DNA of 64,000 nucleotides. Origin: Sphyrna mokarran. Lineage: Eukaryota. Made by a program: the position numbers and the translations under genes. Positions 1 to 64,000 of the stretch are shown here, one piece after another. A model generated the notes under the pieces. The model was not told where the DNA came from and did not search any database. It was given only the letters and a program-made list of their open reading frames with translations. Each line of letters begins with the position of its first letter. The stretch's first letter is position 1. Location of the stretch: NCBI GenBank assembly GCA_024679065.1, contig JAGIQG010000004.1, positions 54,374,001-54,438,000 of the forward strand. The letters are read 5' to 3'.

Positions 1-317
1 TAATTTGTTTTTGTATTTAATTTGTATTTCCGTTTCTAAATTGCCAATTCTAATTCTGCATCTTTTTCAGCCCTTCACCTATTTCTCGATCTCTAAATGT
101 CATTGCTTCACATGCAATTTGCTGTGTTATAAACCAAAGCCTCAGAAGCTCTGTTGACTTTCAATTCGTATCTACAGCATTATACAACACAAAGCTATTC
201 AGCCATTATCAATTACCATGTCAACAGAAGTGTGCTTGCGCTATGAACAATTATGAGGCCCGATTTGCTGTTGTGAGTTTAATGAGCAATTAATCTGCAA
301 AATGCAACAGCTTCAAG

Positions 318-2694
318 TACGTTAGAGGGGTCAGTTTTTGTTCAATGTGTGCAGGAAGGTTTCATGACTCAGTATGTAGATAGGCCAACAAGAGGCGAGG
401 CTATATTGGATTTGGTACTGGGTAATGAACCAGACCAGGTGTTAGACTTGGAGGTGGGTGTGCACTTTGGTGATAGTGACCACAATTCGGTTACGTTTAC
501 CTCAGTGATGGAAAGGGACGGGCACGTACTGAATAACAGTAGTTATAGCTGGGGGAAAGGTAATTATGAGGCTATTAGGAGAGATTTAGGATGCATAGGG
601 TGGAGCAGGAAATTGCAGGGGCTGGGGACATCTGAAATGTGGATCATATTTAAGGAACAGCTTCTGCATGTCCTTAATGAATATGTACCTGCCAGGCAGG
701 GAGGAAATGGTCGAGTGAGGGAACCATGGTGTACTAGGGAAGTTGAATCTCTGGTGAAGAGGAAGAAGGAGGCTTATATATTGATGAGACGTGAAGGCTC
801 AGTTAGGGCAATGGAGAGCTATAAATCAGCCAGGAAGGAGCTAAAGAAGGAGTTGAGAAGAGCTAGAAGAGGACATGAGAAGACTTTGGTGGATAGGATT
901 AAGGAGAATCCTAAAGCTTTTTACAGGTATATAAATAATAAAAGATTGGCTAGGGCAAGATTAGGGCCAGTCAGAGATAGCAGTGGGAAGTTGTGCGAGG
1001 AGCCTGAGGAGATAGGAGAGACACTGAATGAATATTTTTTGTCAGTATTCACGCAGGAGAAAGACAATGTTGTCGGGGAGAATACTGCGATACCAGGTTG
1101 TAGACTGGGCAGGATTGAGGTTCATAAGGAGGAGGTGTTAGCGAATCTTGAGGGTATGAAAATTGATAAGTCCCCTGGGCCAGATGGGATTTACCCTAGG
1201 ATTCTCTGGGAGGCTAGAGAGGAGATTGCAGAGCCTTTGGCTTTGATCTTCATGTCGTCGTTAGCTACAGGTATAGTGCCGGAAGACTGGAGGATGGCAA
1301 ATGTTGTCCCTCTTTTCAAAAAGGGAGTAGGGACCATCCTGGAAATTATAGACTGGTGAGCCTGACTTCTGTTGTGGGCAAGGTCTTGGAAAGAATTATA
1401 AGGGATAAGATTTATAAGCATCTAGAGAGGAATAAATTGATTAGGGATAGTCAGCACGGTTTTGTGAAGGGTAGGTCGTGCCTCACAAACCTTATTGAGT
1501 TTTTTGAGGAGGTGACCAAAGAGGTAGATAAGGGTAAGGCAGTTGATGTAGTGTATATGGATTTTAGCAAAGCGTTTGATAAGGTTCCCCATGGTAGGCT
1601 ACTGCAGAAAGTGCAGATGCATAGGATTGAAGGTGATTTAGCAGTTTGGATTAGGAATTGGCTAGCTGATAGAAGACAGAGGGTGATGGTTGATGGGAAA
1701 TATTCAACCTGGAGTGCAGTTACAAGTGGTGTACCTCAAGGATCTGTTTTGGGGCCACTGCTGTTTGTCATTTTTATAAATGACCTAGATGAGGGTGTAG
1801 AGGGTTGGATTAGTAAATTTGCTGACGATACCAAAGTGAGGGGAGTTGTAGACAGCGAGGATGGATGTTACAGTTTGCAGAGGGACATAGATAGGTTGCA
1901 GAGCTGGGCCGTGAGGTGGCAATTGGAATTCAATACAGATAAGTGTGAGGTGATTCACTTTGGTAGGAATAACAGGCATATGAAATATAGGGCTAATGGA
2001 AGGACCCTGAATAGTGTTGTTGAGCAGAGGGATCTTGGGGTACAAGTACATAGCTCTTTGAAAGTTGGCACCCAGGTTGATAAAGTTGTTAAGAAGGCGT
2101 ACGTTGTGTTAGCTTTTATTGATAGAGGGATTGAATTTAGGAGCCGTGAGTTTATGTTACAACTGTACAAAACTCCGGTGCGGCTGCACTTGGAGTATTG
2201 CGTACAGTTCTGGTTGCCGCATTATAAGAAAGATGTGGAAGCATTGGAAAGGGTGCAGAGGAGGTTTACCAGGATGTTGCCTGGTATGGTGGGAATATCT
2301 TATGAGGAAAGGCTGAGGGACCTGAGGTTATTTTCATTGGAGAGAAGAAGGTTACGTGGTGACCTAATTGAGGCGTATAAGATGATCAAGGGATTGGATA
2401 GGGTGGATAGTGAGAGCCTTTTTCCTCGGATGGTGATGACCAACATGAGGGGACATAACTTTAAATTAAGAGGTGGTAGTTATAGGACGGATGTCAGAGG
2501 CAGGTTCTTCACACAGAGGGTGGTGAGGGCGTGGAATGCCCTGCCTGCAGCAGTTGTGGACTCGCTACTTTGGGGGCATTCAAATGTTCGGTGGATAGGC
2601 ATATGGATGATATTGGAATAGTTTAGGTTAGAGGGTCCACTGGCCGGCGCAACATCGAGGGCCGAAGGGCTGTAATGTTCTATGTTCTATGTTC
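318..2694 (+). mobile_element. CR1-clade LINE (HER1-like), young, 5'-truncated, ORF2 with one frameshift
   Basis: ORFs 349-1359 (endonuclease end GDSDH, SPGPDG) and 1356-2621 (RT QGSVLGP, FADD). 3' tgttcta repeats. Confidence 0.95.
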
Positions 2695-2829
2695 ATCAAG
2701 GAAAAGGACTAAAACTAGTGACTAATCGGTGCAAAACCACCATCACAGAATCCCTATCACAAGTACATTTTGTTTAATGATTTTACTGCTGGACCTAGTA
2801 ATTTATTTCTGGTCAAGAACTTTAATGCC

Positions 2830-3880
2830 AATTTATAAGGACGGTGTAACTGACTCTGTGGGGTATTCCAGTTAAAGTCAGGTTTGCTGCTTTGCATTCA
2901 ATGATTAATCTCAAGTCCTCAATATGCGTTGCGGTTTTAAACAACTTCATTCTTTAACGCATTTGTGTTCAAATGCATGCACTTTAATGAAAAAACATAT
3001 TTATTTAATGTTCTGTGTAATATTCTCATTTTTCAATCTATCTAGGGCTTCCTAGTTCTTCTTAAAACCTTAGTTTCAATTTTGTTTATAACTGAACATT
3101 ATTGACATCTCTGGCACAACATTATGTTGGCCATGTAAGTCCAAGCTCCCTGAAAATCTTCAAACTGACATCAATCAGCCACAGCCCATAATCAATTCGT
3201 AAACAATATCCATTGGCATTTCATAGCACCCGCCCTGACTTGACTGGTACCCAGTTAAACTCCACACAATCACATAAAGACAAAAGTGTATTTTCTTTTA
3301 AAAAAGTATTTCTCCTTGTTCGTGTGTAATTGTTTGCTTTTTCTGTTTTATTATTTGGAGAAAAGTATCGTTATTTTTGAAGGTTTCGATCGAAATTTTT
3401 GCATTTCATTGTATTTTTCCCTGTTTATTTTGAGTTCCAAGTTGTTATTTGTTGTAGCTGTAAAAGCATAGTTTTATGAATAATTAACTGCTGGATTATG
3501 CTGCTTTGATTTGTGTGGTAGAAACATGAAATATATCTTTCTTTTGTCTTTGGAACAGTAATTTTCTAGGCCAACTCCGGTGTCCTATAGTTTTGACATG
3601 GTTTGCCATCAGCTCTCAACATTGACACTTGGCTATTGGTTCACATGCTAACTCTTTCCGACTTATACTAAACACGAATGCTTTCATTGAGGCGTGCAAA
3701 TTATCTGGCTATTGCTTACATACTGCTGGCTTATGGGCCTGTCCAATTTGCTGTCGTGTCTGCTGAGTTAAATTGTGTAGGAGCAATTATAATCTGCAGA
3801 GAATTGAAATGTTCAGAATTAGTAAATACTACTGTAAATATCAGATTGTAGGCAGTCATAAGGCTTTAGGCAGGTTTTCA
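2830..3880 (+). repeat. Non-coding paralogous block, second copy at ~23030-24210
   Basis: For example gccctgacttgactggtac / gccctgacttgcctggtac and cagattgtaggcagtcataaggct / cagattgcaggccgtcataaggct. Confidence 0.8.
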
Positions 3881-6149
3881 ATTCCAGTTGATACGTATTC
3901 ATAAAACCATGGATGGAGATTGTTAAAGATAAATAGTAAAAGAAAACTCATGTACTGTGAGTGCAGCTGGCAAGATAATATGTCTGGTTACCCTTGAGAA
4001 CTGCTGCGATCCATGTGGTATAGATGCACCCACAGTGCTGTTAGGAAGATAGCACCAAGATTTTAATCCATCTGAAGTGAGGGACTGGTGATTTAGTTCC
4101 AGATCAGGATGCAGTATGTCTTGGAGGAAGAACTGCAGCTGGTAATGTTAACATGGGAGCAACCTTACCAAAAAAAAGTGCCAATTAGTGCCAAATGATC
4201 AAGAAAATGGGAGACTTCCAGATCCATTTTTTGGTCGAGTTTAAAAATGCAATTTTACATCACTTTGTGCAGAGAAAATGCACAACCTGTTTCTCGTCAG
4301 TAGGGGAGGGGGCGGGTTTGAGGCTCACATAAAAGTCGTCTGCTTCCTCCAGAGGGTGCAATTGTGCATAGACAGACGTCTCGGTTCTGTGGAATAGAGA
4401 TCTGAGAAGTAACCCCCCCTCCAGATATTGCTGGCCTCCCTGGCCAATCAGCAACCCTCATTGCGCAAATGATGCTGACCAAAACACCACTGCAAATCTT
4501 TCTTGCCAAACTGATTGCCTCCTAAGACCTCAGTCTTGGTCTGGCTGATTCCCTTGCACAGTGAGCAGCTTTCTCCCCAGTCGCTTGCTCTTGCAGAGTG
4601 CACAGTTTCCCTTCCCAGCCAAACCCCACTGCAGTGTGCGCAAATTCCGTCTCCCAACTCCGCTTCGGCCTTAGTCCCATCATAGCCCTCTTCCTTGTCT
4701 ATGCCCACCCCTTCAGACCACGCCTCCTTGGCATTTTCGGCCCCTCTGCACTGAACCTCCCAGGGGACTTCAACAGCTTTCGGTCCCATCAGTGACGCCA
4801 TCATGTCAAGTTCTGTTGATGCTATTTAAAATAGACTTATATATTGAAATTAGACTAATACCCCTTTAAGGTGCAAGACTGATCATGCTGGGCATCCGGG
4901 CCTGGTAAAATCGTGAATGGCGAAAATCGAGAGTGAACCCAATCTTTCATCTCTTGCACAATCTTATCAGTTCATTCTACCACGTGATTTCATGACAAGA
5001 AGGTAAGATTGTTCCCCATGTGTTTGCTGTCCTTATCTTTCTGGTGATTGCAATTTGTTGAAGGAGTTTTACTGCATCTGGTATAGGGTACATACTGATG
5101 ACATTGTACATTGGTAGTGAAGAGAATGAAATCTAAGATAGCCGTGGATAGAGAATTGATGAAGTGTGATGTTTTGTCCTGGATTGTGTGGACCCCTTTG
5201 TTGTAGAAACATTCATCAAGGTTAGTCCATCTCACTTCTGAGTTGTGATTAGATGACGGTAGGAAGGATTTGAGAAGCTTGAAAGTGAATTTCTTATTGC
5301 AATATTCCAGTTTCTATTCTGTTCTTGCAACCACATTGTTATATGGCTGGTCCGATTAAGTTTCCGGTCAATGATAACCCCTAGGTAATGTCTCTAAATA
5401 TCAAGGGGAGGTAGTGTGTTATCTCTTGTTTGATGTGTTCATTTTCTGATATTTCTGTGATATGAATGTTACTTGCCACATATCAATACAAATCTGAATA
5501 TTTTCCAGTCTTGCTGCGTATGGACGCAGACAATGACAACCTCCCTAAGTGTGGGTGGAGACACTAACGAGCCCAGAAAATACCGTTCTGGTTTTGGTAA
5601 TCATACTGAAATTGGAACTTCAACATGGTAATCAGTCTTGCACAAATTTCCAGCACGTGGCTAATTACGTTCAAAATTATTGCCTTGGGACTTATGATCA
5701 GTCAGGCACCAGTCAGAAGTTCCACTATAGACTTCCCACTGATGCCTCCCTGCCTGGGCTACTCAAACAGTGCAACGGCCTGGGAGAATTGCCCCTGTAA
5801 TGAGTTAGACAATAGGACTGCTAGAATCATCATGTACACAGCAATTCAAAGAGAATGTGCACTGTAATCTTGTTAATGCCGAATAAAGCTTTGCCCATTC
5901 AATCCACATACTAAAAAGAATGTCTTGCTGTACTCTTTATACACTCATAGAATTAGAACTCTGACCCTTTTTGGTGTTGTACATCTTGTGGTGCTGCACT
6001 TCATTTTGCCAACACAACGTGGTAGAACATAAATCGGGAACTCCTAGTCCACTGTATCTGGCCCATCACGAATTTCCCAGGCCCTTTTTTACTATAATCT
6101 CTTCCATCAATATGATGAGCATATTGATTTCAATTTTAGTATGATTAGT

Positions 6150-7600
6150 GGGCCAAGGATGGTTGATTCAGGGCATGCTAGAGTCTTCCCCAATGCTGGG
6201 AGAGTTTCTCACCAGCGGGTTTATAATGCTCCCGACCAATGGGGAAAAGGCGTGCTCACGCTGCTGATGGGGATGAAACCATAGAGGGCCCCCCTGGGAG
6301 GTCAGAGAAGGGGATGCCCCTTGCGTATTGCTAGCTTGGCACGCTAGCACTACCCATTCAGCACGATGCAGTGCCAAGGAGGTGGGGCCAGAGGAGGAGG
6401 GACACACTGGAAAGGCGGAACACACTGGTGGGGTAAGTGGTGGTGGTTGTTGGGAACACACTGCCACTCTGCGATGGGATTAATGGGGGAGGATTGAGGC
6501 AGCCATCGGGGCTGACCATGTGGGAAGTATCGGGGCTGATCTAGGGGGCCGGTCTGGTAGGCTAGCAATCGGTGTGTGGAAAAAACGAAGGCCTGTGATT
6601 TGGAGAACTCAGTGCCCATGCATTAATGTACCTACTGACAGATTGGCGCATACGCAGTGGTCCACTGCGCGCTTTGCTGCCTTACTCTCAGATGGGAATA
6701 GGCCCCGTCCCCTAGTTACAAGCATGAATTTTCCCTGCGGCAATTTGTGGAGAACAGAGAACAGAGATTTTACCGGTTTGCTCTGCACATTGATGCATGG
6801 GACATTGGCAATTCCCATTGGGCACCAAGGGGGCAGAGCCATGGTGAGCGGGACATGAAGAGGTGGGAACTTTGTGATCGACCCTAAGTGAACAGTCCCA
6901 TGGTGGGCGGGGACTGCGGGACAGGGCATTTGGTGGCGACACCTGAAGGAGACAGGACCAGTATGGTGGGGCCTGGAGGGTTGGGATCAGACTGGGGGCA
7001 TGTCAGGGAGATAGAGGAGCTCTGTGGTATACTCTAAAGCTATGATGGTGAAGCCCGCTGCTGCTTTGAAGCTGGATTCAGTGGGGACGGGAAGGAGGGC
7101 CGCTGCACTGTCTGCATGCGATTGGTGGTGGGAGACCGGGGGCAGTACTGGCGGTGTTTTGTGATTGGTGGGAAGGGAGGAATGGGAGGGCCACTGTGGA
7201 ATCGGTCTTGGCGGCGAGGCGGAGGCTGTATTTTCAGACAGTGTGGGACTTGTGATTGACCATGGGCCTCTGTGATTGTGTTGGGGTGTGTGGCGGATGG
7301 TGCTGTGTTGATGCTTGACGTTTCTCTGTCGCTGTCAGGCCTCTGCTGTTGCAATTGCCTTTATGTAGACACACAGAGATCTGTGCATGTGCAATAGCTC
7401 CTTCTGCTTCCTGATTAGGCTGGTTGGCAAATTTATTCCTGCTCATAGTGTGTAATAGCTAGAAACAATCTGGCCCATTTTATCATACATATTGTGCACA
7501 ACATTGGGAGTAAAAACTCGCCCCAAAAAGGGGTTTGCAACTCATCTACTTTCACGCTAGCTGGATGGGGTTAGGTTGGAATTTTACTGTCCCACCCGCC
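6150..7600. mobile_element. GC-rich putative non-autonomous DNA-transposon-like repeat (similar-looking blocks at ~4200-4990 and 63470-64000)
   Basis: Abrupt composition shift and no credible ORF. Family not identified. Confidence 0.3.
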
Positions 7601-10234
7601 ACGGGAATCATAAACTGAATACATGCAGGGACAAACCATTAATGTCAGGTAACTTCAGCAACACATAAATGACTGCTTTCATCTTGTCTTCCCGTTGCCA
7701 CTTGCTGCCCTATAAATAGCCTGCTAAATTTATAGCAGGGAATTGATGATTGTAGCCTACTGGAATTTCAATATTTTCCATATTTATTGTGCAGTTTTCA
7801 CAAATACATGATAGTTTTATGCTTGAACTCTATAGAAAGACCCTTAGTCTATTGGCATTAGTAATCTTACCTTTCTGCAGCCTAAGCCTTAGTGGACTCA
7901 GCCAACTGGCACTTATTACAACACCATAGTGAAAACTACACAACCCTGAATCACAGGCAGATGAACATCGGCCAGAATACCGGTGCTATCTCATTTTTCC
8001 TGTTAGGTCTCCACGATTTGTCTCTGTCTGCGCTTTATTCCCTTGGAGTGCAAGGAATCAATTTCTTCTTTATTACAGTGGGCACTGCCTGTACTGTTCT
8101 CTCCAGCTCATTCCATCTCATCTAGTACAGATTTGGCAAAACACGTGGGCCGCATTTTTCATTTTCCAAGTTAATTTTGAATACCACATTACATTAAATG
8201 TAATTGAAAATAATTTATTGAATCAGCCTCTGGTCTATATTTCTGCAGCACTTGGTGCGAATGGGAACAAAGTTATGGGGGGAAACAGGATTAGGCTATT
8301 GTATTGGATGATCAGCCATGATCATAATGAATGGCGGAGAGACTCGAAGGGTCAATGCTTCCTCTTGCTCCTATCTTCTACGTTTCTGTGTACTCTAGTG
8401 ATCTTTCCTCTCTAACAGTAGAACTTGTGTCTCTGTGGAGATTAGCTTGCCTGACTCTTTAATGGAAATGGGCCACTTTAAAGAATAATTTTGGAAGCAG
8501 CTTCAGTGCATTTTATGGAGTTTCGGGCGCAAAGGCTTTCCTCATCCCTCTCTATCCTGTGAGCGGAAAGACCCTAATTCATTTAGTATTTATAGCGAAT
8601 GATTACTGTCACCTCAGGCAATCGCTTGGTGACAATGGACTTTGAAAGGCAATTGTTAAATTTGTTACACAATGGAAATTAATACTCATTTTTTAAAAGT
8701 TTAACTGATTGACAGTTTCTTGAAGTTCAAGTGACTCCTCGTGAAATTGTATGTTACAAACCATGCATGCCGCATTTTAAGAATGCTCACAAGTTGAAGT
8801 TACAAAATGTCGATGCTACTTGATTGCTAATATCATAAGAAGATCGTCCTGCACATTTGAAATCCGGAAGATTTTCAACTTGTCGACAGCTTCAACCTGG
8901 TTTTGGAAATCTTGTCATGGATTTGTTCTACAATAGTCCAGCGAGCAATTCTGACAGGTGTGCTGTTCTACATTTTAGCCTGGCTGCAATCAATGTAAAC
9001 AGTAATGAATGTATTTTAAGGTTTATAATCGAAAAGTCTGATCTTGCAATCATAAATATCTCACAACTGCAAGCAGTATTTTAGATTCTCAGCTTTTTTC
9101 TTTCTTTGTCATGTTCACTTTAGTATACTTTGCACGTTTGTTTTGTTTAAGTTTTGATGCGTCCTTGGAATCAGCAAGCTGCAAGGCAACATTTGTCAGC
9201 TTGTTATCTCCTCATCTTTGTTTAGTTTGTGAAAGTAATATTTAATATCACAGTAAATCCATCGTCCAATCATTATTGAGACAATTGACATTTTAACGAA
9301 AGACTTACGGAATTTCCTTCCATTAGTTCCAATTTCAGATTGTAATCGGATTTTGGACTGGCTTCCTTTCCCTTTTCTGCAGCCCTCCCCCAAATCTTGT
9401 TGAAATTCCATTTGAACTTTCATGAAAAATGAATTCGTCTGTTAATATAGCTCATTGAAGAAAACAAATTAATTATTTGACTAAAATAGAAAAAGGAATT
9501 CCACGCTGCTCTTTAAGGCTGTTGGGAAAGCTGATAGTACACAAGATTAAGTTAAGGCCCAATTGTCTGATCATCGATAGCCGCAGTGCCCTGCTTATCC
9601 CACGGGGGAAGGCTCTAGGAGACATTTTTCAATCGCCTTACCGCCAATCCCACTAATCGTCTGATCTCTGGCACTTGAGGCAAAAATGACGAACTTGTTT
9701 GAAATCAGCCGACAGTTCACAGTTGGTAGATTAAGCAAGGGAACTTTCCCATTTTCTACATTTCAGTGTCCTATCACATAATATTTGATGCCATTACAGT
9801 AGATGACTAAAGATCTACCTGGGAATATATGATACTTTCCTCCCTCTGCCTGGGGGTCTCCTTTTCCCTGGTTCAATTTTGATGGTGGTATAGGCCGAGC
9901 TATTGTCGGTGCCTTTTTTTGTCTGTAAAATGGATATTTTCCACATGTAGTTGAGGAATTTCTTGTTTCGTAGTTTGGACAAGCATTATTCCAGGCAGAC
10001 CCGAAAAAGAAACGTGGATAATATTGACTTTGATTTTTGTGTGAAACCGACTAGGAGCCTGCAGCCCAATTTGCATCTCTCCAGATTGCTATTTCCAACC
10101 AAGTCAGTAAGCGAAATGCCAATTAATAAGGATTTAATGAAATCTGTCCTGTGAAGACAAAACTTTCCCTAATCCCCTCAGATTCTGAACAATTAGTCAA
10201 TATTGAATCTGTTTTGTATGGTCATATTGTAGAA

Positions 10235-10500
10235 TCCATATAGTGCCATTCGGCCGACAGAGTCTGCACTCATCACAATCCCACCCAGGTTCTATCACCT
10301 TAAATCCACCTGATCCCCGCTAATCGGCTGACATAAAGGGGTAATTCACTTCACCTACACATCTTTGGAGTGTAGGAGGAAACCAGAGTACCCAGAGGAA
10401 ACCTAAGCCAATGCGGGGAGAATATGAACGTATAAACTCCACATAGATAATTACCCGACTGAACCCGGGTACCTGTCGCTATGAGCGGCGGTGCTGATCA
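10235..10500 (-). mobile_element. HE1-type V-SINE inserted just after the paralog stop codon
   Basis: Reverse-complement core acatctttggagtgtaggaggaaacc..ggaaacc. Confidence 0.7.
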
Positions 10501-10521
10501 CCTAGTTGAGTATCTTTCACC

Positions 10522-10650
10522 TCAATCCGTCAGTCCTGCCTGAGAATAGATGGTGTGCTCCTTCTTGTGTTTCGGTTTGGAAGGGCCCTTTTCTTCTCGC
10601 GGGCTCAGAGTAGCGTAGGCGACAATGTTCTCATCTGGCCTTTGTCTAAC
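10522..10650 (-). pseudogene. Paralog gene 2, terminal ITIM exon (still open)
   Basis: Acceptor ttatttttacag|, VRQRPDENIVAYATLSPREEKGPSKPKHKKEHTIYSQAGLTD*. Collinear with 28622-28750. Confidence 0.8.
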
Positions 10651-11171
10651 CTGTAAAAATAAGACACAAAATATTGAAAGCGGCGAATCTGTCTCTGCAG
10701 CCAGCTACTGTCAATTCTAATTAACTCTGTCAATGTAAATATGCAGACAGTAAATGATAGAACTAGTTTGCAAGAGCACTTTCTCCCTTCTCGACTATTG
10801 TATCCAATATCGAACAATAGAGTGGAGAGTATTTGTTTAATCAGTTCAAGCAATGTTGGCTTCACTGGCTAAGTTAACAGTCGATAATGCAGTTGAAGCG
10901 CTCCAGTCGGGGTCGGGTACGTGCTTCCCTGGTATTTTTAGGGCAGTCCTTCCAGAATTCTGACTCAGCGACAGTGAAGGAACTGCGATATTTTTCCAAG
11001 CCAGTATTTTCAATGGTGTAGAAAGGAACTTCAACGTGGTGTTCCTATATATCTGGCAGCTTTGATATAGGACGAGTTGGTGCTGCTGGAGATCTAGATC
11101 AATCGGAATGAAAAGTAGAACTTTTTCACATAGGCATTCCTGGAAGATAAATGGCAGTGAAGTAAGCATCA

Positions 11172-11365
11172 AGATGAAAACAAAATACTGCAATGCTGGA
11201 ATCTGAAACATAATCAGAAAACGCCGGAAAATCCCATTAGGCCTAACAGCATCTGAGGAGAGTGAATCGAACATTAGCTATATTCTGTTTCCACAGACCT
11301 GCTAAGATTTCCAGCATTTTCTGTTTTTGTCTCAGATTCCAGCAGCCACAGTATTTTACTTTTAG
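11172..11365. repeat. Short palindromic interspersed repeat
   Basis: aaaatactgc..gctggaatctgaaac inverted to tcagattccagc..cagtatttt. Related copies near 38705-38900 and 37030-37070. Confidence 0.65.
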
Positions 11366-14086
11366 CTTTTCGGCCTTATATCCGCTGCCCTTCTCCGTTT
11401 GGATGACAGTGGTCATGAGTTTGCAAGGTGCTGTCTATGAAGTCTTAATGCGTTCCCGCAATGTATCTTGCAGATGGTATACGCTAGTGCCACTGTATGT
11501 CGGTGGTAGAGGAAGTTTTCTTTCTGGGTGGGTTGCCAATCAAACTCCTGCTTTGTCTTGGATGGTGTAGAGCTTCTTGAGTGTTGTGGAACTGCTGTCA
11601 TCCAGGCAAGTGGAAAGTATTCCGCCACATTCCTCACTTGTGCCTTGTAGATTGTGCACCTGCTTTGGGGAGTCAGGAGGTGAGATACTCGCTGCTTGAT
11701 TCTTAGCCTCTAACCTGCTCTTGTAGCTACAATGTTTATGTAAAATCATAATACACATAACAATACAATAACTAGGAACAGGAATAGGCAATTTAGCATC
11801 TTAAACCTGTTCTGCCATTCAATACAATCTAATTTCAGCATCATCTGCACCTTCCTATCCATTCCCCATAACCATTCATCAGAGGGAGCAAGCCTTGTGA
11901 CTCATTGCTAGTTACAGCTTATCAAACAGAAAAAGGCCCATTGTTCTCACTCTCTTTTTTCTGTTGATTAGTGAATCCTCTATCCAACCTAATATATTAC
12001 CCCAACCCCATTTTGCCATCGGTATTAATCTTTTGTGTGACATCTTATCCAATGCATTTTGAAAGTCCAGACATACTATACCTGTAGAATCTCCTGTAAG
12101 AATCTCATCTTTGAAGATTTAGTTAATCATGATTTACTCTTCTTAAAAACTCTGACTGATGGATTGCGTTTTGATTTTCTAAATGTCCCTTTACTACTTC
12201 CTTAATGATGAATTCCAAGAATTTTCCAATGACAGATGTTAAACTAACTGGTTTATAGTTTTCTACTGTTTATATTTCTACATTTTTGAACAGAGGTGTT
12301 ACATTAACCTATTCCCAATCTCCTACAATCCCTACATTTGGAGAAGAAGGCCATTTGGTCCATTGATTTTGCGCCAAGTTTCTGACAGAACATCTTATCC
12401 TGGCCACACCCACTTCTATTCCTGTAACCCCATGTATTTACCATGCTAATCCCCCTAAACTACACATCCTGAGACACCTAGGGACAATGTAGCATGCCTT
12501 ATCCACCTAATCTACTGGAACTTTTCCAGAATCTACGGAATTTTGGAACTTCAAACCAATGCCTCTGCTGTCACTCCCTTTAAGATATAAGTCATCGTAC
12601 TCTGGAGAATTGTCTGCCTTTAATCACAATAGTACACTCAGTACTTTTTCTCTAGTGAAGGCGACTATTTTAAATTCCTCCTTTTGAACTATCCCCGCAT
12701 TACCTGCTAATATTGGTATGGTTTTAGCCTCCTGCACTGTGAAAATCAAAACAGACTATTGATTTAGTGCTATTACCATTTCTGTGTTCCTCATTATTAA
12801 TTCCTCAGTCTCGTCCTCTAAGGAACTAACGTCTTTAGCTACTCTCTTTCTTTTTATGTAGTTACAGAATCTTTTCCTCTCCGTCATATATTTGCACTGG
12901 ATTTGCTGCCATGCAGACATATGGATGGTTTAGTCCAGTTTCTGGCTAATGTTCTAAATATGGAACCCAGAACACTTGATAAATTTACTCGCATTTAAAA
13001 TTGTCACTATCTGGAACTAATAATGATATAATAAATAATGCACATTTTTAATTTCCTAATTACCTCCAACCGTCCCCCCCCCCCACTCATTGGGGCAACC
13101 ATTGTCTTCTTACTGCAACCAGTTGGAAGACTTGACTGATGCCTGAGTTTGTCTTCCTTTCACTTGCAGAAACTTCCATCCCAGGGTGGAAATCAACAGC
13201 CTGGGCCCTGACAAACCCTCACTCCTCACGTCACTCTGCTCTCTCTGCCTCTCCTATCTTGACTTCTATGCGTCACTGTGCACTCTGGAGAGGTTTCAGG
13301 CCATTTAAGCTACCAGCAGGAGTGTTTCAGCCTGGCTTAGCCAATATACCGAAACCTGGGGTCTTCCTTGTCTACCTGTGCGAATAATGTCTATGTTAAG
13401 CACCCGATCATCTGGAAATTTCCTTATTTTGAAATAAATTTAAGTTTCTAAGGAGAAATCAACAGTAGATAACTGTTGCGAAGGTAAATAGTTATCTGGT
13501 TCTTAACATAAAGGAATAGAGTGTAGAAAGAAGCAATACTTTCAAAGTAGCCAGGTCCTCAACTGGAAATCGTGTCCCATTCCGGGACTTGCAATTTGGG
13601 AAGGATGTCAAAATTTGGAGAGGAGATTTACTGGAATGTTCAGTGATGTGAGGGAAACTAAAGAATCTATCATTGTTCTCCTTACAGCAGGGAAAGAATT
13701 CTCTGAGGTTTAGTTCGAGTAAACGAGGCAAAACCGCTACTCTTGGTGATTTTGCTTGCTAACCAGGGGATTCGATTTTGATAATTGGGGAAGATAAGAA
13801 GTTTTCTGCAACTTGCTGTTGTAATCTGCAATGCCCTGACTGACCCAGTAGCGGAAGCATATTGAATAGAAACTTTCAGAATGGGGATTGGAGAAACGTT
13901 TAAAAAAATGTCAGTTGTAGGTAAAGGGTATGGGAGTGGAACTCGCTGGGCACTTAATTCAAAGAGGAAGCACAGCTACTTTCCTTCCATACTATAAAAT
14001 ATTATGGGTATTTTAAAACCAATTGGTATCTTTCCCGCTGAATATAGAATTTCCTTCTCACTACCGCCCCCGTTCATCCTCACCTC

Positions 14087-14163
14087 TCACGCCACGTTTT
14101 TGTAATGTAAAATAAGGCATTGCTCTTCTCTCTGAGCTGCTTCCACGTAATTTCTATGATCGT
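14087..14163 (-). pseudogene. Paralog gene 2, cytoplasmic exon homolog that lost its donor site
   Basis: DDHRNYVEAAQREEQ aligns to GVKRNSVEAGQSDEA. Acceptor intact, no GT at the homologous donor. Reads through to TGA at 14089-14087. Confidence 0.7.
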
Positions 14164-14603
14164 CTAAAAGAAAAAGAAAACATGAGCAATTAAATCAGTG
14201 CACAAGCGAAACCAGTATCATACCTTTGACGCAAAACAAATTTTTTAGAAAGTAAGGGAATTTGAATGCTGAAGTTGTTGAGGAGCATCAACCGCAGTAT
14301 ACTGTACATTACCTTCTCATTATCCGGATTGATCCGTGGTCCACAAGGTCTACTCAAATTTTTGTACAATGGCGCGAAGGATGTGATAGGGAATCGATAA
14401 CACTTTGACAATTTCAAGTTTTCAAAGTCCGCTTTTCGTTGTCATTTTCAAGTCTCAATTACATAACACTCGTGTGATATCAACTTCGTTCTTTAATGAT
14501 TTTGCAAAGTGCTCTTTATTCCTGTACAATGAATTTGTGCTTTTTAAAGCGTAACCGCGCATAAGAAAATAAAAATGTGCAGCGAAATGTTAAAGGTACT
14601 TAC

Positions 14604-14697
14604 CAGCTGATGCCTTTAATTTGAGCCTCGTCAAAATAATTATCAACAGTAAAATAGCCTGCACATCCGAAAATGAACGGAAATTTGACAGCAGTAT
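14604..14697 (-). pseudogene. Paralog gene 2, TM exon with 11-bp frameshifting deletion
   Basis: Aligns to 34023-34130, with intact tag| and |GTAAGT sites. 94 nt vs 108 nt: gcggcgcattg is deleted and there is one codon fewer. Confidence 0.85.
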
Positions 14698-14784
14698 CTA
14701 CAGAAACAAATGATTGAAATAAGAAACCGCGCAACTTATACATAGTCATAACTAGGATGTAGAAAACGATCAACTTAATGCAAG

Positions 14785-16965
14785 TTATTGCAGAATTGCA
14801 AGAAAATTCTGACAGCAGCGTGGGAAAAGCTGTTTTTGAATCGCTTGATACATGATTTCAGACTTGTGCACCTTCTTCCTGACGGAAGGAGGTGGAAGAG
14901 AGTATCTGTGGTGCACAGGGTTCTTGGTTATGCTGGCTGCTTTGCCTAGGTACTGGGAAGTGTAGACAGAACCGATGACTGGGAAGCCGGTTATGTGATG
15001 GACTGGTCTACATTCACAAACTTCTGTAGTCTTTTGCTGTCTTGGGTAGATCAGGAGCCGTACTAAGCTGTGATACAATCAGAATGCATCTGCAAAAGTT
15101 GGTAAGGGTTATAGCTGACATGCCAAATTTTCTTAGTCTTCTGAGAAGGTAGAGGCTTTGGGCTTACGTGACTATAATGCCAGTGTGGGTGTACCAGCAC
15201 AGGTTGGTGACCTGGACACCTAAACTTTCTACTTCTCCGTTGATGTAGTTGGGCATGTTCTTTATGCTTCCTGAAGTCAGTGACAATCTCCTTCGTTTTG
15301 TTGGCATTTAGGGAGAGATTATTGTTGCCGAACATGTTGACCATATTCTCTGTCTCATCCTTGCATGTTCTCTCACCATTATTTGAGATCTGACCCAGGA
15401 GGGTGGTCATCAGCAAACTTGAAAATCGAATTAATGGGGAATTTAGCCACACGTCGTAGGGGTGGGGGCACCAGTGAGGATGATCGTGGAGGAGATGGTA
15501 TATGAAACATAGTACGGTACAAGTCCTTTGGGCCTTGATTTGTTATGTTGAGCTTTGTCCGAAACCAAGATCAAACTATCCCACTCCCTATCATTCTGGT
15601 GTGCTCCATGTGCCTATTCAACAACTATTTGAAAGTTCCTAAAGTGTCTGACTCCACTGTCACACCATTTCACACCCCAACCATTCGGACATCTTTCCTA
15701 TCCCTCCTATCTCCCACCATGAACCTTATAGATATGCCCACTAGTAATATCTACATCCACCAAAAGAAATAGTCTCTGAACGTCCACTCTATCTATCCCC
15801 AGCATCTTATAAACCTCTTAAGTCACCTCTCATCCTGCTCTGCTCTAAAGTGAAAAACCCCCAGCTCTCTCAACTTTTCTTCATAAGACCTACTCTCCAA
15901 ATCAGGCAGCATTCTGGTAAATTTCTGCACTCTCTCCAATGCTGCCACATACTTCTTATAATGACGTGATCAGAATTACTCCAAATGTGGTCCCACCAAG
16001 GTCTTTATAACTGCAGCATAACCCTATGGCTCTTAAACGCAACCCCCCTGTTAATAAACGATAGCACACTATACACCTTCCTCACGCTTCTATCCACTTG
16101 AGTGGCAACCTTCAGAGATCTGTGGATATGAACCCCAAGATCTCTCTGTTCATTCACATACCTCAGAACCCTGCCGTTGACCCTGTAATCCGCATTCAAA
16201 CTTGTTCTAATAAAATTATCACTTCACGCTTATCAGGGTTAAACTCCATCTGCCACTTTTCGGCCCAGTTCTGCATCCTATCAATGTCTCTTTGCAGCCT
16301 ACAAGAGCCCTCCACCTCATCCAGTACTCTTGGTATTACCAGAAGATTTACTGACCCATGCTTCAGTCCCCTCTTCCAAGTCATTGATAAAAATCACAAA
16401 TAGCAGAGGACCCATCACTGATCCCTGTGGTACACCGCTGGTTACTGGCATCCAGTCTGAAAATTTTCCATCCACCATCATCCTGTGTTTTCTATGAGCT
16501 AGCCAGTTACTTATCCAATCAGCCAAATTTCCTTCTGCCCCAAACCTCCTTACTTTCTTTATGAGTCTACCAAAGGGAACCTTACCAACCGCCTTACTAA
16601 AATCCATGTCTACAACATCAAATGTCTACCTTCATCGACACACTTATTTACCATCTCAAAGAACTTGGTGTTGCCTATTGTTACTAATTGTGGTCTGTGA
16701 GTTAGGAAATTTAGGATCCGGTCACAGAGAGAGATGCCGAGGTCTAGGCTAGGGTTTGGAGATAAGTTTCTTAGGAATAGTGATGTTGAAGGCTGGGGTG
16801 TAGCCAATAAATAGGAGCCTGGCATAAGTATCCTTTTTGTTTAGGTGTTCCTGGTTGAGTGCAGCGCCAGGGAGATGGCGTCTCTGTGTACCTGTTGTGG
16901 TAGTAGGCAGGTAGTCCGGAAGGCTGGAATTGATTTGTGCCATGATTAACTTTTCAAAAAACTTC
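14785..16965 (-). mobile_element. Rex1/Babar-type LINE split by a CR1 insertion (~15510-16665, minus)
   Basis: SLNANKTKEIVTDFRK and LCDRILNFLTHRPQ are Rex1-like. The inner part has CR1 RT ([19 protein letters not shown]). Confidence 0.75.
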
Positions 16966-16969
16966 ATAT

Positions 16970-17930
16970 TGGATGCATAGGGCCAAACTCAAGATTAAAG
17001 TCAGAAATTTCAGCACTTGTGTGATTTTTGTAGAAGTTAGACAAAGGAAAAATGGTAGCATTCTGAAAGTGCCATAGAGATGCAAAAAGGTGTATTCATT
17101 TTTTTCATTATAAAAAGATGCTTTTAAGGTGACATGTGAAGAATTGATGAGCATGCTAGAATCTCTTGACCTTAGCCTCAAAGATCTTGGTGATAAATCT
17201 TCAATGAGAACAAGCTGCAGGCACAACAGTGGAAAAAATTCAAATGAGTTTTGCTAAGATTAAAGAGGAATCAAGCAAAAATGTTTTCTCCCCTGTTTTT
17301 TAAAATTTTGTTTATATAGTGAAAATATTCTTGAGCTTGCTGAAATTGGTTAGCAATTAGAACCTTAATGTACATCAATGATCCTGTTCTTATTGCTGAC
17401 TCTGAAGAGAAACTGAAAGATTTTGGATTGAGTTCAGTGAAAGTGAGAAGGGCTGAGTTTAAATTGTAAAAATGTTTAGCAATGTCCAGAAAGAAAATCA
17501 GTGCAATCAAGAAATAAAATAAAGGATGCAGTGGTTGAAGATGCATTTCAAAACTCCAAATTAACCGTGAAAACAAAGCTGAGAATTCTGGCATACGATA
17601 ACATAATTGTCATAAGGAGTGCATGTTGGATCATCAGTGAAGCACTGGAGACTTGTTTTTTTTTGATGAATAATGAAAACCTCTGGCTATGTTGGACAAT
17701 GAAGGAGTGAGACCAACAGAACTCTGCTGCCTAAAAAGAGGAAAAGACTGTTGAAATAGCCTGGGCATGCAATAAAAACATGATTGAGAAGCTTTGCAAT
17801 GGGGAATGCAGATGATCAAAATGAAATAAACAAAACTATATATTTAAAAAGTCTTTCAGATCAGATGATTGAAGATGATCCACATCCCTTGAGACAGATG
17901 AATGTAAAGATCAATGGTCGTCAATGTCCT
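16970..17930 (+). mobile_element. Decayed RTE-clade LINE fragment
   Basis: 17370-17425 translates YINDPVLIADSEEKLKD, resembling RTE YADDTVLIAxSEExLQ. Confidence 0.6.
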
Positions 17931-18389
17931 CTTAAATCATGGTATCCAAAGACAGATTTTTAAGTTTGTTTATTAGTGTCACAATAACAGTGAAGTTGTG
18001 TGAAAACCCCCAAGTTACCACAAACTGGTTCCTGTTCATTGATGAAGTATTTTATATTCCTCTCAACTTATCCTCCCATCCCGCTTCGTCTGATCTGCAA
18101 ATTTGGAGATGTTGTATTTGGCTCCATCTAAATTCATTATTATACATTGTGAATAGTAGGGGCCCTAGCACTGATCTATGTATTACTGTTATACTGTGAC
18201 AGCACACTGTGGAAGAACTTAGCATGACCAAAAAACCTAACAAATTTTTTGGACTATGGGAGGGAAGTGGAATTCCTGGAGGAAACCTGTGCAGACTCTG
18301 CACAGACAGTGACCCAACCCAGGTCCCTGCTGCTATGAGGCAGCCATACTAAGCACTGCCACCATATGTTATGAAAGAGAGCCTGATGT

Positions 18390-19546
18390 CAGTAGAGGGG
18401 AACAATTCGAGTCCGATTATTCAGGTGAAAATAACAATGCTTGGAAAACCGTGGCAGATTTAGACAGTGTGTATTTATGAGGGAAAGGACGCTTAACAAA
18501 TCAACTGGGATTCTTTGAGCATGTAACTAGTAGAGTTGATGATGGGGAGCCAGTGGATGTGATCTATTTCCATTTTCAGAATGCTTATGATAGTTAAATA
18601 CATGGGATGGCTGTTAAGTGTATTGAGATGGATAGCAAACTCATTAGCAGACAGTAGAAATAGATCTGTTTCTAAATGGCAGGCAGTAACTCGTGTGGTA
18701 TCACAGGGATTAGTGCAAGGACCTAAATAGTCACAATTATATATTAATGAATTTAGATGGAACCAAGTGCAATATTTCCACATTTACAGATGAGACGAAG
18801 CTGGATTGGAGGATGAGCTAAGGGGTGTAAAATGCTTCATAATTATTAGTTGGATAAGCTGAATGAAGGCAAATGTATGGCAGATGCAGTATAATGTGAA
18901 TAAATGTGAAGTTATCCCCTTTGGTAGCAAAAACAGAAAGGCAGGTTATTATGTGGCTGTAAATTGAGAGTTAGGAATGTGAAATGAGATCGGGTGTCTT
19001 CCTAACACCGTCACTGGAAGAAAGGATATGGTACGCTGGCCTTAGTGAGAGGATTTGAGTCGAGGAGCTGGAATGCCTTGCTGCATTATGCAGTGCTTTG
19101 GTGAGGCCACACCTGGAGTATTGTGTGCAGTTTTGATTTCTTAGTCTGAGGAAGGGCATTCTTGTTGGGCAGGGAATGTGGCAAAGGTTTATCAGGCTAA
19201 TTCCTGGGATGCTGTGACTGATGTCTGAGGAGCAGTTGAGCTGGGTAGGATTATATTTGCTGGAGTTCAGAAGAATGAGGGGGCAGCCTCATAAATCTAT
19301 AAAATTCCTGCAGGACACGATAGTGAGGGGACTCTAGAACCAGGAGTCATAGGTCAAAGATATGGGTTAAATTTTTTTTAAGACTGAAATGAGGAATAAT
19401 TTCTTCATGCAGAGAGGGAGGCCAATGGCATTTAATATGCAAAGCATTTGAGGCCAGAGCATTTTGTTCTCAAGAAGTTAGACTAATTCTTGGGCAAAGG
19501 GAGATCAAAGAGTAAGGTGAAAGGTGGGATTGAGTTGGATGATACA
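18390..19546 (+). mobile_element. Older decayed CR1 LINE interrupted by the young CR1
   Basis: Degenerate RT/C-terminal sequence (gtgaggccacacctggagtattgtgtgcag). Confidence 0.8.
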
Positions 19547-21323
19547 GCACAGGTTGAGAAGAGAAGAGGTAGGGCCTATAAAAGGTGAAGGGGGAAAAGT
19601 CTGTGTGAATCCGGAAGAAATGGCAGAGGTGCTTAACGAGTACTTTGCCTCGGTATTCACGGTGGAAAGTGAACTGGGAGATTGCACTGCAGGTTTGCGG
19701 CATACGGAAAAGATTGAGTATGTGGATGTTAGGGAAGAGGATGTGTTAGACCTGTTAAATTCTATCAAGATAGACAAGTCGCCGGGACCGGATGGGATGT
19801 ACCCCAGGTTATTGTGGGAGGTGAGAGAAGTGGTTGCAGAGCCCCTGGCGATGATCTTTGCGTCATCCATGGAAACGGAGAGGTTTCAGAGGATTGGAGG
19901 ATTGCGAATGTGGTTCCTATCTTTAAGAAAGGGAACAGGGATAGTCCAGGAAATTACCGACCAGTGAGTTTAACTTCAGTGGTTGGTAAGCTGATGGAGA
20001 GGCTTCTGAGGGATAAGATATATGAACATTTGGAGAAGTTTGGACTGATTAGAAATAGTCAGCATGGTTTTGTCAAGGGCAGGTCATGCATTACAAGCCT
20101 AGTTGAGTTCTTCGAAAATGTGACTGAACACATTGACGAAGGAAGGGCGGTGGATGTAGTGTACATGGACTTTAGCAAGGCGTTTGATAAGGTCCCCCAT
20201 GCAAGGCTTTTGGAGAAGGTGAGAGGGCATGGGATCCAAGGGGCTTTAGCCTTGTGGATCCAGAACTGGCTTGCCAGCAGAAGGCAGAGAGTGGTTGTGG
20301 ATGGGTCTTGTTCTGCATGGAGGTCGGTAACCAGTGGAGTGCCCCAGGGATCTGTTCTGGGACCCCTGCTGTTTGTCATTTTCATAAATAACCTGGATGA
20401 GGAAGTGGAGGGATGGGTTAGCAAGTTCGCCGACGATACAAAGATCGGTGGTGTTGTGGATGGTCTGGAGGGATGCCAAAAGTTGCAGCGGGACATAGGC
20501 AGGATGCAAAACTGGGTGGAGAAGTGGCAGATGGACTTCAACGCAAATAAATGTGTAGTGGTCCATTTTGGCAGGAATAATGGGATGAAGAAGTACAATA
20601 TAAGGGGTAGGAGTCTTAGCTGTGTTGTAGAGCAGAAGAATCTCGGGGTCCGGGTCCATAGGACTCTTAAATCGGCCTCGCAGGTGGAGGAAGTGGTCAA
20701 GAAGGCGTACAGTGTACTGTCCTTCATTAATCGAGGAATAGAGTTTAGGAGTCGGGAGGTAATGATGCAGCTCTATAAGACTCTTGTCAGACCCCAGTTG
20801 GAGTATTGTGCGCAGTTCTGGTCGCCTCATTATAGGAAGGATGTAGAGGCTATTGAGAGGTTCAGAGGAGATTTACAAGGATGCTGCCTGGATTGGGAGG
20901 CAGGCCTTATGAAGATAGGTTGAGGGAGCTGGGACTCTTCTCACTGGAGAGACGTAGGTTGAGAGGCGACCTGATAGAGGTTTATAAAATGTTGAGAGGA
21001 ATAGATAGGGTGGACTCTCAGAGACTATTTCCCCGAGCTGAAATGGTCACTACGAGAGGACACAGATTTAAGGTGTAGGAAGCAAATACAAAGGAGATGT
21101 CAGGGGTAAGTTTTTCACTCAGAGGGTGGTGAGTGAATGGAACCGACTGCCGTCGGAGGTTGTTGAGGCAAACTCACTGGGATCTTTTAAGAGACTTCTG
21201 GATGAGTATATAGAAAAGAATAGGATAGGGGGTTATAGATAGGTCTGTGGATTGGTAGATGTGATCGGTGCAACTCGTGGCCAAAGGGCCTGTTTGTGCT
21301 GTATTGTTCTACGTTCTATGTTC
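19547..21323 (+). mobile_element. CR1-clade LINE, young, 5'-truncated, frameshifted RT
   Basis: ORFs 19524-19967, 19814-20923 and 20881-21078 carry CR1 RT motifs. ttctatg tail. Confidence 0.95.
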
Positions 21324-21636
21324 AATGGTTAGCACGGCTGCCTTAGTGCCAGGAACAGGTTTAGATTCTGACCTTGGGTTCTATCTGTAGAGTTTGCACT
21401 ATTTCCCCATGTCTGTGGGTTTCCTCCAGATGCTCCAATAGGTTGGGGTAGATTAGCCATGGTGAAGGCACAGTTATGAGAATAGGGCCTGAATAAGATG
21501 TTGTTTTGATGAATTGATGCAGACTCAAATAGACTCATGCACTGTAAGTGTTCTATGATCTGCCCATGATACTGAATGGAGTATTCTGAACTTGCTGTTT
21601 TCCTGCCAAGTTTAGGTTACTCTGTTTACTAGCTAA

Positions 21637-21843
<207 letters not shown>

Positions 21844-23727
21844 TAATAATGGAAAGTAATTCTTGCACAATACTTCATTCAGATCTATAGATTGCTTAAA
21901 ACTTAGAGGGAAAGGCGCAGGAGGGGGATCAGCACTAAGTTGTTCTAATATTTTTGCGTTGGCTTTTTATGGCAGTTGCCTCAACTGCAGACAATAAATT
22001 TACCAATTTTGAATCAGATCTATACTATGTATTTGGATCCTTGCATTTTAAAAGTAAGACGCAGACAGTGGGTCCTATTGGGGATCTACATCGCATATTG
22101 TGACAATATGTTGCATGTTTTCTTGCCAACGTGATTGCCTTATTTACAAGCTAACTGTGTATTTGAGCAAATTAGTCTTCTTTCTTTGCTCTACTTATGT
22201 TAGGGAAATGAGTAGGCCATTTAGCTCTGTAAACCTACTCCATATTCACTAATGTCATGGCTGACCTACGGCTGAACTCCGAATAGGGCATTCTCTCTCA
22301 TGTCTCACAATATTTGTTTAAATTTCTATGAAGAGCTCTGTCCTTGAAATAGTGTGAAACTGAAGAGACATAATGATTTGGAAACCCCTTTTTAGATCAT
22401 CCAGAATCTTCTGATAGAAACGTTACTTTAGCAAATTCAGCCCATGGTGTCTTTCGTGTGTTGTTAATTGGACCTTCAGGTGAAAATTTTTGCTTTGTAA
22501 ATTGCTGCAACTGTCAATAGTTAATAGAATGAGGGGGTTTCTAAGACTCGCAAACAACAAGATAAAATGCATCTTATGAGAATAAGGATTAAGAAAAAGG
22601 GTGGGTTGTGTCCGATCTGAACAGGATATAAAGATTAGATTGGTGGGGAAAAGTCCATTAAAGGGGTACTTGTGTGATCAAAAATTATTAGGTTTACTGT
22701 TGTTGTCAGTTAATGGACTGTTAATATAAAAGTTTCATGGGAATTTGACCTTTCACAAATGAAGTGATGTACTTTTTCCAGCAATCTGTGGCAATTCACA
22801 GCTTTGGGAATAGTTCTTCAATATCAAGTTGGTGACCAATTTTCACATCAGCAGTGTGTATCAATCGTTTTTTTTCTCTCCCTTGAATGTTGGCCCGATC
22901 CAAAGTTGGGATGTTTACATGAGCTGAGGGAGAAGATCCCTTTTAGTAAAGGGCATCTGTCCCCACCATCCTTTGCTCCCGTGACTCATTTTCTGTGAAG
23001 AATTTGTTGACACTTTAACATTATTCCTATTAGCATAGTATAACTGATACTGGGGGATTCCAATGTGGGTTATATCAGCTGCTCTATAGCATACAATTGG
23101 GCAGCCTGAAAACTACTGCAGCTTTCTTGAAATAATTTAATTAGTGCTCATGTAATTAATTGCATTGTTCATAGTTAAGAGAAAATCAATTTATGCACAG
23201 TAAATGTTTGCATTTTTCAATGTATCTCTTTTGAATTCTATGTTTAATTTTATTTATAACTGAAGTTTATGAATAGCTCATGGTGGCCATCTAATTCCAG
23301 TTTCCCTGAACATTGACCATGGCTTCTATCAGCCACGGGCTTGATCAGTTTTTGAAATCCAATCAAAGGCATTTTGTAGCCCTGCCCTGACTTGCCTGGT
23401 ACTTCTGTTCAACTCTACAATAAATGAAGACAAAGAACTAACTGGCACATTTTTTTTTAAAAAGAAATGTTTCTTTCTGCTTGTGTAATTGTTGTGTTTT
23501 CTACTTTATTAAATGGATAAAAATAACTTCTGACGGTTTTAATTGTATAGAGAGATTTCACCTTGATCATTTTGACTTTGCAAGTAGATGTAGCACTCAA
23601 TCTAATAGGATTGGCAATTCACTGAATGGTTTTTGTGGCTTTAAGTTCACTGCTCTCTTGCTGTCCAACTCAAATCTCATACATATTTAGTCTTTTTATA
23701 ATCAGATCTGGAACTCATGGGTTGAGA

Positions 23728-23965
23728 TGAGTTATAGGACGGATATCAGAGGTAGGTTCTTTACTCAAAGAGTGATTAGGGAGTGGAATGCCCTGCCTGC
23801 AGCTGTTGTAGATGCGCCAAGTTTGGTGGCGTTTAAGAGGTTAGTTGATAAGTATATGGATGAGAAGGGAATGGTTTAGTTAGGAGGGGCATTGCTTTTT
23901 ATTTTGGTCGGCACAACATCGAAGGCCGAAGGGCCTGTTCTGTGCTGTATTGTTCTATGTTCTAT
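23728..23965 (+). mobile_element. Short CR1 3' end
   Basis: Nearly identical to 58790-59030, with ttctatg tail. Confidence 0.85.
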
Positions 23966-26900
23966 GAGATGTTAACTTTTATCTGTTTAACACAAAGTAA
24001 TGTTTTCTGCTCATTCCATCTGATTAAGGTGTGTAAATGACCTGACTGCTGCTGGTTTGTGGGTCAGTTCAATTTGTCCCAGTGTCTGCTGAGTATGATT
24101 TAAATTGTGTGAAGTATTTTAATCTTCAGAAAATTGCAATGCTCAGAATCAGTGGGAACTACAGTAAATGCCAGATTGCAGGCCGTCATAAGGCTGTTTG
24201 CAGATCTTAATTTTTTTATATAAAACACATTGAGTCTTAAAACTATAAAGCAATTTAACATGCACTAAAGTATTGAGGATAGCCTAGGCTGTTTTTTTTA
24301 CAAAAAGTTGTAATTCTGAATAGTAATGAACCAAGTGCAGGTCTAGGGGTTTGCGCTTCCAGTTGGTGGGACAGCAGTTCCTTTATTACTAATTTTGTAT
24401 GGGAAACATGCTTCTTAGCAAGAACTCTGGAAGTTAGAATATGAGAATTTTAGAATCATTATTGACTGTAGTAGTTCAATGACCACTGTAACCTTGGTGA
24501 TAAATGAGTCCTTGCCAGCATTATCCGCACTTGAAAATACTATCTTGCCTATCTTCAATCTGTATATCCATTGTATTGCACATCACACTGACAGAATGGA
24601 ATGCCAAAACATCACCTTTAACAGATGTGGGATGCAATTAGTAGTGCTGTCAGTAAGATTGCTGTAACCCTGTTTAATTAAAATGCACTGAAAATGTTGC
24701 AGTTTACACAATGTTTTGCCTTAAAATTGGTTGGTGCCAGGACAGAACTGTAAGGATCGTAAGGTAAGAATGGGTCCATCACTAGTGGGAGTGATTTCAA
24801 AAAAAATTACTTTAGTGTACAGCACTTGACTTTATATAGTCCTGCTGGCATTTGATAAGACTATCACTGGTTTTGCTGTAGCTTTGATAACCTAAAAGAA
24901 ATAAACAATTGGTTATACTTTTTGTGGTTTCACTCTATCTTCATATTCTTGGCCACTGTTTCTTAATACCTTTCCACCCCCAACCACCAAATAAAAATTG
25001 CAAAACTGATCTCCATTTTCAGCAAAGTAGCACTGTGGAATTTCATAATCCGTTTATACAATCCCTCTATACTTCGTTATGCAACCTGACTATGGTTCCT
25101 GTGTCTTCTGAGTTATAGGAAGTAATTGATTTGCAATGTTCATGCACAAGGTTCACAAATGTGTTCAGTCAGCTGGCACATTTTATCACTGCAATGAAAA
25201 CTGCAGTGGGTAGCACTGCTTCTGTGCCAGAGACCTACGTGTGATTCCTGGCATGGGTCACTGTGTGGAGTTTGCACATTCTCACTATGTCTATGTGGGT
25301 TTCTTCCAGATGCTCCGGTTTCCGTTCACACTCCAAAGATGTGCTGGTTAAGTTGGACATGCTAAATTGCCCCACAGTGTCAGGAGGTTAGTAGGGTTAT
25401 GGGATAGGTCCTGGATGGGATTGTGATTGGTCGCCTCCTGCACTGTAGGAATTCTATGACAGCACAGTTGGTGTCTGTTAGCAAAATTGTTTCGTTGACC
25501 CTGTTGGATCTTTGGGTTGATTAATTGAACTGGGAGCAGCACAAAAATGAAGCAATTTTTCTGTAGTTGCTGTCGATAAAGTATTCTGACTAGCCTAGTT
25601 ATGTTTTCTCCTTTTTTAAAAGGTAGGATTATGGTGTTGCAGGCAATAGGCTTATCTGTCCCCCTTTTGAAATTGGATAACTTATTCTTGGGTTCTATTA
25701 AACAGTTTGAATTTTGCGGAATGGTGGTGCACTGAATTTCCCATTATCCTATGCCACGTGGTTGGTGATTACAACATGTTTGTTGTTGCCTGAAACAGAA
25801 CAAATTTTATAAAGGAAACTGTTAAACACAAATATTTATTTTATTAAAGTTGAATTGATTGGCACTTAACGCTCCATAAGGAATCTCCAAATCTGATCTC
25901 AAACCATGGAAATTCAATTTTAAGAACTATCATAAACTGACATTACAACATCTGTATGACTTGGTCGATAGCATTTCAAACTTGAGCAAATTTATAACAT
26001 GCTATCCAAAGAAATAAAATATTTGCAAAGTCTTCTTGGTGTGAAAAAGCATCTGATATTAGGCTTGTTTCATTGGATAAGTGACTAATTCTCCTATTTT
26101 ACAATCTTTGCTTTGTGAATTCTTGCCATTATTATGTACTTTAATTGCAATAAATGAAACTACGTGGTTAATGAACAAATATCAGGAGGCTGTGTGACAC
26201 AGTAGGTATCTGCTTCTGAGGTAGAAGCTCTGGGTTCAAGCCTGACTCCAGGAGTTGCAGGTCAAGAAAGGTTAATCAAGGAAAGTTGCTAAATAAATTG
26301 AGTAACTTGTGAATCCTTAATGTCCACCAACAGTAGACAGTAAGAACAAGAGAAATTTCCATCACATAGTCAGCCATGTGATGGAAATTAACTGAAGCCT
26401 CTACCATCACTACTCACTCGGGGTAGAACATAATAGTGTGTTACTAGAGCAACTGACTCCTTGGACGGTTAAATAGCTGGTGTCTATCAGTCTCATACCA
26501 ATATTTGGATTAACCCTCAGACTGGAGTGGATTGGGACCTGCTTCGTTGCTGTGGGATCAGAGTGCTATCGGTTAGACCCGCCTTCAGGCAGAGCTGAGG
26601 AATCAAATACCTGGAGCTATATCTATTAAAAAGCTCAATGATGAGTTATTTTTAGATTTTCAACTTCTCTCTCTTTGTCACATTTACTTCTGCATACTCT
26701 ACATGTTTGTCTTGATGATTAAATTTTGAGGTTTTCTTGAAGTCAGCGAGCTGCAGAGTGGCGTAAGTCAGCTTGTCATCTCTGCTTTGTTTAGTCTGTG
26801 AAAGCAATATTTAATACCTGTTAAATGGTCCTCATTACTTGAGATAATGAGGTTTTTAAAAAGGCTGCAATGAAGTTTTCTTTCATTTCAAGTCACAGTT

Positions 26901-28507
26901 AACAAGAACACACAGCCCATCAAGTTTAAAGAGCTCTCTTTGGAGCAATTTAGTCCCCCTTTCTCTTATCCTAAATAAAAGTGGCCATCCAATTTCTTTT
27001 GAAATTATTGGTCTGTTTCCCTCTATTCCTGGCAGCCCACAAACCTATCTCCAACCTATTTTTAACATTCACCCCCTCCCCCACATCCCTTGCCCAGAAA
27101 CCTCATTCTTGTACCATCAACTAATGGGAACAGCACAATGAATCTTTTCTCCCAGGAGACAAACACTAGCTTTTCCATGCCTAGAACCATTGTTACATTT
27201 CCTCTGTGCGGCCCACACATACTAATGTGTGCTGACCTGAGCAGGCTCAAAATCCGTGGACTAACCAAAACTTTATAAAGCTTTAATATTAGAATCATGG
27301 AATCCATCTAAGTGTGCACCGATTATCCAGGCCCATTACCTCTATTCTATAACCCTGTGTCTTTAGTATACCTAACCTACACAACCTACTTTTCAAGTTT
27401 TACTAACCATTCTCTTACGATGTCCTGCACTACAATCTTCAAAGATTGATACACATAGACTCCCAGCTCTCAGTTCTGCACACTGTTTGAAGCTGTGCCA
27501 GTACATCTATTGTGTTTATCTCTATCCCTTCTGCCAAAGTCCAGCACCTTGTGTTTTTAGATTGCATTTTGCCACTTATCTGCCTATTCTGCTACTTTGT
27601 GTCCTGATGCAGCCCATTAAAACTCATCCTTTGTTAGCTCCTCCAAGTTTGGTATCATTGACAATTGTTTGTACTGGTTTTATTTTGGGTCTCTCTTCTT
27701 CAAATTCCTCCCCCAAATCGCGTTAGTCTTATGTATCAATCATCGCGTTCCCCTGCTATTATAATCAATTTAAGACAGCAGACGCATATTTCAATTAAAA
27801 TAGCAGACAAATAAATTTAGTACTTACAGACTGGTGGTTACTTGGATACTGTGATATGGCTACATAATGGGGGTCATATGGCAAGAGTGCAGGTAGACAT
27901 ACTATGCTGCACGGTGTATTTCATACACTGTTATTGTCCTAATAGTTGGTCGCCAGTTATTGGAACCCAGCAAAAAATATTTGAAATGCTGGTGTTACAA
28001 CTGGGTCTTAAAACTGAATTTTGCATCAGCCCTGCTAACCTATCTGATCTACTTGTCCCCAGGACAAGTTTCCAAGGTGCTATTTACCCATTTGGCTTCC
28101 TCTCCCCTCTTTCCCATCCCTCCCCCAAAATCTCTGGGTCATGAGGCAGATATGAATACTAGCTGAGATCAGCCAACACCATCAGTTGGTTGATTTAAAT
28201 GTGGAGCCTTGCCAATCACTGCAGCTCAGTGTAGTACCACTTAACAATAATTTTCACCAATTATTTACCCGTATTTACAATTAATGATCTGAGCTGTATC
28301 TGGAAATATACAATGCTCTTCTCTATCTGTATGGGTTTGGATTTTTCCTGGTACTGGTTTCGACAAGGCATTGTTAGGTGAGTTTCTTATTTTGTGGTAT
28401 AGAACAATCATCACAGCTAGCTCCAAAACGGAAACAGAGTCCAGCGCCCTTTTTATATTGCCCCTGATTGCTTTTTCCAACTAAATCAGTTGGAGACATG
28501 CTGGTGA

Positions 28508-28513
28508 TTTATT
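28508..28513 (-). promoter_or_regulatory. Candidate polyadenylation signal of gene 1
   Basis: AATAAA on the minus strand ~110 nt after the stop codon. Confidence 0.35.
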
Positions 28514-28621
28514 GGACAGAATAAAATGAGTCCTAATGTCAAACCACCCTGTGCAGTTTCAGTAATGATTGTGAAACAGAGTGTTGATCTTGAATGAAAA
28601 TAGTTTGGATATTAATTGGCC

Positions 28622-28750
28622 CTAGTCCTTCTGCCCTACCTGGGAATAGATGGTCTGCTCTGTCTCGTGTCTCCGTTTGGAGGATCCATTGTCATGTTTC
28701 AAATTTAGACTGGCGTAGGCAACAATTTCCTTATTTGGTCTTTGTTGAAC
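28622..28750 (-). CDS. IgSF receptor gene 1, exon 6: terminal exon with ITIM (VAYASL) and ITSM (TIYSQV)
   Basis: Acceptor ttttttcctctctgcag|, phase 0, VQQRPNKEIVAYASLNLKHDNGSSKRRHETEQTIYSQVGQKD*. Same length and stop position as the paralog exon at 10650. Confidence 0.85.
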   Translation of the reverse strand, partial: VQQRPNKEIVAYASLNLKHDNGSSKRRHETEQTIYSQVGQKD

Positions 28751-29354
28751 CTGCAGAGAGGAAAAAATGGAATATTGATCGAGAGCCATCTATCATTTGG
28801 AACTGAATCTGAGAATTTGTAGGTGGCAACTGATAACACTAGGGTACCATTACACATGAGCCACTGATTTTTATCCAATATTTCACAAATTATTTACCCG
28901 TATTTACAATTGAGATGATCTTGAATATCGCTTCTATGAATAATACAAACAAATCAGCTCCTTCCCTTTCTCAATTATCTCATTTTACTTAATTTTACAT
29001 GTATTTCTGCACATTCCACCCCTCAGTAGAAATCTCCAATTCCACTGCCTGACCCAGAGGTGTAGTGTGCAGAACAATTCAGTCACCTGCAGCCAATCTG
29101 AATCAGCAAAGACAGCAGAGGTGGGGATAAAAGCACATAATGTAAGGAATAGGAGTAAAATTAGGCATTTGACCTATTGGTATGCTCCATCATTTAATTG
29201 GTTAATGGTTGACTTGATTGGGGTCTCAACTCCAATTTCCTGTTTATCCTCTAAGAAGAAATTCCTCATCTTCATCTTTGAGAAATGTGGTGGAGTGGCA
29301 TTTGTTGTCTCACTCCATTTAAATAGTTTAAATGAAATTCTACTGTTCAATACT

Positions 29355-31150
29355 ACATAGAAGATAGGAGGAGGCCATTTGGTCCATGGAGCCTGCTACC
29401 CTGTTCATCAAAATCATAGCGATCGTCCAGTGCAATAGCCTAATTTGCATTCTCCTCCTAAATCTTTAATCTCATTCATCCCAAGTGCGTTATCTAGCCA
29501 CCTCTTGAATACATCATGTTTTGGTACCAACTGATTGCTGTGGTAATGAATTCCACAGACTCATCACTCTTTGGGTGAAGAAATGTCCCCTTACCTTTCT
29601 CCTAAATGGTTTACCCTGAATCCTCAGACTCTGACCCCGATTTTGGATTATCCTCCCCCGCCCACCACCATCAGGAACATCCTCCCTGAGACTATCCTGT
29701 CTAATCCTGCTAGAAGTTTTAAGTCTCTGAGATTCCATCTCCCCATTCATCTGAACTCCAGTGAAAACAATCCTTACCTAGCTAATCTCTCCTCATGCCT
29801 CAGTCCTTATGTGGCATAAATGAAGATGGAGATTAATCATCTCAGCCCTAGTACATCATTGCAGCACTCTCTCAGATTAGTGTCCTAGGCCCAATCACCT
29901 TCAGCTGTTTCATCAATGACACTTACTCAATCAAATATGGGTTTGACTGCACAACGTTCAGCACTATTTGCAACTCCTAACATATTGAAGCAGTCCATGC
30001 ACAAATGTAGCAAGATCCAGACAGCATGCAGGCTTTGACAAGCAAGTGGCAAGTAATATTCATGCTGCACAAGTGCAGATAATGACTATTTCCAACAAGA
30101 GATAGTCTATTGCCCCTTGACCTTTAATGACATTACCGTCACTGAATCCCACACTATCAATATCCATTGACCAGAAACTGAACTGGACCAGCCATCAAAA
30201 TACTGTCACTATTAGAGAAAGATAAAAGTTAAGAATCCTGTGGCAAGTAACTCACTTCCTGATCCCCAAATCCCGTCCACCATCTACAAGCCAAAAGTCA
30301 GGAGTGTGATGCAATACTCTCCATTTGCCTGGATAAATGCAGTTCCAAAAACACTGAAGAATCTGGACGCCATTCAGGACAAAGCAGCCCGATTGATTGT
30401 TTGAGAAAGGGTATCAATCTACAAGATGCATTGCACGTTTACACTGAGGCTCCAAAGGCAGAATCTTCCAAACAACAGCTACTATTGTCCAGAAGGATAA
30501 GGTGAGTTTATACCTGCAAGCACCACCACCTGTAAGTTCCACTCCAAGTTATTTATCATCCTGACTTAGAAATACATGCCAGTCTTTCACTGACCTTTGG
30601 GTCGAAATCCTATGGTTCCTTTGCTGACATCACAGTTGCTGCACTTCAGGGACTGCAGCAGTTCAAGAAGGCAGCTTATCATCACCTTCTCAAGGACAAA
30701 TAGTGATGGTCAGCAAATGGTAGCTTAAAAAAATCATTTATGGGATATAGGTATCGCTGGCTGGCCAGCATTTATTGCCTATCCCTAGATGCCCTTGAGA
30801 TGGTAGTGGTGAGCCACGTTCTTTAATCAGTGTAGTCCATGTGCTGTGGGTTGACCCACAATGCCATAAGGGAGGGAATTCCAGGGTTTTGATCAACCAT
30901 CTGTGAAGGAACAGCAGCAATGTATTTCCAAGTCAGGAATGCCTTGGAGGAGAACTTGTAGGTGGTAGTGCTCCCATGTATCCATTGCCTTTGTCCTTCT
31001 AGGTGGAAGGGGTCGTGGGTTTGGGAAGTGCTGAAAAAGTATCATTGGTGAATTGCTGCAGTGCATCTTGTAGATAGTACACAATGCTGCTACTGATCAT
31101 CAGTGGTGCAGTGAATGGATGTCAAGCTTCTTGAATGTTCTTGGAGCTGT
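29355..31150. mobile_element. LINE fragments in the last intron of gene 1 (CR1 tail, minus; second CR1/L2-type family in both orientations)
   Basis: HFFTQRVMSLWNSLP in the CR1 tail. The second family also occurs at ~3960-4160, 10870-11740, 48240-48430 and 54500-55380. Confidence 0.65.
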
Positions 31151-31739
31151 GCCTATCCGACAGAGTTTTTGTTTATCAACTAGGCCATCTTCAGGGAAAA
31201 AGCCTTTGGTTTTTAATTTAACTGAATCTATGGCAGACACATCTTAGCAATGAGAGAGATAGCAGCTCACTCAGTTCTGCCAGAAACAGGACAGTGAAGT
31301 AACAGGCAAGAATGAAAGTCCCAGAAACTAAAAAAAAAATCAGTTAGTTCTAGAAACCAGAGAATGAAAAGCGAGGTTGCAGGAAACTGAAGTTTTGAGA
31401 ACAAGATTGAAGGAAATTGAATAATTGTATTTATTGAAGTTAAGGACAGAGCTGAGAAGCACAGACTGAGTAATGTTGCTTAGTGAAAAACCAAAGATGT
31501 GAAGTAATCATAGGGTTGGTGATATCTTGTTGCAGCCTGTGAAGCAATAGGTGAAACAATTGTGAAGCAATTGGTCGTTCGATCCTTGAGAGATTGTATG
31601 GTAAACTTGAAAGTGCGTGGCTATTCAAGACAAGTAAGTTATTGAAAGGATAGTTGGAGATCCTGAATTGAATCCTTTCTGGAAACAGTAGAGGGAAAGC
31701 ATTGTTTGAAAGAAGGTTTTAAGGCATGCCTTTTCGAGA

Positions 31740-31966
31740 GTGATGATGTGGAGTTGCCGGCATTGGACAAGGGTAGACACAAGAAGTAGTCTCACAACAC
31801 CAGGTCAAAGTCCGACAGGTTTACTTGGTAGCAGGAGCTGCGGAGCTTTTGGAATACTGTCCCTTCATCAGGAGAGTCTCTTCTGATGAAGGAGCAGCGT
31901 TTTGAAAGCTCATGCTGCAAAATAACTCAGTTGAACTTCAACCTGGTGTTTTGAGACTATTTACTT
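31740..31966. mobile_element. Short palindromic Penelope pseudo-LTR element
   Basis: Inverted arms around ~31876, each with ctgatgaagg...aaagct. Related pieces at 33130-33270, 36340-36485 and 40150-40220. Confidence 0.7.
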
Positions 31967-33405
31967 TCCAAGAGTGGAATCTAAAAACACTCGTGTGAAT
32001 GCTGGAGTCCAGCGATATTAGCTGGCTCACAGCATAATAAGCATCTGGGAGATCTGAGGGAAAAAACATAGAAGCTCAATTGGGTGGCATCTGACACTGG
32101 ATTTCAGAGTGGATATTATCTGGCCGCAGTTAGCCTGCTGCATTACAAGGATTGTGGATTTATTGAGAATATTCTAGCCTAAGATGTGTTTTGCAACCTG
32201 TGTCATCCTTAAGATTTTCTATTGTTAAAAGCTAATTGACAGTCCAGTGACTCAGTTCATCCACGTTTTCTAAAATAAAATGTAAAAGTTACTGTCTTTT
32301 AAGTGAGGGTCATTCTGGGACCTTCCCTTCCAGTAGCAACATCAACTGGGATTTTGACAGAAGGATGCAAGGCTTGGGAGCAGTTGTGGAGAAGATTTAT
32401 TAGAATCGTACTGGGGAGACAAGAGAACCTATTATTGTTGTCTTCACAACAGAGAAAGAAAAAGTATATTCAAAATTGGGAGAGATTTTGACGAGTAAAT
32501 AAGGAGAGAGTGTTTTCAATCGTGGTTGATTGAATGTCCAAGAGACAGAGACTTCGGATCACCAAAATCATTAAAGGTAGATGAGTGTTGCTCTCTGGAA
32601 TACGCTTCCTGAAAACCTGGGAGGGGGGTTGACTGGGAGTTGTTCATTCGCTTGAATAAACAAAAACGAAGGATCATATGTAATGAGTGGGGAATTGGGC
32701 TACTTGAATAATTATCTCAACTAAGTGGCGCAGAGAGAATAGCCTCCTTTCGGGGCTGCTCCTTATTTCTTTCGATGCACTTCCCTTCTACACTCCTAAT
32801 CTTCACCCATGAAGAGGTGGGTGGACAGGGAGAAGGGGGAGAACCACCTCCTGAACGTGGCCAAGTTGGCTGTTAAGATGTCCAGGTAGCCAGCAGTTGA
32901 GTTGGTCGTCTGCCGCTTCACTGCGGCTACGTTCATAGAAAGCTGGATTTGTAAAGGGAGCAGGCTATGTCTACTGACACATTTCAGGTCGATGGGCGCC
33001 ACGGGGGCAGGGGGTGCATGTTTGCGCCCTGGTACTGACATTATGGTTCAGTTCATTAAGTTCCTTTGCCATTTGCTTTAGTTACAATGTCTCATCCGGC
33101 ATTATTATCCTCTGTCCTTTTGATTAACACGGTAAGAAGTTCACAACACCAGGTTAAAGTCCAACAGGTTTATTTGTAGCAAACGCCACTAGCTTTCGGA
33201 ACTGGCTGTTCCTTCGTCGGATGGCTGCGAGTTCAACCCCAGTCCAACGCCGATATCTTCACATCATGACTTTTGATTAATATCAACCATTCATTCTTTC
33301 ATAAGATTAAAAAAATGAATTAATTACTTATTGGATTGATTGAAATATTTATTTCTATTCTCCCTATTCTCTCTTTTTGGAGTATAAAAAACATCATCTT
33401 CTTAC

Positions 33406-33449
33406 CGCCTCATCGCTCTGACCGGCTTCCACGGAATTTCTTTTAACGC
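33406..33449 (-). CDS. IgSF receptor gene 1, exon 5: short cytoplasmic exon (GVKRNSVEAGQSDEA)
   Basis: Acceptor ttctttcctctag|, donor |GTAAGA, 44 nt, phase 1-0. A homologous exon is present in the paralog at 14163. Confidence 0.8.
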
Positions 33450-34022
33450 CTAGAGGAAAGAAGAAATTAAGCTTGAGTAAATTTCTGAATGTAAGCAAAA
33501 TCATCAACAAGCTTTCCATTCTGAACACTTTTACTACCAAAAGAAAGGAGCCTTGAAAATCGAGACATTCCATTGTGATGTTTCCCCCAGTGGAGAACAC
33601 TGCCTTTAGCGTGATAATAATAAACATGTGATGAGAGAGTCGCTAAATTGCAATCGAAATACGACCAGAGGAAGACGTAAACAGTCCATATCATTGCCAT
33701 TTTACATTGTCGCGGGAAATGACTTAAGAATGTTTGCGCTACAAGGTCCTAATATTTTTAAAAATGCGGGACGTTAAGAAGGTGTACAAATTAATTACAG
33801 TTCGAATGAGAAAATTGAACATTTGCATTTCAAAATTGATTTGCGTTGCCATATTCAACTCGCAATCACATAACGCTCTTGAGGCATCAACTTCGTTCTT
33901 TAAAGATGCAGCAGGCTCTATATTTCCTTTAATGAAACACTATTCACCCGCTGTTTATATCTTAACACTTTGACTAGGCATAACAAAATAAAAGTTTGCG
34001 GTGAAATAAGAAAACTTCTTAC

Positions 34023-34130
34023 CAGCTGAAGCTTTTAATTTGAATCTCGTCAAAATAATTATCAACAGTACAACAGCCAATGCGCCGCCTGCACATCCCA
34101 AAATGAGCGAAAACTGGATTTCTGAATTAG
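34023..34130 (-). CDS. IgSF receptor gene 1, exon 4: transmembrane
   Basis: Acceptor gatcttgtag|, donor G|GTAAGA, 108 nt, phase 1-1. FSLILGCAGGALAVVLLIIILT followed by basic RFKLK. No charged TM residue. Confidence 0.9.
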
Positions 34131-34829
34131 CTACAAGATCAACATATGATTGAAATAAGAAACTGTAGAATACAGAAAAATTTATGCACACAATCTTGGG
34201 TCTAGCACGGGAGGGCGCGGTGCAAAGTTATCTTTCCTGAAATTGTGTCCATTTACCTTGTGTGGGAGCCGACACTTTTATTTCTATAGGCAGTCGCTAT
34301 AAAATGATTATAACGTGATCCAAACAACAATAACACAATTTAATTTTTAATCTATAAAGGCGCAGGAAATTTCTCTCCAGAAGTGGGGGCTTTTCGATCA
34401 GAGTAAAGAGGCTTATATTTGTGCCACACCAGACAGACGCGCATTGGCTACAAAGAATAGCAAAGTTTTTCATTCTTCGGCATTGACAACCCAGAGAACA
34501 CCTACTGCAGCTCTTAGTAGGTAACAAGAACAGCTTGCATTTGACATTCCGAAATACCCAAATGGAGCGTTATCAAATACAATCAAATCACATAAATAAT
34601 ATTATGACAGCTGGAGGTAGAGTTGAGGGAGCGTCGAAAATGAGAGTTGGAAAGACGGGGATACTCAGAGCGAAAGTTGGATTCAGACAGCAGGAGACAT
34701 TATGCGGAGATAACGATTTTATCTTACATCCAAATCTAATATTTAGGATATAAAAGCGACTACTAAAACTGATCATTTTTATGTGCATTTCACTTGGCAA
34801 GAATTTGACGAGGAATAAGCACATTAGCC

Positions 34830-35270
34830 ATAGAACCATAGAAAAGTTAAAGCACAGAAGGAAGCCACTCGGCTCATCTTGTCCATACCAGCTCGTGGAC
34901 ACGAGGTGCTCTTTCTAATCTCACCTTCCTGCGTTCCGGCCCATAAGGTGCAGATGCAGGTACTTAAAAAGAAGAGTTTAGGGTGTCTGCCTCCACCAAT
35001 TCAGGCAGCGAATTCCAGGCACCCATCTCCTTTTGTGTCTTCTCTACACCTTCTGCCACTTACTTTAAATCTATGACCCCTGTTTCTAGAATTCTCCGTC
35101 AAGGGAAACAATTTTATCCTGTCCATTCTATCTCTTCCCCTCATAATTGTGTACACCTCTGTCAGGCCCCTTCTCAGGCTTTTTTCCAATGAAAATAATC
35201 TCATCTATCCAATCTCCATTCCAACACTTTTCTAGCCCCGGCAATCTCCCGTTTCAGGAGAATGTTCTCC
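34830..35270 (-). mobile_element. CR1 3' fragment in the C1-TM intron
   Basis: ORF 35001-35204 LFSLEK..RGHRFKV. Confidence 0.75.
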
Positions 35271-35455
35271 ATCCTCCAGCTACAAATTATCTTAATTATT
35301 TTAATTCGTTAACATTGATGTGACATTGAGATTAAATAAAATCCACAATTTTCCTGTAAATTCGAGTTTGAACAGCTGCCCAGCTACATTAATAATAAAT
35401 AATACAAACCGGAGTCTTTACCCCCATTCGTTTCTGTAAATGTTTGGAATCTTAC

Positions 35456-35752
35456 CTTGATTGACAGTGCAGTTGACGCTCGCGGGCATCTTAAGGGAGA
35501 TATGAGATGCCAGACATGTATAAACGACTCTGTTCTGGAGAGGTCGTGCTTCTTTGAAAGAACTGGTGACCTCAAAAAGACCATCCACTGCCTCATTTCT
35601 CACAGTTTGTATTCCGGCCAGAATTTCCACACCATCTCTGCGCCAGGAGATGTTTAAACCCTCCGGGTAAAATGCAGCCGTTTTGCACTTGAATTTTAGA
35701 GAAGTCGCTGAATTCTCTTCAATCCGAACGATTTTCAGTGGTGTTGGAGGAA
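35456..35752 (-). CDS. IgSF receptor gene 1, exon 3: C1-set Ig domain
   Basis: Acceptor cccctgttaaaag|, donor G|GTAAGA, 297 nt, phase 1-1. C1 hallmarks CxxxxFYP..ISW..DG, DGLFEVTSS, YTCxxxHxSL. Confidence 0.95.
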
Positions 35753-35817
35753 CTTTTAACAGGGGAAAAATCATTTTTGAATTGAAAAGAGTAAATTCTC
35801 TATTGCCGAACCTCGAC

Positions 35818-36091
35818 TAAAGACACAACGTTTAGTGCTACAATGATTCTTACAGAAAAACCCGAGTAGAACCCAATATTCGTGCTGACTGGTTGGTGCT
35901 CCCTGTGATACATTCGGACCGGAATCTGAATGGAGGTCACTGCTGCCGAACACAATCCCGCGCCAGGATCTGCTGCTTTAATTCCGTAAGAAGTCTCACA
36001 ACACCAGGTTAAAGCCAAACAGGTTTATTTATTTGGCAAATAATCATTTATTTAGCAATATATGTTGGACTTTAACCTGTTTTTTTTTGTG
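35818..36091. repeat. Inverted copy of intron segment ~36385-36655
   Basis: Reverse-complement match, for example cgtgctgactggttggtgctccctgt vs acagggagcaccaaccagtcagcacg. Confidence 0.9.
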
Positions 36092-36206
36092 AAGTCGCTG
36101 AATTCTTGTCAATCCGAACGATTTTTAGTGGTGTTGGAGGAACTTTTAACAGGGGGAAAAATCAGTTTTGAATTGAAAAGAATAAATTCTCAATTGCTAA
36201 ACCTTG
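36092..36206 (-). repeat. Partial duplicate of the C1 exon start and its splice acceptor
   Basis: Near-copy of ~35702-35817, with AG at 36144-36143. Confidence 0.9.
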
Positions 36207-37584
36207 ATATCCTTTTATACTCGTACTGTGATAACAGTTATCATGCTGTCGCATTTTTTTAAACTTCGGGCGGATCATTCTCTCAGAAATGATTACAATC
36301 AGGGAGGAAAGTGTCACTGCTCGGAATTAAAGCCGTGATGTCGAGATGCCGGCGTTGGACTGGGGTAAACACAGTAAAAAGTCTCACAAAACCAGGTAAA
36401 AGTCAAACAGGTTTATTTGCCAAATAAATGAATATTTGCCAAATAAACCTGTTGGGCTTTAACGTGATGTTGTGAGACTTCTGACAGCATTAAAGCAGCA
36501 GATCCTGGCGCGGGATTGTATTTGGCAGCAGCGACCTCCATTCAGATTCCGGTCCGAATATATCAGACAGGGAGCACCAACCAGTCAGCACGACAATTCG
36601 GTTGCACTCGGGTTTTTCTGGAAGAATAATTGTGATATTAAACATTGTGTGTTTGTTTGAAAAATGACCCACTTCAAATATTTAATGTTTCCAAACGTAT
36701 TTTGTTTTCCTGATTAATATTAAGATGCGTGAAATCAAAATACCTCCGATAACTAAATTGACTTCAGACAAGATGTAGTTATATGTATCGATTAAAACCT
36801 ATGAGTTACCACTGATTACACAACATTTCAATGCCCATGGTTGAGGTTTCAGATCGTGCATCTTTCACCAGATCATTTTTTTGGGGTCAGGATGCGAATG
36901 TTGGAGTATTTTGCAAACCAGGATAATTTTTGATAATTATATATCGATTTGCAGATGACAATACTCAGGGATTAATTCCAGAGATAAAAACAGGCCATGT
37001 TGATTAAACTCAGCTGGTTTGACTGAGTTTTCATTTCAGATTTCCAGCATCCGCAGTATTTTGCTTTTATTTGACTGGGTCGTTTGCCCTTCTGCAATTT
37101 TACTCGATCTGCTGAACACATTTTGTCTGGAGAAGATTCTGCTTCGAACAGTCCAAAGTTACAATTTTCTGATGTGAACCGCTCTATCTGTCTGTCCACG
37201 CTAAAGTCTTCTACCTCAACTTCCTTCTGTTCATAGGGACTGTACACAGAAGTAACGAATTACATATACCACGTTTATAGAAATGTTCCATGGCATCCAT
37301 TCCCCTCTTTACCAGTTGTGTGTTCATCATAGAACGCCCAGTTTTGAACCCCAAAGGTTCAAACAAGGGCATCGGGCACTTTAACTGTCCTGAAAAGTCC
37401 TGGACCCGGGTTTGGAATCCAGCATTGAGGGAAAGATCAAACCTTCCTTCTTAGTGAATTGTAGGATTCCATTGTGGAAATACTTTGGAATTTCAAACCA
37501 GTTACAAATGGACACAACTACAACATATAAACAGGAACAGGGGCCCATTCAGCCCGACCCATTGTAATCTGCCAACCTTGGTGA

Positions 37585-37870
37585 TAGTGATCAGTACTGC
37601 TGCCTCACGACGTTCGGGAGCCGGGTTCAATTCCGGCCTCAGGTCGATGTGAGTTTGCACGTTCTCCCCTTGTTTGGGTGGGTTTCCTCCCAATGCTCCG
37701 GTTTCCTCCCACAATCCAAAGATGTGCTGATTAGATGAATTGGCCATGCTAAATCGCCCCTTAATGTTAGGTGGTTTAGCAGGGTAAACACACAGGGTTA
37801 GGGGGATGGGGCCTAGATACGATTGTTGTCGGTGCAGGTTCAATGGGCCAAATACTGTAGGTATTCTATG
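37585..37870 (+). mobile_element. HE1-type V-SINE in the V-C1 intron
   Basis: ggttcaattcc B-box and V-SINE core. Confidence 0.8.
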
Positions 37871-39059
37871 ATCCAGCCTGATCTCTAACCTAACTCCATT
37901 TGTCCGACTTAATTTATTCTTAGCTAAAATCAAACCGTCGCAAATTTTAGGCAATGACATAAAGGAAGTGTTACATCGACAATTTCGAGCAGTGGGCAGA
38001 AAAGGAATCTGATTTCGGAAGTACTTGTTACTATACTCGGGGAATTTTCACCTGTATTTATCATGAAGGCTGTAAGAGAGAGTGTCAGAAAAGATTTGTT
38101 GGAGATTTAACAGGGTCAAGGGACTTCGGTTATGTGCAGAGACTGAAGAAGCTATGGTGGCTCTCTTTAGACCTGGTAGTTTTAAGAGGAGGCCAATTTT
38201 AATAAAGTCAGTAAGCAAAACCCGTTCTCAGTGACACAAGAGTCGGCATCAGAATGTGTTTGGGAAAAAGAACGCAAGGATTGTGATCTTTGAGTGGAAT
38301 GAAATTACAACCAAATCCCTGTTATTGTTGCCATGTTGTTCAGCGTAAATCGCGAGTAGTGAATGTAGGGATCCGATCGATTTTCGCTTCCTGGTGAAAT
38401 CAACTAACTCGCAAGAGAGCGCATTTCGAAACGGCCCTCAACAAACCGCTCTTACTTTCCTCGACATCTTCTTCTTGCAATCGCCTTTGCGGGGAAAGGG
38501 GCCTGGGGGGAGGGGGTGATGTGTTATTTCGTGCAGTTCTCGCGCAGACGGCGCCAATATTCCTTCCTCTTTGATGTAAATTAAATGATCTTTGAAGTTT
38601 TGTAAAAGATTTGAGCTGGGAGGTGTTAAGATTGCTTCCATTGTTCAATTGTGACGCCATTGTGGCAAGAAAGAGCCAGACCCTGACATTTCATTACAAC
38701 ATCAATGCAAAATACAGCAAAAGCTGGGCATTTGAAATACAAACGGAAAATATCGAGAATGTCCAGAGGTCGGGCAACAATTGTGTAGAGAAACTGAGTT
38801 AACGTTTCGTATCATTTTATCATCGACATGAGAGGTTAACTTTGTTTCTCTCCACAGAGAGAGCTGATCTGTTGAGATTATTTTGTATATTTCTATTGCA
38901 TAATTTCAAAATGAAACTATCCACTATGCATCGAGGTCAGTGGAAGACAATCCGGTGTTCTCTAAAAATAATTCGTTAAAACCAGCTTTTCCTCCAGAGA
39001 TAAAAAAAATTGCATATATAGCGCCGAGCTGAAATCCTCCCGTTTACAATCACACCTAC

Positions 39060-39365
39060 CGTACACAGTAAGCTGGGTGCCAGTTCCAGTTTCATTAGAT
39101 TTTTCTGGATATTTTACTTTACAATAATACACTCCGGAATCTGCAAAAGTTACATTCAGCAATTCAAGCGAACTACTTCCCTTGTTCGCATCAAATCGCT
39201 TTCTATTGTCTGGTTCGAGAAAGGATTTCTCTCCGCGTCTCCACCAACGAACATCGGGTACATCTTGAGATATGGGAAATTTGCAGAACATGGAAGCATT
39301 CTCGCCTCTGCTCACCTTCAAGTATTTAGGGAACTGAATCACTTCGTTCCGAGTTACTCCGGTGG
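39060..39365 (-). CDS. IgSF receptor gene 1, exon 2: V-set domain with germline-fused J-like segment
   Basis: Acceptor ttcctttcctgacag|, donor G|GTAGGT, 306 nt, phase 1-1. VIQFP..GENASMFC..RWW..LELLNV..DSGVYYC..TGTGTQLTV. Confidence 0.95.
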
Positions 39366-39553
39366 CTGTCAGGAAAGGAACAAAGGCGGTGATGTAACAG
39401 ATGAAGAAAAATAACTGAGAAAAATAAATTATAAAAACAAGCAATCGAATTAGAGAAACACAATATCCAATTTTACAGTGGGTAACAGCTGTATAGACTT
39501 TTAAATTATGACCTACTATTGTAAAATCGGCAGGATGTAATAACGAAATGTAC

Positions 39554-39602
39554 CTGGCCAAAACAGAAGAGCCATGTAGTGAACTGTAACTTGTATCGAC
39601 AT
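39554..39602 (-). CDS. IgSF receptor gene 1, exon 1 (leader MSIQVTVHYMALLFWP)
   Basis: ATG at 39602, 16 codons + 1 nt, donor G|GTACAT. Phase 1 matches the V exon. Hydrophobic core. Confidence 0.8.
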
Positions 39603-40157
39603 GTTGCATTTCGTTGGCTACTTATTGCAAATGACAATGCTATCTACGATAGTTTGCTAAGTAATAAATTCCATCGTTAAATATAGGAAACGTGAAACAA
39701 TGACATGAAACATCAGATGATTGAAACAGCGTATTGTGTTAGTTTACATCGGGGAGAGGGAGGGAGGAGGAAGACCGCGGTAGAAGCTGACCTCCGAACT
39801 ACCGCCGAAAGGTTATCACTTAAAGATCAATTTTTTGCAGCCATTTTCGGAACACTTTGTTCGCGATTTTCTTTGGTAATATCAGACTTTGATTCTTCAC
39901 TTAATTCTGAAAATGATGATGTCCGCTGAGGGCGGCCTTCCAGCACTTCATCTGAGATATTCTTCTTCCTGTAGAAGCACAAAGTCTGCAAATATTTAGA
40001 CATGAGCACTTTGAACTGGGTGCGATCGGACCTCAAGCAATCTCCAACCATCTGACTTGTAGCAGAATCACTGGAATAACCATTCAGATTAACAGTCTTA
40101 GTTATTAACTTGCACTTTATTTTAGTTATATTATGTACTCATATTCGTTGCACTCCA

Positions 40158-40196
40158 CTTACCTGATGAAGGAGAAGCGCTCCGAAAGCTTGTGAT
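40158..40196 (+). ncRNA. Minimal type-I hammerhead ribozyme motif (Penelope-associated)
   Basis: CTGATGA (40163-40169), extra A, stem II GGAG/CTCC, GAAA (40184-40187), palindromic AAGCTT stem III, short stem I. Confidence 0.6.
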
Positions 40197-41754
40197 ACCA
40201 AATAAACCTGCTGAACTTTATGCCACTTATTATATTAATTTCAACAATGTTGAAGCCAAGTTTAACCTCACGAAACCAATCATGAAATTTTAGCCCTATA
40301 TCTACATGTTTCCATTCTACAGTCCAGCAGATTTGATGCGCAACAAGTGACTGTCGCGGGAATAGCAGTAGCAAAATATCACGGATACCAGAAACGTGGA
40401 AAAAGAAACCCAGAAAGCGCTGTAAACAGCACAGCAGGCTTTGCAGTATCTGTAGAGAGAGCAACCCAATTAAAATTCCGAATCGAATATAACTTTATTC
40501 GGAAGGAAGGAATTTTTGCCGTGTGTTGGATGATTCCCGCAGATGGAATTGGCAGGAGAAGAAAACTAAATCGACCCTTGTCAAGCTGGTTGCAAAGAGG
40601 AAAGACGTCTCAATAAAAGTAAGGCCGATTATTCGCGACATTCAGTTTGTGATGGTTTGCAGTTCTCAAATCCGCTCTTGTGTCGATTTAATTGATCTAA
40701 ATCAGAGGAGAAAATCAACTTGGAATCCTGTTCCTCGTTGCCGCCCATTGCAGCTGCAGGCTTGGTAAGAACAGGATGAGACTAGACTGTAATTAACTCC
40801 CACCTGTATACCCGAAACCTCTGGTTCTTTTGCCCATCACTTTAAACCTGTCTTCTATTTCGCGATGTTTGTGTTACTGTGAATACTTCCTACTTATTTT
40901 ATCAAAATTGTTCATAACTTTAAGGTCGCTATGCAGCCTCATTTTAACCTTCTGGACTCTTAGTTCTCTTCACCTAATCCCAGTCCCCAACACTGACAAA
41001 TCTTAACAAATCTGCACCCTCTCTAAATCCCCAACATCCTTCAGATTTGAACAGAGTTGTCCAACTTAGGCTGAACTGGTGGTTTATGGAAATTTAAAAT
41101 AACTTTCTTACTGCATTCTTCTCTATGTTAAAGAAGTCCCGTATTCTCTACGTTCTCAATAGCTTCCTCATTTGTTTTGAAACCTTCAAATATCGCATAT
41201 TCTCCCCGAGATGTTTACTTTCACTGAAATCACCTTTCTCTCTGCAATTAATAAAATGCGATTATCTCAGTTTCTCCTCAGTTTTATATTGAAGGAAGGT
41301 AGCAAAGGTGGCAAAACTTTAGTAAATATAGTAAATATAAGTAAGCTGACATCTGAGCTAATTAGATGCGAGTTAGCCATACAGTTACTTCTGTTATTTG
41401 GTAACAGTGAATGGAAATTCAATCTTGCCATGAGGCATATGATAGCAAAATGGAATAGATAGTATTTCTATTTACTTCGTCTGTTCTGAAAGAGGGAACT
41501 TCTTGTAGCAGTTTGATTCGCGAAGACTAATTGTCCGCCTCATTTGTGCTTCCTTACTGAATCCGATATTTGCCCAAAGCTTTATCCCTGTCGAGGAACC
41601 TATTATCCCGCGGGGATTTACAAGGAACAACTAAAATAAAAAAAAAGTATCATGATGGTCAACATTGGAACAGTTCCAGAACGCCAAGTTCCAGAATGTC
41701 ATAATTCTTTGTGATCTTTCACGTGACTGCTCCTGAACGTTTCAAAGGAAAGAA

Positions 41755-42060
41755 AGCGGTGGCACGGCTGCATAGTGTCTCTACTAACTAACCCACTGCG
41801 GCCTCACAACGCCAGGGACCCGTGTTCGATTTCAGCCTTGGGTGACTGTGTGAAGTTTGCACATTCTCCTGATGCCTGCGTGGGTTTCCTGTCACAATTC
41901 AAAGTTTAGGCGGACTGGCCCTTCGTGTCCCAAGAATGTAATTTAGGGTGATTGTGTGGGGTTACAGAGATAGGGAGGGGGGAGGTAAACTGCTCTGACG
42001 GAGATTCGGTGCCGACTTAATGGGCAAAATGTCCTTCTATCGGACTGTAGGGATTCTAAA
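41755..42060 (+). mobile_element. HE1-type V-SINE
   Basis: V-SINE core. Further copies at ~21325-21560, 25200-25460 and 42790-43050 (+), and ~18185-18365 (-). Confidence 0.75.
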
Positions 42061-44204
42061 AATTTTGCATGACATTTTCCATTAGAAGCGCCTACAGTGG
42101 TGAATAAACCATAAGAAAATGTCACAGACCAATAATTTCTCATTGAACAGGAGATCTAGAATCATGAAAACAAAACTGATGAATGTTGGAAACATGAAAT
42201 TAAATATCAAATATTCGAAATGGAATAAAGAGGTCCCGGCTTCTGTGGAAAGAATCAGGAGTCACAGAGAGACTGATGTACTCCTGAAGATTCAATCATA
42301 TGGACTTGTCCATGTAATGTGAAATGAAATTGGAAGAACAGTCTCGCTCTTCAACTCTGTGAGAAAGGCAGTGAGTAGGAGAATCGGAGGAGGGAAATGG
42401 TGAAGGGGAGGGGGTGAGAGGGAAAGAACTAATGGGAAATTCAGGACAGCGAAACGCGAGCGGGAACTTTGCGAGGGGGAAGTGGTGGGTGGGAGTTTCA
42501 GCAAGTGGGAAGTTTAGGAGAGATGGTGAGCAGATGGGTCGAGAAAGGCGGCAAAAGATGAAAGTGGTGGTGAGCAGAAACATTTAGAAAGCAGCATGCA
42601 TGAGAAAAGTGATGGTGTCAGTAATTTATATGGAATTAACAAGTTATTTGAAATATTTTTCTGCCAGCTAGGTTTAAGGCAGCGCATACAATCTTTCAAT
42701 CGGCTCTATATAACAATGTTGAGCCGATTAGAGACAGATGGCATTTAGAGTTAATTGATGATGGTAAACAAACGTGTCAATCTTAGCTCATTGGTAGTAC
42801 TTCAATTCCTGGCTTGGATCGCTGTCTGTGGCGTTTTCACGTTCTCCCTGTGTCTGAGTGGGTTTTCTCCGGGTGCTCCCGTTTCCTGTCACAGTCCAAA
42901 GATGTTCAGTAAGGTGCATTGGCCATGCTAAATTCTCTGTCAGTGACACACACAAGCGCCGGAGTGTGGTGACAAGGGGATTTTCACAGCAATTTGAACG
43001 CAGTGTTAATATAAGACTATTGTGACACTAATAAATAAACTTTAACCTTAACACTTTCTCTATGTGTCAAAGACTCTATCCCACTCCAATAAGATCAACA
43101 CAAATTTTAGCAGCACTGATGAAGAATTGCGTGACAGATGATGCTCTATTTTGGAAAAGATGTTAGAACAAGTTTCCCTCAACCTCCAGCGGTGCATGTA
43201 AATAATCTCAACAGTCAATTGGAATAAGACCAGATGAGTTCTCCATCCACACAATATTTATCATTTGTCGCTTAAAAGTAAATGGCCGGAATTTTCCGGC
43301 CCTTGCTCCTGCAAGTGAAGGCGGAAAATGTGGTGCTCAGCCAAATGCTGTTAACTGCAGCAAAACCAGAGAATCCCGCTGGCATGGACGCCGGAAAATA
43401 CCTCTGTGTTGTCTGGGGGACCTCTGCTTTGCACAAATTGTTGTCTATTTCCAAAAACAGTGACTATATTTTGAAATATACATTATTAGTTAAAACGCTC
43501 CATATAAGCTTGTATACAAGGCTTGTATCGACTTGCTTTCTTTTCTTGAATGCCAGTCGCACCTACGGATTCTCTGGTCTGTTGCAGCGAACAAAGATTT
43601 GACTCAGTGCCAACTTCTCCGTCCTATCTTACGCAGGGTGAGAACAGTCAGAAAATTATGAGCACGCAATGCATATTTTTCTAATGGTCTTGATGTGCAA
43701 AATAAACTCCACCAACTTAACTGAAGCTGTTATAAGTAAATAGTTGGGCATTTTGTTGCACGGTGAAGGATTAGGTCAGATATATCTATACTGCTAAAAA
43801 GGGATATGTTGTTGAAGCTTTTTTTCTTGTGCTAATAAGGTAAAATGCAAGAATGTCACATTTCATTCCAACAGGAAAAAAAAGCCACAGGAGATTGCTT
43901 TACAAATCAACTCTGAATAGCCAAAATATTGCCACGAAGAAAGCAATAGGGAACTATAGGTGCTGCATGCTTCCAGGCAATTCAGAATGATGCAGAGAAT
44001 GTTGGTTTTGTTTGCAGAGAACTGGCTCCTGAATTTGGACAGAGGTTATAATTTGTATGTGTAAAACAGCCATGTTACTAACTTGACTAAATACTTTAAT
44101 TGGTTGTTATTACATATAGCACAGGCACAATTGTTCACAAGTACTGCCAAGTCACAAAATCACATCTAACAGTAGATGTCTGGTTTAGATGTTGCAAACA
44201 TGGC

Positions 44205-45140
44205 CTGTAGACCATAAAGACTGTAGGATATGGGAGCAGAATTAGGCCATTCAGTCCGTCAAGTCTGGTCTATCATTTGATCATGGATGATATGTTTCAC
44301 ACCCCATTCTCCCGCCTTTCCTCTCAACCTTTGATCCCATTAACAATCAAGAACTTATCTTCTCTTTCTTAAATAAACTCAATAAGCTGGCCTCCACAGC
44401 TTTCTATAGCAATTAATTCCACAGATTCGCCACCCTCTGACTGAAAAAAAAATCCTCCTAATTTTTGTTCTAAAGGGTTGTCCCTTTATTCTGAGGCTGT
44501 GTCTTTGGATCCTAGTTTTTCCTACTAATGGAATCATGTTCTCCACATCTAACCTATCCAGGTCTTTCAGTATTCTATACGTTTCGATGAGATTCCCTTT
44601 CATCGTTGTAAACTTCATTGATACAGACCAGTATGCTCAAATGCTCCTCATACATCAAGCCTTTCATTCCCAGGATCATCCTCATGAACGTCCGCTGAAG
44701 CATCTCTAAGGTCATCACATCCTTCCTTAGATACACAGTCCAAAATTGTTCACAATATTTCAAATTTGGCCTGACCAGAGCCTTATAAAGCCTCAGCAAT
44801 GCATCCTTGCTTTTGTATTCCAGTCCTCTTGAAATGAATGCTAACATTACATTTGCCTTCCTAATTATCAACTCAACCTCCAAGTTAATCTTATGCGAGT
44901 CCTGAACTATGATTCCCATGTCCCTTTGCGCTTCTGATTTCTGAATGCTTTCCCCATTTAGAAAATAGTCTATGCCTCCATTCTTTCTACCAAGGTGCAT
45001 AACCTCACACTTTCCCACATTTTGTTTCCCATTTCTTTGCCTACTCTCCTAACCTGTCCAAATCTTTCTGCAGCCTCTCTGGTGTCTCAATATTACCTGT
45101 ATCTCCACCTAAATTTATATCATCTGCAAACTTTGCCACA
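44205..45140 (-). mobile_element. Decayed CR1 LINE 3' part
   Basis: ORFs 44379-44618 and 44575-45018 (KCEVMHLGRKN, LYKALVRP). Confidence 0.85.
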
Positions 45141-45864
45141 ATGTTATTTTCCATTATTGCTGAAAATAAAGCAGGCTGTACATAAAGCTAGTTCTGGAAT
45201 GTTCTCAGAAAAACAGGACATTTCACTAAACTTAATTATATTTTAACATTCAAGCTAATTTCAAGATTTTTGGTTCGCATTTCAGTTTTCAGAATCAGCA
45301 CGCCGGAGACTGCAAAATATATTTACAAATGCCTTGTTGAGAGATGTGAGGTTTCAAATTAATGTCTTAAATTATTCTTCATCTCACTTTTGAATGAGTA
45401 ACACAAGCATTGTGCAACTTGTAGTCCTAAGATGGGAGTTGCGTCTAACCACAAGTGTTTCCATTATACTATGAGCAGAATCGCTGTGCAGTCCTTGCAA
45501 TTTCCCATTCGCTCTGGCTACCAGTGCGCGTTGTGGTATATAATTAGCTGACTGAAGAAATCAGCTATAAGAAGAAACATTTTATATAGACAAGTTGCAA
45601 AGGTTCTCACTCGAGCAACAGCAATTGTGCATTACAAACTGAAATCTAAAATTAGAATTGAACAAATTATAAATAGAAAGAACTTACAAAGGATAACAAA
45701 TGGAAATAAGAGTTAAACTCACACATAAAGAATACCCACACAGTCACACACGTAAGAACAAGTGGTATTTATAATGTACCTTCAATGTAGTGAATTATCA
45801 CAAGAACATTACCAAACATGTTATAATACTGAGCAATGTTGGTGACTGGCAGACATTAAAGGAA

Positions 45865-46925
45865 GTAAGAAGTCTCAAAACCCACAAGCTTTTGGAAATG
45901 CTGTTCCTTCATCAGGTGTGTGGAAAGATCTGAGCAGAGAATGGCATAGAAAGGCAGACACAATTTACAGAATACTGATTAGAATGCAAGTCATTACAAC
46001 TAATTTGCTATTCAAATCTTAAAGATGCAGATAATATGAGTGGAGATAGCATTAAACATAGATTAAAGAAATGAGTATTGTTTCCAGACAGGAGAATAAG
46101 TGTGATGTTGCAAGTTCAGGAAAGTCATAGGGGTTACAGGTAGTGTGACATGAACCCAAGATCTCGGCTGAGGCCGTCCTCATGTATGCGGAACTTGGCC
46201 ATCAGTTTCTGCTCAGCAACTCTGCACTTTCATGTGTCATGAAGGCCACCTTGGAGAATGCTTACCCGAAGACCAGAGGCCGAATCCCCGTGACCACTGA
46301 AGTGTTCGCCAACAGAAGGGAACAGTCTTGCCTGGTGAATGTGGAGTGATGTTTATTCATCTGTTGTCATAGCGTCATCAGGCAAGACTGTTCCCTTCCT
46401 GTTGGCAAACATTTCAGTGGTCACGGGCATTCGGCTTTTGATCTTCGGGTAAGTGTTCTCCAAGGCGGCCTTCACGAGACATAACGGTGCAGAGTCACTG
46501 AACAGAAACCGATGGCCAAGTTCTGCACACATGAGGATGTCGTCGACCAGGATTTTGGGTTCATGTCGCACTATCTGTAACCCCCAAGAGTGCCTGAACT
46601 TGCGACATCTCGCTTACTGTTCTGTCTGGAGACAATACACATCTCTTTAATCTATGCCTAATGCTATCTCCACTCACATTGCCTGCATCTTTAAGACTTG
46701 AATAGTAGGTTTGCTGTAAAGACTTACATTCTAATCAATATTCTGTAAACTGTGTCTGCCTTTATTTGCCCTTCTCTGATCAGAATTTTCCACACACTTG
46801 ATGGGGAACAGCGTTTCCGAAAGCTTGTGGGTTTACTATCAAATAAACTGGTTGGATTTCAAACTGGTATTATTAGACTTCTTACTGTGTTTGCCCCAGT
46901 CCAACGCCTGCATTTCCACTTCAAG
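45865..46925. mobile_element. Inverted pair of Penelope-like 3' fragments
   Basis: 45865-46376 is the reverse complement of 46377-46925. Both are homologous to 59180-59720. Confidence 0.85.
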
Positions 46926-47019
46926 AATTTAAAGAAAGACAGAGAAAAGCTTTGGGGATGGGATTCCAGAACTTAGGCCCTTAGCAGCTGGCATGATATC
47001 TAATTTTGATTTTGATTTG

Positions 47020-47715
47020 ATTTGTTATTGTCACGTAAATTAACCTATAGTGAAAAGTATTGCTTCTTGCGCGCTATGCAGACAAAGCATACCAGTCATA
47101 GAAAAGGAAAGGAAAGAATGCAGAATGTAGTGTTACATTCATAGCTAGGGTATAGAGAAAGATTAACTTAATGCAATGTAAGTCCATTCAAAAATCTGAA
47201 AGTAGCAGGGAAGAAACTGCTCTTGAGTCACGTTCGTATGTGATCTCAGAATTTTGTATTTTCTTCCCGATGAAAGAAGTTTGAAAAGAGAATGTCCGGA
47301 GTGTGTGGGTTTTTAATTATGTTGGTTGCTTTGCTAAGGCAGCGGGACATGTAGACAGAGTTAATGGATGTTTGCATGATGGATTGGGCTACATTCATGA
47401 CTCTTTGTAGTTCCGTGCATCTTGGGGAGAACAGGAGCCAGCCAAGATGTGATACAACCAGAAAGAATGCTTTCTATGGTGCATCTGTAAAAGTTGGTAA
47501 GAGTTGCAGCTAATGCCAAATTTCCTTAGTCTTCTGAAGAAGTCAAGGAGTTGGTGGCCTTTCTTAACTACAGTGTCAGCATGGGGGGAACAAGGACAGG
47601 TTGTTGATGATCTGGACACCTAAAAATGTGAAGCTCGTGACTCTACTTCATCCCTCTTGAAGCATCTTTCGTGCTTCCTGAAGTCGATAACAATCTCCTT
47701 CGTTTTGTTGATATT
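47020..47715 (-). mobile_element. Rex1/Babar-type LINE 3' part
   Basis: Homologous to 14785-15310. VKKGHQLLDFFRRLRKFG. Confidence 0.7.
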
Positions 47716-48609
47716 TTCTGCCAATGGCAGAATGATGAAAATTGGAGATGGAGCGAAGACTACAATTGAAGCAGACTTAAGTTCCTGGAGGTTTTTGAAA
47801 GCTAGGGTGGGAATGTTAAACTAACGGTGCTGTAGGACCAGAAGGCAATGTTGATCAGCAAATATGGTGTGATGAATTAACAGGACGTGGGATGAGTTAT
47901 ACACATGTACACAAATTCATATAAGCACACACAATACACATTCTCATATAAGCACATGCATGTGCAGAAACACAGGTACACATAGACAAACACACACTCA
48001 TGAATAGTCACTTTGTAGTACAAAACTTTAGTATTGCTGATGATATAAGTTGAGATGTGATATTCTTTTCAATCTGTCCTGGTAAGCTAAAGACAAAAGG
48101 CTTGAACGGCATATTTCTTTTTCAGCAATCCTCATGAATGGAACGACTTATATTTCTGGAGCAACTCGCATGATTTCAGGATACCCCAAAACATTTTTCG
48201 GCCAATGAAGAATAGCCACTGCTATATTTTTTTCTATTCATTTATAGCGTGTTTGCATCATTGGCCAGATCAGTATTTATTGCCCATCCCTAGTTGTCCT
48301 TCAGAAGATGGTGATGAGCTGCCTTCTTGAACTACTACAGTCACTGAAGCGTAAGTACACCCACAGTGCTGTTAGGAAGGGAATTCTATGATTTTGACCC
48401 AGTGATAGTGGAACGGCGATATATTTTGAAATCAGTGCAAAAGGCTATTTGGTCCATCAAGTCTGCACTGGCTCTTCTACAGAGCAGTTTATCTAGGCCT
48501 TATCTCCATAACCCCATGTTTTTACCCCGCTTTTCCCACTTACCCAGACATCCTGGGACTGTGAAGGGCTATTAACATGGCCAATCCACCTAACCTGTTC
48601 AATCAAACT

Positions 48610-50900
48610 TAGTCATAGAGGTTGGTAGCATGGAAGCAGACCCTTCGGGCTAACTCCTTCATGCCATGCGATTTTTTTACCATTAAGTTTTTTTCCCAAT
48701 TGCCCACATTTGGCCCATATCTCTCTTACCTATCTTACCCATGTAATGTCTAAATGGTTTTTAAAAGACAAAGTTGTATCTGCCTCTATATTATCTTTAA
48801 TAGCTCATTCCAGATGCTCACCACCCTCTGAGTGAAAAGAGTTCCCCTTTGGGCGCTTTTATATCTCTGCCCTCTCATCTTAAACTTATGCCCTCTAGCT
48901 TTAGACTCCACTACATTTTGGAGACAATGTTGACTATTTATGTTCCTCATTATTTTATAGACACCTATAAGATCTCCCCTGAGCCCCCTGCACCCTTGGG
49001 GTAAAAAGTCCCTGTCTATCCAACCTTTCTTTACAACTCAAACTATCAAGTCCTGGTAGCATCCTAGTAAATCTTTTCTGCACTCTTTCTAATTTAATAA
49101 TATCCTTCCTATAATAGGGTGATCAGAACTATACACAGTATTCCTAGTGTGGCCTTACTAATGCCCCCTACAACTTCAATGAGATGTCCCAACTCCTGTG
49201 TTTAATGTTCTGACCAATGACAGCAAGCACACGAATGCCTACATCAGCACCCTGTCCATCTGTGACTCCACTTTCTAGGAGCTATATACCTATTCTCCTA
49301 GATCTCTTTGTTCCATAACTCTCCACAATGCCCTACCATTAACCGAGGTAGTTATGCCCTGATTTGATGTACTAACATGCATCAGCTCACATTTATCTAA
49401 ACTTAGCTCCATCCTGTTGTACATCGGCCCACTGGTGTAACTGATCAAGATCCTGTTGCAATCCTAGATAATCTTCTCACTGTGCCACTAAGCCACCAAT
49501 CCTAGCGTCATCTGCAAATTTACCATCCATGCCTGTTAAATTCTCATCCAAATCATTAATATAAATAAATTACAGTGGATCCAGCAGTGATCCCTGAGAC
49601 ACACCACTGATCACAGGCCTTCAGTTTGAAAAACAATCCTTTATAGCCACCGTTTGACTTCTGTCATCAAGCTAATTTTGTATCCAATTGGCTGCTTTAC
49701 CCTGGATCCTGTGAGGTTTAACCTTATGCAACCTACCATGCGGTACCTTGTCAAAATCTATGTAGGCAACATCAACTGCACTGTTCTCATCTACCTACTT
49801 GGTTATCCCTTCACAACACTCAATGAAATTCACGAGATATGATTTCCACTTACGAAGTCATGCTTGTTGTTCCTAGTTAGTCCTTGCTTCTCTAAATGCC
49901 TGTAGATCCTATCCCTCAGAATACCTTTTAACAGCTTACTCATTACAGTTGTTTAGCTCATCTGTCTGTGGCTCCTGGGCTTTTCCCTGCAGCTCTTCTT
50001 AAAGAAAATCACAACATTTGCCACCTCCAATCTTCAGGCACCTCATCCATGGCTGTCGATGATTCAAATATCTCTGCTAGGTATCTGCAACTTCCTCTCT
50101 AGCCTCCTCCCTGAGATACGTATCATCGGGTCACGGGGATTTATCTACCTTGACGTGCTTTAAGACATCCTCTTTCTCTGAAATATTATACTTCTCAGGG
50201 CATCACTATTTATTTCCCCAAGTTTCCTAAAATTCACACCTTTCTCCACTTTTAATACCAATGAGAAATATTAATTTAGGGTCTCACTCATCTCTTGTGG
50301 ATCTGCACATAGATGACCTTTTTGATTCTTAAGAGGTCCTACTCTCTCGTTAGTTAGTCTTTTGTCCTTTACGTATTTATTTGTAGAAGCCCTTTGGATT
50401 CTTCTTTACTTTATCAGCTAAGCAACTTCAAGTGTGGATCCCTCCTGATCTCTCTTTTACTTCTACCCTACCCCCTCTATGTTCTTTAAGGGATCCACTT
50501 GGTCCCAGTTATCTATTCATGTCATGTGCCCCCTTCTTCTTGATGATCAGGGCCTCCATATCCCAAGTCACCCACGGTTCCCTACTACTAGCAGACTTGC
50601 CCTTCACTCTGAGAGAACGTTCTTACCCCGAACTATGATTAACACAGTTTTGAAAATCTTCCACTTACCAGCTATCCCTTTACCTGCCAACAGACTCCCC
50701 CAATCAACTTTCTACCTAATCCTATGAATGTCATGAAAATTGACTTTGCTCCAATTTAGTATTTTAACATTTGGGCCAGACGTAATATTCTCCTTAGTTA
50801 TATTAAAATGAATATAATTAGTACCAAATTGATCCCTCATTAACTGTCACCAGTCTTTCCTTATTTCTCAAGAGGAGGTTACATTTTGCTCCCTCTCTAG
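48610..50900 (-). mobile_element. Long decayed CR1 LINE
   Basis: Continuous reverse-strand similarity to the young CR1 copies, with many stops. Confidence 0.75.
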
Positions 50901-51099
50901 TTTTCCTTCCTTCTAATATGCCTTTGATTGGGTGCATTATTCTTTTTGGTTAGATCTTTTGGAAACTCTTAACTACACATTTCTAATTCAAACGCATACA
51001 TATAAATATAAGAGATATGATTTCCTCTACTTTTCCGTGTCTGATGGTGTTGTGATGATGCCACTGCACTCTCTGTTGTGATTTTGGCCAATACTATGG

Positions 51100-51415
51100 G
51101 GATGGAATGGTGGCATAGTGGCTAGCGTTTCTGCCCCATAGAGCCAGAGACCTGGGTTCAATTCCAGCCTTGGATCACTGTCGGAGTTGAGTTTGCAAAT
51201 TTCCCTGTGACTGCGTGGCTTTTCTCTGAGTGCTGAGGTTTCCTCCCAACTCCAAAGATGTGCGGGTTAGGTTAATTAGCCATGCTAAATTGTTCCTTAC
51301 TTAGTTCAGGGGACTAGCATAGTAAAGATGTGGGGTTATGGAGATAGGTAGGATTGTGTCGGTACAGGCTCAATGGACCAAGTAGTTTCCTTCTCTATTG
51401 TACAGATTCTATGAC
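51100..51415 (+). mobile_element. HE1-type V-SINE
   Basis: tRNA-like head, gagtttgca..ggtttcctccc..tccaaagatgtgc..gccatgctaaattg core. Confidence 0.8.
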
Positions 51416-51914
51416 AATGTGTTCTGATTGAGGGGTTAACTTATTATTTATTTTGACAGAAGGTGATTTGCCCATTGAGCATTTCCAGTATGTTTTCTTT
51501 TATATGACATATAATTGCACTGAGTCAACAGCACAGACTATTGATATATGCTGGCATTTATGCATCTCTCCATCTCTTCATTTACCCCGACCAATATATT
51601 TCAGTGTGCCTCATTTGCGTTTCAGGCTTCTCTCTGAAATGTGTCTGCACATTTCCACTGAATGATCCCTATATCTAGTGTGTTCCACATTCTTACCACT
51701 TAAGATGTATAGAAGCTTCTCGTGAAATCTCGATTGGTTATACTTATATCTGTTGCATATTTCTATCCTCAGATTTCGGATTCTCTCATAATTGGATTCA
51801 TTTTCTCTACATCAAACCTATTAACGACGTTCGTAATTTCAGTGACCTTGACCGGGTCTCCCTTTAGCTTCCATTTTTTCATTCATTTAAAATGGTTCAA
51901 GTGTTGGCCATTAT

Positions 51915-52270
51915 TCACTTAGTAACACTCACTCCTGCCTGAGAAAATTATGTTTTCAAGCCGTACTCTGGGACCTGGCAAACAAGAATCTAGATTGATA
52001 TTCCAGTGCAGTGCTGAGCAAGTGCTGCTTTGTCCGAGGTGTTATGTCCACAACGCGACGTTAAACCTAGGTCCCATCTGCCTTTGCGGGCGACCTTTTA
52101 AGGTGTCATGCCACTAGTTTTATGAAGAGCGGAGGAGTTACCCCTAGGGTCCTGGTCAACTTCATCACTCAATCAACATCTCAGAAAATAAGGTTTTGGG
52201 GCGTTTGTTGTGCACATGTTTCCTTATCATGGCAACGGCCACACTTCAGAAGTTGTCTGCAAACGACTAT
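51915..52270 (+). mobile_element. Deu-domain SINE (SacSINE1/AmnSINE1-like), decayed
   Basis: ccagtgcagtgctgag..gtgctgc..gaggtg..gacgttaaacc.aggtcccatctg..gaagagc..ggagtt..gtcctgg resembles the Deu core as I recall it. Confidence 0.7.
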
Positions 52271-54737
52271 GCCAGATTTGGTTTAAAAAGTTACGAATTC
52301 CTCCCAGTAATCGAGCCCGTTAGTGCTTTACTCGTTAATAACGGAAGTAAAATATCTAGCAGCTCTTTCTAGTGAAATCTTACACACCTTAACAAAACAC
52401 TTCTTTTCCGAAGAACAGAGAGCATCCTTCAAATATCTTCGCAACACTGCTAACCCAAATTGACCAGCTGACGTCGTTGTTTCCCGCAAATTGTTGCTGG
52501 GCTGGAGTAATAATTGTCTGAATTATGCACCGGATATTGCCCCGGAATATCTCATTATTCTCACTCAGTAAACTGTGGTCCAAATATTCACCTTAAAGTA
52601 ACATTCATTTTAATCTCCTACCTATTAATGTGAATTTGCATGCCTACAATAAAGGTTTGAATTGAAAAGCGATGTGCGTCCTGGTGGTAAACCTTTGGCA
52701 TTGTCACAGCTTGAAATACTGACCAAGGATCACTATCAGCACCATTATTACCGATAGACTCATTCAGTATCGAGCGCTATTAGAGGAAAACATTGGGAGC
52801 CCCTGCAAACCAAGAACAGTGGAGATATAAGACCATTAATATCATTACATCCAGCGAGAATATCAGGGATACACTGGATCAGAACTTATCAGTGTCGTGA
52901 CCATTTAGTACAAATACAGATTTTTTTTTTAAAAAAATCAAATTTCTGCCAACTGAAACAGTTCACATTCGGACTAATACTTCATTAATATAATAAAAGA
53001 ATACAACAACTTCAAATGCTAATATGGTTTTCAAAAAAAGTTACTGGATTATGCAACAGGACAAATGAACAAGAGTTTCCGAAAAAGAAGGGAACATTTG
53101 TAATTTACAAATTCGGATTAGAACAGAAAGAGGAGCCACTTCTGCGGGTTAATGCCGTATCTTTTTAAGGTGCTTCATACATTCCGACCGTCCTTCACTA
53201 TTTAGTAGTATTTACTCCAGGTCCAATTTTCATGCTGTTTTGTCAGGAAAATTGCTGAGGAGGATGGACAGAATTTACACTCCATTGAGTCAATCATCGG
53301 ATGAATGCGGCGAATTTGGGAGGGAAGGAGGATGATTTTGTTTTTAAATACTGATTACTATTTTATTTCAATAGCCTATAAATTAGCACACATTTTAGGA
53401 TCGAACATTTAACATCGTGCTTCATTGGAGCTTTTTAAATGTCTTCATTTTCTAACATTATTTATCATGGAGTTAGAAATTATGTGGATCCCTGAACAGA
53501 AAAAGAGAAGTAACAGACATAAATATGGATAGTGGAATCACTGGGCTATAGAGCATAGAGAGAAATCATTCGGCCCATGTTGCCTGTGTTGGTTCTTTAA
53601 AAGAATTATATAATTGGTCCCATCATTTCTCAAAAGCTCTGTATTTCTAAATTTTTAAGTATGTATCTTATTCCCAATAATAAAGTTATTATTGCTTTTT
53701 CCATATAAAGAATTCTGGATCGTAGCATTTTAGCTCGGAAAACACTTTTTTCTTCTTCCGAACTTGTTCTTTTGACCATTTTCTTGAATTTGGTCCTTTG
53801 GTTACTGAATCATAGTTTATCCTATTACGGAATCTGACAACCATACAGTGCAGGAATCCATTGGCTCAGTGTGCTAAGTTGATTTTGCAGATGGAATCCA
53901 ATTTGTCTAATTGACCTATTTATTTATTTACCTTTAAAAAGTATGGATAATCTTTTACAATAATAAGTTGTAAAGCTAATTAGATGCAAATCGGTAATCT
54001 TACTCCGAGGCTGGCTAGATACTGCTACTAGATGTTTTGTACAGTTGATCCCTGAAACATCCAGAACTTGCAACTCAAGGGGATCCTTAAGCCGGTTCCA
54101 TTCCCAATTCTCCTTCTCGATGGTAAACTGATCTTATGGTCAGGTTCTTTGAAAAATCACAGTGAAGAAATAGAGGGCTTCTCCACCCTTTTTGTTTGGA
54201 AGATTTGTCTTTCGCTTCTAGTCGTCCAAGAGTTCTTCGTTATCCGACTGGGCCTTTCATTGAATTCTTTTGAAAGTGCAGGAAGATGCAGTACCAGGCG
54301 ATGTTTGTTCGCTTGAGTGCAACTTTAAATAGAGAGGATTTGGCTAATTGTGAAATCCCCCAACAACCATCAGAAAACCAATATAAATACGAAGTAGACA
54401 TCTATGGCAGTGTAATCCCCAGGATCAGAATACATCTGAAGCATTCCGGAATTCAAGTTGACCGAATGTAAGCAATAAATGATATCCAGTAGTTCGGATT
54501 TTGTGGGTTCAGACGAGAATAGGTCAGAGGTCAGTGATTTCATGTATAGAGTAGGGAGTTTTGCTGATGATTGCACTACGTACAAAATTATTAACAACTC
54601 CTCAAGCACTGAAGCAACACGTGTCCATATAAGACAAGAACAGTAAAACCTTTGGGCTTTGCTTTATAAGAGTTAAGTGACATTTGCGCCAATCTCGTGC
54701 AAGGCAATGATTATTTCCAAACCGAGAGCATCAATCC

Positions 54738-55424
54738 ATCATTGCTGAGTTTCAAGGGCTGTACCCTGGCGTAATATCCCCTTCTCCCTGCTATCACCAC
54801 TAAGTCAATCCCCAACTCTAATTATTGTGGATTGTTATTGACAAGAATACTAATTGACTCAGCCTTGCAAATACTGTGATTACATGAACAGGTGAGAGGC
54901 TGGGAATTCTGTGGCAAATAACTCACCACCTGACATCTCAAATCTTATGTATTATCTACTATACACAACTTAATAGTATGAAGGAGCTTGGCTGAATGAA
55001 TGTGATTCCAGAGGCTGGACACTATCAAGGAAAAAGAACAAAAACATCTACACAATGCAAAGGGACAATTCACCAAGTCTGCACGGACATCACAATCAAT
55101 TCTAAACCCTACACCTAGACCATCTGGAGAAGAACAGCAGCAAATATATGGGAATTCCAGACCTGTACGTTCCTTTCTGAGTGACACGACATCTTGACCC
55201 GAGACCACATCACCATTCCGTCTCTGTCCCTGGCTAAACTCCTGGAACACCCTCCCATCATTACTCCTGGAACACCCTTCAGGTGTTCCTTCATCATATG
55301 GACTACAATGATTTAAGAAACAGCTCACTATTATCTTCTCAAGGGAAATTAGGGATGGATAATTAATGCCTGTTTTGCCATATCCCTTGAACCAGTAAAA
55401 TTTGTGAGGCAACCTGAACATTTT
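54738..55424 (+). repeat. ~685-bp segment duplicated almost identically at 57728-58415
   Basis: Identical ORF translations (55115-55297 = 58106-58288). Only a few differences, near the ends. Confidence 0.95.
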
Positions 55425-56302
55425 CTGTTTTACTTTCAGATATCCAGTATCTACATTATATTATAACTCAAAAGTGCTCCTTGAGTGACTGTGCCTTGTA
55501 GAGGAATTGTTATGGGAATGGAAAACAGTAAGTTTTGAGGGGCAAAAGTGCTTAAAGGACAAATTGGTTGTAAGGGGATTATTAAATGGGCAACAAGTTT
55601 GGAACATAATTTACAACCAAAAATGAAACTGCCCTTTCTTAAAAAACTATCTGGACTGCAGCTTGTAAGATAACAATCACTCCAGGTAAATCAGCTAAAC
55701 CTTCTTCTCTGAATGCACAGTTTGCAGGTTTTGCAATTACAATTGCAATTACTGGCTTTGGAATGAACGCTTGGGCTTCCACGATGTTAGATAATGTCAG
55801 CAGAATTTATTCCATTTGTTAAGAACCCAGTTGGTGGAAATTGCTCGGATATTCCAACTCCCAGAAGGCAAACCTGGGATGCTGGGTGTTTTTTGCAATT
55901 GACTCTAATGTGCGAAAAAGTGTGAAAATCAGAGCAGAATACATCAGTCTTATTGTTACCATCAAAATAAATGTTTATTAACAGTAATATACACAACAAA
56001 AAGACAACTAAAAACACCAAACACTTAGCTACATTAATAGCCAATCACCATGCCTTTTAACTGATCCATCTTCAAATTTCTCTTTTTTCCTAACTTTATG
56101 GCTAAATCACTCTAAGTAACATCCCATAACTTTTAAACTATGAGCAAAATCTAGCAATAGTTACCACATCCAGCACATATATCTCTTGTGGGTTTACTTC
56201 TGGCTTAGAATAGAGACAAACTGGCTGTTGAAAGATGTTTCCTAGGCACTTCTGTTGTGGGGATGAACACAACTTCTTGCTGTGTGTGGCTATGATGTTC
56301 AA

Positions 56303-57728
56303 CCAGTTTTCTGAATAGGATAAACTCTGTCACTGATGTATCACTTTTTCCTTTAGCTCTTTTCTTATTTGTATTACCTGTCTTCGAGGTCCCTCTCAAT
56401 GACACTTCTTAGATATGGTCACTCTTTTAAAAATAAAGTTTGCCATTCACCCTCATCTTCTCTTTTGAACTTTTACCATTTTTATTTTAACACTTGAAAT
56501 TCTATGCCCTTTTATTATCCGCTTTCCATTGGTGAATATCTGTTGACATTACTACTTGGCAAATTTTCACATCCAAAACGTCAGTTACTTCAGCTCAGTC
56601 AACATGTCTTCTTAACCAATTCCAATGGAAATATAGTTTGTTCCCTTATAACCATGCTCCACTAGAATATATTTTGAATTATTAGATTCCTTAACTTTTA
56701 TTTTACCACAACTCCTTGACACATTACTGACTACAATCTTACTTCTCCTGCGAACTAGCTATGGTATAAATAATTAAACAATAAGCAAGTGAATTATTAA
56801 GTCATTAAATTCTGCAGCCAATGCCTTGAACAATTCTCTTTGTCAGCTTTCACTACCTGGTTGTTTTCATACATGGATCAAAGTCAAGTGCAAACGTGAT
56901 TTTTTAAAATATATTTTGATCCAACCATTACCATTTTTAAAAATCAGATTACTTCTTTTAGCTCTTGTGAAGGGGCATGTCTGATAACCAGAATAGAAAC
57001 ATCAAAACATAGAAACTTGAGGCAGGAATAGGCCATTTGGCCCTTAGAGTCTGTTCTGCTACTCATAATGATCATGGCTAACCATCAAATTCGATATACT
57101 GATCCCCCTGCCACATATCCCTTGATCCCTTTAGCCCCAAGAGCTATATCTAATTTCTTCTTGAAGTCAAAGTTTTGGCCTTAACTACTTTCTGTGATAG
57201 TGAGTTCCACACATTTACCCCTCTCTGGATAAGAATTTTCTTCTCACCCCTGTTCTGAAAGATTTACCCTTTTCCTGAAACTATGCCTCCTAGTTCCCCC
57301 ATTATTATAAACGTTCTTTAAGAATCTACTCTGTCAAACTCTCTTAGAATTTTATAAATTTCTAGAAGATATCCTCTCACTTTTCTAAACTTCAATGAAT
57401 ATAATCCTAACCAACTTAGTTTCTCCTGATACATTAGACCTGCCATCTCAGGAACCAGCCTGATAAACCATTGTTGTACTCCCTCTATAACAAGAGCATC
57501 CTTCTTTAGATAGGGATACCAGAACGTACACATTACTCCAGGTGTGGCCTCACCAACATCCTGTACAACTGCAGTTAAACATCCCTATTCCAATAAGTAA
57601 TCCTCTTGCTATGAAGGCCAACATGCCATTGCCTTCTTTAAGGCCTGCTGTACCTGCACATCTACTGTCAGTGACTAATGTTTGAGAACATCAAGGTCTT
57701 AAATATCCACTTCACTCAATTTACACCA
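56303..57728 (+). repeat. ~1.4-kb older duplication, second copy at ~59740-61135
   Basis: Collinear unique sequence plus a shared CR1 fragment, visibly diverged. Confidence 0.9.
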
Positions 57729-58414
57729 ATCATTGCTGGGTTTCAAGGGCTGTACCCTGGCGTAATATCCCCTTCTCCCTGCTATCACCACTAAGTCAAT
57801 CCCCAACTCTAATTATTGTGGATTGTTATTGACAAGAATACTAATTGACTCAGCCTTGCAAATACTGTGATTACATGAACAGGTGAGAGGCTGGGAATTC
57901 TGTGGCAAATAACTCACCACCTGACATCTCAAATCTTATGTATTATCTACTATACACAACTTAATAGTATGAAGGAGCTTGGCTGAATGAATGTGATTCC
58001 AGAGGCTGGACACTATCAAGGAAAAAGAACAAAAACATCTACACAATGCAAAGGGACAATTCACCAAGTCTGCACGGACATCACAATCAATTCTAAACCC
58101 TACACCTAGACCATCTGGAGAAGAACAGCAGCAAATATATGGGAATTCCAGACCTGTACGTTCCTTTCTGAGTGACACGACATCTTGACCCGAGACCACA
58201 TCACCATTCCGTCTCTGTCCCTGGCTAAACTCCTGGAACACCCTCCCATCATTACTCCTGGAACACCCTTCAGGTGTTCCTTCATCATATGGACTACAAT
58301 GATTTAAGAAACAGCTCACTATTATCTTCTCAAGGGAAATTAGGGATGGATAATTAATGCCTGTTTTGCCATATCCCTTGAACCAGTAAAAGACGTGAGG
58401 CAACCTGAACATTT

Positions 58415-59034
58415 TATTGGTAGAACTTTTATTGGTAGAGGGATTGAATTTCGGAGCCGCAACGTCATGTTGCAACTGTACAAAACTCTAGTGCGGCTGC
58501 ACTTGGAGTATTGTGTGCAGTTCTGGTACCCACATTATAAGAAAGATGTGGAGGCATTGGAGAGGGTACAGAGGAGGTTTACCAGGATGTTGCCTGGTAT
58601 GGAGGGCAGGTCTTATGAGGAGAGGCTGAGGGATTTGAGGTTGTTTTCGTTAGAAAGGAGGAGGCTAAGAGGGGACCGGATCGAAACATATAAGATGATT
58701 AGAGGTTTAGATAGGGTGGACAGTGATAGCCTTTTTCCTAGGATGGAAAAAGCTAGCACGAGGGGACACAGCTTTTAATTAAGGGGTGATAGTTATAGGA
58801 CGGATATCAGAGGCAGGTTCTTTACCCAAAGGGTGGTTCGGAGTGGAATGCCCTGCCTGCAGCGGTTGTAGATGCGCCAAGTTTGGTGGCGTTTAAGAGG
58901 TTAGTTGATAAGTATATGGAAGATAAGGGAATGGTTTAGTTTGGAGGGTCATTGCTTTTTATATTGGTCGGCGCAACATCGAAGGCCGAAGGGCCTGTTC
59001 TGTGCTGTAATGTTCTATGTTCTATGTTCTATGA
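58415..59034 (+). mobile_element. Young 5'-truncated CR1 LINE
   Basis: ORF 58395-58778 is the CR1 ORF2 C-terminus. (ttctatg)n tail. Same subfamily as 23728-23965. Confidence 0.9.
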
Positions 59035-59725
59035 GAATACCATTCACCAGGTACACGGTACATACTCTTGCAACTAGGCCAACGTTGTCTACCCAATACG
59101 TTGCAAGAAAGGATGTCCCGAAGCATGGTACATTGGGGAGACCATGCAGACACTATGACAAGGATGAATGAACATCGCTCAACAATCACCAGGCAAAACA
59201 GTTCCCTTCCTGTGGGCGAACACTTCAGCAGTCACGGGCATTCGGCCTCCGACCTTCGGGTAAATGTTCTTCAAGGGGGTCTTCATGACACACGACAGCG
59301 CAAAGTCGCTGAGCAGAGACTGATAGCCAAGTTCCGCACACATGAGGACGGTCTTAACAGGGATCTTGGCTTCATGTCACACTATCTGTAACCCCCCATG
59401 ACTTGCCTGGGTTAGCAAAAAACCTCACTTACTGTGCTGTCTGGAGACAATACACATCTCTCTAACCAATGCTTCACTCACATTGTTAGCCACTTTAAGA
59501 CTTGAATAGCAGGTTAGGTGTAAGGATTCACGTTCTAATCAGCAATCTGTGACTGTCTGTGCTGATATGTGTGCTATTGCAGACCAGAACACTGCATTTG
59601 CCTGACGAAGATGAAAGTTGAAAGCTCACAGATTTACTATCAAATAATTCGGTTGGATTTAAAATTCGTGTTGCCAGATTCTTACTGAGTTTACCCCAGT
59701 CCAACACCGGCATCTCTACATCACA
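59035..59725 (+). mobile_element. Penelope-like element 3' part (GIY-YIG endonuclease + pseudo-LTR)
   Basis: NVVYPIRCKKGCPEAWYIGET ... RMNEHRS..PVGEHF..GLNRDLG, with stops and a frameshift. Confidence 0.85.
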
Positions 59726-60414
59726 CTGTGATATTTGATCAGTTTTCTGAATAGGGTAAATTCTGTCATGATGTATCACTTTTTCCTTTTGATCTTTTCT
59801 TAATTGTATTATCTGTCTTCCAGATCCCTCTGAATGACACTTCATACATATGCTCACCTTTTTAAAAATAAAATTTGCCATTCATCCTCATCTTCTTTTT
59901 TGATCTTTTACCATTCTTATTTTAATGCTTGAAATTCTATATCCCATTGTTATCCACTTCCCATTGGTAAATGTCTGTTGACAGTATTACTTGGTGAATC
60001 TTCATATCCGAAACCTCAGTTACTTCAGCTCAGTAAACACGTCTTCCTAACAAATTCTCATTTAAATATAATTTGCTTCCTTATAATCATGCTCCACCAG
60101 AACATATTTTGAACTATTAGATGCCTTAATTTGATACATTGCTGACTCTGAACTTATTTCTCTTGTGAACTAGCTATGACATAAATGGTTAAACAATAAG
60201 CAAGTGAACTATTAAGTCATTAAGTTCTGCAGCCAATGCCTTGAACAATTCTTTTTGTCATCTTTCACCACCCAGTTGTTTTCATACATGGATGAAAGTC
60301 AGGTGCAAACGTGAATTTTTAAAATATATTTTGATCCAACCATTAATGTTTTTAAAAATCAGATTGTTTGTTTTGGCTCTTGTGAAGCAGCATGTCTGAT
60401 AACCAGACTAGAAA

Positions 60415-63110
60415 CATCAAAACATAGAAACTGGAAGGAGGAGTAGGCTATTTGGCCCTTAAGAGCCTGTTCTGCCTTTCATAGTGATCATGGCTAATCA
60501 TCAAATTTGATTTACTGATCCGTCTTGCTCCCTTTTCCCTTGAACCCTTTAGCCACAAGAGCTGTATCTAATTTCCTCCTGAAGTCAAAGTTTTGGCCTC
60601 AACTACTTTCTGTAATTGTGAATTCCACATATTCACTACTTTCTGGGTAAGAATTTTCTCCTCACCCCTGTTCCTCAAACTATGCCTCCTAGTTCTGGGC
60701 TCAACCGTTATTGTGAACATTCTTTATAAATCCACCCTGTCAAACATTGTGAAATTTTATAAGTTTCTAGAAGATATTCTCTCACACTTCTAAACTTCAG
60801 TGAATGTAATCCTAATCAACTTAGTTTCTCCTGATACGTTAGACCTGCCATGCCAGGAATCAGTCTGGTAAATTTTTGTTGTACTCCCTCTATAACAAGA
60901 GCATCCTTCCTTAGATAGGGATACCAGAACTTCACACAATACTCCAGGTGTAGCCTCACCAAAGTCCAGTACAATTGCAGTTAAACATCTCTATTCCAAT
61001 ACTCAATCCTCTTGCTATTAAGGCCAACATGCCATTGCCTTCTTTATGGCCTACTGTACCGGCACACATACTTTCAGTGACTGATGTATGAGTACATCAA
61101 AGCCTTGATTAACTGCGTCATTCAATTTACACCCATTTGTTTATTAATCTGTCTTCCTATTATTGCTGCCAAAGTGGATAACCTCTCATTTATTCACATT
61201 ATACTGCATCTAGCATGCATATATCATTAAACTTAACGTGTCCAAATCACACGGAAACAACTCTGCATCCTCCTCACAGCTCACCCTTCCATGCAACTTT
61301 GTGTCATCTGCAAATTTGAAGACAGTGCATTAGTTTCCTCTTCCAAATCATTAATATATAATATGAACAGTTGGAGTCATGGCAGAAATCCCTGCAGTAG
61401 CCTGATAGTCACCACATGCCAAGCAGAAAAAGATACATTTATTCCAACTCATTGCTTCCTATCTGCTAACCAGATTTTGATCAATTGGAAGACATTGCCT
61501 ACAATTCCATGCACTTTAACTTTACACAGTAGTCTGTTATTTGAGACCATGTTGAAAGCCTTCTGAAGATCTAAATAAGCCACATCCACTGGTTCTCCTC
61601 TGTCAACTCTACTCGTTAAACCTTCAAAGCGTGGAAGTTAAAATGTTCACTTTGACGTTTTATAGCGAAAGTTAAATTGCATGATTGTTAAAGTGTTCAA
61701 ATTAAAGTTTTATGCTTTTTCTGTACAGTGGTAGAAAATGTTTATCAGCCTACTGACCTTCAAAGGGAATCAGTCTCTGTTATTTTTTTCATAGGCCCAT
61801 TAACATTTTCCATTTTTGGTCCTCATCAGAATAAGACCAGATTTTTTTTTCATAACAAATACCAAAGGCAAGATATGAGGATATGCAATGCAAATGAATG
61901 ATTAACAAAAGTCAATGTTTCATCAAATGAGAAAGGGTGAAAAGCCAGGATTTAATTGGCAAATACGCATGTCAATGAAAGATGTGGAAAATCTCTGGTC
62001 CTGATTTGGTGTATATATCTATAACTGCTGAGCTGTTTCTTTGTGAACTCAGAACTGCTCTGGCCATTCCATGTTGGGTGGAGGGAATTGTCCTTGTTCA
62101 TAAGTCATTAAAGACCTTGCATTGGGTGCATGTGTCCAGTGCTGTTTGTGTAAAGAGCCAATTGAGTACTTTAGATTGCTGTTACTCAGGGAATTCTAAT
62201 AGATTCCTTAAGCATGATTTCTCCTGTGTACATCCAAGCTGACTTAGTCTGATTATACCATTACCTTCTAAACGCTGAGTTATTAAATCCTGATGAAGAA
62301 CTCAAGCAATTTCCCTAGGACTAATGTTTGGGTCCCTGCCTGCAGTTCACTGTTTTCTCTCTATCTTCCTTTTTGAATATTGCGCTTATATTAGCTATCC
62401 TCCAATCTGTAGGAACCAGTGCAGCGTCCAAAGAATTTTGGAAAATAACCACCAATGGATCTACTATTTCCATGGATAATTCCTTAAGCACACTGGGATC
62501 AAGATCATCAGCCCGCGAATATTTATCCACCTTCAATCCCATCAATTTCTCCAAAGCCATTTCTCTACTATTGCTGATTTCCTTCAATTTCTGACTGAGA
62601 GTTGTTTCTCTCAGAACTTCTGATACATTATTCATGTTTTCCTTTGGGGAGATTGAAGTAAAGTATGAATTTTATTCCTTGACCACTTCTTTGTTCCCAT
62701 TATGAATTCTCCTGTTTCTGACTGTAAGGAGCCTACATTCGTTTTTACCAAACTTTTTCTCTCTACATATCTGTACAAATTTTTACAGTCAATTTTTATG
62801 CTCCTCGCTAGCTTAGTTCCATTCTCTCTTTTCCCCTTGTTAATCAATCCTTGGTCCTCTTTTGCTGAATTTTAAACTGTGCCCAATCCACAGGCCTGTT
62901 GCTTTTTCTTGCCAATTTGTATGTTTTTTTTTCTTGAATCTAATATTATCTCTAATTTTCTTTGCCAGGCATGATTTGGCTAGAGTTCCCTCACCACCTT
63001 TGCACCAGATGGAATAAATAGTTTCTGGGGTTCACCTATTTGTTTCTTAAATGCCTGCCATAGTCATTTCACTGTCTTTCCTTTCATTAATATTTCCCAA
63101 TCCATAATGG
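60415..63110 (-). mobile_element. Decayed CR1 LINE segments (60415-61630, 62150-63110)
   Basis: ORFs 62321-62635 (VPTDWRIAN) and 62632-62847. Confidence 0.75.
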
Positions 63111-64000
63111 AATGCGACATACCAACGTAACAGAGTATCAACAAATGGGAGCAGAGTAGGACACATGGTACAAGGACAACATTTGATTCAATTGGAGTTT
63201 CCAAAGGAGAATTGGACAATTATCTTTCGAGAGAATATGTAGGGCTACGAGGAAAAGTGCATGAAGTGGGATTAGGAGAGTTGTTTTTGCAAACAGCTGG
63301 CATGGACATGACAGGCAAAAGGCCCTTTTTTGTGCTGCAAACATTTTATTATATGACTCTAAGTGAATTTTATCTGAATGCATGCAAGATTCATCTCAAC
63401 ATAGGTGAAGTGACCGCACAAGTAGAAACAAATTGATATTACACGATTGTCTTTACGGAAACATCGGCTGTAATTCTCCCATCACGGTCCACAACTTTTC
63501 TGTTGGGTCACAGTGAGAGATGCGTGTCATCGTCATTGAATAGGGATTTGCGCATGCGCCAAGAATGCATGCGCATCTCGTGGAGCTGGCGAACAGTTGC
63601 TGATTAGACCATGTTGCAAACTGGCAGGAAGTCAGGTAAGTAATTTAAATCTTTTTAAATTATGCTTAAATATGTTTATTAGTTCATTATCAGGTCCTTT
63701 CACGCCCTGATTGAATCTCCCACCCTGCCAGGAATATTTCTTTCAGGTGGGTTTCAGATCAGCTCCCACGCTCAGGAAACTAGCAGGAGACCTTGCTGGA
63801 ATGACGGGGCCTCCTGGGGCTCCCCAGTGGATGGTTGGCAGTGGGTGGTGCTGCCTGGGCATGGGCATACTGGCAGTGCCATCATGTTCCCCAGGGTGCA
63901 CATTGGCATTGCTAATTGGGCCTCGGGCAGTGCCAATAGGGAAGGGCTTATTGTGGGCAGGGCTCAGGGGTGATCGGTCAGGTTAGGTGTACCACTGCCA

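What the first reader, a model, noticed from the sequence alone, without database searches (positions are those of the whole stretch)
28622..39602. Complete non-rearranging VJ-C1 inhibitory receptor gene hidden among repeats
Six exons with canonical GT/AG sites and consistent phases (1,1,1,1,0) splice to an uninterrupted 933-nt CDS (310 aa): leader, VJ, C1, TM, cytoplasmic, ITIM+ITSM. The ORF track never assembles it, and the leader and last exon are not shown in their coding frames. C1-set domains are mostly restricted to Ig/TCR/MHC/tapasin/SIRP/B7H6-type proteins. A single germline VJ plus a single C1 mimics a TCR or light chain, but here it is wired to inhibitory motifs. Inference: a shark SIRP/NKp30/VJ-C1-like family member relevant to antigen-receptor origins, possibly uncharacterised.
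Basis: partly seen in the sequence, partly recalled or inferred. Interest (0 to 1): 0.9.

Follow-up and report, generated by a model that had tools for sequence, protein, structure and literature searches.

The report
Shark SIRP-like VJ-C1 inhibitory receptor gene

Summary
The exons are real. On the minus strand I confirmed leader, VJ, C1, TM, a 44-nt exon and a tyrosine-motif exon, all with GT/AG sites and the stated phases. Pfam calls V-set (4.5e-14) and C1-set (4.9e-6).

The model is not complete. The sixth exon has a donor (CAG|GTAGGG) straight after TIYSQ. A seventh exon lies at 26795-26652, outside the finding. It matches the terminal exon of relatives and adds LTYATL and VEYAEV. The likely product is 352 aa with four tyrosines, not 310 aa.

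The gene is not a lone oddity. Its C1 exon finds a family of leader-VJ-C1-TM-tail proteins across sharks, rays and chimaeras. These are RefSeq models, most often auto-named SIRP-alpha-like and less often B7H6-like. Some members have ITIM tails and some have a charged TM with a short tail, so they look like paired receptors.

First-stage notes of this scan list similar genes on other DNA of this genome.

No RNA run was listed. I found no paper on the family in the held library.

The parts
39554..39602 (-). Exon 1: ATG and leader (MSIQVTVHYMALLFWP + 1 nt), donor CAG|GTACAT
   Evidence: tblastn of P0170/P0171 leaders (MSIRVTAQYMALL) hits 39602-39552 only weakly (E 0.18-0.37), but at the expected place.
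39060..39365 (-). Exon 2: V domain with J-like G strand (GTGTQLTV) in one exon, phase 1 to 1. Acceptor CCTGACAG|, donor ACG|GTAGGT.
   Evidence: Pfam V-set 4.5e-14. 78% identical to S. canicula P0003, E 3e-52. All family-invariant residues are present: G20 C27 W40 D75 Y79 C81 G93.
35456..35752 (-). Exon 3: single C1-set domain (CKTAAFYPEGLNISW ... YTCLASH), phase 1 to 1
   Evidence: Pfam C1-set 4.9e-6, 27.2 bits against a cut-off of 21. PDB best single-domain match is the human B7-H6 C domain, 6e-7. 346 library hits at E<=1e-3. Family-invariant residues are present: P2 P4 L5 C22 T24 P29 W36 C79 H83.
34023..34130 (-). Exon 4: stalk + uncharged TM (FSLILGCAGGALAVVLLIIIL) + stop-transfer TRFKLK, phase 1 to 1
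   Evidence: tblastn P0154 3e-9, P0168 2e-8.
33406..33449 (-). Exon 5: 44-nt cytoplasmic exon (VKRNSVEAGQSDEA), phase 1 to 0
   Evidence: Best of 6 candidates. The peptide matches the same position in P0154 and P0170. A decayed copy sits at 14155-14112 behind the same pyrimidine tract and AG.
28640..28750 (-). Exon 6: first tyrosine pair (VAYASL, 23 residues on TIYSQ), ends at donor CAG|GTAGGG, phase 0
   Evidence: tblastn P0154 8e-10. Relatives continue ...TVYAQ|TKQ... at this point.
28622..28639 (-). Read-through of the exon-6 donor (VGQKD + TAG).
   Evidence: AATAAA at 28513, 109 nt after the TAG.
26652..26795 (-). This is the second tyrosine pair, again 23 residues apart.
   Evidence: tblastn P0032 1e-11, P0154 1.2e-8, P0176 8e-8, P0168 1.7e-6. 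Acceptor TTTCACAG|ACT in phase 0.
25840..26145 (-). Candidate poly(A) signals for the long form: ATTAAA at 26145 and AATAAA at 25845
   Evidence: pattern scan only.
36077..36142 (-). 66-nt copy of the C1 exon's 5' end with its acceptor, part of a ~390-nt tandem duplication. It is open in phase 1 and ends CAG|GTTAAA.
9092..14698 (-). Decayed 3' half of a paralogue: TM' 14698-14605 (14 nt shorter, frame broken), e5' 14155-14112 (donor lost), e6' 10650-10540 (donor GC), e7' 9238-9092 (acceptor AA, in-frame stop, Tyr to Asn)
   Evidence: No V or C1 copy was found for it.

Best explanation
This is an intact, germline-joined VJ-C1 receptor gene on the minus strand. It belongs to a multigene family found throughout cartilaginous fishes that resembles the SIRP family of bony vertebrates. 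The gene most likely has seven coding exons (1059 nt, 352 aa): signal peptide, one V domain whose G strand carries a J-like GxGTxLxV, one C1-set domain, an uncharged transmembrane helix, and a tail made of two homologous cassettes. Each cassette holds two tyrosines 23 residues apart (VAYASL...TIYSQT; LTYATL...VEYAEV). Shown here: the exons, their phases, the domain types, homology to family members and the family's spread. Inferred: the V domain binds a cell-surface or pathogen ligand; Src-family kinases phosphorylate the ITIM tyrosines; tandem-SH2 phosphatases (SHP-1/SHP-2 type) dock on them and damp activation, as in SIRP-alpha. Family members with Arg or Lys in the TM and short tails would be the activating partners through a DAP12-like adaptor.
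For: Pfam gives V-set and C1-set above cut-off. The relic paralogue's e7' has lost its AG, gained a stop and lost a Tyr, while this gene's e7 keeps all three. For the family: the C1 exon gives 346 hits at E<=1e-3, and all 14 proteins fetched from the top 150 showed leader-VJ-C1. All 30 clusters looked up carry chondrichthyan sources except one teleost IgD, one unnamed Logan protein and one unnamed ENA protein. 18 of 47 profile hits are named SIRP-alpha-like or SIRP-beta-like, 7 B7H6-like and 5 tapasin-related-like. Among non-antibody chains, SIRP-alpha ectodomain 2wng is the best two-domain PDB match of the family profile (6.7e-26). SIRP-alpha and SIRP-beta V domains align over the full V exon (2.4e-5). 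The nearest named Atlas clusters of close relative P0154 are 'PTPNS1-like' and 'Signal regulatory protein alpha' (0.96, 205 of 256 features). On pairing: of 85 one-V-one-C1 family proteins, 35 have ITIM-type tails and 15 have a charged TM with a tail under 60 aa. This gene's V is sister (SH-aLRT 99) to a S. canicula member with Arg in its TM.
Against: There is no transcript evidence: no RNA run was listed, so no junction is observed, including e6-e7. SIRPs have two C1 domains and this gene has one. The best single-domain PDB match of the C1 exon is B7-H6, not SIRP. The family profile scores Ig lambda chains almost as well as SIRP-alpha. Names in RefSeq are automatic and inconsistent. The tail search found only Heterodontus proteins (5 hits among 48 candidates), and the Atlas tail search gave no usable hit. 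The tail's likeness to SIRP-alpha therefore rests on motif pattern and my recall. TIYSQT is not a canonical ITIM or ITSM.
Confidence: 0.7

Rival explanations
1. The reader's six-exon, 310-aa product (ending VGQKD, with ITIM + ITSM) is the main product, made by polyadenylation in the intron after exon 6. Exon 7 would be an unused leftover.
For: The read-through frame is open to a TAG at 28622 and an AATAAA lies 109 nt further on. Some annotated relatives are truncated early, such as P0170, which ends after the exon-5 equivalent.
Against: The donor CAG|GTAGGG sits exactly where relatives splice (...TVYAQ|TKQ...). Exon 7 keeps a canonical acceptor, an open frame of 47 codons and both tyrosines, unlike the decayed copy at 9238-9092. 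Relatives with the same e6+e7 layout exist: P0032, P0176 and P0174.
Confidence: 0.2
2. The gene is a B7H6 (NCR3LG1) homologue. In that case it is a ligand for NKp30-type receptors rather than a SIRP-like receptor.
For: The C1 exon's best single-domain PDB match is the human B7-H6 C domain (6yjp_C, 32.8 bits, domain E 6e-7). 7 of 47 family hits are auto-named NCR3LG1-like. B7-H6 is also V-C1-TM with a tyrosine-motif tail (recalled). A 2012 paper, not held here, reports B7H6 in sharks (title seen in reference lists; content recalled).
Against: B7-H6 is not among the 60 best PDB matches of the V exon or of the family profile, where SIRP-alpha ranks sixth. The Atlas nearest named clusters are SIRP-alpha. 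The paired charged-TM members fit a receptor family better than a ligand.
Confidence: 0.15
3. The gene looks intact but is silent or dying, as a member of a birth-and-death cluster.
For: A decayed paralogue half lies 14-20 kb downstream in the same window. LINE fragments fill the introns and flanks. An out-of-frame ATG lies 7 nt before the start codon. A decoy acceptor sits 390 nt before the C1 exon. No RNA run was listed.
Against: All seven exons are open and all splice sites are canonical. Every family-invariant residue is kept.
Confidence: 0.12
4. The gene is a surviving relative of the pre-RAG antigen-receptor precursor (like UrIg/UrIg2) rather than a SIRP-type receptor.
For: It has the VJ-C1 layout in germline-joined form. 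UrIg2 (9dmx) is the top whole-chain PDB hit of the C1 exon (7.5e-13) and second for the family profile (4e-32).
Against: Those UrIg2 scores are sums over three C domains, and the best single UrIg2 domain reaches only 22.7 bits. UrIg2 is V-C1-C2-C3 and forms Fc-like dimers (abstract), whereas this gene has one C1, a TM and ITIMs. Nothing here ties it to the Ig/TCR or MHC regions.
Confidence: 0.05

Closest known systems
SIRP family (SIRP-alpha / PTPNS1, SIRP-beta, SIRP-gamma) of bony vertebrates
   Same: Both have an N-terminal V domain with a J-like G strand followed by C1-set domain(s), a single TM and a tail with several ITIM-type tyrosines. Both families also hold members with a basic TM residue and a short tail, i.e. 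paired receptors (review passages). The four-tyrosine, two-pair layout of SIRP-alpha's tail is recalled, not tested.
   Different: This gene has one C1 domain where SIRPs have two. It shows no detectable one-to-one orthology. The second tyrosine motif is TxYxxT. The ligand is unknown, and CD47 binding and synteny are untested.
B7-H6 (NCR3LG1), ligand of NKp30
   Same: Both have a V + C1 ectodomain and a TM. The B7-H6 C domain is the closest single solved C1 domain. Some relatives are auto-named NCR3LG1-like.
   Different: The V domain and the whole-ectodomain profile do not rank B7-H6 among the best 60. The family includes charged-TM members.
Predicted RefSeq relatives: S. canicula XP_038662025/24 (P0003/P0151), XP models P0170/P0171; H. 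francisci XP_067906043 (P0154)
   Same: They share the exon-by-exon architecture. V is 77-78% identical and C1 72% identical to P0003, C1 is 76% identical to P0170, and TM, e5, e6 and e7 match P0154.
   Different: The nearest V relative (P0003) has an Arg-bearing TM and a 15-aa tail. P0154 has one extra tail cassette. None is close enough to be this gene's own product, and none is characterised.
UrIg / UrIg2 (non-rearranging shark VJ-C genes; Flajnik et al. 2023, 2025)
   Same: Both are germline-joined V(J) plus C1-type domains in elasmobranchs (abstract and passages).
   Different: UrIg2 is V-C1-C2-C3 and forms antibody-like dimers, and it is linked to the Ig/TCR cluster. This gene is V-C1-TM-ITIM and belongs to a large family.
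Ig light chains and TCR chains
   Same: They share the V-J-C1 domain order. Lambda chains score 1e-24 to 1e-22 against the family profile.
   Different: Here V and J are one exon with no break. The TM is uncharged, the tail has ITIMs, and there is no sign of rearrangement.

Membership tests
SIRP family | [quoted passage not shown] | tested here: met
   Pfam V-set 4.5e-14. SIRP-alpha/beta D1 align over residues 7-100 of the 101-aa V exon, E 2.4e-5 to 4.6e-5.
SIRP family | [quoted passage not shown] | tested here: not met
   There is one C1 exon between the V and TM exons. The only other C1-like piece is a 20-aa partial copy. The 85 family proteins used for the census and trees were selected for having exactly one C1.
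SIRP family | Inhibitory member with ITIMs in the tail that recruit SHP-1/SHP-2 | tested here: inconclusive
   Motifs are present: VAYASL, LTYATL and VEYAEV fit [ILVS]xYxx[ILV] (consensus recalled), while TIYSQT does not. Phosphatase binding cannot be tested here.
SIRP family | Paired activating members with a basic TM residue and short tail | tested here: met
   Met at family level: 15 of 85 proteins have a charged residue in the TM and a tail under 60 aa, and 35 of 85 have ITIM-type tails. This gene itself is the inhibitory type.
SIRP family | Orthology or synteny with the SIRP locus; CD47 binding | not tested
No SIRP sequences were available as stored proteins for a tree. Binding is not testable with these tools.
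B7-H6 (NCR3LG1) | V + C1 ectodomain with sequence likeness to B7-H6 in both domains | tested here: inconclusive
   For C1, B7-H6 is the best single-domain PDB match. For V and for the whole profile, B7-H6 is absent from the best 60.
Rearranging antigen receptors (Ig/TCR) | Separate V and J segments joined by RAG | tested here: not met
   V framework and the J-like GTGTQLTV lie in one uninterrupted 306-nt exon.
UrIg / UrIg2 | VJ domain followed by several C domains, antibody-like dimer | tested here: not met
   There is one C1, then TM and a tail. The UrIg2 match is a sum over three C domains.
C1-set Ig domain | Pfam PF07654 above the gathering score; CxxxxFYPxxhxhxW and YxCxxxH hallmarks (hallmarks recalled) | tested here: met
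   27.2 bits against a cut-off of 21. CKTAAFYPEGLNISW and YTCLASH are present.
Chondrichthyan VJ-C1-TM family (unnamed; RefSeq 'PTPNS1-like' etc.) | Leader, VJ with WW(K/R)xGE and GxGxxLxV, VPPTPLK-led C1, GCAGG-type TM, tyrosine cassettes | tested here: met
   All family-invariant residues are kept. The gene sits inside a starred clade (SH-aLRT 98) in the C1 tree, and its V groups with S. canicula P0003 (99).

The most novel reading that the evidence does not exclude
The gene belongs to a large, chondrichthyan-wide system of paired inhibitory and activating VJ-C1 receptors that has no description in the literature I could search. This system may be the cartilaginous-fish co-orthologue of SIRPs in an ancestral one-C1 form. 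That would make it a living sample of the non-rearranging VJ-C1-TM receptors from which both SIRPs and the rearranging antigen receptors are thought to descend. It may also act as the sharks' polygenic self/non-self receptor set, as KIR and LILR do in mammals.
Probability: 0.15. Interest if true: 0.75.

Novelty: new member of a known kind. Interest (0 to 1): 0.4.

Why it matters
C1-set domains outside Ig, TCR and MHC are few, and germline-joined VJ-C1 genes are the raw material in current models of antigen-receptor origin (passages of PMC10751288; abstract of PMC12227049). A family of such genes with inhibitory and activating members, spread over sharks, rays and chimaeras, would place SIRP-type paired receptors at the base of jawed vertebrates. 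It would also give comparative immunologists a large, easily cloned set for ligand hunting. This single gene adds little beyond that. Its value lies in a corrected seven-exon model, and it points to a family that public pipelines name inconsistently.

Tried and rejected
RNA evidence: the look-up of sequencing runs (kind rna, 33900-39650) listed no run. Its cap is one, so read laying was never called and no junction could be checked.

Tail homology to SIRP-alpha: the search for homologous proteins on the tail of P0154 gave 5 Heterodontus proteins among 48 candidates. The Atlas search on the tail of P0032 gave no usable hit. Both searches are word- or cluster-limited, so they say nothing either way.

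Outgroups for a tree: 11 lower-ranked hits were fetched. By my reading of the sequences they were MHC class I, tapasin-like multi-C1, Ig constant repeats and an IgM-like chain, not SIRP or B7H6. No rooted test of SIRP against B7H6 was therefore possible.

A second V or C1 for the relic paralogue: none was found by tblastn or by a Cys-Trp-YxC pattern scan.

An alternative charged-TM exon in this gene: the TM-and-tail parts of P0003 and P0171 gave no hit at E<=1.

Literature: searches (badly chosen terms, useless) found no paper on this family in the held library. Flajnik et al. 2012 (PMC3709836), Ohta and Flajnik 2015 (PMC4594805) and Flajnik et al. 2023 (PMC10530332) are not held. The 2012 paper may already call some of these genes shark B7H6. 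I did not ask for supplementary files. Gene tables in the supplements of PMC10751288 and PMC12227049 could list such genes.

Rejected readings: a chance ORF chain (homology in every exon), a rearranging V (single VJ exon), and UrIg-type (one C1 plus TM).

Full report
WHAT IS THERE. The window has no N and about 40% G+C. The finding lies on the minus strand. Reading that strand, placing the borders and recomputing lengths, phases and flanks gave these exons:
- e1, 39602-39554: 49 nt, MSIQVTVHYMALLFWP, donor CAG|GTACAT.
- e2, 39365-39060: 306 nt.
- e3, 35752-35456: 297 nt.
- e4, 34130-34023: 108 nt.
- e5, 33449-33406: 44 nt.
- e6, from 28750.

Read to the TAG at 28622, the sum is 933 nt. Of six open AG...GT candidates of 44 nt between e4 and e6, only 33449-33406 has a strong pyrimidine tract and a GTAAGA donor. 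Its peptide matches the same position in relatives.

DOMAINS. Pfam gives V-set at 4.5e-14 for e2 and C1-set at 4.9e-6 for e3. Both are above the curated cut-offs. Pfam finds nothing for e4 and e6. The V exon ends in GTGTQLTV, a J-like G strand, within the same exon, so the gene does not rearrange. The C1 exon has CKTAAFYPEGLNISW and YTCLASH. e4 encodes an uncharged helix, FSLILGCAGGALAVVLLIIIL, followed by TRFKLK.

In the PDB, the V exon's full-length single-domain matches include amphioxus VJ-C2 (2.5e-6), SIRP-alpha/beta D1 (2.4e-5 to 4.6e-5) and TCR alpha. The higher-ranked ROBO, DCC and titin hits are sums over several weak I-set matches. The C1 exon's best single-domain match is the C domain of human B7-H6 (32.8 bits). 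UrIg2 tops the list only by summing three C domains.

THE SEVENTH EXON. tblastn of ten natural relatives against the window hit all six exons. Reading it shows an acceptor TTTCACAG|ACT in phase 0. The exon encodes TKQSRDDKLTYATLQLADFKKTSKFNHQDKHVEYAEVNVTKREKLKI and ends in TAA.

e6 has a phase-0 donor, TCC CAG|GTAGGG, directly after TIYSQ. That is where relatives run ...TVYAQ|TKQ.... The likely gene therefore has seven coding exons, 1059 nt and 352 codons. Its tail holds two homologous cassettes, each with two tyrosines 23 residues apart.

The valine that made TIYSQV an ITSM is the donor's GTA. An AATAAA 109 nt after the read-through stop leaves room for a short isoform. ATTAAA and AATAAA signals follow exon 7 at 507 and 807 nt. 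I could not decide between the two forms because no RNA run was listed.

THE FAMILY. The C1 exon, scored against 1.84 billion representatives, gave 346 hits at E<=1e-3 and 114 at E<=1e-10. Many of the best 150 are proteins of 250-400 aa with the match at about residues 122-218. All 14 that I fetched showed leader, VJ and a VPPTPLK-led C1. Most of them also have a TM and a tail.

I looked up names for 30 proteins: 29 of the 150 hits plus P0201. All came from cartilaginous fishes except one teleost IgD, one unnamed Logan protein and one unnamed ENA protein. The species were Scyliorhinus canicula and S. torazame, Heterodontus francisci, Heptranchias perlo, Narcine, two Mobula species, Hemitrygon, Leucoraja, Amblyraja, Mustelus asterias, Cetorhinus, Carcharodon, Chiloscyllium and Callorhinchus milii. 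add Hypanus, Pristis and Hemiscyllium.

A search with the Heterodontus relative P0154 gave 31 of 31 chondrichthyan hits. A profile of 29 members gave 47 hits. Of these, 45 are named chondrichthyan proteins, one is unnamed ENA and one is from Latimeria at 2e-10. Neither list marked a protein as encoded by this window.

The automatic names scatter among those 47 hits: 15 SIRP-alpha-like, 3 SIRP-beta-like, 7 B7H6-like, 5 tapasin-related-like, 2 TCR-beta-like, 2 Ig-lambda-like and 13 uncharacterised.

Within each species the members sit on one large contig, which suggests clusters. First-stage notes of this scan list many similar genes near this window and on other pieces of this genome. I did not test those notes.

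PLACE IN THE FAMILY. I took 85 of the 203 stored proteins: those under 520 aa with one V and one C1 match of at least 80% coverage. I built quick trees from them. The C1 exon falls in a starred clade of 24 rows (SH-aLRT 98), next to S. canicula P0170, P0171 and P0003, with a best identity of 76%. The V exon groups with P0003/P0151 (SH-aLRT 99, 77%). Holding the same 24 rows together on the V tree is not rejected (p-AU 0.30). No stored protein is close enough to be this gene's own product or a clear orthologue.

A census of the 85 proteins used the best 19-aa hydrophobic window and a motif regex. It found 35 with ITIM-type tails, 15 with a charged TM residue and a tail under 60 aa, 16 without a TM and 19 others. 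The nearest V relative is of the Arg-TM type. This is the pattern of paired receptors.

WHAT IT IS LIKE. Against the PDB, the family profile scores the SIRP-alpha ectodomain at 6.7e-26. That is the best non-antibody two-domain match. Lambda light chains score 1e-24 to 1e-22, UrIg2 scores 4e-32 over three stretches, and B7-H6 is not in the best 60. By language-model features, the nearest named Atlas clusters of P0154 are 'PTPNS1-like' and 'Signal regulatory protein alpha' (0.96, 205 of 256 features; a lead only).

A review of SIRPs gives the family's features: V plus two C1 domains, ITIMs recruiting SHP-1/2, and a SIRP-beta form with a basic TM residue and DAP12 (passages). A second paper lists SIRP among the joined-VJ IgSF members (passage). 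This gene meets the V, ITIM-motif and pairing features and fails the two-C1 feature. Orthology is untested.

I therefore file it as SIRP-like in working and as a member of an unnamed chondrichthyan family, not as a SIRP.

MECHANISM (inferred). I expect ligand binding by the V domain, phosphorylation of VAYASL, LTYATL and VEYAEV, docking of tandem-SH2 phosphatases, and inhibition of the cell. Arg/Lys-TM relatives would signal the opposite way through an adaptor.

SURROUNDINGS. The 3' half of a paralogue lies at 14698-9092. It is decayed in four ways: a frameshifting 14-nt loss in the TM exon, a lost donor, a GC donor, and a terminal exon with a lost AG, an in-frame stop and Tyr to Asn. Its nucleotide identity to the live exons is 77 of 94, 30 of 36, 80 of 111 and 99 of 132 aligned positions. 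The contrast speaks for constraint on this gene's exon 7. LINE reverse-transcriptase ORFs and SINE-like repeats fill the rest of the window.

LITERATURE. I saw the abstract, outline and passages of PMC12227049. I saw passages of PMC10751288, PMC12975943 and PMC11599192, and a reference-list passage of PMC3964593. Searches found no paper on this family in the held library. Three key papers are not held. One of them, on B7H6 and NKp30 evolution, may already name shark members. What I say of its content is recalled.

VERDICT. This is a real, intact gene.

Noticed in passing
window 36077-36142 (-), within the tandem duplication 35694-35816 / 36084-36207: A 66-nt copy of the C1 exon's 5' end keeps its acceptor, stays open in phase 1 and ends CAG|GTTAAA. 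It could be a frame-keeping 22-codon cassette. If read on instead, it stops after 22 codons and would give a V-only product.
   Followed up: partly
window 9092-14698 (-): This is the decayed 3' half (TM, e5, e6, e7) of a paralogue with no V or C1 exon found upstream of it. LINE fragments lie between it and the live gene.
   Followed up: partly
window 39609 (-): An ATG lies 7 nt upstream of the leader ATG in another frame. Spliced, it stops after 31 codons, like an overlapping upstream ORF. Unspliced, it runs 215 codons through intron 1 into the V exon. S. canicula isoform X1 (P0151) starts inside the equivalent intron.
   Followed up: partly
window 31782-31826, 33131-33175, 35986-36030, 36374-36418: Four copies of a 45-nt SINE-like core (CACAACACCAGGTTAAAGTC...) lie in the introns. 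I did not identify them.
   Followed up: no
window 19814-20923 (+), 44575-45018 (-), 58395-58778 (+), 54945-55421 and 57936-58475 (-): The first three are ORFs that look like LINE reverse-transcriptase fragments to me; I did not run Pfam on them. The last two are a pair of near-identical 158-aa and 179-aa ORFs of unknown kind, about 3 kb apart.
   Followed up: no
proteins P0002, P0005, P0006, P0007 (names): Shark and ray RefSeq models of 980-1428 aa show 6-11 C1-like matches each. They are named 'titin-like' or uncharacterised. They may be fused models of tandem family genes or a separate multi-C1 family.
   Followed up: no
family proteins P0003, P0171, P0026, P0172, P0083/P0087: Family members with Arg or Lys in the TM and short tails sit next to ITIM-tailed members in the C1 tree. 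For example, P0083 (ITIM tail) and P0087 (Lys TM) are sisters at SH-aLRT 99.
   Followed up: partly
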